A DNA stretch of 48,460 nt from Pirellulales bacterium. Lineage in GTDB: Bacteria; Planctomycetota; Planctomycetia; Pirellulales; JAGQOS01. The stretch's first letter is position 1; each line of letters opens with the position of its first letter. This document shows, one piece after another, positions 1-48,460 of this stretch. Both the position numbers and the translations under genes were made by a program. The notes beneath the pieces were generated by a model. It was not told where the DNA came from. It saw nothing but the letters and a program-made list of their open reading frames with translations, and did no database searches. The stretch spans positions 1-48,460 of the forward strand of contig JANQPJ010000087.1 in NCBI GenBank assembly GCA_028289525.1, given 5' to 3'.

Positions 1-4
1 TTCT

Positions 5-36
5 GTTTCGCGCTTCGACCACCGGTCGCTGTTTTT
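5..36. repeat. REP-like element, half-unit at the window edge (a partner may lie outside)
   Basis: gtttcgcgcttcgaccaccggtcgctgttttt, downstream of the last cluster A gene. Confidence 0.85.
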
Positions 37-80
37 ATGCAAGGAACAACTTTGCAATCCTCTTGGTTCTGAGACAAAGC

Positions 81-485
81 CTAATTGTCTGTTTCCCTCG
101 CGCCATCGCGCGGGACAACAATGGTTGTGGGCACTGCCGACGGGTTCCAACCAAATGGCCGGCCTGCACTGGCCGTCCAGGCTGGGCTGTACATACTTGA
201 CCAAGGGGTCGCGTTGGCCGTGGGCCGACTGTTCGAGAAGCCGTACCATTTACGTGCGGCGATTCGCTGCTGGCGTTGCTGAGCCCGAAACTCGGCCTTG
301 CGCCGCACGGCCATTCGAGGATCATCATGCCGAGCGATCTGCTGCTGGTAGAACCACATCTCCGGCGTCATATACGCAGACGATCGGGCCCCCGTTGGCA
401 ACGGCTCTTGTCCCTGGGCAAGATCGACGACACAGAGCGTATAGAGCAGCAGCGCCGTCGCGAATATTCGGACCATGATTTCCAT
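81..485 (-). CDS. hypothetical secreted protein, last ORF of the T2SS-like operon
   Basis: ORF 81..491. Hydrophobic signal-peptide-like N-terminus (MVRIFATALLLYTLCVVDLAQGQ). Same strand as the upstream PilP-like gene, about 22 nt downstream of it. Start (491/485/476) uncertain. No domain recognised. Confidence 0.5.
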   Translation of the reverse strand: MEIMVRIFATALLLYTLCVVDLAQGQEPLPTGARSSAYMTPEMWFYQQQIARHDDPRMAVRRKAEFRAQQRQQRIAARKWYGFSNSRPTANATPWSSMYSPAWTASAGRPFGWNPSAVPTTIVVPRDGARETDN

Positions 486-513
486 TCCCAATGGATTCGG
501 TGTTACTCATCTG

Positions 514-1077
514 TTAAAGAGGCGTCGGCGGGGCGGCTGCATGACGTTCCAAGCGTTCGGTCCAGACGCGCCCGCCACGTCGCAAGGTAACCGACGGCGG
601 GTCAATCTCGATAACTTCCAGGCTGCCTTGGCTTTCGCCGGCACGCAACGTCGCCAATTCGCCATCAACCAGTAGTACCACGCCCAGTTGAGCGACTCGG
701 ACAAAACCGATCAATTGCAGGCTCTGATCGCCAGGGAGTTGAGTGCGAGGCCGATGAGGCAGGTCGGCGCTACGAGGTGGCGCAAAGGGGTTTTCGCGAG
801 GCGGAAATGGCGGCTCAGGCGATTCCAACTTCGCTTCGCTGGGCGGTTCGATTGGCCGGGTGGTTGGGTCGCCTGGATTCTGCCATCCTGCCGTCGGCTT
901 CTGCGCGTCGACCGTGGCCGGTGGCTCAGCCTTTTCCTGCGAAACAAGCGTTGCTTCCGGCGGAGTCGGTTTGCGCATGGCGACCGGCGGCGCGGTCGCT
1001 GGTGGCTCGCCACACCCAAGGCCAGCGACCAACAGCCCGCCAGCAATTAGCCAGATTTTTGGGGTCGGATGGTTCAT
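514..1077 (-). CDS. PilP/GspC-like periplasmic (lipo)protein
   Basis: ORF 514..1107. The ATG at 1077 overlaps the secretin stop as ATGA (1074..1077). N-terminus MNHPTPKIWLIAGGLLVAGLGC is a signal peptide ending in Cys. Pro-rich linker. C-terminal beta domain LQLIGFV..VLLVDGELATLRAGES resembles PilP/GspC. Confidence 0.6.
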   Translation of the reverse strand: MNHPTPKIWLIAGGLLVAGLGCGEPPATAPPVAMRKPTPPEATLVSQEKAEPPATVDAQKPTAGWQNPGDPTTRPIEPPSEAKLESPEPPFPPRENPFAPPRSADLPHRPRTQLPGDQSLQLIGFVRVAQLGVVLLVDGELATLRAGESQGSLEVIEIDPPSVTLRRGGRVWTERLERHAAAPPTPL

Positions 1078-3092
1078 GATTGGGGAGGAAATAATCTGTG
1101 CAGCCAACTAGAGCGTGACGGCTTGGCTGGCTTGGTTCGAGAGGCCTTATCGGCAGGCGTTTGGATCGTGGGTAATCGCACCGGACGGTCGTTCAAGATC
1201 GAAAGCGGTCGAGTCGCGCCAGCGTTGGACGGCGTCAGATCGGTTTGCCGAAGACTGGTCTGGCGGACTGGGTAGACGTGGCCTGGAACTGCCGGAATAC
1301 GAGCCAGACGTTGGTTTCTGGGGCCAATGCGCCGGACTCCGGCCGCATCGTCCGGCGTGGGGAGCGGAGCCCCGATGGCCGGTTTGCCAATCGGAGCCGC
1401 TTCGGTCGATTCGAGGGCCGGCACGGTTTCGTAAATCACTTCGTGCGGCACACCGTGGCCATGAATCTCGCCCTGGGGAATTTTCCCGAGGAAATGGCGA
1501 CCCGTCTGGATGGCCGCGTCTTCGCGACAACTGGGCGGATGATCAACGGTAACGATTTCAGGACGGATAAAGACCAACAGTTCGCTTTCGCGAACCGTCG
1601 TTTCACGCCCTCGAAACAGCAAGCCGACGCCCAACGGCAGGTCTTGGAGAAAGGGAATTCCATTGAAAGTGCCGACGTCGGTCCGTTGGCGCAAGCCACC
1701 AATGACCAGTGTGTGCTGGTTGCGCACACGGACCGTGGTGCTGGCCGTGCGACGGTCGATAATCGGCTGATTGTCTTCGGGCGTAAACCCGGCCAACCGG
1801 CTGAACTCGGGCTCTACCTGCATCCAGACCGTGTCCTGGCCCGCTGCCCGAGCGGTGACGCTAAGCTTCACGCCTGCTTCGCGGAAAGCGGTGGTGCCGA
1901 TGTTCCCTCCGCCGGCCGTTTCGGTCAACTGTTGAAACGGGATCTCCTGGATGATTGCCACCGATGCCCGTTCGTTTTCGATCACCGTGACGTTCGGATC
2001 GGCCAACAGTCGCGAGTCCTTGGCCGTTTCTAAAGCCTGAATGGCCGCTTCGAGGTCGAATACTTCGGACATGTTGGCAAACGTCATCACGCCGCCTGCC
2101 GCGGCCGGGTTAAACGGCACCAGTGTGAGCGCGTCGATATCCCATTGGGCCGTGCTGCCAGCGGCGTCAGGCCTGCCTTGGAGCGAGTGGCTCCAATTCA
2201 CGCCCAACGTCTCCATGTCTTCCAGCGAAACGTCGTAAATGTACGAGGTGATTCGAATCACTTTGCGAGGGATATCAAGCTGTTTGATCACCTGGCCGGC
2301 CAGAGCTTGATTTTGGGGATAGTCGACCACAACCAACTGGTCTTCGTCTTCGAGTACCGAAATCCGACCTTCATCGCTCAACACACTGGCGATCGCTTCT
2401 TTGGCCGACAAGGCAGGAATGTGGTGTGTCATGAAGTAGCCGACTTCGATCGCCGGCGGACCTGCCGGAGTGGACTCGGTGTCCGAGCCGGAATGATGCA
2501 GGTTTTGCACAAAGCCGCGAATCATGGCGATGCGGTCGGGATAGTCAACGACCAGCAAACTACGAGTCGAGGCGAAAGCCTTGACCTTGCCGCGCGGCGA
2601 GTTTAGTAGCTTGGCGCCTTCGACAATTTCCTGTGGATCGCCTGTCGGAATGGCAATCGTGGCGGTAGCAAACAGCGGGTTCACATCGCCCGAGGCTTCT
2701 AGCCGCTGGACCACCAAGCTCTTGCCCACTGGACGATAGCTAAAGCCGTTGGCCACCAGAATCGAATCGAGAATTTCTTGGAGCGGTGCATTGCGGAAAG
2801 CACAGTTCACCGTGCCATCGACTTCTTGGCCGGCGACGACGTTGACCGACCAGTTTTCACTGATTGCAAGCAGGGCGTCAGCCAGCGAAGCGTTGCGCAA
2901 GATCAAGTCGCCCCGTTTGGCAAACATCGGACGCAAGCCAGACTCAAGCCCTGGATCGGGAAGCCGCGCGGCGTGGCCCAGCGAGCCGACCGCGCACACG
3001 ACCGCAGCCAACAGTAGCCAAGCCAACAGGCTTGTGAAGTCTAGACGAAGACGATTTGATGGCTTCTGTACGCTCGAATGATATCTGGCCAT
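1074..3092 (-). CDS. secretin (GspD/PilQ family) outer-membrane channel, cluster A
   Basis: ORF 1074..3119. The ATG at 3092 is preceded by GGAGGA. N-domains (NVVAGQEVDGTVNCAFRNAPLQEILDSILVANGFSY) and a C-terminal secretin core (GIPFLQDLPLGVGLLFRG..ELLVFIRPEIV) are followed by a tail of about 158 aa. Confidence 0.9.
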   Translation of the reverse strand: MARYHSSVQKPSNRLRLDFTSLLAWLLLAAVVCAVGSLGHAARLPDPGLESGLRPMFAKRGDLILRNASLADALLAISENWSVNVVAGQEVDGTVNCAFRNAPLQEILDSILVANGFSYRPVGKSLVVQRLEASGDVNPLFATATIAIPTGDPQEIVEGAKLLNSPRGKVKAFASTRSLLVVDYPDRIAMIRGFVQNLHHSGSDTESTPAGPPAIEVGYFMTHHIPALSAKEAIASVLSDEGRISVLEDEDQLVVVDYPQNQALAGQVIKQLDIPRKVIRITSYIYDVSLEDMETLGVNWSHSLQGRPDAAGSTAQWDIDALTLVPFNPAAAGGVMTFANMSEVFDLEAAIQALETAKDSRLLADPNVTVIENERASVAIIQEIPFQQLTETAGGGNIGTTAFREAGVKLSVTARAAGQDTVWMQVEPEFSRLAGFTPEDNQPIIDRRTASTTVRVRNQHTLVIGGLRQRTDVGTFNGIPFLQDLPLGVGLLFRGRETTVRESELLVFIRPEIVTVDHPPSCREDAAIQTGRHFLGKIPQGEIHGHGVPHEVIYETVPALESTEAAPIGKPAIGAPLPTPDDAAGVRRIGPRNQRLARIPAVPGHVYPVRQTSLRQTDLTPSNAGATRPLSILNDRPVRLPTIQTPADKASRTKPAKPSRSSWLHRLFPPQS

Positions 3093-3172
3093 GTGTCCTC
3101 CGGTGACACGCTCGCGCAATCCTTTGCGCTAATAGGCGAATAGGTGTAGGGCGGCTTCGTTCTGCGGCGGAA

Positions 3173-3805
3173 CTAGGCGGCCGTCTGTTTTTTCTTGTAG
3201 GTCAGGTCGAACAACACCAACTCCAGTTCCAAGTCGATGCGTTCGACGTTGCGTCCGGCCGTACGGAGCGCTAATGTTTGGGTATGCAGCAATTTTCCTT
3301 CTCGGTGTAGCTCTGCTAGCAGTGCGGTCACTTGACGATAAGTGCCGGTAATCGACAGTGAAAAAGGTTGTGATTCCAGGAGGTATGGGGTCTGTTTAGC
3401 TCCCTTTTTCAGGGTCACGCGGTTCAGCGGATTGTCGCGTTCGGCCCAGGCTCGCGAATGGACTTCTCCAGTGTGAATCCGACGGATTTGGCAGCCAGAC
3501 TCCCGTACCAGTGCGACGACACGCCCTCGAAACTGCTGGACGCGATCGTGCGGGACCATGCGGGCTTCCCAGGCAGCTAAGGTTTTTCCCCGTTGTTGGA
3601 CTTGTTGTTCAATCTTTGGTAGTTGACTGGATTGGTTCGTCGCGGTTTGGAGTTCTAGCTCCAGTTCAGTGCGACGAGCTACCAGCCCACGATATTCATC
3701 GGCGAGGGGTAGTAGTGTCACAAGCCCTGTAACGAAAGTTCCGATTATAACGATTAGCCGCCGGTGGCGACTTTCCAGTAGACAGTTCAGATACTGATTA
3801 ATCAT
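3173..3805 (-). CDS. PilO/GspM-like inner-membrane assembly protein
   Basis: 210 aa with a single N-terminal TM (RLIVIIGTFVTGLVTLLPL), a coiled coil, and a C-terminal FSLSITGTYRQVTALLAELH motif typical of PilO. Overlaps the upstream gene by 8 nt. Confidence 0.65.
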   Translation of the reverse strand: MINQYLNCLLESRHRRLIVIIGTFVTGLVTLLPLADEYRGLVARRTELELELQTATNQSSQLPKIEQQVQQRGKTLAAWEARMVPHDRVQQFRGRVVALVRESGCQIRRIHTGEVHSRAWAERDNPLNRVTLKKGAKQTPYLLESQPFSLSITGTYRQVTALLAELHREGKLLHTQTLALRTAGRNVERIDLELELVLFDLTYKKKQTAA

Positions 3806-5315
3806 CGGTCTTGCCCTTCATCTCTGCCCAGTCGTTAAAGTTTGCCAGCATGCACTGCACCTTGAATCCGGTGGCACCAGGCACCAGGGCATGTCGCGCT
3901 GTGGTGCCTTCCAGGGCGACATCCTCCAATCGAGGCAGTTGCTCCAAATGGCCGACAAATTCGTAGATCGTGTCCTGGCCTATACTAGCGCCGTGGATCA
4001 CGATCTGTCGTTTCCCGCCCAGCCGAACTGAATCGATCCACGCCCCTTCTGGCAGGCAGCTGGCAATCGAGCCGAGCAGTTCGTGCCAACTGGGGCTCGA
4101 GACGTGATCGGCCAATTGCTGAAAGTGGCCCGTTTTGGTCACGGTTTTCTTCAGTTCGGCCCGTAACTGCAACGACTTGGTTTTCACTGCGTCGTAAGAT
4201 GCCAGACGTTGCTCAAGGCCACGGCAAATCGTGCCTTGTTGAAAGACAACGAACAAGCCAACGAGTGCTAGCATTAACACAGCGGCCATCGGTGCCGCCA
4301 TGCGAGCGGTCTCTTTTAGAACGCCGTGGGCTGTTTCGGTGTAGATGCCTTCCATCAGGTTCGGCCCCCGAGTGGCGTCTGCTGGTTGGTCGTCGATTAA
4401 GCAACTGCCAAGCGGGGCGACCATGTCGCCTGAGCGGGCATCGTCGTCGAGTTCCCACTGAGGATCGAGCTGGGCAACGTCGATCACGTCTACCTGCAGG
4501 CGGTCTTCGTGGTCGAAGCTGTCGAGGGACCGCTCGACATGGCCTTGGGGGCCACAGAGATATACTTTTTTCAGTTCCCCTTTGGCAAAGCGAAAGTAAC
4601 GAAAACAGTACCGCTGTAGACGCGCCAAGTGTTGCGAAATGATTTCGCCCATGTCTTTGTGAACCGAGAGACCGCCTGGCCGGTAGTCGAGCAACAGTTG
4701 GCCATCGTAGGAGATCCCCAGTTCAACGCCCATCTCGTCGGTGCTGACGAGCAAGACCGGCTCGTCACGGTCATAGCCCAATCGTCCCACCACACGGCAC
4801 AGCGACACCAAGGCCGGTTCGACCGTGTCGATTTGAATACCAGCAGCGGTGGCTCCGGCCATCAACGCCTCGAGTGTTTTGCGATTCGAAACAGTCAATA
4901 ACGCGTGTTGGTGGCGTGCATCAATTTGACGAATGCTGCCGGCCATCGCTTTGTGGCCTGGCCCGAGCGACAAGTAACGCTGGCTGCGGTGTTCCAGTTG
5001 GGCCATTTCACGGCGTACCCGTTCGTTGGTGCCAGTGAGGATGCGGGTAACACAAAAGTCGCCACTCAGGCAGAACTTTACCGGCACTCCGCTCAGGTTT
5101 TCCTCGTCGGCCAAGGTAGTGAGCGCTGCGCCCAATTCTTGCCCACCGGTTTCGCTCTGGAGTGAGCTTGCCTTGGTGCGCCATTGCATGGTGCGGGCAT
5201 GCACTTGCACTGGACCGTCGTCCTCGACGCGTCCGAGCGATACCAAGTTGAGCACGCTATGGCAAACCTCGATCGAAACCGTGCGTTGGTTCGTGGTGGA
5301 ATGTCGATTCGGCAT
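3798..5315 (-). CDS. GspL-like protein (PilM-like actin-fold domain fused to a TM and a PilN-like periplasmic domain)
   Basis: 505 aa. The N-terminal ~330 aa are PilM-like (ALLTVSNRKTLEALMAGATAAGIQIDTVEPALVSL). TM segment AAPMAAVLMLALVGLFVVF. C-terminal PilN-like domain (AWIDSVRLGGKRQIVIHGASIGQDTIYEFVGHLE). Confidence 0.7.
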   Translation of the reverse strand: MPNRHSTTNQRTVSIEVCHSVLNLVSLGRVEDDGPVQVHARTMQWRTKASSLQSETGGQELGAALTTLADEENLSGVPVKFCLSGDFCVTRILTGTNERVRREMAQLEHRSQRYLSLGPGHKAMAGSIRQIDARHQHALLTVSNRKTLEALMAGATAAGIQIDTVEPALVSLCRVVGRLGYDRDEPVLLVSTDEMGVELGISYDGQLLLDYRPGGLSVHKDMGEIISQHLARLQRYCFRYFRFAKGELKKVYLCGPQGHVERSLDSFDHEDRLQVDVIDVAQLDPQWELDDDARSGDMVAPLGSCLIDDQPADATRGPNLMEGIYTETAHGVLKETARMAAPMAAVLMLALVGLFVVFQQGTICRGLEQRLASYDAVKTKSLQLRAELKKTVTKTGHFQQLADHVSSPSWHELLGSIASCLPEGAWIDSVRLGGKRQIVIHGASIGQDTIYEFVGHLEQLPRLEDVALEGTTARHALVPGATGFKVQCMLANFNDWAEMKGKTDD

Positions 5316-5322
5316 CGTAGGT

Positions 5323-5757
5323 TTAACTCCCTAGACGGACCGTAACTTGCAGGCGGCGCGTCGCTTGGCCGGCAACTCCGGTGGCGGTAATCAAGATTTC
5401 AGATGGATTGGCACCATCGGTCGCGGTGGCCGAATAGGTGTCGTTGGCCGGAAAGGCGCCGTCGACGACCGTGCCGCGCCAGGTCGGATCGGCTTCCAGG
5501 TTTGCGACCGCATGGTGAGCGGCCGCACCGGCCAAGTAGAGTGCCCGTTCGTAATCGGCCGTGTTGCGAATGGCCGCAATTTGCGAAGTTTGATTGTCGA
5601 GCATCCGCACGACCAGCAAGGAGGAGGCCGCAATTACAAAAATGGCCACTAACAGTGCGGCCCCCTCGCGCGGCTGAGCGCGAAGCAACCGTCGAGCAGC
5701 TTTCGTGTTTGGTAGGCAAGACTTGTGGTTCATCGGTTTCACCAGGATCGAATCCAA
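5323..5757 (-). CDS. PilX/GspK-like minor pseudopilin (no Glu5)
   Basis: 144 aa. Hydrophobic N-terminus REGAALLVAIFVIAASSLLVV followed by NTADYERALYLAGAAAHHAV, similar to PilX_N/GspK. Alternative start at 5733. Confidence 0.55.
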   Translation of the reverse strand: MDSILVKPMNHKSCLPNTKAARRLLRAQPREGAALLVAIFVIAASSLLVVRMLDNQTSQIAAIRNTADYERALYLAGAAAHHAVANLEADPTWRGTVVDGAFPANDTYSATATDGANPSEILITATGVAGQATRRLQVTVRLGS

Positions 5758-6269
5758 CCGCGACAGATGATGGTTCGGCTACCGCCGGCATTGCGTGGCA
5801 ACTGGACACCGACCGTACACTGGACGGCTTGGATTTCGTCGGCCACGGTGGTTGGCGTGACGCCGTCGGCCTGATAACCAACCAGGGTGAGTTCCGTAAT
5901 TTCTTCGGCAAGAATGGAATCGGCGGTCGGACTCCCGTAACGCACTACGCCGGCGCCATCGCGACGCCAGGCATGCAGATTTCCATCAGGCATGTTGAGC
6001 GAGAGTGAACCGTTGTTAGCCGCGGGTCCGCTAATCGCCGCGACCGATTCTGCCTGACGAACGTTGCGGATGATGTGTCGCACGGTGGCGTGGGCCGCTT
6101 CCAGGCGGGCCAAATCGTTCTCGTGTGATTGCCACGTGGCATAACTGCCACGCAGCAGAACTGCCACGCTTGTCATGACCGTGGTCATCAGCGTAACGGC
6201 CAGCAACAACTCGACCAGAGTCATGCCCTGACGTTGCCGACGATTCGTGTTAAGGAGTGGCGACTTCAT
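5739..6269 (-). CDS. prepilin-type minor pseudopilin (GspJ/PilW-like)
   Basis: N-terminal methylation motif RQRQG/MTLVELLLAVTLMTTVMTSV with Glu at +5. 176 aa. Overlaps its neighbours within the pseudopilin row. Confidence 0.75.
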   Translation of the reverse strand: MKSPLLNTNRRQRQGMTLVELLLAVTLMTTVMTSVAVLLRGSYATWQSHENDLARLEAAHATVRHIIRNVRQAESVAAISGPAANNGSLSLNMPDGNLHAWRRDGAGVVRYGSPTADSILAEEITELTLVGYQADGVTPTTVADEIQAVQCTVGVQLPRNAGGSRTIICRGWIRSW

Positions 6270-6717
6270 TTTCGTAAGTTAGCAGTTTGGCGATTTTGCT
6301 ACGCAAGATGGAGTGGGGCTCGTTGTTGTCGAGAGCTCCATTGCTGTTTTGGTCTTCCCACACGGTGGCCTGCACGGCCATTAACTGATCAGGCAGTCCG
6401 CCGGCAGCGACTTGGTCGCTACAAGTAACTTGGTATCGGACGGTCGGGTATCCGTTGGCGGCCAAGGCGCCGGTCGATGTGGTGGTCGACCAGGTAGCGG
6501 CCGTGAGGTTTAAGTGTTCTTCGAGTTGGTTCACACACTCGGTCGTGACCAGGTTCAGCATTTCGACGCGACGGCCCAGTTTCATGCTGTCGCGCATCAG
6601 CCGCAAGGTAGGCACCAGCGCAATCGCCATCAGCGAAGTGGCGGCAATCACTTCCAACAACGTGAGACCGGAGCGGCGCGCAGGGCGCTTGCCTGGACAC
6701 AGGTGGGATCGACTCAT
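6250..6717 (-). CDS. prepilin-type minor pseudopilin (GspI/PilV-like)
   Basis: ORF 6250..6753. Motif ARRSG/LTLLEVIAATSLMAIALVP. The ATG at 6717 gives a 17-aa leader; 6753 is the alternative start. Confidence 0.75.
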   Translation of the reverse strand: MSRSHLCPGKRPARRSGLTLLEVIAATSLMAIALVPTLRLMRDSMKLGRRVEMLNLVTTECVNQLEEHLNLTAATWSTTTSTGALAANGYPTVRYQVTCSDQVAAGGLPDQLMAVQATVWEDQNSNGALDNNEPHSILRSKIAKLLTYENEVATP

Positions 6718-6806
6718 GCTACCTAACCATAGCTTACGAATGGACCCGGTCAACGCGCCCTAAGTCGTTCTCCCAGCACAAGAAACGCACTCCCAAAAGC
6801 CGCCAT

Positions 6807-6898
6807 CTCGTCCAAAGGGGTCAGGTCTCTTTGTTGCGTGCTCTCCCCAAAAGACACCCGCCTCCCTTCAACAAAGAGGCCTGACCCCTTTGGACGAG
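6807..6898. repeat. 30-bp inverted repeat (1 mismatch) with a 32-nt loop, between two pseudopilin genes
   Basis: Left arm 6807..6836 is ctcgtccaaaggggtcaggtctctttgttg. Right arm 6869..6898 is caacaaagaggcctgacccctttggacgag. It fills most of the gap 6754..6901 inside the operon. Confidence 0.9.
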
Positions 6899-6901
6899 CT
6901 A

Positions 6902-7372
6902 TTATTCGGTGACTCTTATCGTGCCGGTGACGGGCACCACGGATACCTGCCAAGAGCGGTTTGGCCCGGCTACGGTCACTTGATAGGCCGCCAGGCTGGT
7001 GCCTTCGAATGTGAATTCGCAGATGCTGCTGGTCGAAGTGATTGTCACATGGTCTGGAACCTGACGGACTGCTTCGACCACGATCGCGCCGCCTGACGTG
7101 CGACGGTAGAGCGTGTAACCAGTCGCCGGTCCGACGCCAGGGGTGAACTGCAGAAAGTGATTGTCCCCGGTGCTGATTGCTCGGCGTCGGGCTTGCAGCA
7201 TGTCGAGGGCAATCCGTCGGGCATCGCCTTGGGCACCCAGGTTGCCGAGCGTGAGGCCACCGTAGCGTGAAATGCCTGCTGCGGCCATGATGCCGAGCAG
7301 GCTCACCACGGCAATGAGTTCCAGCAGAGTGAGACCCCGTTGGAGTTCACGGTGTGGGCGTGCATGTTGCAT
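6902..7372 (-). CDS. prepilin-type minor pseudopilin (GspH/FimT-like)
   Basis: Motif LQRG/LTLLELIAVVSLLGIMAAA with Glu5. 156 aa. Confidence 0.75.
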   Translation of the reverse strand: MQHARPHRELQRGLTLLELIAVVSLLGIMAAAGISRYGGLTLGNLGAQGDARRIALDMLQARRRAISTGDNHFLQFTPGVGPATGYTLYRRTSGGAIVVEAVRQVPDHVTITSTSSICEFTFEGTSLAAYQVTVAGPNRSWQVSVVPVTGTIRVTE

Positions 7373-7434
7373 GGCGATGGGCTCTTCCCCACGACAGTCT
7401 GGCCGCGCCAGACGCTGTGAATGGTTTGCCGAGC

Positions 7435-7767
7435 CTATGGTGTATTGCAGCGATGGGTCGTGCCGTCGATCGTATAGGCCGTAGACGGATCGATCGGGTT
7501 GGCCGGCAAGCCATCGGGGAAATAGTCATACGAGGTTGGCGGCACCATGTCGCTCAAGTCGTTGGCAGGCCAGCTACCGGTGTCAACAAAGAACCGTTCG
7601 ACGGCCGAGTTGATTTCCGCCTTGTTCTGGGCATGCACGTTCTGGCGAGCGGTGTTGCTCGAAGACGAAACACGCGGAATGATCATGGCGGCAATGATGC
7701 CTAAAATGGTCACCACGGCCAGAAGTTCCAATAACGAGAAACCGGAGTGTCGTTTTCGTTTCTGCAT
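7435..7767 (-). CDS. small major-type pilin/pseudopilin, paralog 2
   Basis: Canonical prepilin site KRHSG/FSLLELLAVVTILGIIAAMIIPR. 110 aa. C-terminal YFPDGLP motif is shared with paralog 1. Confidence 0.85.
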   Translation of the reverse strand: MQKRKRHSGFSLLELLAVVTILGIIAAMIIPRVSSSSNTARQNVHAQNKAEINSAVERFFVDTGSWPANDLSDMVPPTSYDYFPDGLPANPIDPSTAYTIDGTTHRCNTP

Positions 7768-7862
7768 GGATATGGTCCTTGAAATAAACGTAAAGGTGGG
7801 TTTTGGTAGGTGCGAAAATCAGGTATTCGTAAATCGTTTCAGGCAGAGCCCGTTGTTCGTCC

Positions 7863-8183
7863 TCAGTGGGTATGCCCAAGGACATGGTGCGTTGTGGGGT
7901 CGAGTTGATAAGTCTGCCCAGTCAACGGACAGGTAGGCGCTCCGTCGGGGAAATATTCGCTCGTCGTCGGTGGAAGCATGTCGGCCAAATCGCTTTGTGG
8001 CCAACGTCCCTGATCGCGGAAGAAACGTTGGACTTGGACTTCCACGTTTCCCTTAGTTACGTAGCATGCGTTTTTCTTCGTGTCGCCAGAATTTATGGAA
8101 ACCCGAGGGATAACCACCGCGGCCACCGCCGCGAGAATCGTGATAACCGCTACCAGTTCGATAAGTGATATGGCCGAACGCAT
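7863..8183 (-). CDS. small major-type pilin/pseudopilin, paralog 1 (atypical cleavage site)
   Basis: MRSA/ISLIELVAVITILAAVAAVVIPR has Glu5 conserved but Ala at -1 and a 4-aa leader. 106 aa. C-terminal YFPDGAPTCP motif. Confidence 0.8.
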   Translation of the reverse strand: MRSAISLIELVAVITILAAVAAVVIPRVSINSGDTKKNACYVTKGNVEVQVQRFFRDQGRWPQSDLADMLPPTTSEYFPDGAPTCPLTGQTYQLDPTTHHVLGHTH

Positions 8184-8278
8184 CTTTGAATTTCTGACTT
8201 AGGGTTTCTGATTAAAACTTGATGCCATTCGCGTCAGCGCGTCTCTCTCCACCCTCCACCCTTAACCCTCCACCGCGT
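8184..8278 (-). repeat. composite intergenic element (G-rich block, GCGC motif, A/C/T-rich SD-less tail) between gspF-A and pilin 1
   Basis: Minus-sense sequence: aacgcggtggagggttaagggtggagggtggagagagacgcgctgacgcg..aatcagaaaccctaagtcagaaattcaaag, then ATG. Related copies at 11186..11248, 28082..28184 and 31163..31215. Confidence 0.85.
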
Positions 8279-9421
8279 TCAATGAGCTACTGCGCTGATC
8301 ATATCGAACATGGGGAGATAAATGGCGAGTAGAATCACGCTGATCGCGGCGGCCAACGAGATGGTGAGCACTGGCTCAATGGTGCCGACCATCAGGCTAG
8401 TTTTGCGTTCAATCTCGCGTTGCAGGTGGTCTCGAATATGTCGGGTTACCTTGGGCATGTTGCCGGTTTGTTCGCCGACAATCACCAGTTGGCTGACGAC
8501 CGGAGGGAACAGGTCGCCGTTGTTTTCTAGTTCGCGGCTAAAGCGTTCGCCGCGCATCACGGCTTGTTCAAGGCCTTTGACCGCTTGACGCACGACCCGA
8601 TTGCCGATCGAGTCGGCGCAGGCTCCAAGGGCTTCGGCTAGCATAAAGCCGGCTTCCATCAGGTTGCCCAACACGTCCATCAATTGCAGCACCGCCAGGT
8701 CGCGTAGCCAGTGTCCCAGCATCGGCACTCGTAGCAGCCAGCAATCCATCGTGTAGGCTGCCTGAGGGATAGCCCGTAATTGTTTGATCGCCAGGAGCCC
8801 AGTTGCCCCCACGAGTAGTACGATCCAATAGTATTGTGAGGCGAACTTGCCGATGCCGATCATTAGTTGGGTCACGAAGGGCAGAGGGACTCCAGCGTCA
8901 GCATAGGTCTCTTCAAACACCGGCACGACAAAGATCAACATGAACGCGACCACGCCGCTGCCGAGAATCATCAACACCAGCGGATAGGCCAGTTTTTTCA
9001 CGACTAGTGACCGCAGAGCGTTCATCTTCTCTTGTTGCTCGGTCACATGAGCGAGCGTTTCGGCCAGGGTGCCTGCCCGTTCGCCAACCCGAATCTGGTT
9101 GACCATCAGCGTGTGAAAGGTGTCGGGGAATTGAGCCAAGGCCCCGCTAAAACTTTCGCCGGTTTCTACGCGTTGGCGAATGGCGTCAAGAATGTGGGCA
9201 TATTTGGCCAACGTCTTCTCGCGACCAATGGCCAGTAGTGCCTTGGGCAACGAGACGCCGTTGTCGATCAGCGTGGCCAGATTGCGAAGGATAAAAGCCA
9301 GGTCGGTCTGTTTAATGGCGTTAGCCTTTTCGCCGCCAGCATTTCTGCGCAATCGCTCCAACAGCGAGCCCAGGCTGCTGGACACAGGCGATTTCAGGTT
9401 TTGTGTGGTGGAGAACGACAT
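8279..9421 (-). CDS. GspF/PilC-family inner-membrane platform protein, cluster A
   Basis: 380 aa. Duplicated GspF-type repeat (ILRNLATLIDNGVSLPKAL / LMDVLGNLMEAGFMLAEAL). TM segments. C-terminal IEPVLTISLAAAISVILLAIYLPMF. Confidence 0.9.
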   Translation of the reverse strand: MSFSTTQNLKSPVSSSLGSLLERLRRNAGGEKANAIKQTDLAFILRNLATLIDNGVSLPKALLAIGREKTLAKYAHILDAIRQRVETGESFSGALAQFPDTFHTLMVNQIRVGERAGTLAETLAHVTEQQEKMNALRSLVVKKLAYPLVLMILGSGVVAFMLIFVVPVFEETYADAGVPLPFVTQLMIGIGKFASQYYWIVLLVGATGLLAIKQLRAIPQAAYTMDCWLLRVPMLGHWLRDLAVLQLMDVLGNLMEAGFMLAEALGACADSIGNRVVRQAVKGLEQAVMRGERFSRELENNGDLFPPVVSQLVIVGEQTGNMPKVTRHIRDHLQREIERKTSLMVGTIEPVLTISLAAAISVILLAIYLPMFDMISAVAH

Positions 9422-9496
9422 GGCGTATCTTGGTCGAAGGTCGAGAGTCTAGGGTCAAGAGCACATGCTAGCGCATGCCTTAGACTCTCGGTCTTC

Positions 9497-11185
9497 TTAG
9501 CTCGATATTTTGTAAAAAACTTCTTCAATCGTGGTTTGGCCGGAGTAGACTTTTTCCAGGCCAGCTTGGGCCAGGTCGACCATGCCGGCGGCTGTCGCGA
9601 TTTCGCGGAGCTTGGTCGCTGGCACGCCTCGTTCGATGGCTTCGGCCAGCTCAGGCGTCACGGTCATGATTTCGTAAATCGGCAGTCGACCGGAGTAACC
9701 GCTGCCGAGACATTTTTTACAGCCTCGACCGTGGAAGAAAACAACGTCTTCCGGCAGCTGACGGTCTTTGGTCAGGGCTCCCAACAGTGGCTCATTCGGT
9801 TCGACCGGTTCTTTGCATTCTTCGCAGATCGACCGGAGCAGACGCTGGGCCACTGAACCCAGGAGAGCTCCGGCGATTTTAAACGGATCGAGCCCTAGGT
9901 CGTTCAGTCGCGCCACGGCTCCGATGGCGTCGTTGGTATGCAAGGTGCTGATGAGCAAATGCCCGGTCAACGCGGCCTGAACGGCAGTGCCGGCCGTTTC
10001 ATGGTCGCGAATTTCGCCCACCATGATCACGTCGGGGTCTTGCCGCATGATGTATTTCAAGGCATTTGCAAACCCAAGCCCGTGTTCATTGTCCGAACCC
10101 ACTTGGTTGATGCCAGGCAACCGGTATTCGACCGGGTCTTCGACCGTCACAATATTTCGTCGCACAGAGTTCAGCCTGGAAAGCACCGAGTACATGGTGG
10201 TGCTCTTGCCTGAGCCGGTCGGTCCGGTGACGACGATCATGCCATACGGCTTGTCGATGAGCTTTTGCAACTGTTCGCGATCGCGTTGGCCCATTCCGAG
10301 ATGGTCGAGGTCGAAGACCTTGTTGCCTTCGTCCAATAGTCGCATGACGACTTTTTCGCCAGCGACCGTGGGAATGGTGCTCACGCGGAAACTGGCCTTG
10401 GTGTCGGCTTCCTGAACCGACAGGTGGCCATCTTGTGGACGCCGGTTCTCGGTCGTATCCATGTCGCCCATCACCTTGATTCGGGCAACCACGGCCTCTT
10501 CGATGTGCGAAGGGATGGTCATTACCGCTTGCAGCTCGCCGTCGACCCGATAGCGAACCCGCATCTCAGGCGTGTGTGGTTCGAGATGAATATCGCTGGC
10601 GTTGGCGTTGATCGCACCGGTCAAGATTGCACGGACCAGCCGTACCACCGGGGCGTCGTGCTCCTCTGGCACTTCTGCCTCGACCACCTCTTCCAGCAAA
10701 TCTTCGGCCTTCTTGAGGTCGGCCATCTTCATGTCGACAATTGTCTGGCGGGCGACAATCCGGTCGTCAAACCCTCGATCGAGTGCCGTGAGCACTTCGT
10801 GTTCCAAGGCCACTACCGGCTCGATGTGATAGCCGGTGATCAGTTCAGCTTCGGAAATCGTCTCGATGTCGTCGGGTGCAACCATGGCCAGTTGCAATTG
10901 GGCGCCATGCACGTCGACCGGCACCACTGCCCGCTCGCGGGCCAGATCTTCCGGCAGCAGGCGGACAAATTGAGGGTTGATCGCCTGGGGCACGATTTCC
11001 TGAAACGGTACTTCATATTGTTCGGCCAGCGCCTCGCCCAATTGGGCCACGGTGATTAGGCCTCGGCGCAGCAAAACAACGCCCAGCATGCCCCGTTCGG
11101 TGCCTTGGGCTTTGATGGCCGCTTCCACCTGACTTTCGGTCAAGTGGCCGTTGCGCACTAGGATGTCGCCTAATCGTCCTGCCAT
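9497..11185 (-). CDS. GspE/PilB/MshE-family secretion ATPase, cluster A
   Basis: 562 aa. Walker A GPTGSGKSTT, Asp box, Walker B/His box (DPDVIMVGEIRD..TGHLLISTLHTND), tetra-Cys (CEECK..CKKC), and an N-terminal MshEN-like motif pair. Confidence 0.95.
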   Translation of the reverse strand: MAGRLGDILVRNGHLTESQVEAAIKAQGTERGMLGVVLLRRGLITVAQLGEALAEQYEVPFQEIVPQAINPQFVRLLPEDLARERAVVPVDVHGAQLQLAMVAPDDIETISEAELITGYHIEPVVALEHEVLTALDRGFDDRIVARQTIVDMKMADLKKAEDLLEEVVEAEVPEEHDAPVVRLVRAILTGAINANASDIHLEPHTPEMRVRYRVDGELQAVMTIPSHIEEAVVARIKVMGDMDTTENRRPQDGHLSVQEADTKASFRVSTIPTVAGEKVVMRLLDEGNKVFDLDHLGMGQRDREQLQKLIDKPYGMIVVTGPTGSGKSTTMYSVLSRLNSVRRNIVTVEDPVEYRLPGINQVGSDNEHGLGFANALKYIMRQDPDVIMVGEIRDHETAGTAVQAALTGHLLISTLHTNDAIGAVARLNDLGLDPFKIAGALLGSVAQRLLRSICEECKEPVEPNEPLLGALTKDRQLPEDVVFFHGRGCKKCLGSGYSGRLPIYEIMTVTPELAEAIERGVPATKLREIATAAGMVDLAQAGLEKVYSGQTTIEEVFYKISS

Positions 11186-11248
11186 GTTGGATTTCTGATT
11201 TGGGATTTAGGGTTTAGGGTTTAGGGTTTGACGCGCTGGCGCGTTGTT
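11186..11248 (-). repeat. leader element filling the RR-A/gspE-A spacer
   Basis: Minus-sense sequence: acgcgccagcgcgtcaaaccctaaaccctaaaccctaaatcccaaatcagaaatccaac, then ATG. Includes (TTTAGGG)x3 on the plus strand. No SD sequence. Confidence 0.85.
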
Positions 11249-11635
11249 TTAGGTCTCGACGGCTACCGTCAGGTGCTCGATTTTGGATTCGAGATTGGCC
11301 GGGTCGTAAGGGGTAACCAGGTAGTCGTTGGCACCGGCCGTGTACGCTCGCTGGACGCCTTCAAGTTCGGCGTTGGTTGAAAAGACGAGCACCGGAACCT
11401 GGCTGGTGCGTGGCTCGTTGCTCAGCCGGTTCAGCAGTTCTAGCCCTTCGTTTCCGCACAGGGCCAGGTCGAGAATGATCACGTTCGGCAAGTTGGTTTC
11501 CAGATGCGCAAACGCCTCTTCGGCCGAGGTGACCGTGGCGACTTCGTAGCCCAATAGTTCCAACCGGAAGGCGGTAATTTGGGCCAACGTTGGTTCGTCT
11601 TCGATCAGCAGGATATGGAGGGAGTCGTGAGCCAT
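11249..11635 (-). CDS. receiver-only response regulator (CheY-like), first gene of cluster A
   Basis: 128 aa with IEDEP, IILDLAL and VFST motifs. The conserved Lys position reads DYLVTPYD, i.e. Thr instead of Lys. No output domain. Confidence 0.85.
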   Translation of the reverse strand: MAHDSLHILLIEDEPTLAQITAFRLELLGYEVATVTSAEEAFAHLETNLPNVIILDLALCGNEGLELLNRLSNEPRTSQVPVLVFSTNAELEGVQRAYTAGANDYLVTPYDPANLESKIEHLTVAVET

Positions 11636-11679
11636 CGAGATCGTCTCTGCGTTTTTGCGGAACTACACGCTGCGTTCCA

Positions 11680-11707
11680 AACGTAGCTTTGAAACAGCAT
11701 GTGTCAA
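11680..11707 (-). promoter_or_regulatory. candidate sigma70-type promoter of cluster A (TTGACA-N16-TACGTT)
   Basis: On the minus strand: TTGACA (11707..11702), 16-nt spacer, TACGTT (11685..11680). About 45 nt upstream of the RR-A ATG. Sequence match only. Confidence 0.3.
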
Positions 11708-11759
11708 AAACGCCTCAACGATTTGTGACAACAGCCCGAATAATCGTCACGACCCCTAT

Positions 11760-11858
11760 GGATTTCTGATTTGGGATTTGACGCGCGCTAACGCGTTTCT
11801 TCTGTCTTGAAAGTTGCTAGCTATGCGTCAGCGCGTCAGATTTCCAATCAGAAATTCC
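11760..11858. repeat. inverted pair of the leader-type element
   Basis: 11760..11796 is ggatttctgatttgggatttgacgcgcgctaacgcgt. 11825..11858 is gcgtcagcgcgtcagatttccaatcagaaattcc. The two are mutually reverse-complementary at about 80 percent by eye. Confidence 0.8.
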
Positions 11859-11865
11859 AAATTGC

Positions 11866-11904
11866 AAATAAAAAAGCCGCCGGCATCGCTTGGATGCCGG
11901 CGGC
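11866..11904 (-). terminator. rho-independent terminator of the Cys-rich protein gene
   Basis: Perfect 12-bp stem GCCGCCGGCATC / GATGCCGGCGGC with a 5-nt loop. On the minus strand it is followed by TTTTTTATTT. Lies 72 nt after the stop at 11977. Confidence 0.85.
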
Positions 11905-11976
11905 CATGCGGTCTTCACGCCCACCATACCCGCCTTCAAGGACTGGATTGTGAAGACAATCTAACTCTTCACTCCC

Positions 11977-12627
11977 CTAGCGGCTAAGCGGCCACTTGAG
12001 CAGTGCTTTCTTGCTGGCAACTCCGCTTTTAGCAGGCGAAGTTCCCTCGAACGAAGCGGTCTGGATCGGTTTGTCGCCCAGATATTCCTTATATTGCTTG
12101 CGTTCGGCATCGGTCAACTCGTAGGTATCGCCCAATTTGGCGCCAGCGGGAGCTGCTTTTACGCAGCAGTTGTCTTGATTGCATCCGCAAGCATCGACAA
12201 CTTCCCACTTGTAGCTTGGCACCTCTTTGACGGCTTCATATTTGACGAGCTTCTTGCGGGTACGCATCGTCGCACAACCCGGAATCCACTCGGTCCACTT
12301 GATGCAGCAGCTGGGGGCATGCCCACAGCAATCCGTATCGCAGCCGCAATCGCCAACCGACTCACAGTGCGTGCAGCCCCGTTCGCTACGCCCGGGAACG
12401 CAGAAGTCTTCGCATTTGCAGCCGTAGCAAATCGTCTTGACCTTTTTGGTCGTGCAGACCAGCTTGCAAACTTTTCCGCTGCCGCAATCGTTGTCACAGC
12501 AGCCGTCTCCACAGCAATCGTTGGCGCAAGCGGCCCCGGCATCACAGCCACAGCTTTGGGCCAGCGCCACCGGCGCCATCATTCCGCAGATGGCAAATGC
12601 CAATAGTAGCATCTTAGTTTTCATCAT
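11977..12627 (-). CDS. secreted, extremely cysteine-rich protein (about 27 Cys in the mature part)
   Basis: ORF 11977..12651. The ATG at 12627/12624 is preceded by GGAGGG. Signal peptide MKTKMLLLAFAICGMMAPVALAQ. CxC/CC-rich N-terminal part (SCGCDAGAACANDCCGDGCCDNDCG..). Lys-rich C-terminus. Confidence 0.75.
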   Translation of the reverse strand: MMKTKMLLLAFAICGMMAPVALAQSCGCDAGAACANDCCGDGCCDNDCGSGKVCKLVCTTKKVKTICYGCKCEDFCVPGRSERGCTHCESVGDCGCDTDCCGHAPSCCIKWTEWIPGCATMRTRKKLVKYEAVKEVPSYKWEVVDACGCNQDNCCVKAAPAGAKLGDTYELTDAERKQYKEYLGDKPIQTASFEGTSPAKSGVASKKALLKWPLSR

Positions 12628-12747
12628 GCCCTCCATGATGTTGAAGCACATTATTTGGTATTAGCTTTTCGTAATCACGCGAAGTGGAAAGATTGGCTGA
12701 ACAGCTGAGCGTACCCGCCCCGATTGACGGGCACGCCAGAGGCTGCC

Positions 12748-14112
12748 TTACCAATCCACCTGCCAACGAAGTCCGTAGATGTTGGCATGATGCTCGGCTC
12801 CACTGGTCAACAAGATGTCTTCTTGCACCCAGTTGAACTGAATCCGCGAGTGTGGATTCAGGTACCAGTTGATACCCAAAGTCACGCCGTCGATGTACCC
12901 GTTGTTTGGATCCGGGCCACCAGCGTTCAGGTCGACGTACGAGTAGCGAGCGGCAAGTTCCCAAGCACCACGACCACGGCAGATGCCGTCGGCGGTCGAG
13001 ACGCTGAAGAAGTTTTCGAACGGTTTTACCCGATCAAAGGTCTTGGACGATCGCTTGTAACCACGATTCTCGCCAGTCAGGAAGTACGAACCTTGGATGA
13101 AACCACCGTTGTAGTTCAGCCCGTCATCGGTATCGACGAAGTAGAACTCCGTGGTCATCGAGGCAGGCCCCCAAATCGTGGCGGCTTCGACCTGATACAA
13201 GTTCCAGCTGCGGTTCGCGGCCACGGCGCCGACGTTCGGGCGTTGGCGACCTAGTTCGGAAGTCGTCGAGAAATCGGCCAAGCTAGCCGAACGACGACGG
13301 CTGAACGCACCACCGACATGCACGACATAGCGTCCGTCGGACGGTTCGTCGTAGATCGGCGTGGCGGCCACGCGGGAAGTAAACACCCAGTCACCAGCAT
13401 CGCGAAGATCGGTTCCGCCACCCGACGGCGAATCATCACTGTCGCCACGGAACGTACCAATGAACCACGAGACGTTCTCGTTCTCGAACAGATAGTCATG
13501 GGCCATGATCCCGAAGTTACGGCTGGGCACGAATGCGGCAACCGAGCGGGCCTGTTCCATGAAGGTATCGAAGCGGCTGCTCGTCAGCTCTTCGATCGAG
13601 ACCGGTTCCTTGAAGTGACCAGCACGCACTTTGGCGTAGGGCAGCTGGTCGATTTCGACGTAGACGTCCTTGAAGTCGACTTCCGTACCTTCAAACTCTA
13701 CTTCGAACTTGTACTTCATGTTCTCGTAGACCTTGCCTTCGATCCCGATTCGGGCAGTATCAAAGCCCGTTTCGTTCTGGCGGTCTTGGAGCGTATTGTC
13801 GTCGAACATGATGTGGTCAAAGAACGCACGGCCACGCAGCTTGTGGTTCTTCTTCTTCTGAATGTCGATTTCTTTCAAGCCGCCACTCTTTTCGACCTCA
13901 TCGGCGTCGAGATTGTTGGAGTAAGAGACTCCATCGACTGGCAGCCGGTAGACTTTGCTACGCAATTGCTGCAATTCGCCTTCGTAACGATCGAGCCGTT
14001 GCGAAAGTTGCTGAACGTTGGACCCTTGGTCCGTAACATACTGGGCGTTGACCGTAGCGATTCCCAACCAGGGAAGCATCGCCGCCAGCGCCGCGACAAT
14101 GTGAATCTTCAT
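12748..14112 (-). CDS. outer-membrane porin, phosphate-selective porin O/P (OprP)-like
   Basis: ORF 12748..14121. The ATG at 14112 has GGAGG 8 nt upstream. Signal peptide MKIHIVAALAAMLPWLGIATVNAQ. N-terminal coiled coil. Alternating beta-strand pattern. C-terminal aromatic end GLRWQVDW. Confidence 0.7.
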   Translation of the reverse strand: MKIHIVAALAAMLPWLGIATVNAQYVTDQGSNVQQLSQRLDRYEGELQQLRSKVYRLPVDGVSYSNNLDADEVEKSGGLKEIDIQKKKNHKLRGRAFFDHIMFDDNTLQDRQNETGFDTARIGIEGKVYENMKYKFEVEFEGTEVDFKDVYVEIDQLPYAKVRAGHFKEPVSIEELTSSRFDTFMEQARSVAAFVPSRNFGIMAHDYLFENENVSWFIGTFRGDSDDSPSGGGTDLRDAGDWVFTSRVAATPIYDEPSDGRYVVHVGGAFSRRRSASLADFSTTSELGRQRPNVGAVAANRSWNLYQVEAATIWGPASMTTEFYFVDTDDGLNYNGGFIQGSYFLTGENRGYKRSSKTFDRVKPFENFFSVSTADGICRGRGAWELAARYSYVDLNAGGPDPNNGYIDGVTLGINWYLNPHSRIQFNWVQEDILLTSGAEHHANIYGLRWQVDW

Positions 14113-14637
14113 TCGTTTCACCTCCGTGCGAATGGTAATTGCCTATTCCGTAGCGAGTGGCGTCCGGTGGAACCTCGTGTTCCTAAACCGACTGCCTGCT
14201 CTTCAAACCTCAGTCTCCTCCTTGTGTCGGATAGCTGTTTGAGTGGTAGGTGTATTGGATCGCGTTGATCATCCTCGCCAAGAGCAACGGAACATAAGCA
14301 GCAACCGGTCGGCTACATCGGGTAGTGCTCGGTCGTGGCCAGGATGGTTGTGGTAGGAGGCCGAGGAAGCGTCGGCTAACCTGTGGGGTAATCTTGCGAT
14401 TACCGAATGACAAGTCAGGCGTCGACCATGGCCGTCTGACCCTTTACATCGGCCTGGCGGGAGAGCCCCGATTATTAAGAAACACCCCGTTTCAGGGGCT
14501 TTTTCCCGGGAAATGTCAAGCTGTTCCGGTTGTGCCGGATGCTCCACTGGTGCCAAACGCAACTGCTGAAAAGGCGAGCCGGTCAGTCAAGGTTTGCCGG
14601 TTGGGAGAACATGGCCGATCGCCTGGGAGTGGGGTGA

Positions 14638-15078
14638 TTAGCTGTCGGGTTGCGGACGGTCCACAGAGCCTGATTGGCCGGCCATGGTCTCGACGCCGGC
14701 CACTGGTAACAAATAGCGTTTGACACGTTCTAGGGTGCGCGGCCCGATGCCTGGCACTCGGGTTAGGTCGGTATGGTCGCAAAACGGTCCCTCACGGTGC
14801 CGCGATTCGACAATTCGCCGGGCCATGGTTTCCCCAATGCCAGGCAACAGGGCCAGCTCGGGCCATGCGGCCTGATTCAAGTCGAGTTGAAAACGAGCCC
14901 GCTGTGCCGGGGGACGCTCGATTTCGATCAACTCTCCTCGATGCCCGCCGTGGGCTAGCCAATAGGCCGCCGTGGCCACCAAGGCCAGCAAGGTGACTGT
15001 TCCCAAAGCCGTGCGGTCGACCAATTGGGCCCAGAGCAGGTGGGTGCCTGGGGGCTTAGGATTGTCGGGTGGGACCAT
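14638..15078 (-). CDS. comEA: ComEA-like helix-hairpin-helix DNA-binding protein
   Basis: 146 aa. N-terminal TM. Tandem HhH (LDLNQAAWPELALLPGIGETMARRIVESR..LTRVPGIGPRTLERVKRYL). Confidence 0.8.
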   Translation of the reverse strand: MVPPDNPKPPGTHLLWAQLVDRTALGTVTLLALVATAAYWLAHGGHRGELIEIERPPAQRARFQLDLNQAAWPELALLPGIGETMARRIVESRHREGPFCDHTDLTRVPGIGPRTLERVKRYLLPVAGVETMAGQSGSVDRPQPDS

Positions 15079-15206
15079 CGGTTAAAGCAAATTTGTGAGG
15101 ATCGATATCGCTTATTCGAGAAATCGCACGTTGTGAGATTATCGCATTGATTGCCAGGGAATTCCAGCGGGGATAGGCGAACAAGAGAACTGCGAATTCA
15201 TGCTTT

Positions 15207-15285
15207 AAAAAGAGCAGCGATCGGTGGTCGAAGCGCGAAATCAAGCAATCTAGCCGTTTCGCGCTTCGGCCACCGGCCGTTGCTG
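15207..15285. repeat. REP-like element, inverted pair
   Basis: aaaaagagcagcgatcggtggtcgaagcgcgaaa, 15-nt spacer, gtttcgcgcttcggccaccggccgttgctg. Located in the comEA/nadC divergent spacer. Confidence 0.9.
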
Positions 15286-15378
15286 TTGCCTGGAAAGAGA
15301 CCGGTTTGGACTTGAACATTCATCACCGCACGGTAGAACGGCGGTGGAAACACCTCCTGTGTGTAGGAAAGGTCTGCA

Positions 15379-16281
15379 ATGCCTGACGACTTCGACCAGT
15401 TGGAGTGGGATGCCGTATTGGAAAACGATTGCCGGCAATTGATCCGGTTAGCGGTGCGCGAAGACCTGGGGCGAAGCCAAGATTGGACGACCAATGCCTT
15501 GGTGCCACACGACGCTTTGGGCAGCGCGGCGGTGGTTGTCCGACAACCAGGAGTTGTGGCAGGCATGCCGGTCGTACAAGCGGTCGTCGACGAAATGGCT
15601 CCCAGCGTGAAGTTGGAGGTCTTCATCGACGATGGCAGCCAGGTGGAACCAGGGGTGACGGTTGCCCAATTGAGCGGGCCGGCTCGCGATTTGCTCACTA
15701 GTGAACGGATTATGTTAAATTTTTTGAGCCGTCTGTCTGGCGTGGCCACGCTCACCGCAGCCTATGTGGCCGCGTGTGAGGGGACGGGGGCCGCCGTCTA
15801 CGACACTCGCAAAACAACGCCCGGTTGGCGACGGCTGGAAAAATATGCGGTCCGCCAGGCCGGAGGGCGGAACCACCGGCTAGGGCTCTTCGACGCGGTG
15901 CTAATCAAGGACAATCATCTGGCGTTTGCCCACGGTGAGGCCGATACATCGCCGGGGGAAGCGGTACGTCGGGCACGCCAATTCCTGGCCCAACAGGAAA
16001 GCGACGCGATGGTTGAGATCGAAGTCGACACCCTCGAGCAACTTCAGATGGTGCTGCCTGTTGGCCCCGATGTGGTGCTGCTCGACAACATGCCGCCGGA
16101 GACGTTGTGCCAAGCGGTGGCGATGCGCAATCAGCTTGGCCCCCAGGTGCAATTGGAAGCCTCAGGCGGGGTCAATCTCGACACGATTCGGACAATCGCC
16201 GAGACGGGGGTCGAGCGTATTAGCGTGGGCGCGCTCACCCATTCGGCGATTAGCCTCGACTTCGGGTTGGACTGGTTGTAG
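15379..16281 (+). CDS. nadC: nicotinate-nucleotide diphosphorylase (carboxylating), quinolinate phosphoribosyltransferase
   Basis: 300 aa. TRKTTPGWRRLEKYAVRQAGGRNHRLGLFDAVLIKDNH closely matches the NadC signature. Confidence 0.9.
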   Translation: MPDDFDQLEWDAVLENDCRQLIRLAVREDLGRSQDWTTNALVPHDALGSAAVVVRQPGVVAGMPVVQAVVDEMAPSVKLEVFIDDGSQVEPGVTVAQLSGPARDLLTSERIMLNFLSRLSGVATLTAAYVAACEGTGAAVYDTRKTTPGWRRLEKYAVRQAGGRNHRLGLFDAVLIKDNHLAFAHGEADTSPGEAVRRARQFLAQQESDAMVEIEVDTLEQLQMVLPVGPDVVLLDNMPPETLCQAVAMRNQLGPQVQLEASGGVNLDTIRTIAETGVERISVGALTHSAISLDFGLDWL

Positions 16282-16303
16282 CGATTGTTCAGGTAAGCTT
16301 CGA

Positions 16304-16331
16304 TTGACACCTCTTGAGCACGGCGTATCGT
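16304..16331 (+). promoter_or_regulatory. candidate sigma70-type promoter of cluster B (TTGACA-N16-TATCGT)
   Basis: TTGACA at 16304..16309 and TATCGT at 16326..16331. About 70 nt upstream of the first pilin ATG. Sequence match only. Confidence 0.3.
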
Positions 16332-16403
16332 TTCAATAAAGCTTCTTGTGGATGTGTAAACGCTAGCCGCGATGCAATGTATTACCGGACAATTGGCCAT
16401 TGG

Positions 16404-16997
16404 ATGAAGTACTCCCACCTAAAACCGCACGGCTTCACCCTGATCGAGGCGATGGTTTCGCTGAGCGTTGCCATGGTGGCGGCCAGCGCGATGTTTTTGG
16501 GAATTGCCCGTTCGCTCGAGACGACCGATTGGCTGCTCGAATCGGCGGTTGCCCAGGGGATGGCTGAACAGTTGGTCGACGAGGCGATTGGCAAATGGTA
16601 CGTCCTGCCAGGTGGAAATCCGTATCAAGTGTGGCTGGGGCCATCGAGTGCCGAACAAACTGGAGCAGGCCGGTCTCAGTACAACGACACCGACGACTAT
16701 CATCGCTTTGTCGCCCATCCGCCTGAAGACCGTTGGGGAGTGGCGTTAGGTCGAGAAGACGACGCTGGCGGATTACGACATCCAAACTTCCGAGCACCAG
16801 AGACTTCGTTAAGTCGTTACCGCCAACAGGTAGAAGTTTACTACGTCGACGCGACCAACCCAGCGATACGTTTGCCAGATGGTCAGACCAGCAGCATGCG
16901 AGTGATCGAGGTGCGAGTGTTGGTGCGCGACGGCCAAGGTCGTTGGCAGGAAGCCGCACGCGTGCGTCGGCTGTTTACCTATATCCCCACAGCTTGA
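16404..16997 (+). CDS. prepilin-type minor pilin (PilV/GspI-like), cluster B
   Basis: ORF 16314..16997. The ATG at 16404 gives MKYSHLKPHG/FTLIEAMVSLSVAMVAASAMF with Glu5. Confidence 0.75.
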   Translation: MKYSHLKPHGFTLIEAMVSLSVAMVAASAMFLGIARSLETTDWLLESAVAQGMAEQLVDEAIGKWYVLPGGNPYQVWLGPSSAEQTGAGRSQYNDTDDYHRFVAHPPEDRWGVALGREDDAGGLRHPNFRAPETSLSRYRQQVEVYYVDATNPAIRLPDGQTSSMRVIEVRVLVRDGQGRWQEAARVRRLFTYIPTA

Positions 16998-17109
16998 CCC
17001 CCTTGCGATTGAGAGCGAGTTGCTCTTGATCACTGTGCACGCGACAAGCATTTTTTCCAAAATTTTCCGACGAATCTGACTACGAATGATCCGAAATGGC
17101 TCTAGTCTC

Positions 17110-17922
17110 ATGAAGCCTGCTAGAAAACATTCCGGGTTTACCTTTGTCGAAATGACGTTGGCGCTGGGGATCATGGCGACGCTGATCGTTGCGATGGGAG
17201 TAATGGCCCAACTGGTGTTTGATGGCGAGCACTACAACGAAGCCTATGCCCGGGTAGTGCAGCACGCTCGCGTGGCCCTCGAACGGATTGAGGGCAATGT
17301 TCGCCAGGCGACTAGCAATCCGGAGTATCCAGGCGCGCTGGTCATCGAGCAAACCATCGGTAGTTGGACGTTTCCCGATACGCTAGTGGTGTGGCGACCT
17401 GAAACCACAGCTGCCGATCCTGACGGAGCACCGCAGATTGGCGAGTTGGTGATTTATAGCTATCACCCCGGCGCCCCCAACGAACTTTGGGAAATCACGG
17501 ATCGCGGGAATACGAGGACCGCGCCGGCAGCGGCCGATGCGGCTGCTTGGCAAACCTTGGTCGAGTCACTCAAGACGAGCAGCACAAGCAAGAAAGTGGT
17601 GTTGACCAATCGGTTGCGGACCGCGACGGTCGACGAGATTGGCGAGAACGATGCCCGTTATCGTCGGGGCTGTGTACGGTTCGAGCAACAGATGAACCCT
17701 ACGGCAGCCAACTGGGCCAGCTACCAGGCAGGCACACGAGCTTGGGAAGACCTCGATTGGACGCAAACCATCTATGGGCCAGATTCTGGGCTACGGCAAA
17801 GTCGGGTGCGGGTTGAATTACAAATGACGCCGATTTCTTCAGTGACCGAGATGCCTTCGGATGATTTGCCGCCAGTGGCGTTTTTCGGGGCGGCGAGCCT
17901 CTATTATCCGTTGCCTCGCTAG
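17110..17922 (+). CDS. prepilin-type minor pilin (PilW/GspJ-like), cluster B
   Basis: ORF 17086..17922. MKPARKHSG/FTFVEMTLALGIMATLIVAMG with Glu5. Confidence 0.75.
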   Translation: MKPARKHSGFTFVEMTLALGIMATLIVAMGVMAQLVFDGEHYNEAYARVVQHARVALERIEGNVRQATSNPEYPGALVIEQTIGSWTFPDTLVVWRPETTAADPDGAPQIGELVIYSYHPGAPNELWEITDRGNTRTAPAAADAAAWQTLVESLKTSSTSKKVVLTNRLRTATVDEIGENDARYRRGCVRFEQQMNPTAANWASYQAGTRAWEDLDWTQTIYGPDSGLRQSRVRVELQMTPISSVTEMPSDDLPPVAFFGAASLYYPLPR

Positions 17923-18096
17923 AGCAAGTTGTTCGGACATGCGCCGACATTCTTATGTTTTCACTCGAGTTTTTCCGAGGAAACGACGCCACGGATTTTG
18001 GTAATCTGCGATAGACGTTCGACGCTCGACTCTGAGCGAGATTACAATTGTTGCAATCGTTATGATTCGTTCCCGCCTTTGAGGAGCAAGCTTGCT

Positions 18097-18339
18097 ATGC
18101 GACAAAAGCCGCGATTTTTTTGGACCGGACTGGTTGTAGCAAACCTGGTAGTGGGTTGCGTGCTAGGCTTTTATCGGAATTCCGGCGCCGCGCCACCTCG
18201 CACCGGCGAGCCGTTCGCCAATTCAGTCAGGCAGCGGGCCGAAATGATTGTTCACCTGAAGGAAATGAAGCAGCTGCTCAAAGAGCAGAATGCGTTATTG
18301 CGCTCCGGCAAAGTCAAGGTGGTTGTCGCCCAACCGTAG
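18097..18339 (+). CDS. small single-pass membrane protein with a C-terminal coiled coil
   Basis: The ATG at 18097 is preceded by GAGGAG (18081..18086). MRQKPRFFWTGLVVANLVVGCVLGF is a TM segment. EMIVHLKEMKQLLKEQNALL follows. 80 aa. Embedded between minor pilin genes. Confidence 0.5.
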   Translation: MRQKPRFFWTGLVVANLVVGCVLGFYRNSGAAPPRTGEPFANSVRQRAEMIVHLKEMKQLLKEQNALLRSGKVKVVVAQP

Positions 18340-18382
18340 TGGTGCGAGTCCGCCTCCTGTCGCTTTGCAAGGGAGAGGATTC

Positions 18383-19003
18383 ATGTCGCGCGACCAACCA
18401 GCCCGATCGGCGATTGGAATTGAAAACCGGCTACCGATCCGTCGTGGTTTCTCGCTGGTCGAGCTGTTGATTGTTGTGGCGCTGCTCGGCATTTTTGCCG
18501 CAACACTGATCCCAACCACCGAAACTCACGTCTATGGGCAATTGAAGACCGCGGCCCAAACGCTGGCAGGCGACCTCGACTATGTTCGTTCGTTGGCCGT
18601 TACCCACAACAGCAAATACACCGTGGTGTTCGACACGAGCAATCGACGCTACACGATCCGGCATACCGGGATCAACTCTGAGCTAAAAACGTTGCCGGTG
18701 GCCCACCGGACTGGGGTGGAGATTCTCAGCGACAGGCAGGAACACCGTTTCGATTTCGACCGCTTGCGCGAGTTGATCATGCAGGTCGATCTCCAGTTCG
18801 TTCAGGCAGGCACCGATTCGCCTAGCGCGGTGAGTCAGGTTGAATTTACCGCCGACGGCTCGACCAGCCGGAGTGAGCCGACCGTCGTTTGGCTCGCGGC
18901 AGGCCATGGCTCCAGCCGACGTTATTTGGCGGTACACATCAACCCCACCACCGGCCTCACGACAGTCGAAGGCTTTACGGCCACGGCGCCTGGAGCCAGT
19001 TAA
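18383..19003 (+). CDS. prepilin-type minor pilin (GspH/FimT-like), cluster B
   Basis: The ATG at 18383 is preceded by GGGAGAGG. Long leader, then RRG/FSLVELLIVVALLGIFAATLIP. DLDYVRSLAV is GspH-like. Confidence 0.75.
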   Translation: MSRDQPARSAIGIENRLPIRRGFSLVELLIVVALLGIFAATLIPTTETHVYGQLKTAAQTLAGDLDYVRSLAVTHNSKYTVVFDTSNRRYTIRHTGINSELKTLPVAHRTGVEILSDRQEHRFDFDRLRELIMQVDLQFVQAGTDSPSAVSQVEFTADGSTSRSEPTVVWLAAGHGSSRRYLAVHINPTTGLTTVEGFTATAPGAS

Positions 19004-19030
19004 GAAAAATGCTTAAGGCCTCCCCCAGCG

Positions 19031-20164
19031 ATGCGTCGCCGGAGAGCTCTAATCACCAACCGTCAACAAACCATGCCCCTGAACGCCATTCAAATCACGC
19101 CGAAGTTTCCCTCGCTGTTTCGTTACAGCACGTGTGGGCCAATCAGTGTCGATCTCGGTAGTCGCTCGGTCAAGTTGCTGCAGGTGGACGCTGGCCGCAA
19201 GCAGTTGGTCGAGGCGGTGCGCTGGGACTTGGCAGGCGACACCGAGAAGTCTGGCCAGCCTGTTGGGCGTGACGCGAAGATTGCCGCCTTGCGTGTCGGG
19301 CGAGAAGGACGTGGTTTTCACGGTCGCAATGCTGTGCTCTGCCTGAGTGGCGAAGAGCTCTTTGTCCAGAATATTCGGGTTCCCAAGTCCTCGGCCGACC
19401 AACTCGCTCAACGGGTGTTTCAAGAAGCAGCCGGCCGTGTGCCCTGGCCGATCGAAGAGACCGAACTGCGATACATTCCCACGACCGATGTACGGCAGGG
19501 CAATTCGTTGCGAAGTGAAGTGCTCCTGTTGGCCGTGCGCCAATCAGTGCTAGACGACAAGCTGGCCATTCTCGAAGCGGCTGGCTTGCGGCCGGTGGGC
19601 GTCGATGCGGAACCGATTGCCTTGCTGCGATGCTATGCCCAACAGTTTCGCCGTGAGCAGGATTCGCAGGAACGATTCATGCTGGTGCATGTTGGTGCCA
19701 AGCGCACCGTGGTCGTGGTTGCTCAAGACACCAAGGTGCTGTTGATCAAGTATATCGACATCGGTGGCGCTCAGATGGATCAGGCGCTCAGTACCTGCCT
19801 TCAGGTAGGATTGGACGATGCCATTTCGCTACGGCGGCATCACGGCGATCGACGGGCTGATCGCCAAGACGTAGAACTCAAACAAAGCATCACCAGCGCC
19901 GTGCGTCCGGTGATCGAACAGTTGATCGGCGAACTTTCGATGTGTGTTCGTTACCACAGCGTGACATTTCGTGGTCAACCGCTGACGCGCATGGTGCTCG
20001 GCGGTGGCGAAGCAACGCCGGCGTTGGCTGAAACCTTGCACGCGGCTCTCGATTTGGAATGTGTGTTGGGCGACCCGTTTCGTTGGCTAACCCAAGCCAA
20101 CCCTGCTGGCCGTCGCGGTCAATGGGACGTGGCCATGGGCTTGGCTCTGCGAGGGAGTCGATAA
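19031..20164 (+). CDS. pilM: PilM-like actin-fold pilus assembly protein
   Basis: 377 aa. ISVDLGSRSVKLLQV, VLLLAVRQSVLDDKLAILEAAGLRPVGVDAEPIALLR, LGGGEA. Alternative start at 19073. Confidence 0.8.
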   Translation: MRRRRALITNRQQTMPLNAIQITPKFPSLFRYSTCGPISVDLGSRSVKLLQVDAGRKQLVEAVRWDLAGDTEKSGQPVGRDAKIAALRVGREGRGFHGRNAVLCLSGEELFVQNIRVPKSSADQLAQRVFQEAAGRVPWPIEETELRYIPTTDVRQGNSLRSEVLLLAVRQSVLDDKLAILEAAGLRPVGVDAEPIALLRCYAQQFRREQDSQERFMLVHVGAKRTVVVVAQDTKVLLIKYIDIGGAQMDQALSTCLQVGLDDAISLRRHHGDRRADRQDVELKQSITSAVRPVIEQLIGELSMCVRYHSVTFRGQPLTRMVLGGGEATPALAETLHAALDLECVLGDPFRWLTQANPAGRRGQWDVAMGLALRGSR

Positions 20165-20168
20165 AGCG

Positions 20169-20951
20169 ATGCAACTTGCTGCAACGAACAATCCGTTGGC
20201 AATCGACTTTTTGCCAGACCGTTACCGCGAGGAGTCGACCCAGCGCCGCGTGAACTTGTGGCGGCTAGCGGTGGTGGGGATGTTTGTGTGGCTGGTCGTG
20301 GTCGGGACACTGGTGCAGCGTCAGACGCGAGCCAAGACTGCCAAACGTCTAGCAGCCGTCAACCGCAACTATGAATTTGCCCAACGGCGTTCGGCCAACC
20401 TGGGCCGATTGCTGGTCGAACAGCGTGAGGCGATCGCTCAGGCCCAGTTAGTGAACTACTTGCGGCATCGTTGGCCCCGCACTCAGGTGTTGGCCGTTGT
20501 GTTGCGCCCGTTGCCCGATGCGATCACCTTGCACGAATTGCACCTGGCCAATGAATTCACCACCGCCCAAGGACCGCGCGCCGACACAACCTTGGGCGAA
20601 CGGAATGACGAAGCGACCGATCCGCCTGAACTGGCCAAACGCGACCTGCGACAACTGCGACAGCAAGTCGGTGCGAAGGCCGTGGTGACGCTCGAAGGCA
20701 CCACCTCGGATGCTGCCCGATTGCACGATTACCTGGCCGCGGTGGCCGCCAATCCGTTGGTGTTCCAGGCAGAACTACAAAACATCGAAGCTGGGCAAGG
20801 AGATCACTGGAGCGTGGCGAGGTTTCGCGCGCGGATCGAAATGCGGCCAGGATACGGCGAGCCAGGCGGGCCAACAGCCGGCCAGCTTCGTAACACGCTG
20901 ACGCGTTCGCTGTTCCCTCGCCAGCAAACCTTCGACCTTTCTCGACGATAG
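20169..20951 (+). CDS. pilN: PilN-like inner-membrane pilus assembly protein
   Basis: IDFLPDRYREE..RRVNLWRLAVVGMFVWLVVVGTLV is the PilN-type N-terminus plus TM. 260 aa. Starts 4 nt after pilM. Confidence 0.7.
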   Translation: MQLAATNNPLAIDFLPDRYREESTQRRVNLWRLAVVGMFVWLVVVGTLVQRQTRAKTAKRLAAVNRNYEFAQRRSANLGRLLVEQREAIAQAQLVNYLRHRWPRTQVLAVVLRPLPDAITLHELHLANEFTTAQGPRADTTLGERNDEATDPPELAKRDLRQLRQQVGAKAVVTLEGTTSDAARLHDYLAAVAANPLVFQAELQNIEAGQGDHWSVARFRARIEMRPGYGEPGGPTAGQLRNTLTRSLFPRQQTFDLSRR

Positions 20952-20953
20952 GA

Positions 20954-21514
20954 TTGAGCATCGTGTTGCGTGGATCTAAAAAACATGGCAGTTGGTTTGT
21001 CACCGTGCCCTTGGCCGTGGGAGTCGCGTTGTTCTATTGGTTGGTATTCTCGCCGATGCAGCAAGAAATTCAGGCGATGCGCGAGGAGCTGGACCAAAAA
21101 CAGGACTACGTGGTGGCGACCGTCTCAGATCAGGCAGCGATCGAAGCGGCCACGCGAGAAATTGAGCAAGCCCGTCGTTATGCCGACGCTTGGTTGCGCC
21201 CGGCCTCGACAGGCGGCCGTTTGCCAGAGGTGGTGCGCGATATCAATCAACAGGCAATCGCCTCTGGGGCCTTGGTCCGTCGACTCGATCCCCAGCCAGC
21301 AACCGCCATGCAGACTCTCCGCCGGATGCCAGTTTCGATCAGCTTGAGCGGCTCGTTTGACCAGTTGGTGCGCGTGCTAGCAAGCCTGGAGTCGATGAAA
21401 CAGGCGCTGTGGGTCAATGAGATCCATCTAGACCGCAAAAGCGAAGATAGGGGAGACGTGCAGTGTAGGGCAGAGATGGTAGTCTTTGCCAATAAAACAG
21501 GGATTTCGGATTAG
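20954..21514 (+). CDS. pilO: PilO-like pilus assembly protein
   Basis: TTG/GTG start. TM WFVTVPLAVGVALFYWLVF, coiled coil, ISLSGSFDQLVRVLASLESM motif. Confidence 0.65.
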   Translation: MSIVLRGSKKHGSWFVTVPLAVGVALFYWLVFSPMQQEIQAMREELDQKQDYVVATVSDQAAIEAATREIEQARRYADAWLRPASTGGRLPEVVRDINQQAIASGALVRRLDPQPATAMQTLRRMPVSISLSGSFDQLVRVLASLESMKQALWVNEIHLDRKSEDRGDVQCRAEMVVFANKTGISD

Positions 21515-21528
21515 GTTTACCTTGTCGA

Positions 21529-22218
21529 TTGGCCGATAGTTTAGGAGACGAGCCAGTCGGACGCGATTCTGGCCGGTTTGCAGAGGTTGTGAAATTGGAA
21601 TTATTCATTGAACGACTGAAACGAGAGGTTCGTGAGCATCCGCAGAAAGCGGCCTTGTTGGGCGTGTTGTTGTTCGTTTCCCTGTGGTTTTGGGCACCGC
21701 TTGTAACCCGATGGTTCGAGGCCGACAAGACGCCAGCCCACCAGTTGGCCCAGCCGGTGACTGAAGTGGCAGTGGGCGATTCGGCCGCAGTGGACTTCGT
21801 CGAGGAAGAAGAGGAGCCGTGGCAGACGTTTGCCAAACGTTTGGAGCATGATCGACGCACAACGCCTGTCGGTGCGCTAGGGTTGAGTCGCGATCCATTC
21901 CAGGTCGTGCAAGCCCAGGCAACCAATTCCGAGACGCCAGCAGACGAAGCCAAGCCGGCACATTGGAGCCCACGTCGGTTAGGCATGAAACTTACCAGCA
22001 CCGTAGTGGGGGCAGGGCGTCGGGTAGCGATGATTGATGGGCGCGCGTATCGAGAAGGAAGTCGTATCATGAAACGCGTTGGAAATCAGACGGTTCAGTT
22101 TGAATTGGCGCGTGTCGCTGCCAAACATGTCGTCTTGGTACAAGGCGAAAATGCCTATCGGTTGAAGATTGAACGTGTCCACGATGGCGGAGTGCTTGTC
22201 GAGACCGTCGAGCGTTGA
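21529..22218 (+). CDS. PilP/GspC-like periplasmic protein
   Basis: TM AALLGVLLFVSLWFWAPLV. C-terminal LTSTVVGAGRRVAMIDGRAYREGSRI..VVLVQGENAYRLKI. Start codon uncertain (TTG 21529 or GTG 21589). Confidence 0.6.
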   Translation: MADSLGDEPVGRDSGRFAEVVKLELFIERLKREVREHPQKAALLGVLLFVSLWFWAPLVTRWFEADKTPAHQLAQPVTEVAVGDSAAVDFVEEEEEPWQTFAKRLEHDRRTTPVGALGLSRDPFQVVQAQATNSETPADEAKPAHWSPRRLGMKLTSTVVGAGRRVAMIDGRAYREGSRIMKRVGNQTVQFELARVAAKHVVLVQGENAYRLKIERVHDGGVLVETVER

Positions 22219-22250
22219 TCAGCTTTCTTGGGAAATACAAACCCTCAAGA

Positions 22251-22279
22251 TTCCGTGCTTCGGCCACCGGCCGCTGCTG
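22251..22279. repeat. REP-like element, single half-unit, inside the cluster B operon
   Basis: ttccgtgcttcggccaccggccgctgctg, between the pilP-like gene and the secretin gene. Confidence 0.85.
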
Positions 22280-22317
22280 CCTAAGATTCGTATCGCATAA
22301 AAGGTCATGGACGACCG

Positions 22318-24525
22318 ATGAGCAGTTTGTTACGCATTGCCCTGCTGGGATGTTTCGCTGTCACCGGTGTTGGCCTGGCGATTTATGTTGGCACGTTGGC
22401 GCCACCCGACCGCGCACACGAAGAAACACTCCCGGGGCCGGAGGTCGTGCTGCCGTCGGTGGTAGCCGAACAAGCTACGATGGTCGAACCCGACCTAGTT
22501 ACTCCGACGCCGGTGGCCCAGGCAGTCCCACTGGTGACTTTGACGACGGCTCAACTCCCAGCCGAACCGTCGGAGGAATCAGCACCGGTCGAACCGCCTG
22601 GAGATGCGACCGAACCGAAAGATGAGGTCGATCATTTTCTCGAAAAATTTGCCCAATTGCAGGGCTATCTCGACAAGTTGCATGCGCGTCGCGAGCCGCC
22701 TCAGGCAAACACCCCGGCCACGCTAGCCGGTCCAGCGTTGCAGGCTTCAGGTGTTGCCCAGCCAGCGGTGCCTGAAGAGCTGCCCAGCGAGTCGGCCTTG
22801 GAAGAACCAGAACCGGTGCCGGCGGATCCCAAGACAATGATTCGCAAGTCGATCGAGGAAGGGGATGATCGGCTGTCGATCACGATTCAAGGGGAAGAGA
22901 TTCGCAAGGTGCTCGAGCTACTAAGCGAGCAGGGCGGCCTCAATATTCTGGCCAGCAACAATGTAACCGGCACGGTGTCGGCAACCCTTCAAGAGGTCGA
23001 CATCGAGACGGCGCTGAACGCCATTCTCAAGTCGACCGGCTATCGGTGGCGGCGCGAAGGCGATTTTTTGTATGTTGGCACGCCAGCCGATTTTGACGCG
23101 ATGGCCAAAGCCGATGATTCGATCGGCACTCGACTCTATCGGTTGAACTATGTGCTGGCTTCTGAGATCCAGGGGCTGATTGCTCCCTTGCTGACCGAAG
23201 GCGTCGGTTCGATCAGCATCACTTCCCCGGCGGAGCAAGGGATTGCCAACAACAGTTTCGAGGTAGGCGGCGACGACTACGCAGGCCAGGATACGGTTCT
23301 GGTGCGTGATTATGAAGCAGTCTTAGCGCAGGTGGACCAGATTGTTGACCAGATCGACCGGCGGCCGACTCAGGTACAGATCGAAGCGATGATTCTCAGT
23401 GTAAGACTCAACGACCGGAACGAACTGGGCGTGAATTTCGAGGCCTTGCGCAACGAGGGAGCGATTCGCCTGACCTCGGGGTCTCCGTTGACCAATTTGG
23501 CGAACTTCGACCTGAGCGAGAGAGGTCTGAAGGTCGGTTTTCTCGATTCAAGCTTGTCACTGTTTGTCGAGGCGCTCGAGTCCATCGGCGATACGAATGT
23601 GGTCGCCACGCCCCGGCTGATGTGTTTGAACAAACATCGAGCTGAAGTGTTGATCGGCTCGCAACTCGGCTATGTAAGCACGACTCAGACCGAGACCAGC
23701 ACGACCCAAAGCGTGGAGTTTTTGGAGGTTGGCACGCAATTGCGGCTGCGACCGTTTATTGCCAGCGACGGCGTGATTCGCATGGAAGTCCATCCCGAGC
23801 TGTCGAGCGGCAATGTGCGGATTGAACAAGGACTTACGTTGCCTGACAAAGAAGTCACTGAAGTGACCACGAACATCATGGTCCGCGATGGGCATACGGT
23901 GGTAATTGGCGGGCTGATGCGCGAAGAACTCATTTCAACCGCTACGCAAATTCCGTTTTTTGGCAGCCTGCCAGTCGTGGGGGCGGCGTTTCGGCAAAAC
24001 ACCGAGTCGACCGAGCGACGTGAGATTCTAGTGCTGATTACTCCGCATATTGTGGTTGAGCCAGAGGCTTGTGCAGAGGGCCAATGCGCGGCCCAGGAAT
24101 TTCACCACCGGCACAACGTTTATGCTGATCAGATGATCCCGACCAGTAAACGCTATTTAGGCCGCAAATATTTCCGACAGGCTCAACGGGCGTGGAGCAA
24201 TGGTGATGCCCGAGCGGCACTCCGCAATATTAACCTGGCGATTGGGTTCGATCCGCTCAATCGGGCAGCAATCAATCTGCGTGCCGACATTGTGGCCGGT
24301 CGTCCTTTGGGTGAGCACACGCTTGATGGAAACACCGAAACCCGGCAGTTCGAAGCCGAGGCGTTGAATTTAGACGAGGCACCAAGCGACGAGCGCGCGT
24401 TGCCGCGATCGTTTTGGAAGCGTATCGAGGCAGAGTCGACAGACTACCAGCCACGCGATCTAGGCCGACCAGGCGACCGAATACGAATCGTCAAACCCAA
24501 TCTACGAGTCGGGAGATCTTCCTGA
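22318..24525 (+). CDS. secretin (PilQ/GspD family), cluster B
   Basis: 735 aa. Signal/TM N-terminus, Pro/Glu-rich linker, N-domains (ITIQGEEIRKVLELLSEQGGLNILASNNVTGTVSATL), secretin core (IPFFGSLPVVGAAFRQ..EILVLITPHIV), and a 152-aa C-terminal tail. Confidence 0.9.
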   Translation: MSSLLRIALLGCFAVTGVGLAIYVGTLAPPDRAHEETLPGPEVVLPSVVAEQATMVEPDLVTPTPVAQAVPLVTLTTAQLPAEPSEESAPVEPPGDATEPKDEVDHFLEKFAQLQGYLDKLHARREPPQANTPATLAGPALQASGVAQPAVPEELPSESALEEPEPVPADPKTMIRKSIEEGDDRLSITIQGEEIRKVLELLSEQGGLNILASNNVTGTVSATLQEVDIETALNAILKSTGYRWRREGDFLYVGTPADFDAMAKADDSIGTRLYRLNYVLASEIQGLIAPLLTEGVGSISITSPAEQGIANNSFEVGGDDYAGQDTVLVRDYEAVLAQVDQIVDQIDRRPTQVQIEAMILSVRLNDRNELGVNFEALRNEGAIRLTSGSPLTNLANFDLSERGLKVGFLDSSLSLFVEALESIGDTNVVATPRLMCLNKHRAEVLIGSQLGYVSTTQTETSTTQSVEFLEVGTQLRLRPFIASDGVIRMEVHPELSSGNVRIEQGLTLPDKEVTEVTTNIMVRDGHTVVIGGLMREELISTATQIPFFGSLPVVGAAFRQNTESTERREILVLITPHIVVEPEACAEGQCAAQEFHHRHNVYADQMIPTSKRYLGRKYFRQAQRAWSNGDARAALRNINLAIGFDPLNRAAINLRADIVAGRPLGEHTLDGNTETRQFEAEALNLDEAPSDERALPRSFWKRIEAESTDYQPRDLGRPGDRIRIVKPNLRVGRSS

Positions 24526-25571
24526 TGTTCATGTTTGTCTGGCACTTGGGGAGGACTCTAGGACACTGGTGTCTGGTGGCCATGCCGCTGGCGTTCGTCG
24601 GGTGTACGGCGATTGGGCAGCGGTCACCAGCAATCGAGCGGGAGCCAGCCGAGCGCCAGGAGAGCCTGACGCATTTGGTCGACCAATATGAGACGCGGCG
24701 CGATCAGGCAACTCGCCAAGCAGCGCGATCGCGGCTCCAGGCTGGCGACGAGGCCGGTGCGATTCGCATGCTCGCTGATCTCGTCGAACGGTCGCCGAAT
24801 GACCGTCAGGCGCGTCTACTTTTGGCCGATCTGTATTTGGTCGCTGGTGACCGCGAGCAGGCTCACCAGCATTTGCGGTATGTGCTCGAACGCGACCAGA
24901 ACGACGCTCCAGCCTTGCACGCGATGGCGATGTTACTCGAGGCGAATGGCCACACCGACAAAGCGATCGTATTGCATCGACGAGCGGCCGAGATAGAGCC
25001 AGACAACCAACTGTTTCAGCTGAGTTGGCAGGCAAGCCGAAATGCGTCCGACCGTCGCCCGCTAGACGATCAGCGCGAGGATGCCGACCAAGGGAGCGTG
25101 CACTCGAGTGATTTCCAATACCTGGTGGCTTGTACCGACAACCCTCAGGCTCAAGAGTTCATGCGACTGGCGGCTGCCGCTTTTCGTACCGGGGTGATTC
25201 CAGTCGCGGTGGGCGAGTTGGAGCATGCAATGCAGGCGGATCCACAAAATCCGCAGATTCCGGTTAACTTGGCCCAGTATGCCTTGCGGCTCAATCAGAA
25301 CGCGGTCGCGGCAGTGATGCTCGATGCAGCCACCCGCAAATTCCCTACAACCGCGACGGTCCATCGTGCTTATGGTCTGGCGCTCTATCGGATGGGCGAT
25401 TATACAAGCGCGGAAACTGCTTTGCGCAAGGCGGTTTCTTTGGACAACGGCGATGCCCTGGCCTATTTTTTAATGGGTTATTCGCTTGAGCGACAGGGGA
25501 AGCATGCTGAGTCGGTCGCCAGTTTCGACCAAGCTCAGACGCTTGACGCAACTCTTTCGAGTCAGCGCTAG
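24525..25571 (+). CDS. TPR-repeat lipoprotein (PilF/PilW-like candidate pilotin)
   Basis: The ATG at 24525 overlaps the secretin stop (TGATG). Signal peptide ends LAFVGC. Multiple TPR units (ARLLLADLYLVAGDREQAHQHLRYVLERDQNDAPA..). Confidence 0.7.
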   Translation: MFMFVWHLGRTLGHWCLVAMPLAFVGCTAIGQRSPAIEREPAERQESLTHLVDQYETRRDQATRQAARSRLQAGDEAGAIRMLADLVERSPNDRQARLLLADLYLVAGDREQAHQHLRYVLERDQNDAPALHAMAMLLEANGHTDKAIVLHRRAAEIEPDNQLFQLSWQASRNASDRRPLDDQREDADQGSVHSSDFQYLVACTDNPQAQEFMRLAAAAFRTGVIPVAVGELEHAMQADPQNPQIPVNLAQYALRLNQNAVAAVMLDAATRKFPTTATVHRAYGLALYRMGDYTSAETALRKAVSLDNGDALAYFLMGYSLERQGKHAESVASFDQAQTLDATLSSQR

Positions 25572-25772
25572 CCTCACTCGGCGTCCACTTTCGCCTATCG
25601 TGCGAACCGCGGCGCCGCCTACCTTGGTGAGCAAGGCCTGCACGGCCCATGAACCTGGGGCGTCTCACGGATGCCCGCATGTCCTGTGCCTGGAATCTAT
25701 TCCGGCGAGGACGCATTGGCCGCGCGGTCTTGGTCGGTTCCCGCCTTGACATTTGAGACGACGCGCACAGCG

Positions 25773-27257
25773 ATGAACAGGATTCGTAGCATCAGCATGT
25801 TAGCCTGGCTAGTTGCCGGGATGGTATGCACTTGGGTCGGCGTTTGGGCCGTCGGCTGGCTGTCGTTGACCGGTTTGCCCACGTCGCAGGACATGCTGCT
25901 AGGCGTCGGTTTTCTGATCACCAGTGTTAGCGCTGGTGTTTGGATGATGCGTCTTCGCCGCGATCAACAGGCAGCACTGCGCTATTTCAAACGGCTCAGT
26001 CATGTCGAGCCTCGCGATCTGGGACTCGAAGACCAACCAGTAAACTTGCCAGTGCTCTCTGAAGCGAACGCTTGGCGCCGAGTGGCCGAACGTTTGCAGC
26101 GCACGGCCGCCGAGCATGGGCAACGGATCGAGCAGGCTGAACACGCTCGCGGAGTGGCCGAAGCCAAAATGCAGCGGCTGCGCAAGTCAAATGAGCAGCT
26201 TCGTGCAATTCTCGACGATCTCCAGGAGCCGGTGATTGCCATCGACGCGTTCGACGAACTCGTGTTGACCAATGCCAGTGCTCGCGAGCTGTTTTGTGTT
26301 GATGTGGACGGTCTGGAACAACAGGCGATCGAATCGATCGTGCAGTGCAAAACGCTGGTCGAGGCAATGCTTGATACCCGACGGCGAAAAACCTCGACTC
26401 AGCGTAGCACCGAGCTCGAAATTGGCATCGACGATCAATCCAAATGGTACCACGTTTCGACCAGAACCATCCCGAGCATGGCGGCTGATGACACCCATCG
26501 TCACGGGGCGGTGGCCGTGTTGCGCGATGTGAGCGGACACAAGGCGGCTCAAAAACGCAATGCCGAATTCGTTTCGTCGGTGAGCCATGAGATGAAGACT
26601 CCGCTGGCCGGAATTCGCGCCTATGCCGAATTGCTGGCCGATGGCGATGCCGAAGACGATGCTGCGCAGGAGGAGTTTCTCAGGGTAATTCTGACGCAGA
26701 CTGACCGCCTGCAACGACTGGTCGACAATCTGCTCAATTTGGCCCGGATCGAAGCGGGAGTGGTGAACGTGAGTAAGCAGCCGTGCTCGCTGAACGAAGT
26801 GCTTGAAGAGGCTTTTCAAGTGGTTCAGCCGACGGCCGAAGCGAAGCAGATTGAGTTGACCTCCGAGCTTAGTCCGCTCTATCTGGGCGCGTTGATCGAC
26901 CGTGACATGATCTTACAATTGGCGATCAATTTACTCTCCAATGCGATCAAGTACACGCCCCAGGGAGGGGCTGTTCGGTTCCGCAGCCGGATGAAAGACA
27001 ACGAGGTGATCTTCGAAGTGGAAGACACCGGAGTAGGACTGAGTGAAGAAGACCGGGAGAAGGTGTTTGAAAAATTCTATCGCGTGAAGAAGGACCGCAA
27101 AATGGCCCAGGGCACCGGTCTCGGCTTGCCGTTGGCAAAGCACATCGTCGAAGACATGCACGCCGGCCAGATCGAGGTCCAGAGTACGCTGGGCCGTGGC
27201 AGTACGTTTCAGGTGTCGCTACCCAGCTCGGGACAAATCAATCATTCCAGCTCGTAG
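25773..27257 (+). CDS. sensor histidine kinase (2 TM, PAS, HisKA, HATPase_c)
   Basis: ORF 25671..27257. H-box VSHEMKTPLAGIRAYAELL, N-box LLSNAIKYTPQGG, G-boxes VEDTGVGL and GTGLGLPLAKHIV. PAS-like LRAILDDLQEPVIAIDAFDELVLTNASARELF. Confidence 0.9.
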   Translation: MNRIRSISMLAWLVAGMVCTWVGVWAVGWLSLTGLPTSQDMLLGVGFLITSVSAGVWMMRLRRDQQAALRYFKRLSHVEPRDLGLEDQPVNLPVLSEANAWRRVAERLQRTAAEHGQRIEQAEHARGVAEAKMQRLRKSNEQLRAILDDLQEPVIAIDAFDELVLTNASARELFCVDVDGLEQQAIESIVQCKTLVEAMLDTRRRKTSTQRSTELEIGIDDQSKWYHVSTRTIPSMAADDTHRHGAVAVLRDVSGHKAAQKRNAEFVSSVSHEMKTPLAGIRAYAELLADGDAEDDAAQEEFLRVILTQTDRLQRLVDNLLNLARIEAGVVNVSKQPCSLNEVLEEAFQVVQPTAEAKQIELTSELSPLYLGALIDRDMILQLAINLLSNAIKYTPQGGAVRFRSRMKDNEVIFEVEDTGVGLSEEDREKVFEKFYRVKKDRKMAQGTGLGLPLAKHIVEDMHAGQIEVQSTLGRGSTFQVSLPSSGQINHSSS

Positions 27258-27287
27258 TGGTCGAGCAATCCAAAGGAGAGGTGCATC

Positions 27288-27695
27288 ATGGGGCAGAGAA
27301 TTTTACTTTGTGACGACGAGGTTCATATTTTGCGAGCGACCGAGATTAAGCTCAGTCGGGCTGGGTTCGATGTCGTATGCGCGCTCGATGGCGAGGAAGC
27401 TTGGGAGGAAATCGAGCGGACTCGGCCGGACTTGCTGATTACCGACTGCCAAATGCCTCGTTTAGATGGAGTAGGGTTGGTCAAACGAATTCGCAGTTGC
27501 CAGGCTACCCGAGACATCCCCGTGTTGATGCTCACGGCCAAAGGGTTTGAGTTAGAACGAGATGACGTGGTCACCCGTTGTGGTGTGAAGGCGATTATGG
27601 CCAAGCCATTCAGCCCACGTGAGTTATTGCAATGCGCCCAGGATGTTCTTACGCATGGTGAGATTCAGCAAAAACCGATGCTGCAGATGGACTGA
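27288..27695 (+). CDS. receiver-only response regulator (CheY-like)
   Basis: RBS AGGAGAGG. CDDE, LLITDCQMP, LMLTAKG and AKPF motifs are all canonical. No output domain. Confidence 0.9.
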   Translation: MGQRILLCDDEVHILRATEIKLSRAGFDVVCALDGEEAWEEIERTRPDLLITDCQMPRLDGVGLVKRIRSCQATRDIPVLMLTAKGFELERDDVVTRCGVKAIMAKPFSPRELLQCAQDVLTHGEIQQKPMLQMD

Positions 27696-27757
27696 GGGGT
27701 TGCGAACAGAATGCCAAGCGTTTCTCGGTCCTCTGGCGATCGTAGAAAGAGACACTG

Positions 27758-28081
27758 ATGAAGCTTCAAACCGAAATTTTTGGCGATGTCACGGTGGTCC
27801 ATACACCGGAAGAGCTTGGTCGCGATCAGGGAGATGCCTTGGGAAATTTTGTCGCGACGCTACAAAAGCATTCCGTAGTGCTGGACCTTGACCCGACCGA
27901 GTCGATTGACAGCCATGGGCTAACTTCGTTGGTCGAAGTCCAACAGGCTCTGCGAAAATTGGATGGCGACTTAAAAATTTCGACGACGAATCGTATGAAC
28001 CGAAAGATTTTTGAAATCACACGTCTCGACAAACAGCTCGAAGTGTTCGACAGCATCATCGAAGCCGTGAAAAGCTTTTGA
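27758..28081 (+). CDS. STAS-domain protein (anti-sigma-factor-antagonist / SpoIIAA-like)
   Basis: 107 aa. VVLDLDPTESIDSHGLTSLVEV carries the DSxGL motif with the phosphorylatable-Ser position conserved. Confidence 0.8.
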   Translation: MKLQTEIFGDVTVVHTPEELGRDQGDALGNFVATLQKHSVVLDLDPTESIDSHGLTSLVEVQQALRKLDGDLKISTTNRMNRKIFEITRLDKQLEVFDSIIEAVKSF

Positions 28082-28184
28082 AGCGGTGGTAGGTGGTGAG
28101 TGGTCCGCGATAGCGCGTGCCCTTAACCCTCGACCGCTTGTAGTGAGCGCGTCAAATCCTAAATCCTAAATCAGAAATCCAATC
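28082..28184 (+). repeat. composite intergenic element filling the STAS/gspE-B spacer
   Basis: agcggtggtaggtggtgagtgg..cccttaaccctcgaccgc..gagcgcgtcaaatcctaaatcctaaatcagaaatccaatc, then GTG. No SD sequence. Confidence 0.85.
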
Positions 28185-29909
28185 GTGCCTGTTTTGAATG
28201 AAACGAAGCTTCGTCTTGGCGACCTGTTGGTCGATCGTGGATATATCACGACCGAAGACCTTCAGGCAGCGCTCGCCTTGCAGCGCAAGAGCCGAGGCAA
28301 GGATACTCGGCTGTTGGGCGAGATTTTGGTCGACGAAGGGTATTGCAGCGAAGATTGTGTGGTGGAATGTCTGGCGCTGGAATACGGCGTTCCGTATGCC
28401 AAGCTCGACGCTCGGCTGTACGACCCTCAGGCGATCGACGTCTTGCCGCGCGACTATATCGAGCAAAATCAGGTGTTGCCGCTCTTCAGCGTAGCTGGCG
28501 TGCTTACGGTGGCCGTTAGCGAACCGTCAAATCTGTTTTTGATCGACGAGTTGCGGCAACAGACCGGCATGGAAGTTCAGATCGTGGCGGCCACGGTCAA
28601 AGATATTCGCCGCATGATTACCGGCCTGCCGAACTCGACGGTGTTCGTCATCGACGACATCATCGAAGACTCTGACACGGCCGACGTGACGTTGATCGAA
28701 GACGCCATCGAGGACATTGGCGACATCGAAGAGATTGCCGGCCAGTCGCCGGTGATTCGGCTTGTAAACCACATCATCTGCACAGCGGTCAAAGAAGGAG
28801 CCAGCGACGTTCATATCGAGCCGGCTGGCCGGTCGATGCGCGTTCGCAACCGCATCGACGGGCGTTTGCACAAGGCGCTCGAGGTGCCTTTGCATCTGTT
28901 GAACGCAGTGACCAGCCGGATCAAGGTGATGGCCTCGCTCGACATCAGCGAACGCCGGCTGCCGCAGGACGGCCGGGTGCACGTGATGCTCGAAGGACGC
29001 AAGGTCGACTTGCGAATCAGCACGTTTCCAAGCAGTAGTGGCGAAAAGACGGTGATTCGTGTGCTCGATACTCGGGGGATGTCGTTGGTCCTCGAAGAAC
29101 TCGGCTTTTCCGAGTCGGTGCTAACGCGATTTCAGAACAACATTCAGGCTCCCAACGGAATTGCACTCGTGACCGGGCCAACCGGTAGCGGGAAGTCGAC
29201 CACACTCTATGCGGCGCTCAACACAATCGCCACCATGGAAAACAATGTTTGCACGGTCGAAGATCCGATTGAATACAACTTGCCGCTGATCAATCAGTTT
29301 CAGGTGCAAGAACGAGTTGGGCTGACATTTTCGAAGGCCTTGCGAACCCTATTACGGCAAGATCCGGATGTGATCATGTTGGGCGAAGTGCGTGACGAGG
29401 AGACCGCTCGCACCGCGATTCAAGCGGCGTTGACCGGCCATTTGGTGCTCAGCACACTGCATACCAACAACGCGCCGTCGGCCATCACGCGGCTGGTCAA
29501 CATGGGCGTCGAATCGTTCCTGATCGGCGCGGCAGTGAATATGGTGCTGGCCCAGCGGTTGTTGCGTCGGGTTTGCCCCAAATGTTCGGAAGCCTACGAA
29601 CCGGACCGCACGGTTCGCAAAACCATCGAGCGGCTCGGCTATGGAGTGGAGACCTTTTATCGGGGCGTAGGTTGTCGATCGTGTCGGAACACCGGGTTTC
29701 GTGGCCGGATTGGCATTCACGAGTTGCTGGTCGTGAGCGACGAGATGCGCGATGCGATTGTTTCCAATGCCCCGATCACGACCTTGCGCGAAATCGCGCT
29801 CCGCGACGGAATGCAATCGTTGCAACAAGACGGGTTTGCCAAGGTGCGTGAAGGAATCACTACCGTGGAGGAAGTGTTTCACGCCACCGGCGATATGGAA
29901 CTGGGCTGA
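28185..29909 (+). CDS. GspE/PilB/MshE-family secretion ATPase, cluster B
   Basis: 574 aa with GTG start. Walker A GPTGSGKSTT, DPDVIMLGEVRD, TGHLVLSTLHTNN, tetra-Cys (CPKC..CRSC), and an N-terminal MshEN-like motif. Confidence 0.95.
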   Translation: MPVLNETKLRLGDLLVDRGYITTEDLQAALALQRKSRGKDTRLLGEILVDEGYCSEDCVVECLALEYGVPYAKLDARLYDPQAIDVLPRDYIEQNQVLPLFSVAGVLTVAVSEPSNLFLIDELRQQTGMEVQIVAATVKDIRRMITGLPNSTVFVIDDIIEDSDTADVTLIEDAIEDIGDIEEIAGQSPVIRLVNHIICTAVKEGASDVHIEPAGRSMRVRNRIDGRLHKALEVPLHLLNAVTSRIKVMASLDISERRLPQDGRVHVMLEGRKVDLRISTFPSSSGEKTVIRVLDTRGMSLVLEELGFSESVLTRFQNNIQAPNGIALVTGPTGSGKSTTLYAALNTIATMENNVCTVEDPIEYNLPLINQFQVQERVGLTFSKALRTLLRQDPDVIMLGEVRDEETARTAIQAALTGHLVLSTLHTNNAPSAITRLVNMGVESFLIGAAVNMVLAQRLLRRVCPKCSEAYEPDRTVRKTIERLGYGVETFYRGVGCRSCRNTGFRGRIGIHELLVVSDEMRDAIVSNAPITTLREIALRDGMQSLQQDGFAKVREGITTVEEVFHATGDMELG

Positions 29910-29923
29910 TCGTCTGACCTCAG

Positions 29924-31120
29924 GTGAATCTCATGCAGTTTGAATTTGCCGTTCGCGATCCCTTGGGACGTCAGCACCAAGGTTTTCTCGATGCTGTTTC
30001 TTCAGAAGAAGCCCGACAGAAGCTGCGGCAGGATGGGTTTCGTGTGCTCTCGTTGCGCGAGAGTCGTCAGGCGGCCGGAAGGCTCTGGGGCAAACGGATC
30101 GCCCGACGCGAGATCGTCTATATGACCAGCCAGTTGGCCATCATGGTCGACACCGGCATCACTCTGTCGGTCGCCCTCGAAAGCCTGTCGGAAGAAGAGG
30201 AAAACCCAGCCATGCAGACATTGCTGCTCGACTTGCGGCAAACGGTGGAAGGGGGCGAAGAGTTTTCCAAGGCGCTCGAAAAGCATCCTCAATATTTCGA
30301 CCAGACCTACCTTTCGTTAGTCCGCGCCAGCGAGGCCAGCGGGATGCTGGCCGAAATGTTAGAGCGCATCGCGGTTTATCAGCGAAAACAGCTCGACACT
30401 CGGGCCAGGGTTCGGTCGGCAATGGCCTATCCGATCGTGATGGCCGTCGTGGCCCTGGCCGTGACGTTGTTCTTGCTGATTTACATTTTGCCAAAATTCG
30501 AACCGTTGTTTGCGAAGAAAGGCCAGGAGCTGCCAGCGATCACCCTGGCGATGATGCAACTGTCCGATGGTCTGATCGGCTATTGGTACATCTGGCTGGC
30601 CGCCGTGGTGGCCGTCGTTGGTGGATTGATGTACGCTCACCAAACTCCGCGCGGACAACAGGCCATCGATTGGATGAAGATCAATCTACCCATCTTCGGC
30701 CCCATGTTTCGTAAGGTAACGATCAGCCGCAGTGTACATACGCTGGGAACCTTGATATCGAGCGGCGTCTCGGTGCTCGAGGCCTTGCGACTTTCGGCCG
30801 ACGTGGCAGGCAACGTGTACTACCAGCAAATTTGGCAACGCGTGGTCGAGCAAGTGACCGGGGGGAGCCAAATTTACGAAACGCTCTCAGGCAGCCAGTT
30901 GTTTCCCTCGATGCTGGTACAGATGATGCGGTCGGGCGAAGAGACCGGGCGGTTGGACCATGTGCTTAACAAGGTGAGCGCCTACTATGACGGCGAGGTC
31001 GAAACCTCGCTGAAGACCGTAACCAGCTTGATCGAACCGCTCTTGATTGTGGTGATGGGCGTCGTTGTCGGCGGGATTGCTCTGGGCCTGTTGCTGCCGA
31101 TCTTTACGATGGCCCGCTGA
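29924..31120 (+). CDS. GspF/PilC-family platform protein, cluster B
   Basis: 398 aa (GTG 29924 or ATG 29933). Duplicated GspF repeats. C-terminal LIEPLLIVVMGVVVGGIALGLLLPIF. Confidence 0.9.
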   Translation: MNLMQFEFAVRDPLGRQHQGFLDAVSSEEARQKLRQDGFRVLSLRESRQAAGRLWGKRIARREIVYMTSQLAIMVDTGITLSVALESLSEEEENPAMQTLLLDLRQTVEGGEEFSKALEKHPQYFDQTYLSLVRASEASGMLAEMLERIAVYQRKQLDTRARVRSAMAYPIVMAVVALAVTLFLLIYILPKFEPLFAKKGQELPAITLAMMQLSDGLIGYWYIWLAAVVAVVGGLMYAHQTPRGQQAIDWMKINLPIFGPMFRKVTISRSVHTLGTLISSGVSVLEALRLSADVAGNVYYQQIWQRVVEQVTGGSQIYETLSGSQLFPSMLVQMMRSGEETGRLDHVLNKVSAYYDGEVETSLKTVTSLIEPLLIVVMGVVVGGIALGLLLPIFTMAR

Positions 31121-31300
31121 GCACGCGGAAAAGTAGCAGGCACACTCGGTATGCCGTCCGCCTTTAGACGCGGTGGAGGGTTGAGGGTGAAGGGTGGAGG
31201 GAACGCGCTCGCGCGTACCAACAACTAAAAACCAACCACGAACAACCATCTTTCACCTCAAGCTGCCTAGCGGACGGCACACGGAGTGTGCCTGCTACTT
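31121..31300 (+). repeat. nested repeat: 31-bp imperfect inverted repeat flanking a G-rich block and an A/C-rich tail
   Basis: Arms at 31130..31161 (aagtagcaggcacactcggtatgccgtccgc) and 31270..31300 (gcggacggcacacggagtgtgcctgctactt). Centre is gacgcggtggagggttgagggtgaagggtggagggaacgcgctcgcgcgt, with a G3N4G3N4G3N4G3 motif at 31178..31201. Confidence 0.85.
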
Positions 31301-31511
31301 TGGTGGTCGCAATGCTAGCAAGATCTCGCGCAAACCACACCCCTGCACGCTTTGCTGCTAAAGACTCACTCACTAGCTTGCTAGCATGGCCCCCTCGGGC
31401 TTGGCAAAGTTTGCCGATTCTATGGATTGAGCCAAGATTTCACAAAGTATCGGTTGTAGTGATACCGATATCTACGCCAGGTTCAATCATAACGACTTAG
31501 GGGAAATTCCA

Positions 31512-33062
31512 ATGTCGACGTCGGTCAAACGCCTCACTACGTTGCTGTGCCTGGTTGCGACGACTCTGTCTGCAGCCAACCTTTGGGCTCAAACCAGTTT
31601 TACACCGGACGACTCGCGGCCCATCAATGATGCGACCGATGAGGCGATTGAAGCGCTGTTGAGCGATGGCCCGAGCGCCAAGCAGGCATCGTCGAAAAAG
31701 CGTCAGACGAACGCCAAACGCCGTGCCGTCAAGGCTGCTAGCAAATCGAGCAAGACCGCTAGCGCCAAGTGGACTTCAGTGGCCGACAAGTCGGAAGCCA
31801 GCGTCAAGACGCGACGCCCGGCCGAGGCCAGCGGGCGTCCTCGGGCTACCCGAGGTGACGAGCGCGGACTTTCGTTGTTTAGCTTCCCAGGTGCCAACGG
31901 AAAACGCAGTTCGCTCATGCCGGCCGCTTATACGAGCAGTGAAGGACGGCCTCGCGGAGCACGCACCAGTCGGCCGAGTGCTCGCTCGGCCGCTTTTTCG
32001 GCCGCGCAACCCGGTCCGCTGGGCAACCCTTTTGTCGATGATGACCAAGCAGGCAACCCCATGGTGGGCGGACTGGAGCCCATCGCCGGCGGCGCCGGAT
32101 GCACGGACTGTCAGGCCGGGTGTACCGGCTGTCAGGCTAGCGGCCAGTGCTGCACGACCGGCAGCAGCCATCAGACGAAAGTGTTTGGCGATTACCTGTA
32201 CCTGCGAGCTTCGAACGCTGGAGTCGCCTATGCAGCCGAAGTCGACGGCCCGCCATCAGCGGCGGCCAATCGTGGTACCCAAGTCGGCCGGACAGCCGTG
32301 GTCGACCACGATTATGACTCGGGCTATCGGGCCGGATTTGCCATCAATCTCGACGAGTGCTCTAGCATTCAGGCGACCTACACCGAATTCAACAACAGCG
32401 AAGGCGATCAGATCTCGCGAAGCAACATCAACGACATTCGCTCACTGGTCACCCATCCGTTGACCACCACCACGGCCGACGATTGGCTCGATGCGACGGC
32501 CACCCATGACATCGGGTTTGATCTGGCCGATTTGGAATACCGCTGGTTGTTCCGGTCAGGTTGCAATTATGAACTCAATTTTTCGATTGGCGGTCGCTAT
32601 GGCCACCTCGACCAGACGTTCCGTTCGACTTTTTCCGGAAACGGGTTTCGCCAGGTCGAAACCGATCTGACATTCGAAGGCGGAGGAATCCGTTTCGGGG
32701 CCGATTTCGAGCGTCGTTCGAATTCCACCGGACTGCTGGTTTACGGACGTGGAGGCGCCAGCTTCCTGGCCGGCGAAGTGCAAGGCGAATACCGTCAGAG
32801 AAGTTCATTCGACACGGCTTTGGAGATCGACACGACTTGGAGTCACAATCGCGTGGCGACCATCTTGGAAGCTGAAGTCGGCCTAGGCTGGCAGTCGCAT
32901 GGCGGCAATCTGCGGGTGACCGCCGGTTATCTGTTCAACGCTTGGATGAATAGCGTTACGACCGACGAGTTCGTCGATGCGGTCCACTTCAGCGACTTCG
33001 ACGACCTAGGCGAGACGATCACGTTTGACGGCCTGGCCATCCGAGGCGAACTGCGGTTCTAA
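31512..33062 (+). CDS. outer-membrane beta-barrel protein (BBP7 / Lpg1974-like family)
   Basis: Signal peptide LCLVATTLSAANLWAQ. Basic low-complexity region. Cys cluster GCTDCQAGCTGCQASGQCC. Alternating beta pattern. C-terminal GLAIRGELRF ends in Phe. Confidence 0.65.
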   Translation: MSTSVKRLTTLLCLVATTLSAANLWAQTSFTPDDSRPINDATDEAIEALLSDGPSAKQASSKKRQTNAKRRAVKAASKSSKTASAKWTSVADKSEASVKTRRPAEASGRPRATRGDERGLSLFSFPGANGKRSSLMPAAYTSSEGRPRGARTSRPSARSAAFSAAQPGPLGNPFVDDDQAGNPMVGGLEPIAGGAGCTDCQAGCTGCQASGQCCTTGSSHQTKVFGDYLYLRASNAGVAYAAEVDGPPSAAANRGTQVGRTAVVDHDYDSGYRAGFAINLDECSSIQATYTEFNNSEGDQISRSNINDIRSLVTHPLTTTTADDWLDATATHDIGFDLADLEYRWLFRSGCNYELNFSIGGRYGHLDQTFRSTFSGNGFRQVETDLTFEGGGIRFGADFERRSNSTGLLVYGRGGASFLAGEVQGEYRQRSSFDTALEIDTTWSHNRVATILEAEVGLGWQSHGGNLRVTAGYLFNAWMNSVTTDEFVDAVHFSDFDDLGETITFDGLAIRGELRF

Positions 33063-33089
33063 AACGTGAAGTCAGTATGAAAATGGTGT

Positions 33090-33135
33090 TAGCTCCTGGC
33101 AGCGCATGGCCGCTGCCAGGAGCTACCTTTGTTTT
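33090..33135 (+). terminator. rho-independent terminator
   Basis: 15-bp perfect stem TAGCTCCTGGCAGCG / CGCTGCCAGGAGCTA, 6-nt loop, followed by CCTTTGTTTT. Lies 28 nt after the stop at 33062. Confidence 0.85.
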
Positions 33136-33226
33136 AGGATCGAGCGCAATAACTCCTGAAGGTATTAGCGACTGTCCGGCGACGCGTCGCGGCTAGAGCT
33201 TGCGAGCCAAAAGAACTGTAAAGTCG

Positions 33227-33303
33227 AAAAGCAGCGACCGGTGGTCGCTCGCGAAATGGTTAAATTCTCCCGTTTCGCGAGCGGCCACCGGCCGCTGTTT
33301 TTT
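33227..33303. repeat. REP-like element, inverted pair
   Basis: aaaagcagcgaccggtggtcgctcgcgaaa, 15-nt spacer, gtttcgcgagcggccaccggccgctgtttttt. Confidence 0.9.
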
Positions 33304-33383
33304 AAAGAGCCAGCTTTGCAGTTGTCCTGGCTTGCGAGCAAGCTGACTTGTCTTGCGAAGCACGGCTTGCTACAACTGGGGCC

Positions 33384-33824
33384 ATGCATTCGACATCACC
33401 CAATCTGAAAGTCTTGTTTCTCTGTACGGGAAACTCTTGCCGTAGCCAGATGGCCGAAGGCTGGGCTCGGGCACTCAAGAGCGAGCAATTGGTCGCCTAT
33501 TCGGCGGGGATTGAAACCCACGGGCTCAATCCCCATGCCGTTCAGGTGATGACCGAAGCTGGCGTCGACATCTCGGGCCAAAAATCGCAAACGCTCGACG
33601 ACCTCGGGCCAATTGAATTCGACTGGATCGTCACGGTGTGCGACCACGCTCGAGAAAGCTGTCCTGTGGTGCCGGCTGGCACCAAAACAGTGCACCAAGC
33701 ATTCGACGATCCGCCTCGGCTGGCTGCCGAGGTCACCAGCGAAGAGCAAGCACTCGATTGTTATCGGCGCGTGCGCGACGAGATTCGGCAGTTCGTCGAG
33801 ACTCTGCCTGAATCGCTAAGGTAG
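33384..33824 (+). CDS. arsC: arsenate reductase, low-molecular-weight phosphatase (thioredoxin-coupled) type
   Basis: VLFLCTGNSCRSQMAEGW P-loop (CX5R). TVCDHARESCP carries the second and third Cys positions. About 146 aa from the ATG at 33384. Confidence 0.8.
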   Translation: MHSTSPNLKVLFLCTGNSCRSQMAEGWARALKSEQLVAYSAGIETHGLNPHAVQVMTEAGVDISGQKSQTLDDLGPIEFDWIVTVCDHARESCPVVPAGTKTVHQAFDDPPRLAAEVTSEEQALDCYRRVRDEIRQFVETLPESLR

Positions 33825-33907
33825 AAGGATTGAGAACTGGGGTGCTTTCCAGCATCGCGCGGCGCGATTCGAGGTGGGAAAGAAAAGCACACGCTAGTAG
33901 GGCAAAG

Positions 33908-34105
33908 CTACTTGTTGCCCATCAGACGCAAACGGCGGGCACGTCGTTCGGCTCGTAGGCGAGCACGGCGGCGGGTTTCGCTAGGTTTCTCGTAATACTC
34001 GCGTTTACGCATCTCTTTTTTGATTCCGCTTCGCTCGACCAGTTTACGAAAGCGGCGGACTGCCTCCTGGACCGATTCCTTTTCACGCAACGTCAGCTTA
34101 ACCAC
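33908..34105 (-). CDS. rpsU: 30S ribosomal protein S21
   Basis: The GTG at 34105 is preceded by [54 protein letters not shown] matches the S21 pattern. Confidence 0.85.
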
Positions 34106-34513
34106 TGGACCTCCTTCATAGGGGCCGTCGATCGTGTCGAACGGCACACCGGGTGAACACATGTGGACGACTCCTGCAAGGGAGGCGACCGCCGATGAAA
34201 AACAAACCTTGAGTTTATCGACTATTTCACCCCCCTGTCTAGGCGAAAACTCGCCGTCTTTCGCCCTTTGTCAGGCTTTTTCTGCTTTACCTAGTCCTCA
34301 CGTTCCGGCCAACTGGCATAGCAGGCCTGGTTTTCGGCAGGCAGGCCTGCCTGGTCGGGACAACCAGCAAAGCTTGTTGCCTGACGACCAATATTTTGGC
34401 TGAGCCGTCTTAGGTCGACTGGGCTCCAGGGCCACATAGGGCCGATGGGTAATTGGAATCCCGGGCTTGCCGGGGTGCCTGCGCATCAAACCACAAAGAG
34501 AATTGCCTGCCAA

Positions 34514-34723
34514 ATGCCCCATGATGTGACTGACCCGATTGACGATCACCCGGTAGCCCGACTGGAAGCCCGGCAAGATGAAGTGTTGCTGCGGATCGAC
34601 GCCCTGAATGCCCAGATCGAACAGGTAATTGCCGAGTTCGTGCCTGGTGCCGACAAGACGGCCGATACCGCACCGGCCGCCGGACCGCTTACTCTTTACG
34701 ATCCAGATGGCCCGACTTGCTGA
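34514..34723 (+). CDS. small hypothetical coiled-coil protein (uncertain)
   Basis: ORF 34445..34723. MPHDVTDPIDDHPVARLEARQDEVLLRIDALNAQIEQV has gene-like codon usage. Its 3' end overlaps the convergent ubiB by 35 nt. Confidence 0.3.
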   Translation: MPHDVTDPIDDHPVARLEARQDEVLLRIDALNAQIEQVIAEFVPGADKTADTAPAAGPLTLYDPDGPTC

Positions 34724-36350
34724 TCGCTCGCAGCACACGCAAGGCCAACGCCATGCTAATCAGGCAGCCCACCGCTCCTGGGATCGGAATGCCGTAGACG
34801 ACCGGGCCGATGCCACGACTGAGCAAGATCGACGAGCCGAGGAACAGGGCACTGGTCAGCATGCCTAGCACCAGCCGGTTGACCGAGGGTTCCAGACCGC
34901 GGTGATCCAGATGGACGTCGAACCGGCCGCTTTGAACCTGGCCCAGAATGTCGGCCAGTCGCCGGGGAAGGATTTCTAGCAGCCCCTCGGCCTCGTAATA
35001 GAGCCGCCGCATTTTTTTCAGATGACGCCGAGGCGACAGCCGGCGCCGCATCATTGTGCGCCGGTAAGGTTGCATCACTTCCAGCAAACTGAATTTCGGG
35101 CTCAGCAGTTGGGCGGTCCCTTCGAGCATGATCAGCACCTTGATCAGCATGGCAATCGGGGCTGGCAGTGTGATGTGGTAGCGGCGCACCACTTCGACCA
35201 TTTCACGCAGCGCTCCGCCCAAGTCGAACGATTCCATCGGCTGGTTGCCGTAGTGGTCGACAAAGTCGGCAACGTCGATGCTCAAAGCCGCCTCGTTCAG
35301 GTCACGAGGCGTGGCGCCCAGCCGCGTGATGATGGACGTCAGATAGTGGGCATCGCGATCGGTGATCGCCAGCAGCATCTCTTCAATCTCTTCCCGCATC
35401 GACTCGTCGAGTCGCCCGGTCATGCCGAAGTCGAGCAGACAGAGCACGTTGTTTTCCAAAATCACCAAATTGCCTGGATGCGGATCGGCATGGTAGAAGC
35501 CGTGGGTAAAAATCATTTCGAGGAACAGGTTGGCTCCCCGTCGGGCAACTTCCTCCAGGTCGACATCGGCCTGGAACAGCCGTTCGGCTTCCTCAAGGCC
35601 GATCCCTTTGATCCGCTCCATGGTAAGCATGCGGCTGGTCGAAAACTCGGGATAGGCGATCGGAATGTGAACGCCAGGTTGTTGGGCAAAGTCCTTGGCA
35701 AACTGCTGCATGTTGCGCAGCTCGCGATTGAAATCGAGTTCGCGATAGAGCACCCGTTTAAACTCGGCCGCCATCGGCACCGGACGATAGATGGCCAGCT
35801 CAGGTAGCCGCTCGGCCAGTTGGGCCAGGCCGGACAGGATGTCGAGATCTACCCGAACGGTCTCTTCGATCTGAGCATGTTGAACCTTAACGACGACCTC
35901 TTCGCCCGTGAGCAATTGGGCACAATGCACCTGACCGATCGAAGCCGACGCCATCGCCGTTTCGTCAAACTCGCGAAAGCAGGTTTCGATGCTGCAGCCT
36001 AACTCGGCAGTGACCAACTCGCGAATCGTCTCCCCAGGATCGGCCGGCACGTCGGCTTGCAGTCGTTTGAGTTCGTCGGCCAGCTCCAGGCCGACGACAT
36101 CGGGCCGAGTGCTGAGAATTTGGCCCAACTTAATAAACGTAGGCCCGAGCTCTTCGATCGCCATGCGGATCCGTGTTTCCCGACCGATTCGGGCTAGCAC
36201 CTCGCCTTCGCGATTTTTAAGAATCCCTTTGGCGAATTCGATGTCGAGCCGACTGAGCCAGTCGGCCAAGCCATATTTGCTCAAAATAGCCAAAATCTCT
36301 CGCCACCGATTCACATGGCGGTAGATCTGGGGAATTGAAGGGATTTTCAT
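34689..36350 (-). CDS. ubiB: UbiB/ABC1-family atypical kinase
   Basis: 553 aa. LGPTFIKLGQILSTRPD, ASIGQVHCA, VVVKVQHA, HADPHPGN and DFGM motifs. Two C-terminal TM segments. Confidence 0.9.
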   Translation of the reverse strand: MKIPSIPQIYRHVNRWREILAILSKYGLADWLSRLDIEFAKGILKNREGEVLARIGRETRIRMAIEELGPTFIKLGQILSTRPDVVGLELADELKRLQADVPADPGETIRELVTAELGCSIETCFREFDETAMASASIGQVHCAQLLTGEEVVVKVQHAQIEETVRVDLDILSGLAQLAERLPELAIYRPVPMAAEFKRVLYRELDFNRELRNMQQFAKDFAQQPGVHIPIAYPEFSTSRMLTMERIKGIGLEEAERLFQADVDLEEVARRGANLFLEMIFTHGFYHADPHPGNLVILENNVLCLLDFGMTGRLDESMREEIEEMLLAITDRDAHYLTSIITRLGATPRDLNEAALSIDVADFVDHYGNQPMESFDLGGALREMVEVVRRYHITLPAPIAMLIKVLIMLEGTAQLLSPKFSLLEVMQPYRRTMMRRRLSPRRHLKKMRRLYYEAEGLLEILPRRLADILGQVQSGRFDVHLDHRGLEPSVNRLVLGMLTSALFLGSSILLSRGIGPVVYGIPIPGAVGCLISMALALRVLRAISKSGHLDRKE

Positions 36351-36460
36351 GGCGCGTCGATGGTTCGGTGCAAAGGATCGCTCACTTTCATTGTAGTCGG
36401 GCAGCGCTGGTCGTGCTATTGCCGGCCGAGGTAGTTCAGGAGAACTGCAAGGTCATGTTT

Positions 36461-36538
36461 AAAAAGAGCAGCGGCCGGTGGCCGCTCGCGAAACGTTCGA
36501 TTTCACCGGTTTCGCGAGCGACCACCGGTCGCTGCTTT
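36461..36538. repeat. REP-like element, inverted pair
   Basis: aaaaagagcagcggccggtggccgctcgcgaaa, 15-nt spacer, gtttcgcgagcgaccaccggtcgctgcttt. Located in the ubiB/PQQ-propeller divergent spacer. Confidence 0.9.
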
Positions 36539-36669
36539 GGCAGAATAGACGACTTTGCAGTCGTTCTCACCCTACCAGAGGTTTTTCTTGACCTGGCTGG
36601 CCGAATCGTCCAGACTGGCGTCAGTTTTTGGCCTGCCTCCGCTCCTTCACACTAAGACCGGTTGTTCCC

Positions 36670-37953
36670 ATGCGATTGTTCTCCCTGCACTTGCTGTTGT
36701 CGTTTATCGTCTTCCTGCCCACCCCAACCGCCAGGGCTGACAACTGGCCCCAATGGCGTGGCGCTAAGCTCGATGGCGTGAGCCACGAAACTGGTTTACC
36801 AACCCATTGGAGCCCGACTGAAAACGTGGCTTGGCGAGTCCCGTTGCCTGGCCCGGCCGGCGCGACGCCGGTGGTCTGGGGCGACCGTATCTTCCTCACC
36901 ACCGTGAACCAAGAGTCGCTTGAGCTGCACTGCATCAGCACTTCTGGCAAGCGTCTCTGGACACAAACCGTTGGGGCCGGTAATCGCGATGTGCGTGGCG
37001 ACGAAGGCAACAGCGCCTCGCCCTCGCCTTCGACCGATGGCCGACACGTTTGGACATTCATGGCCAATGGCCATTTGGCTTGTTATGGCATCGATGGTCA
37101 AGAGGTGTGGCGATTCAACGTCGAATCGCGTTACGGCAAGCTACAAAACGCATTTGGCATGACCTCGACCCCAGTGCTTGACGGCGATCGGCTCTACTTG
37201 CAATTGATCCAGGGCGATCAAGATGCCTCGACCAAGGAGGCTCAACTCGTGGCGCTCGAAAAAACCACCGGCCGGGAAGTGTGGCGCGTTGATCGCCCGA
37301 GCGATTGCCGGCAGGAATGCGAACACTCGTATGCCTCGCCGATCATCTATCGTGATGCGGAGCGAGCCTATTTGATTGCCCACGGTGGCGATTACACAAC
37401 GGCCCACCGGCTCGAGGATGGCCAAGAAATTTGGCGATGTGGAGGACTCAATCCGCCAGGCAGCTATGATCCGACTTTTCGGTTTGTGGCCACCCCGGTG
37501 GCCGTGCCAGGGCTGATCGTGGTGCCGACCGCTAAGCGTGGACCGGTCGTTGCCGTCTCGCCCAAAGCTCAGGGAACCTTTGACATCGCCGACAGCGACT
37601 ACGTACGGTGGACTTATCCGACGACGCCCGACGTGCCTTCGCCGCTGGTCTACGATGGGCTGGTTTACTTGTGTCGCGAGAATGGCAACCTGGCCGTGCT
37701 CGACGCCGAGACAGGCGAAGAGTACTACCAAAAACGAACCGTGCGCGATCGCCATCGAGCCTCGCCGGTCTATCTCGATGGGCATGTGTTGTTGACGGGC
37801 CGGCGCGGCAAGGTCACGGTGGTTCGCGCCGGTCGCAAGTTCGAAATCGTCGCCCAAAACAATCTTAGCGAGCCAATCTCGTCGTCGCCGGTGGTGGCCG
37901 GTGGCACGATCTACTTGCGCACGTTCGAAGCCCTGTACGCGATTCGCAAATAA
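36670..37953 (+). CDS. secreted PQQ-like beta-propeller repeat protein (BamB-like fold)
   Basis: Signal peptide MRLFSLHLLLSFIVFLPTPTARA, then DNWPQWRG and repeated blades of about 40 aa (GDRIFL, DGDRLYL, DGLVYL, GGTIYLRT). Confidence 0.75.
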   Translation: MRLFSLHLLLSFIVFLPTPTARADNWPQWRGAKLDGVSHETGLPTHWSPTENVAWRVPLPGPAGATPVVWGDRIFLTTVNQESLELHCISTSGKRLWTQTVGAGNRDVRGDEGNSASPSPSTDGRHVWTFMANGHLACYGIDGQEVWRFNVESRYGKLQNAFGMTSTPVLDGDRLYLQLIQGDQDASTKEAQLVALEKTTGREVWRVDRPSDCRQECEHSYASPIIYRDAERAYLIAHGGDYTTAHRLEDGQEIWRCGGLNPPGSYDPTFRFVATPVAVPGLIVVPTAKRGPVVAVSPKAQGTFDIADSDYVRWTYPTTPDVPSPLVYDGLVYLCRENGNLAVLDAETGEEYYQKRTVRDRHRASPVYLDGHVLLTGRRGKVTVVRAGRKFEIVAQNNLSEPISSSPVVAGGTIYLRTFEALYAIRK

Positions 37954-38100
37954 CGGAGAAACAGGCCAGCGATACGTTGCAAACCATCGTAGACGTTGTT
38001 TTGTGGATTCCCGGCGACGTGTCGTGAGCGCGGCTAGAGGGTAAACAGATGCTTACAACGGTCATTCCTGGATTCCACTTTCACCAAGGAACTCTCTCGC

Positions 38101-40173
38101 GTGCAGTTTGAACTCGACACGGAACTGACGCCCAAGGGCGACCAGCCCCAGGCGATCGAAGCGTTGGTCCAAGGGCTGAAGGCCGACTCGCGCGAGCAGG
38201 TGTTGATGGGTGTCACCGGCTCGGGCAAGACGTTTACGATGGCCAACGTGATTCAGGCCGTACAACGTCCCACGTTGGTGCTCTCGCACAATAAAACCCT
38301 GGCTGCCCAACTCTATGCCGAGTTCCGCGAGTTCTTTCCTCGCAACGCGGTGAGTTATTTTGTTAGCTACTACGATTACTATCAGCCGGAAGCCTATATC
38401 CCCCAGCGCGATATCTATATCGAAAAAGACGCCTCGATCAACGAAGAGATTGATCGCATGCGGCTGGCCACCACCAGTTCGCTGGTCAGCCGTCGCGACG
38501 TAATCGTGGTGGCCAGTGTGTCGTGCATCTATGGACTCGGCTCGCCGGACGATTATGTCGAAATGATGGTCGGCCTGGAGCAAGGTCAGGTAGTCGATCG
38601 CGATCAGGTGCTTGCCCGGCTGGTCGATATTCAATACGACCGGAATGACATCGAGTTCAAGCGGGGGACTTTTCGCGTTCGGGGCGATTGTGTGGAGGTG
38701 TGGCCGACGTATGAGGAGTTTGCCTATCGAATCGAGTTTTGGGGCGATGAAATCGAGCAACTGGCGCTCATCAACCCGACCAGCGGTGAAGTGATCGGTC
38801 GCGAAGAGCGGCTCTACATCTATCCGGCCAAGCATTTCGTGTTGCCAGAAGAGCGAATCGAAAAAGCGGTCGACGAGATCAAGCAAGAGCTCGAAGAGCG
38901 GCTCGAACAGTTTCGTGAGCAGGGGAAGTTGCTCGAAGCGCAGCGATTAAACGCCCGCACTCGATTCGATATCGAGATGATGCAGCAAGTGGGCTACTGC
39001 CCTGGCATTGAAAACTACAGCCGGCCGCTCAGCGGACGCGAGCCTGGCTCGTCGCCTGATACGCTGTTCGACTTCTTCCCTAAGGATTATCTGTTGTTTG
39101 TCGATGAGTCGCACGTCACCGTGCCTCAGGTGCGGGCAATGTATGCTGGTGATCGGAGCCGCAAGACGACACTCGTCGAACATGGTTTTCGTTTGCCTTG
39201 CGCGCTCGACAACCGGCCGCTGAAGTTTGACGAGTGGGAAAAACGGATCCATCAGGTGGTTTATGTTTCGGCTACGCCGGGACCATTTGAGCTAGAAAAA
39301 ACCGAAGGCGAGGTGGTCGAGCAGGTGATTCGGCCAACCGGGTTGCTCGACCCGGTGATCGAGCTTAGCCCTGCCCAAGGTCAGGTGCCCCATTTGCTCC
39401 AGCAGATTCGCGAGCGAGCCGCCGGCGGCGAGAGAGTGCTCGTCACCACGCTGACCAAACGGATGGCCGAAGACCTCTCGGCCTATCTGGTCGAGCAGGG
39501 CGTGAAGTGTAAATGGCTACACAGTGAACTCGACGCCTTTGAACGGGTGGAGTTATTGCGCGACTTGCGCGAAGGTCAGTTTGAAGCCCTGGTGGGGGTG
39601 AACCTGTTGCGTGAAGGGCTCGACCTGCCGGAAGTGTCGATGGTGGCAATTCTCGATGCCGACAAAGAAGGCTTTTTGCGTAGTGAAACCTCGCTGATGC
39701 AGACCATCGGTCGGGCGGCTCGAAACGTGAACGCCAAGGTAATCTTGTATGCCGACAAAGTGACCGATTCGATGCAGGCAGCCATCGACGAGACCACCCG
39801 ACGACGCAAGCTGCAAGAAGAATATAACCAGCGATACGGCATTACGCCGGAGACCATTCGCAAGCAAATTCGCTCTGGCATCGAGGCCACCGCGGCTGCC
39901 CATCGCCAGGCGAACGAAGCGGTAGGTCGTAGCGACGAGACGACTTATATCACCGAAGAGTATATCAACGAACTGGAAGCCGAAATGATGGCGGCGGCTG
40001 ATGCCTTGGAGTTTGAACGGGCGGCCGCCTTACGCGATCGGATTGAACAACTGCGCGAGTCAATCGGCGAAGAGCTGGCGAAAGTGGAAGTCAAATCGGC
40101 CACGAAAAACCAGCGTGGCAAGCGCCGGAAGAAAAAAGGCCGAGCCAATGTACCGCGGCCGAAAAAAGGATAG
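38101..40173 (+). CDS. uvrB: excinuclease ABC subunit B
   Basis: GTG start. [24 protein letters not shown], helicase motifs, C-terminal UVR domain ([14 protein letters not shown]), plus a Lys/Arg-rich tail. Confidence 0.95.
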
Positions 40174-40327
40174 AGCAGATCCCGTAGTGTTGTTTCGTCG
40201 TAAAGCTTCGGAAATCAAAGCGCGAGAGACGTTACAGTTAAGTTCGACCCGAACTAGCTGAGAGTTGTGAAAAGCTAATCTCAGCGATTCCAAAATTGCT
40301 CTAAAACAGGGACTTGAAAAACCGTAC

Positions 40328-40355
40328 GTTTCGCGAGCGACCGCCGGTCGCTGCT
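40328..40355. repeat. REP-like element, single half-unit
   Basis: gtttcgcgagcgaccgccggtcgctgct, in the uvrB/beta-CASP convergent spacer. Confidence 0.85.
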
Positions 40356-40380
40356 ATTTCGAGGGAAAAACTAGCGCCTG

Positions 40381-41712
40381 CTATCGAACCGTGAGTCCGT
40401 GTTCTGCCAACTTTGCATGTAACGCCCGCTTGGCATCGTCTTCCCCGTGGACCAGCACCACTTCGCCAGGTGGTTGCTCGATGCCGGCTACAAAGTCGAG
40501 CAAATTTTGTTGATCGGCATGGGCCGAATAGCCGCCGATCGTGTGGACCTTGGCCCGGCGGTCAATGGTGTTGCCTCGCAGCCGCACTCGGTCGCGCCCC
40601 GCCTGAATCTCACGCCCCGGCGTGCCAGTCGCTTGATAGCCCACAAACAGCACATCCGTCGTCGGTTCACTCAATAGAGCTTCCAGATAGTTGACCACTC
40701 GACCGCCAGTGCACATTCCGCTGCCGGCAATGATGATTGCTGGTAGCTTGCTCTTTTTCAGATAGTCGAGTGTCGAACGGTGCTCGTCGTGGTCGCCGAC
40801 GGTGGTCAGGTTTTCAAACACCAGCGGCTGGTCGTCGTATTTCAACAGTTGCTGGGCTTCAGCATCCCAAAACGGCTGAAGGTCTTTGTAGATTTCGGTG
40901 AATCGCGAAGCCAACGGCGAGTCGACGATCACGTCGACCGCTTTCATCAAACTGCGACCGGTTTCGCGTTGCACTTGTTCGAAGATGCCGTTCATTTCGT
41001 ACAGCAACTCTTGGGTGCGGCCCAGGCTGAAGGCCGGGACGATGGTCACGCCGCCGTCTTCGAGCGTGTGTCGCAAAATCGCTTCGAGCCGTGCCCGTCG
41101 GGCGGTTCGGTCTTCGTGCAGTTTGTCGCCATAGGTCGACTCGAGCACCAACAGATCAGCCCGCTGGGGCGATTGTGGATCTTTCAATAGCGGCGCATGG
41201 GGAGCGCCTAGGTCGCCTGAGAAAACGGCGCGCTGGTCGTCGACGTCGACTTCCAGATAGGCCGAGCCTAGGATATGTCCTGCCGGCTGAAGACGAATTT
41301 GGGCTCCGCCCTCGATTTCTTGCCATTGATTGTAATCGAGTGGCCGGAGCTGTTTGGCCACCGTTTCCTGGAACGCGCGAATCATCCGTTCGTTGCGAGT
41401 GAAGCCGATCTTGAGGGCGTCTTCCATCACCAACGGCAGCAGCTTGGCGGTAGGCCGGCTGCAATAGATTGGCCCACGATAGCCGGCGGCCATCAAGTAG
41501 GGCAGACGCCCCACGTGGTCGATATGCACATGAGTGAGCACCAGCGAACTGATTCTATCGAGTGGAAACTCGATTTCGAGATCGGGATGCGCGTCGGCAT
41601 CGCGGCCTTGAAACAACCCGCAATCGACTAGCAGTGACTGGCCATTTTTGAAACGCAACTGGTGACAAGAACCAGTGACGCCTTGATGTCCGCCGTGATG
41701 GGAAAGTTCCAT
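40381..41712 (-). CDS. metallo-beta-lactamase / beta-CASP family RNA-metabolising hydrolase
   Basis: 443 aa. THVHIDHVGRLPY (HxHxDH), beta-CASP-type architecture, C-terminal GYSAHAD and VHGE motifs. Confidence 0.8.
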   Translation of the reverse strand: MELSHHGGHQGVTGSCHQLRFKNGQSLLVDCGLFQGRDADAHPDLEIEFPLDRISSLVLTHVHIDHVGRLPYLMAAGYRGPIYCSRPTAKLLPLVMEDALKIGFTRNERMIRAFQETVAKQLRPLDYNQWQEIEGGAQIRLQPAGHILGSAYLEVDVDDQRAVFSGDLGAPHAPLLKDPQSPQRADLLVLESTYGDKLHEDRTARRARLEAILRHTLEDGGVTIVPAFSLGRTQELLYEMNGIFEQVQRETGRSLMKAVDVIVDSPLASRFTEIYKDLQPFWDAEAQQLLKYDDQPLVFENLTTVGDHDEHRSTLDYLKKSKLPAIIIAGSGMCTGGRVVNYLEALLSEPTTDVLFVGYQATGTPGREIQAGRDRVRLRGNTIDRRAKVHTIGGYSAHADQQNLLDFVAGIEQPPGEVVLVHGEDDAKRALHAKLAEHGLTVR

Positions 41713-41830
41713 GGGATGAATCGCTCAAGTAGGGCTGGCAGAAGTGGCTGGGGGGAAACGGTACTTTCAGTATTTCCAAAGACGAGGATTCAAAAGACTG
41801 GTTGTTTTGTGGAGATCTGTAAAACTCTCT

Positions 41831-41859
41831 GTTTCGCGCTTCGGTCACCGACCGCTGCT
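41831..41859. repeat. REP-like element, single half-unit with swapped stem
   Basis: gtttcgcgcttcggtcaccgaccgctgct. The stem is CGGTC/GACCG instead of CGACC/GGTCG. Confidence 0.85.
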
Positions 41860-41987
41860 ACCGATCAACTCGGCCAAACTACTGGCTTTAGAGCCAACTG
41901 AAGGCATTGCTATCACCGGTTTTGCCTAATTCCTCTATAGCTATTTCTACACGAAACAGACCCGCTGCGCAAACCTCAGGGGCTCGA

Positions 41988-42018
41988 CCGGTCGAGGTTG
42001 ACCTCGACCGGTGGTTTT
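41988..42018 (+). terminator. terminator/attenuator-like hairpin in the GT2 leader
   Basis: CCGGTCGAGG ttga CCTCGACCGG is a 10-bp perfect stem followed by TGGTTTT. An overlapping alternative 14-nt palindrome CTCGACCGGTCGAG lies at 41983..41996. Confidence 0.4.
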
Positions 42019-42070
42019 GATACTTAGGCCTACTCCAGACCCAGCTGGAAGCCAACAGGCCGGCCATCCG

Positions 42071-43219
42071 ATGACGCCGTCGCTGGCTTCTCAACCCGCT
42101 ATAGAAAGCCGAGCCACGCGCATCATGGCGACTGTTCCACTGCCTCCGGCCGAAGAACTGGCCCTACCTGTAGACGACTCCAATAGCCTCCGGGTCCATC
42201 ACCCCGACGTCGTACGGTTGGTGGTGTTGGTGCCGGCTTTGAACGAGGAAAAGACCGTGGGCGATGTGGTCCAACGGATTCCTCGCACGATTGCTGGCAT
42301 CGATCAGGTCGATGTGGTGGTGATTAGCGACGGTTCGACGGATCGCACGGCGAGCATTGCCAGCGAGTTGGGGGCCACGGTGGTGCGCCATCCGCGCCCT
42401 TGTGGCGTGGGGGCCGCTTTCCAGTCAGGACTGCGCAAGGCGTTCGAGATGGGAGCCGATTTGGTGCTCAACATCGACGGCGATGGCCAGTTTTCGCCAG
42501 AAGACATTCCCCAACTCGTGGCGCCCATCGTCTCAGGCGAAGCCGATTTTGTCACCGCATCGCGATTTCTTGATCCGGCACTGGTTCCAGAGATGCCGCA
42601 GGTGAAAAAATGGGGCAACCGTCAGGTGAGCCGTTTGATTAGCTTTCTGACCGGAACACGCTATCATGACGTCAGTTGTGGCATGCGGGCATACAGTCGC
42701 GACGCGGCGTTCAGCCTGAGTTTGCTGGAACCGTTCACCTACACGCACGAGGTCTTCCTGCATCTCACCAGCAAGCGGATGAAGATCCTCGAAGTCCCGA
42801 TTCGGGTGCGAGGGCAGCGGCAGTTTGGCAAGAGCCGAGTGGCGCGTAGCCTGGTTCGCTATGCCTTCAATACGCTGAAAATCATTTCGCGTTTTTACCG
42901 CGACTACTATCCGCTTCGGTTCTTCGGCATGATTGCTGGAATCTGTTTTCTGTTTGCCGCGCCGCTGCTGGGGATTTGTTTGCTCAACTTTTTGGCCACC
43001 GGTTCGTTTTCTCCCCATCGTTGGGCCGGTTTTTCCGGAACGGTGCTCGGATTCTGCGGCATCGCCTCGCTGTTCATGGGCGTGCTAGGCGACATGCTCC
43101 ACCGGCAACGGTCATATCTAGAAGAGATTCTCTACAACTCGCGATCACTGATCTCGTCCGACGGTCGTCGCTACTCGAAGGAAAGCCCTCAACGGCATGT
43201 GATTGAACGCTCGGCGTGA
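42071..43219 (+). CDS. family-2 glycosyltransferase, polyprenol-phosphate type (GtrB/DPM1-like) with C-terminal TM segments
   Basis: ORF 42011..43219. VVLVPALNEEKTVG, VVVISDGSTDRT and NIDGDGQ (DxD region). Two C-terminal TM helices. Start at 42071 or 42125. Confidence 0.8.
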   Translation: MTPSLASQPAIESRATRIMATVPLPPAEELALPVDDSNSLRVHHPDVVRLVVLVPALNEEKTVGDVVQRIPRTIAGIDQVDVVVISDGSTDRTASIASELGATVVRHPRPCGVGAAFQSGLRKAFEMGADLVLNIDGDGQFSPEDIPQLVAPIVSGEADFVTASRFLDPALVPEMPQVKKWGNRQVSRLISFLTGTRYHDVSCGMRAYSRDAAFSLSLLEPFTYTHEVFLHLTSKRMKILEVPIRVRGQRQFGKSRVARSLVRYAFNTLKIISRFYRDYYPLRFFGMIAGICFLFAAPLLGICLLNFLATGSFSPHRWAGFSGTVLGFCGIASLFMGVLGDMLHRQRSYLEEILYNSRSLISSDGRRYSKESPQRHVIERSA

Positions 43220-43231
43220 GCGGTTTGACAA

Positions 43232-44539
43232 TCAATCCGCCATGCGGTTGTCCTCGGAATGATTCCCCGCGCTGGTCCGATCTGGTCGCCTGCGTAGCCA
43301 ACGAACTCCAGGAGCAGCCAGACGCTTGAGTTGTTTAGCAACCGTTTGTGTGATTGTTCTCTCGGCCAAACGGTGCTCTAGATGACTGATTTGCTTTCTC
43401 TGGCATTCGATTTCGATTTGCGATTTGGCCAAGTCAATTTGTAAGGCCGCTAGGTCAGGGTTCGAAAAACAGGCATGCTCAGGATACAGTTGTTGCAAAT
43501 CGAATTGTGCTTCTGGCAAATGGTGGCCATGCTGCTCGTCTGGTAGGACACGCCGTGGGAAAGCAACCGGCTGGTTCTGAGCGCGCAGGTCGTGGCTGAT
43601 CCGAATCAAGGACTCGATCAATTCAACCATTCGATCCGTTGCCGGTGATTGACACTCCAAAGCGTCGTGAAGCAGAGTCTCTTGATAAAGCATGCGTGGT
43701 TCTGCAGGATCGAGCAACTCGCGCATCACAGTGTCAATGTGTTCTTGGGCTGTAATTCGCCAAGCAGCGGGAACGTAGTGGGGCCGATTGTGATAGTCCA
43801 GGAGAGCCACTGGAATGCCCAGTGACATACTTTCCAGCATCGCCGTGGAAGGGGTCGTGACCACGGCATCGGTTGTCAATAACACATCGGCTAAATCGGA
43901 ACCGGTGGTGTTTTTCAGTTCGTTGGCAACCCCAATCGCCTGACATAGATCGGCAGTCAACCGCCAACGGGGGACCACCGGCACACCGTTGATCGAAGCA
44001 TGCGACTCGAACCAGTGTTTCAAATCGTTTAGCGACTGTTCGACTTGTACGTGCTGCTCGGAGGTGAAGCTAGGAGTCTTGGCGGTCATGACCAAAATTT
44101 CAAGCGTCTGCCCCGATTGCCGATCCGGTTTTTGAAGATTGTGCAAACCATCAAGACGTGGAATTCCCACGGTTTCACACTTCCCAAGATTCCCCCACGA
44201 CTCCAAGATTCGAGTTTGCGAACGACCGATGGTTGCCACCTTGTGAGATAGCACGGGACGCATGACGCCCAGGCCACTTTGCGCTTCCCAGGAGTTACGC
44301 CATTCAAGAATCCCGTCGATGGCATAGAGCGTTGTGCAGTTGCGTTGTTTCAGCTCGGTACATGCCTGCCGAAAACGCGGAAAATACTCGTTGTAAAAGA
44401 TGCATACGTCGCCTGGTTGGGCTAGTTCGACGATCCGGTCGCTAGAGACGATTTTAAGATCGAGCGCCGCGGCAAATGGCTTGCCATGGTGTGCTACTTC
44501 TTTCTCGGTGCCAACATAGTAGACGTGATAGTCTCGCAT
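43232..44539 (-). CDS. hypothetical polysaccharide-biosynthesis protein (GT-B / TagF- or KpsS-like C-terminal half, coiled-coil tail)
   Basis: 435 aa. DVLLTTDAVVTTPSTAMLESMSLGIPVALLDY resembles the TagF/capsule-synthesis motif. C-terminal coiled coil QIDLAKSQIEIECQRKQISHLEHRL. Function not established. Confidence 0.4.
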   Translation of the reverse strand: MRDYHVYYVGTEKEVAHHGKPFAAALDLKIVSSDRIVELAQPGDVCIFYNEYFPRFRQACTELKQRNCTTLYAIDGILEWRNSWEAQSGLGVMRPVLSHKVATIGRSQTRILESWGNLGKCETVGIPRLDGLHNLQKPDRQSGQTLEILVMTAKTPSFTSEQHVQVEQSLNDLKHWFESHASINGVPVVPRWRLTADLCQAIGVANELKNTTGSDLADVLLTTDAVVTTPSTAMLESMSLGIPVALLDYHNRPHYVPAAWRITAQEHIDTVMRELLDPAEPRMLYQETLLHDALECQSPATDRMVELIESLIRISHDLRAQNQPVAFPRRVLPDEQHGHHLPEAQFDLQQLYPEHACFSNPDLAALQIDLAKSQIEIECQRKQISHLEHRLAERTITQTVAKQLKRLAAPGVRWLRRRPDRTSAGNHSEDNRMAD

Positions 44540-44654
44540 GGTTCAGGTTGAGTACCTTGTCATCCGCTTCTGGGGAGACACCAACATCATTCCCGCACTG
44601 GATGAAAAGTTGGAAAGAGATCGTGGACCTACGTCTCGTACGAAGCCAGTTTGC

Positions 44655-45503
44655 TTAACCAGGTTTTTTGCAGATTGCCAGAAAACACTCGGCCAGCTCC
44701 TGATTCTCTGCATTTGTCAGGCAGATGCCAGGCGGTTGGTCGTGATTGTATTCCCAACCACTACCAGAGTTTTGATTGAACAGCTCGATCTGCTCAAAGC
44801 GAGTTTTCAGCAAGGCTTCAAAGGAAGCTCGGTCGTACACGCGCACATGATGAGGAGAGGCTTCCAAGGCCCAATCGTTGGGCGTCGAAACGACCAATGT
44901 CCCACCAGGGCGAAGTAACCGGGCGAATTCGTCGAGCAGACGTTCATCGCACGGCACGTGCTCGATCGTTTCGAATGACACAATCACATCGAGCGATGCA
45001 TCGGGCAAACCGGTTGCGTCGCCGCTGGCGCAACGATAGCTCACATTTTCCGGCCGATGACGATCCTCGGCATAGCGAATCGTGTCGGGGTCGAGATCAA
45101 CGCCAATCACACTTTTGGCCTGACCATCGGTCAGCAACAGTTCCGTTCCATAGCCAGTGCCACAGGCAATATCGGCCACCTCTTGGCCAGCGGCATGAGG
45201 GAGGGCAAAACGATAGCGGGCCATGTGGAATTCACGCCGCTCTTCCGGAAAGATGTCCAGCGTGGCATCCATTCGCTCGGTTCGATTCCGGTATAGCCAC
45301 TGCAGGTGAGGGTCGCTTACAACCAAGTCGAGCAGCCGTTCCAACGAGGCAATCCGCCCTTCAAGGCCATGATAACGCTCGTTGCCTGGAAAGACCTCAC
45401 GGATATCCCGACCAACCAGCAATCGGAAAAGTCTTCGTAACGGTTTGACGATCAGATGACGACGCAGGCTAGCCATCGGTCGGGCGGCTTGAATTCCAGA
45501 CAT
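44655..45503 (-). CDS. class I SAM-dependent methyltransferase
   Basis: VADIACGTGYGTELL (motif I), VIGVDLD, DVIVSFETIEHV, LLRPGGTLVVSTPN. N-terminal helical segment of about 90 aa. Confidence 0.85.
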   Translation of the reverse strand: MSGIQAARPMASLRRHLIVKPLRRLFRLLVGRDIREVFPGNERYHGLEGRIASLERLLDLVVSDPHLQWLYRNRTERMDATLDIFPEERREFHMARYRFALPHAAGQEVADIACGTGYGTELLLTDGQAKSVIGVDLDPDTIRYAEDRHRPENVSYRCASGDATGLPDASLDVIVSFETIEHVPCDERLLDEFARLLRPGGTLVVSTPNDWALEASPHHVRVYDRASFEALLKTRFEQIELFNQNSGSGWEYNHDQPPGICLTNAENQELAECFLAICKKPG

Positions 45504-45560
45504 GTCGCGTGACGCTCGTATTGGAAAAAGGAAAGTATCGGAATCCGTCGGGCAATCGGC

Positions 45561-46874
45561 TCAGCTTGCCATGCGTTCAGTCTGTACATCCAGCGGACAT
45601 GAAGGCGAATCAATCACTGCCATGTGCTTTGCATCTGGCCATTCGTGATCGAGCCGAACGGTAAAAAATTCTTGCCAGGGATCCGGGATGGGACCGCTAA
45701 TATCAAACTTACAGGCCATCTCCAAGTTGTCGTAAAGTGTCTCTTGGGTTGCGTCATAGATCGAGAGCCGTATGAAATAAGCGCCAGCCAAGAAGGGGAT
45801 CTTAGGCAGCCTGATCGCAAACGAACCGGTTCCCTGGTGCAAAGGAACGCGCACCCCTTGGACTTGATTGGTAAACGATCCCAGCATCCCGGTGCGCACG
45901 GATCCAAGCCGTACGACAATCGTCGAATCGCTGACTGCTTGACGAGACTCATAGTCGACGTGAAGTACGACTGTATCGCCAGAAACAAACGTTTCGCACG
46001 GCTCGTCGAGTGGGTTACAGACACGAACCTGTTGAATTTTGACCTCTTCGGCTGTCGGGCATGCAGGCGACGGCTCTGGACGTGGTAGCGTCGGCAACAG
46101 GCTCGATTCATACTGAATAATCGCGCCGGCCAACTCGCCATCATAACTCACCTGGCCACCGTCGATGGTCAAGCCCCGCGTGCAAACCCGCGACAGATTG
46201 TTGACATCATGGCTGACAAGAATGCAGGCAATGCCCTTGGAAAGCAGTTCTTTGACGCGGTTAAAGCATTTTAAACGGAACGCAATGTCGCCGACTGCCA
46301 ACACTTCGTCGATCAGCAACACGTCGGTTTCCAAAACGCTGGCCACGGCAAAGCCCAAACGAACTCGCATTCCAGAACTATAAGTGCGAACGGGTGCGTC
46401 GAGCGCATCGTCGATTTCGGCAAAGTCGATGATTTCTTCCAGACGACGGTTCACCTCGTGTTTGGTGAAGCCGAGCACGGCGGCGTTGATGTAGATGTTT
46501 TCACGGCCGGTCAACAGGGGATGAAAGCCGACGCCCAGTTCGATGAGTGCGCCAACTCGTCCACGCATTCGGATGCGGCCCTGGTCTGGTTTGATCAGGC
46601 CGTTGAGCATTTTGAGCAGGGTGCTTTTGCCGGCACCGTTGGGACCGATCAGCCCCAGGCATTCTCCGCGACGAAGTTCGAACGAAGCATTTTCGATAGC
46701 CCAAAACTCTCCGCGGCGCAATTGGGTCATCTGGCGCGAATCGACACCGCACAATTCACGGCTGATATCCTGCACGCCGTACCACAGCGATCGTTTCAGA
46801 CCACGGCAGAATTTTTTGGAAATGCCTTCAACCTGGACAAGGATATCGCTCATAGATCTATCAGGGCTAGGCAC
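45561..46874 (-). CDS. polysaccharide ABC exporter ATP-binding protein (Wzt/KpsT/TagH type) with a C-terminal extension of about 185 aa
   Basis: GLIGPNGAGKSTLLK, YSSGMRVRLGFAVA, LLIDEVLAVGD, LVSHD. The extra beta-rich C-terminal domain spans 45561..46112. Confidence 0.85.
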   Translation of the reverse strand: MPSPDRSMSDILVQVEGISKKFCRGLKRSLWYGVQDISRELCGVDSRQMTQLRRGEFWAIENASFELRRGECLGLIGPNGAGKSTLLKMLNGLIKPDQGRIRMRGRVGALIELGVGFHPLLTGRENIYINAAVLGFTKHEVNRRLEEIIDFAEIDDALDAPVRTYSSGMRVRLGFAVASVLETDVLLIDEVLAVGDIAFRLKCFNRVKELLSKGIACILVSHDVNNLSRVCTRGLTIDGGQVSYDGELAGAIIQYESSLLPTLPRPEPSPACPTAEEVKIQQVRVCNPLDEPCETFVSGDTVVLHVDYESRQAVSDSTIVVRLGSVRTGMLGSFTNQVQGVRVPLHQGTGSFAIRLPKIPFLAGAYFIRLSIYDATQETLYDNLEMACKFDISGPIPDPWQEFFTVRLDHEWPDAKHMAVIDSPSCPLDVQTERMAS

Positions 46875-47733
46875 TCATGCGGGCAATCATGTGGGGCATC
46901 GAAATCCGGTACAACACCCAGCCGATGGCCAGGGCAAACAGCGTGGCTCCGAACACCCAGGCAAAACCGGTCAAACCGACCAAGTGACCGTTGGTCATCG
47001 CGTCTCGCGTCACATTGAGCACCGCGCTAACCGGATTTAGGCTCGCTAATAATGAAGCAGGCCAGGCAGTCGGAGGAGGATAAACCACGGGAGTCAGAAA
47101 AAACAAAATGCCCAACCCGGTGTTCAACGCCCGTTCTACGTCTTGATACAAGATGCCCAACGGAATTAATAACAGGCCAATGGCGAAACCGAGCCCCATC
47201 ACCGCCAGAAATCCGATTGGGGCCAGTATGATCGTGGCTGGAACAGGAACCTGATACCAGGTAAATACGACAGCTAACAGCACCAGACGGATGCTCGTGA
47301 CAAACAACACCTGCCCCATCGCAGCTAACAATAAAGCTTCGCGGGGAAAATTGATTTTGGTCAACAGTGAACTGGAGCTGGCCACCTGAGCCAACGGCAT
47401 CCGCAGCGCCGAGGCAAAAGCCTCCCACAGCAGCAGGCCGGTCAACACGAACACCGGATAGGGAACCCCGGTCGGCGAAAACTTCAACACGCCTGACGAG
47501 TTGAGAAATCCCCAAATCAATGTGGTCACCAACGGCGGGGCGATTGCCCATACGTAGCCAAGTAGCGACTGGCGATATTGAGCACTCGTATCTCGTACAA
47601 ACAGTCGCCAGCCTAACTCACGGGCCAACATGAGATCGGTGACCATTGCTCGCAGCAGTTGGCCAGGCTGTTTGAGCGGCGAGGCAGGCGTATATTCCCG
47701 TTCTGGCAATTCAGTTGCTTTGACCTGCGACAT
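46867..47733 (-). CDS. ABC-2 type polysaccharide exporter permease (Wzm/KpsM type)
   Basis: 288 aa. About 6 TM segments. Overlaps the ATPase gene by 8 nt. Confidence 0.8.
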   Translation of the reverse strand: MSQVKATELPEREYTPASPLKQPGQLLRAMVTDLMLARELGWRLFVRDTSAQYRQSLLGYVWAIAPPLVTTLIWGFLNSSGVLKFSPTGVPYPVFVLTGLLLWEAFASALRMPLAQVASSSSLLTKINFPREALLLAAMGQVLFVTSIRLVLLAVVFTWYQVPVPATIILAPIGFLAVMGLGFAIGLLLIPLGILYQDVERALNTGLGILFFLTPVVYPPPTAWPASLLASLNPVSAVLNVTRDAMTNGHLVGLTGFAWVFGATLFALAIGWVLYRISMPHMIARMSA

Positions 47734-48106
47734 GCGTTCCCTCGACCGTCGTGTCAGACGCCCATGGCGTGCTCGAATCGCCTCCCTTGGGCAGCGCGGA
47801 CGGAACTCCTATTCCGTGTGCTGCGCGCGGCGATTCGTTACAACTCGGTTCATGCTAAAGCAAGTTGCTTTTTACCGTAGCGGACGCGACTTAGTTTTTG
47901 CCGGGATTTTCCGACGAAACATCGATACGCATTTTGGTAATCTGCTCTAGAGAGCGATTTTGCAAGTAGCTTTGTGCTCTAAAACCGAAACGACAGAATA
48001 CTTCGGACCAAAGAGATCACCAATGCCAGTTTTCCTAGATCGCCTGGACCAACGTGGCATCAGGCATGTGGTAACCGAGCAAGTTCGTTTGTCTTATTTT
48101 CCGATT

Positions 48107-48460
48107 TTACCCAGCTTTGTGGTGACGAGAATCCAAATCGGATTGTCGTGATGTCGTTGGGCTGCGGAGTGCTTGGTTGGCGGCTGAGTTGCGGCGAGCC
48201 ATCAGCCGTTCGATCTTCTTCGCCGACGGCATCCAGTTGCGCCACAGATGCACGCTTGCCTTGACCGCTGGTCGCAGGCCATACGGGATATAGTCTTGCA
48301 TCGCCACATGGCCTACGTTCCAGGGGCGCACCGTTTCCTGCTGGCGCAAAACATGGCCCGACGCTCTCAAGGCAATCACTTCCTCGAACAGGGCCGCATA
48401 GCGGTCGCACATGTCGTCCAGCGTGTAGCCTTCGTGCAAAACCGTGTGATGAGCTTGGTG
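48107..48460 (-). CDS. partial CDS (C-terminal part; N-terminus outside the window), possibly a GT-B glycosyltransferase
   Basis: The frame is open to the window edge (HQAHHTVLHEGYTLDDMCDRYAALFEEVIAL resembles GT1/GT4 C-termini). The remaining 80-aa tail is unrecognised. Confidence 0.35.
   Translation of the reverse strand, partial: HQAHHTVLHEGYTLDDMCDRYAALFEEVIALRASGHVLRQQETVRPWNVGHVAMQDYIPYGLRPAVKASVHLWRNWMPSAKKIERLMARRNSAANQALRSPTTSRQSDLDSRHHKAG

What the first reader, a model, noticed from the sequence alone, without database searches (positions are those of the whole stretch)
28082..28184. Conserved SD-less composite element runs up to the start codons of both ATPase genes and the first pilin gene
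In the sense orientation, three intra-operon spacers end with nearly the same A/C/T-rich tail directly before the start codon.
- gspE-B: agcgcgtcaaatcctaaatcctaaatcagaaatccaatc, then GTG.
- gspE-A (11186..11248): agcgcgtcaaaccctaaaccctaaaccctaaatcccaaatcagaaatccaac, then ATG.
- pilin 1 (8184..8278): ..aatcagaaaccctaagtcagaaattcaaag, then ATG.

None of the three has a Shine-Dalgarno sequence, although other genes in the window (rpsU, RR-B, the porin, the Cys-rich protein) have clear GGAGG sites. Each tail is preceded by a GCGC-rich palindrome (ACGCGC-NN-GCGCGT). In two cases a G-rich block also precedes it.

Near-identical non-coding sequence in front of paralogous genes whose proteins have clearly diverged argues for a selected cis-element. 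Candidates are a translational enhancer or repressor site, an internal promoter, or an RNA processing site.
Basis: seen in the sequence. Interest (0 to 1): 0.65.

Follow-up and report, generated by a model that had tools for sequence, protein, structure and literature searches.

The report
Dispersed heptad repeats abutting start codons
The near-identical sequence in front of the two secretion-ATPase genes and a pilin gene is real, but it is one arm of a multi-copy family of 7-base-periodic intergenic repeats, a known but functionally unexplained kind, and not a control element private to these genes.

Summary
Three operon spacers end in the same A/C-rich, 7-nt-periodic tail, 3-4 nt from the start codons of GspE-B, GspE-A and pilin 1. 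The two ATPases share only 39% of their residues.

The tail is a module of a dispersed mosaic repeat: [G- or GT-rich heptad arm] - [ACGCGC-NN-GCGCGT core] - [A/C-rich heptad arm].
- The window holds two further copies, at 11759-11859 and 31172-31250.
- In the source coral metagenome the tail sums to about 25-55 times single-copy depth and the G arm to 100 times or more.
- Modules occur inverted and in different combinations.
- The closest relatives (69-80% GspE identity) lack the element in the orthologous spacer.
- In a co-occurring strain the pilin tail diverges faster than the flanking genes.
- Being SD-less is not special: only 5 of 34 genes in the window have a GGAG/GAGG core.

The geometry matches the heptameric G-rich repeats of Xanthomonas and Nostoc (Rehm 2015): G strand after stop codons, C strand before start codons, about four units, convergent pairs. 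I found the same bias in 158 arrays from many phyla (38 against 13).

Best reading: a new family of a known repeat class. Its unstructured arm is tolerated, and perhaps useful, as an SD-less leader. No function has been shown.

The parts
28153..28184 (+). A/C-rich heptad arm (AAATCC type, 3.9 units). It ends 4 nt before the GTG of gspE-B. The half-core GCGCGTC lies at 28147-28153.
   Evidence: Multi-copy in the source metagenome, with summed depth 650-1010 against 18-26 in the flanks. Predicted unpaired.
28083..28137 (+). A complete small element in the first half of the STAS-gspE-B spacer. It consists of a GT/G-rich arm GCGGTGGTAGGTGGTGAGTGG, an imperfect core CCGCGATAGCGCGT, and a C-rich arm GCCCTTAACCCTCGACCGC. 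The C-rich arm is the inverted form of the GGGTTAAGGG block.
   Evidence: family D17. Folds as a hairpin; the 125-nt stretch has -35.7 kcal/mol, z -1.7.
11186..11248 (-). The whole RR-A to gspE-A spacer. It holds the perfect core ACGCGC-CA-GCGCGT (11231-11244) and an A/C-rich heptad arm (AAACCCT/AAATCCC type, 5.9 units) that ends 3 nt before the ATG. The complementary (+) strand carries a canonical G4 motif at 11202-11226.
   Evidence: Summed depth 370-435 against 10 in the flanks. Leader 92% unpaired, the most accessible of 34.
8184..8278 (-). The whole gspF-A to pilin 1 spacer. It holds a G-rich heptad arm GGTGGAGGGTTAAGGGTGGAGGGTGGAGAGAG (8243-8274) 4 nt after the stop codon, the core-like ACGCGCTGACGCG (8230-8242), and a degenerate A/C-rich arm that ends 4 nt before the ATG.
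   Evidence: G arm summed depth 1700-2250 against 13-31. In a second strain the tail part has 6 substitutions and 2 indels in 47 nt.
11759..11859 (-). An inverted pair located between the terminator of the upstream gene and RR-A. It consists of a GT-rich arm TGGAATTTCTGATTGGAAATCTG with GACGCGC, a spacer of about 30 nt, then ACGCGTTAGCGCGCGT with the A/C-rich arm CAAATCCCAAATCAGAAATCC. The A/C arm ends 123 nt from the RR-A start codon, so it does not abut it.
   Evidence: (D9, I20). The arms match 24/28. Folds as a long hairpin, -42.5 kcal/mol, z -2.0.
31172..31250 (+). The cleanest full element, 51 nt after the gspF-B stop codon. It consists of a G arm GGTGGAGGGTTGAGGGTGAAGGGTGGAGGGA (a canonical G4 motif, 4.3 units), the perfect core ACGCGC-TC-GCGCGT (31203-31216), and an A/C arm of another class, ACCAACAACTAAAAACCAACCACGAACAACCATC.
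   Evidence: (I7). Summed depths are 2300-3100 for the G arm, about 1100-2080 over the bins spanning the core, and 220-460 for the A/C arm, against 13-24 in the flanks.

Best explanation
The three spacers carry copies of a lineage-specific, multi-copy mosaic repeat.

**Architecture.** Each element has a short GC palindrome (ACGCGC-N2-GCGCGT), a G- or GT-rich arm on its 5' side and an A/C-rich arm on its 3' side. Each arm is about four tandem 7-nt units. The arms fall into at least three classes:
- GGTGGAG/GGGTTRA;
- GGATTTA/GGGTTTA, whose complement is the AAATCC tail;
- GGTTGTT, whose complement is ACCAACA.

**Why the tails look alike.** The copies descend from one repeat family. Selection on the ATPase and pilin genes is not needed to explain the identity.

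**Why the tail faces the start codon.** The element has the same composition on both strands, always GT-rich, then core, then AC-rich. Any such element between co-directional genes therefore puts its G arm after the upstream stop codon and its A/C arm against the downstream start codon.

**What is inferred, not shown.**
- Arrays grow by slippage until they meet constrained sequence. Copies that would place a G-rich, structure-prone, SD-like arm at the ribosome binding site are removed by selection.
- In the mRNA the A/C arm serves as a G-poor, unstructured leader, on which ribosomes start without an SD, as they do at most genes of this organism. The small GC hairpin, and the G arm where present, lie upstream of it.
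- The element is thus tolerated and possibly mildly helpful, but it is not a dedicated regulator.
For: **The repeat family**
- The modules occur at five loci in the window and nowhere else in it.
- All arrays have period 7, with 3.9-5.9 units.

**Copy number in the source metagenome**
- The tail reaches 650-1010 and 370-435 summed depth, against 10-26 in the flanks.
- The G arm reaches 1700-3100 and the core about 1100-2080, against 13-31.
- Between 16 and 170 contigs were laid per locus.

**Mosaic structure**
- The GGGTTAAGGG block is inverted in the gspE-B spacer (family D17).
- Other contigs join a GGTTGTT-type arm, or the GGATTT arm, to the same core (loose ends).

**Not conserved**
- The nearest GspE-B relatives reach only 69-80% aa identity. 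Their STAS-GspE spacers have other sequence.
- No species representative in genome contigs carries the tail with its core.
- In a strain about 2% diverged, the pilin spacer has 8 substitutions in 95 nt plus 2 indels. The flanking genes have 21 in 1132 nt, Fisher P = 0.001.

**The geometry is general**
- Among G-heptad arrays from many phyla, gene starts with the C strand in the mRNA outnumber the opposite by 19 to 5.
- Among (AAAYCCY)n arrays the figure is 19 to 8. Eight of those 19 lie 0-5 nt from the start codon.
- Pooled, this is 38 to 13, P = 0.0003.
- Convergent G-then-C pairs outnumber the reverse by 31 to 9.
- The same rules were published for Xanthomonas and Nostoc (PMC4692102).

**Leader properties**
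- The three leaders are predicted unpaired, ranking 1st, 6th and 8th of 34.
- Most genes here lack an SD.
Against: - The register with the start codon is tighter than simple spacer filling predicts. AATCAGAAAYYC ends 3-4 nt from the start in three independent spacers. One further metagenome contig shows the tail followed directly by ATG and an open frame.
- A relative at about 8x depth keeps the gspE-B tail with at most 1 change in 31 nt, against at least 5 in 46 nt of the adjacent coding sequence. This is not significant, P = 0.39.
- All five loci lie in or beside the two secretion/pilus clusters. These clusters make up about half of the window, so P is about 0.04. That is my own estimate from the gene coordinates, not a tool result.
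- The copy numbers are summed contig depths from a metagenome. The G-arm motif also occurs in other phyla, so part of that depth may come from other organisms.
- No transposase or other means of spread was found.
- There are no RNA data.
Confidence: 0.6

Rival explanations
1. The A/C-rich arm is an actively selected, modular translation element. It acts as an SD-independent ribosome landing or standby site that the repeat family hands out to genes. The GGAGG-rich G arm and the GC hairpin upstream capture or insulate ribosomes between cistrons.
For: - The distance to three start codons is constant at 3-4 nt, and a fourth gene in the metagenome shows the same.
- The leaders are predicted unpaired, ranking 1st, 6th and 8th of 34, P about 0.009.
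- In other phyla, 8 of 19 A/C arrays next to a start codon end 0-5 nt from it, P about 0.02.
- The orientation bias is 38 to 13.
- The G arms contain three to four GGAGG-like motifs.
- From general knowledge: unstructured A- or CA-rich leaders and standby sites raise initiation in E. coli, through protein S1.
Against: - Two of the five A/C arms in the window are not next to a start codon: 123 nt from RR-A, and 260 nt from the next gene.
- The pilin tail drifts fast between strains.
- Most other SD-less genes in the window have no such arm.
- Orthologous spacers in relatives manage without it.
- Orientation bias is equally expected from selection merely removing harmful orientations.
Confidence: 0.17
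2. It is a gene-specific regulatory site. A shared RNA operator in front of gspE-A, gspE-B and pilin 1 would be bound by one regulator, either a protein or an sRNA, to co-ordinate the two secretion/pilus systems.
For: - The tails are near-identical in front of paralogues that are 39% identical.
- All five loci lie in or beside the two clusters.
- The gspE-B tail is retained in a diverged relative.
- Each cluster has regulatory partners (RR; HK-RR-STAS) directly upstream.
Against: - There are tens of tail copies and 100 or more G-arm copies in the metagenome, with unrelated flanks.
- The modules are mosaic and occur inverted.
- Relatives with the same HK-RR-STAS-GspE-GspF synteny lack the element.
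- There is no Rfam match and no significant conserved fold.
- The pseudopilin genes of cluster B (16314-19003) lack it.
Confidence: 0.08
3. It is a DNA- or RNA-structure element. The G arms, or the G-rich complement of the tail, would form G-quadruplexes, or the arm pairs would form cruciforms. These would modulate transcription, replication or mRNA decay between cistrons. This includes use as an RNase processing or stabilising site, in the way REP/BIME elements act at 3' ends.
For: - Two of the only three canonical G4 motifs in 48 kb lie in these arms. One is on the non-coding strand before gspE-A, the other on the coding strand after gspF-B.
- The arrays have about four units, as in the G4-forming repeats of PMC4692102.
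- A GC hairpin followed by an A/U-rich single strand resembles RNase E-type sites. This is general knowledge and was not tested.
Against: - The gspE-B and pilin tails have no G3 tracts on either strand.
- The G arm and the A/C tail of one element are not complementary.
- Fold z-scores are weak, from -0.2 to -2.0.
- Even for the Xanthomonas and Nostoc repeats no function was found.
Confidence: 0.1
4. It is an internal promoter in front of gspE and the pilin gene.
For: The tail contains TAAATC hexamers, 4 of 6 matching TATAAT, and lies at the head of genes that might need separate expression.
Against: - There is no -35/-10 pair in either region.
- The tail runs to within 3-4 nt of the start codon.
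- The same sequence occurs where no gene follows.
- Planctomycete promoter types are not covered by the scan, so this is not excluded outright.
Confidence: 0.04

Closest known systems
G-rich heptameric simple-sequence repeats of Xanthomonas (GGGAATC) and Nostoc (GGGGA(C/T)T), Rehm et al. 2015, PLoS One (PMC4692102)
   Same: - The units are 7 nt long and there are about four per array.
- The repeats are dispersed in many copies and almost all are intergenic, mostly between co-directional genes.
[quoted passage not shown] - Many arrays occur as convergent pairs that form inverted repeats.
- Length and sequence vary between close relatives.
- The function is unknown.
   Different: - The unit sequences differ: AGGATTT/AGGGTTT/GGGATTT, GGTGGAG/GGGTTRA and GGTTGTT.
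- Several arm classes are mixed in one element.
- A fixed GC palindrome, ACGCGC-N2-GCGCGT, joins the arms.
- Some arms lack G3 tracts, so a G4 is not a general property.
- The host is a planctomycete.
- The register with the start codon is very tight, at 3-4 nt.
STRR (short tandemly repeated repetitive) heptanucleotide sequences of heterocystous cyanobacteria (Mazel et al. 1990, from my own knowledge; the Calothrix heptanucleotides are mentioned in PMC4692102)
   Same: Several different heptanucleotide units are tandemly repeated a few times and dispersed through the intergenic DNA of one genome.
   Different: As far as I know, no joining palindrome and no rule of position relative to start codons have been described for STRR. 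I did not test this here.
REP / BIME / REPIN elements (enterobacteria, Pseudomonas; Di Nocera et al. 2013, PMC3733652)
   Same: - They are short, GC-rich, palindromic, high-copy extragenic repeats.
- They combine with other motifs into mosaic elements inside operon spacers.
- They are often found in inverted pairs.
   Different: - The core here is only a 6+6 palindrome and has no unpaired GTAG or CGTC tag.
- The heptad arms have no counterpart in REPs.
- No RAYT gene was seen in the window.
- A genuine GTAG-tagged REP doublet does sit beside one copy, at 31130-31161 and 31270-31301.
Unstructured A- or CA-rich leaders and ribosome standby sites that support SD-independent initiation (E. coli S1-dependent enhancers; A-rich Kozak-like contexts in Bacteroidota; from my own knowledge)
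   Same: A G-poor, single-stranded stretch lies directly 5' of a start codon that has no SD. The organism starts most genes without an SD.
   Different: This is an analogy of mechanism only. Nothing here shows that the tail raises initiation, and the same sequence is a dispersed repeat.

Membership tests
Heptameric G-rich intergenic SSRs (Rehm et al. 2015 class) | Tandem units of 7 nt | tested here: met
   TRF gives period 7 at 8247-8274, 11189-11229, 28154-28180 and 31172-31201.
Heptameric G-rich intergenic SSRs (Rehm et al. 2015 class) | Unit consensus GGGAATC / GGGGA(C/T)T, with at least one exact GGGAATC unit in the Xanthomonas definition | tested here: not met
   The units are AGGATTT/AGGGTTT/GGGATTT, GGTGGAG/GGGTTRA and GGTTGTT.
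Heptameric G-rich intergenic SSRs (Rehm et al. 2015 class) | Dispersed, tens to hundreds of copies per genome | tested here: inconclusive
   Summed contig depth is 25-200 times the flanks in the source metagenome. The genome itself is not available, and the G-arm motif also exists in other phyla.
Heptameric G-rich intergenic SSRs (Rehm et al. 2015 class) | Intergenic, mostly between co-directional ORFs | tested here: met
   All five loci are intergenic and all lie between co-directional genes.
Heptameric G-rich intergenic SSRs (Rehm et al. 2015 class) | Preference for about four units | tested here: met
   The arrays have 3.9, 4.0, 4.3 and 5.9 units.
Heptameric G-rich intergenic SSRs (Rehm et al. 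2015 class) | [quoted passage not shown] | tested here: met
   - The G arms lie 4 nt and 51 nt after the gspF-A and gspF-B stop codons.
- The G/T-rich complement of the tail lies 3-4 nt from three start codons.
- The same bias holds in other phyla.
Heptameric G-rich intergenic SSRs (Rehm et al. 2015 class) | Frequent convergent pairs (G arm followed by C arm) | tested here: met
   Four of the five loci are G/GT arm, core, A/C arm. In other phyla the count is 31 to 9.
Heptameric G-rich intergenic SSRs (Rehm et al. 2015 class) | G-quadruplex formation by the repeat | not testable with these tools
   A canonical G3N1-7 x4 motif is present in only 2 of the 5 loci. Biophysical measurement is needed.
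REP / REPIN (GTAG- or CGTC-tagged palindromes) | Stem-loop of 5-13 bp with a conserved unpaired GTAG or CGTC tag at one end | tested here: not met
   The core ACGCGC-NN-GCGCGT has no unpaired tag, and the G-A-C / G-T-C bases are part of the stem. The flanking 32-nt repeats at 31130 and 31270 do carry GTAG.
REP / REPIN (GTAG- or CGTC-tagged palindromes) | Associated RAYT (tyrosine transposase) gene | tested here: inconclusive
   No transposase domain appeared among the 40 ORFs scanned with Pfam. The rest of the genome is unavailable.
MITE | Terminal inverted repeats plus target-site duplication | tested here: not met
   Only the 11759-11859 copy has matching arms, 24/28. No direct duplication flanks any copy (reading).
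Any curated cis-regulatory RNA (Rfam 15) | Match at the gathering threshold | tested here: not met
   There were 0 matches in the whole window on both strands.

The most novel reading that the evidence does not exclude
In SD-poor bacteria such as this planctomycete, heptad-repeat elements would act as portable ribosome-loading modules. The A/C-rich arm would be a ready-made SD-independent initiation site laid directly against start codons. The GGAGG-rich arm and the GC hairpin behind the upstream stop codon would hold or insulate ribosomes between cistrons. A repeat family would then supply and tune translation starts inside operons, here for the ATPases and the first pilin of two secretion/pilus machines.
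Probability: 0.15. Interest if true: 0.7.

Novelty: new member of a known kind. Interest (0 to 1): 0.35.

Why it matters
**For annotation.** Near-identical non-coding DNA in front of diverged paralogues should be checked for repeat-family membership before it is called a regulatory site.

**For biology.**
- The heptameric intergenic repeat class described for Xanthomonas and Nostoc extends to Planctomycetota. My scans also found it in Gemmatimonadota, Bacteroidota, Chloroflexota, Acidobacteriota and other phyla.
- The strand rule is the same everywhere: G strand after stop codons, C strand before start codons.
- This example has a tidy architecture of arm, GC palindrome and arm.
- The function of the class is an open question of modest size. 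The tight 0-5 nt abutment to start codons that lack an SD gives a concrete hypothesis to test, namely an unstructured landing site.

Tried and rejected
- **Finding the genome for a census.** This failed.
  - The tail-plus-core pattern gave only chance or coding hits in genome contigs. In metagenome contigs it gave the same, apart from one unrelated conserved Acidobacteriota locus.
  - Exact-protein look-ups for both ATPases found nothing.
  - The best homologue has 80% identity.
  - Only one DNA run holds the window, as short Logan contigs, and no RNA run does.
  - The flanks of the other copies could therefore not be read. Only summed depth and a few loose ends were available.
- **Known RNA families.** Rfam gave no match.
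- **Stable conserved RNA fold.** Fold z-scores range from -0.2 to -2.0, and no covariation data are possible without homologues.
- **Promoter or terminator.** There is no promoter-like site. The only terminator-like matches at the core are on the antisense strand.
- **CGTC-tagged REP membership.** The stem, loop and tag do not fit.
- **CsrA link.** csrA lies next to gspF in relative L164, but the window has no csrA, and the tail has no GGA in the sense strand.
- **Intrastrand-triplex repeats (PMC4666352).** The motif is unrelated.
- **Pairing of the tail with the 16S 3' end.** I considered and dropped this. At most AUC/AUCC could pair, and no rRNA gene is in the window.
- **Association with the secretion/pilus clusters.** This is weak once cluster B is seen to span 16.3-31.1 kb. 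The clusters then cover about 52% of the window, giving P about 0.04.
Full report
**1. Context**

The window comes from a planctomycete.
- The best GspE-B match in species-representative genomes has 74% aa identity (a Thermoguttaceae MAG).
- The best match in 5.8 billion proteins has 80% identity.
- The DNA is found in a single coral-metagenome run.

The window holds two secretion/pilus clusters.
- Cluster A (minus strand): RR-A (11249-11635), GspE-A (9497-11185), GspF-A (8279-9421), then prepilin-like genes, PilN/O-like genes and a secretin (1074-3119).
- Cluster B (plus strand): pseudopilins (16314-19003), PilM, a secretin (22318-24525), a TPR protein, a histidine kinase, RR-B, a STAS protein (27758-28081), GspE-B (28185-29909) and GspF-B (29924-31120).

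**2.

The three spacers end, in the sense strand, with these sequences:
- AGCGCGTCAAATCCTAAATCCTAAATCAGAAATCCAATC|GTG
- AGCGCGTCAAACCCTAAACCCTAAACCCTAAATCCCAAATCAGAAATCCAAC|ATG
- ...AATCAGAAACCCTAAGTCAGAAATTCAAAG|ATG

Supporting numbers:
- The two ATPase tails are 34/39 identical. The pilin tail is 19/24 identical to gspE-B when anchored on the start codon; that figure is my count on the end-anchored sequences printed. The ATPases themselves are 39% identical.
- Motif counts exceed every one of 100 shuffles.
- The start codons agree with the homologues' N-termini.
- All three tails contain stop codons, and the ORF listing places each start codon as the first after an in-frame stop, so the genes cannot begin further upstream.

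- Only 5 of 34 genes in the window have GGAG/GAGG at -20..-4, or 8 with AGGA. Lack of an SD is the rule here.
- The perfect palindrome directly precedes the tail only at gspE-A.
- In the gspE-B spacer the GGGTTAAGGG block is present in inverted form (family D17).

**3. What the thing is**

Repeat and tandem-repeat searches and direct reading show two further copies and a common grammar. The grammar is [G- or GT-rich arm of about four 7-nt units] - [ACGCGC-N2-GCGCGT] - [A/C-rich arm of about four 7-nt units].
- The cleanest copy is 31172-31250: GGTGGAGGGTTGAGGGTGAAGGGTGGAGGGA / ACGCGCTCGCGCGT / ACCAACAACTAAAAACCAACCACGAACAACCATC.
- At 11759-11859 the AAATCC-type arm and its inverted partner flank two core motifs. 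Together they form a long hairpin between a terminator and RR-A.
- The gspE-B spacer holds a complete small element and then a half-core with the tail.

Because the reverse complement of an A/C arm is a GT arm, the element reads the same way on both strands: GT-rich, then core, then A/C-rich.

**4. It is a multi-copy family**

I laid the Logan contigs of the source run on the loci.

| Module | Summed depth | Flank depth | Contigs laid |
|---|---|---|---|
| gspE-B tail | 650-1010 | 18-26 | 38 |
| gspE-A tail | 370-435 | 10 | 16 |
| G arm (pilin spacer) | 1700-2250 | 13-31 | 56 |
| G arm (31172-31202) | 2300-3100 | 13-24 | 170 |
| Core (31203-31216) | about 1100-2080 | 13-24 | 170 |
| ACCAACA-type arm | 220-460 | 13-24 | 170 |

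- The contigs that match have depths of about 3-60, which brackets the window's own 10-18.
- Their flanks differ. Similarity ends at ...AGAAATCC (28180) in most of them.
- Loose ends show the same core joined to other arms. One contig has TTAGTTGTTAGTGATTGGTTGTTAGT-ACGC in front of the AAATCC tail. Eleven contigs have ...GGATTTTGGATTTAGGATTTG in front of the 31203 core.
- Caveat: these are metagenome sums. The G-arm motif also exists in other phyla, and dinoflagellate TTTAGGG telomeres could add to the gspE-A figure. Per-genome numbers are therefore only rough: tens for the tail, probably 100 or more for the G arm.

**5. It is not conserved with the genes**
- Relatives with the same HK-RR-STAS-GspE-GspF synteny, at 69-80% GspE identity, have STAS-GspE spacers of 70-240 nt with unrelated sequence.
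- One of them (L166) has its own G-rich block followed by GACGCG and GATAGCC-type heptads. It also has a different palindromic repeat one spacer further up.
- These spacers are thus permissive sites that collect lineage-specific repeats.

Within the sample:
- A second strain, about 2% diverged, shows 8 substitutions and 2 indels in the 95-nt pilin spacer, 6 of the substitutions in the 47-nt tail. The flanking coding DNA has 21 substitutions in 1132 nt, Fisher P = 0.001.
- A more distant relative, at about 8x depth, keeps the gspE-B tail with at most 1 change in 31 nt, against at least 5 in 46 nt of coding sequence. This is not significant.

**6. Comparison with what is known**

Rehm et al. 2015 (PMC4692102) described GGGAATC repeats in Xanthomonas and GGGGA(C/T)T repeats in Nostoc.
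- They are heptameric and number about 185 per genome.
- About 90% are intergenic, mostly between aligned ORFs.
- Four units are preferred.
- 70-75 form convergent pairs that make inverted repeats.
- They vary between close species, and no function was found.

Every one of these positional features is met here. The unit sequences are not, and the fixed GC core and the mixed arm classes are extra. Two of the three canonical G4 motifs in the window lie in the arms, on the predicted strands. The gspE-B and pilin tails have no G3 tracts.

**7. The rule is general**
- Scanning species-representative genomes for GGAGGGTTRAGGGTGRAGGG gave 74 loci. They come from Prevotella, Gemmatimonadaceae, Planctomycetes, Chloroflexi, Saprospiraceae and others. 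Many have the layout G arm, GC palindrome(s), C arm (31 convergent against 9 divergent).
- AAAYCCYAAAYCCYAAAYCC gave at least 120 loci, including Nostoc, Thermoguttaceae and Kuenenia.
- I ran a crude ORF-based census, requiring at least 100 codons and an ATG or GTG within 30 nt.
  - The gene start next to the array has the C- or A/C-rich strand in its mRNA in 19 against 5 cases and 19 against 8 cases. Pooled, this is 38 against 13, P = 0.0003.
  - 8 of 19 lie 0-5 nt from the start. Examples are ...AAATCCCAAATCC|ATG and ...CCCTCCACCCTCAACCCTCC|ATG.
  - Stop-codon adjacency showed no bias in this crude test.

**8. How it most likely works**

Shown:
- repeat-family membership;
- mosaic, strand-symmetric architecture;
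- lack of conservation with the genes;
- the strand rule;
- predicted single-strandedness of the tails, 92%, 66% and 58% unpaired at -25..-1, ranks 1, 6 and 8 of 34, P about 0.009.

Inferred:
- Arrays arise and grow by slippage or recombination, and fill permissive operon spacers up to the constrained stop and start codons.
- Arrangements that put a G-rich arm at the ribosome binding site are lost. Such an arm is structure-prone and resembles an SD or a G4.
- The A/C arm then simply is the leader on which SD-independent initiation takes place.

Whether it raises initiation (rival 1), binds a regulator (rival 2), or acts through G4, hairpin or RNase sites (rival 3) cannot be decided without RNA data. 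No RNA run holds the window.

**9. Verdict**

The sequence observation is confirmed. The interpretation as a selected, gene-specific cis-element is only partly supported. It is best filed as a new family, in a planctomycete, of the known and functionally unexplained class of dispersed heptameric intergenic repeats, here with a REP-like palindromic core. Interest is moderate to low, at 0.35. The most novel surviving reading, portable SD-independent initiation modules, has perhaps a 15% chance.

Noticed in passing
window 31130-31161 and 31270-31301: A 32-nt inverted pair, 94% complementary. Each copy is GTAG followed by a 7-bp stem-loop (GTAGCA-GGCACAC-NNN-GTRTGCC-GTCCGC). It looks like a GTAG-tagged REP doublet (REPIN-like) that encloses the heptad element. 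The right copy has summed depth of about 1980 in the metagenome, against 13-24 in the flanks.
   Followed up: partly
window 1-43, 15204-15290, 22241-22278, 33221-33303, 36458-36540, 40319-40359, 41822-41859: A second hairpin-doublet repeat family, AAAAGCAGCGACCGGTGGTCGCTCGCGAAA / TTTCGCGAGCGRCCRCCGGYCGCTGCTTTT. It lies in intergenic regions outside the secretion operons, often at gene ends.
   Followed up: no
window 6807-6836 and 6869-6898: An isolated 30-nt inverted repeat, 97% complementary, with 32 nt between the arms. It lies between two pseudopilin-region genes.
   Followed up: no
window 7768-7862, at 7799: A co-occurring variant contig (depth about 5.6 against about 17.7 for the window's own) differs at 29 positions over 7751-7995. 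It carries a 13-nt insertion, GAATGGAGGGTGT, in the pilin 1 / pilin 2 spacer. This is a G-arm-like fragment gained or lost between strains.
   Followed up: partly
X1 contig matching window 11183-11237 (loose end at 11183): Another metagenome contig has the tail ...AAATCCAAC followed directly by ATG CGC ATC TGC CAT TTG ATT ACA CGT CTG ATT, which is open for 11 codons. This is a further, different gene with the tail abutting its start codon.
   Followed up: partly
L164 4933-5136, compared with window 31121-31511: In the closest relative a csrA gene lies directly after gspF on the opposite strand. The window has no csrA anywhere (tblastn). At that place it has the REP doublet and the heptad element instead.
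   Followed up: partly
L040, L133, L137, L142, L143: An Acidobacteriota MAG and several metagenome contigs (sample type not checked) share one conserved locus...CAGAAAGC-GCGCGTC-AAATCCCAAAYCCCAAA.... It has the same GCGCGTC-plus-AAATCCC junction but is a single-copy conserved site.
   Followed up: no
L166 6570-6730 and 7063-7153: The relative at 80% GspE identity has different repeats in the same two spacers. One is a long GC-rich palindromic repeat between RR and STAS. The other is a G-rich block followed by GACGCG and GATAGCC-type heptads between STAS and GspE. These spacers seem to collect repeats across the clade.
   Followed up: partly
L172, L175, L189, L200, L219, L223, L224, L226, L228 (Gemmatimonadaceae MAGs): A well-formed family: GGAGGGTTGAGGGTGGAGGG arm, GTGGCGCnnnGCGCCAC palindrome(s), then a CCCTC(A/T)ACCCTC arm. 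It occurs at many loci in each MAG, which makes it a good model set for studying this repeat class.
   Followed up: partly
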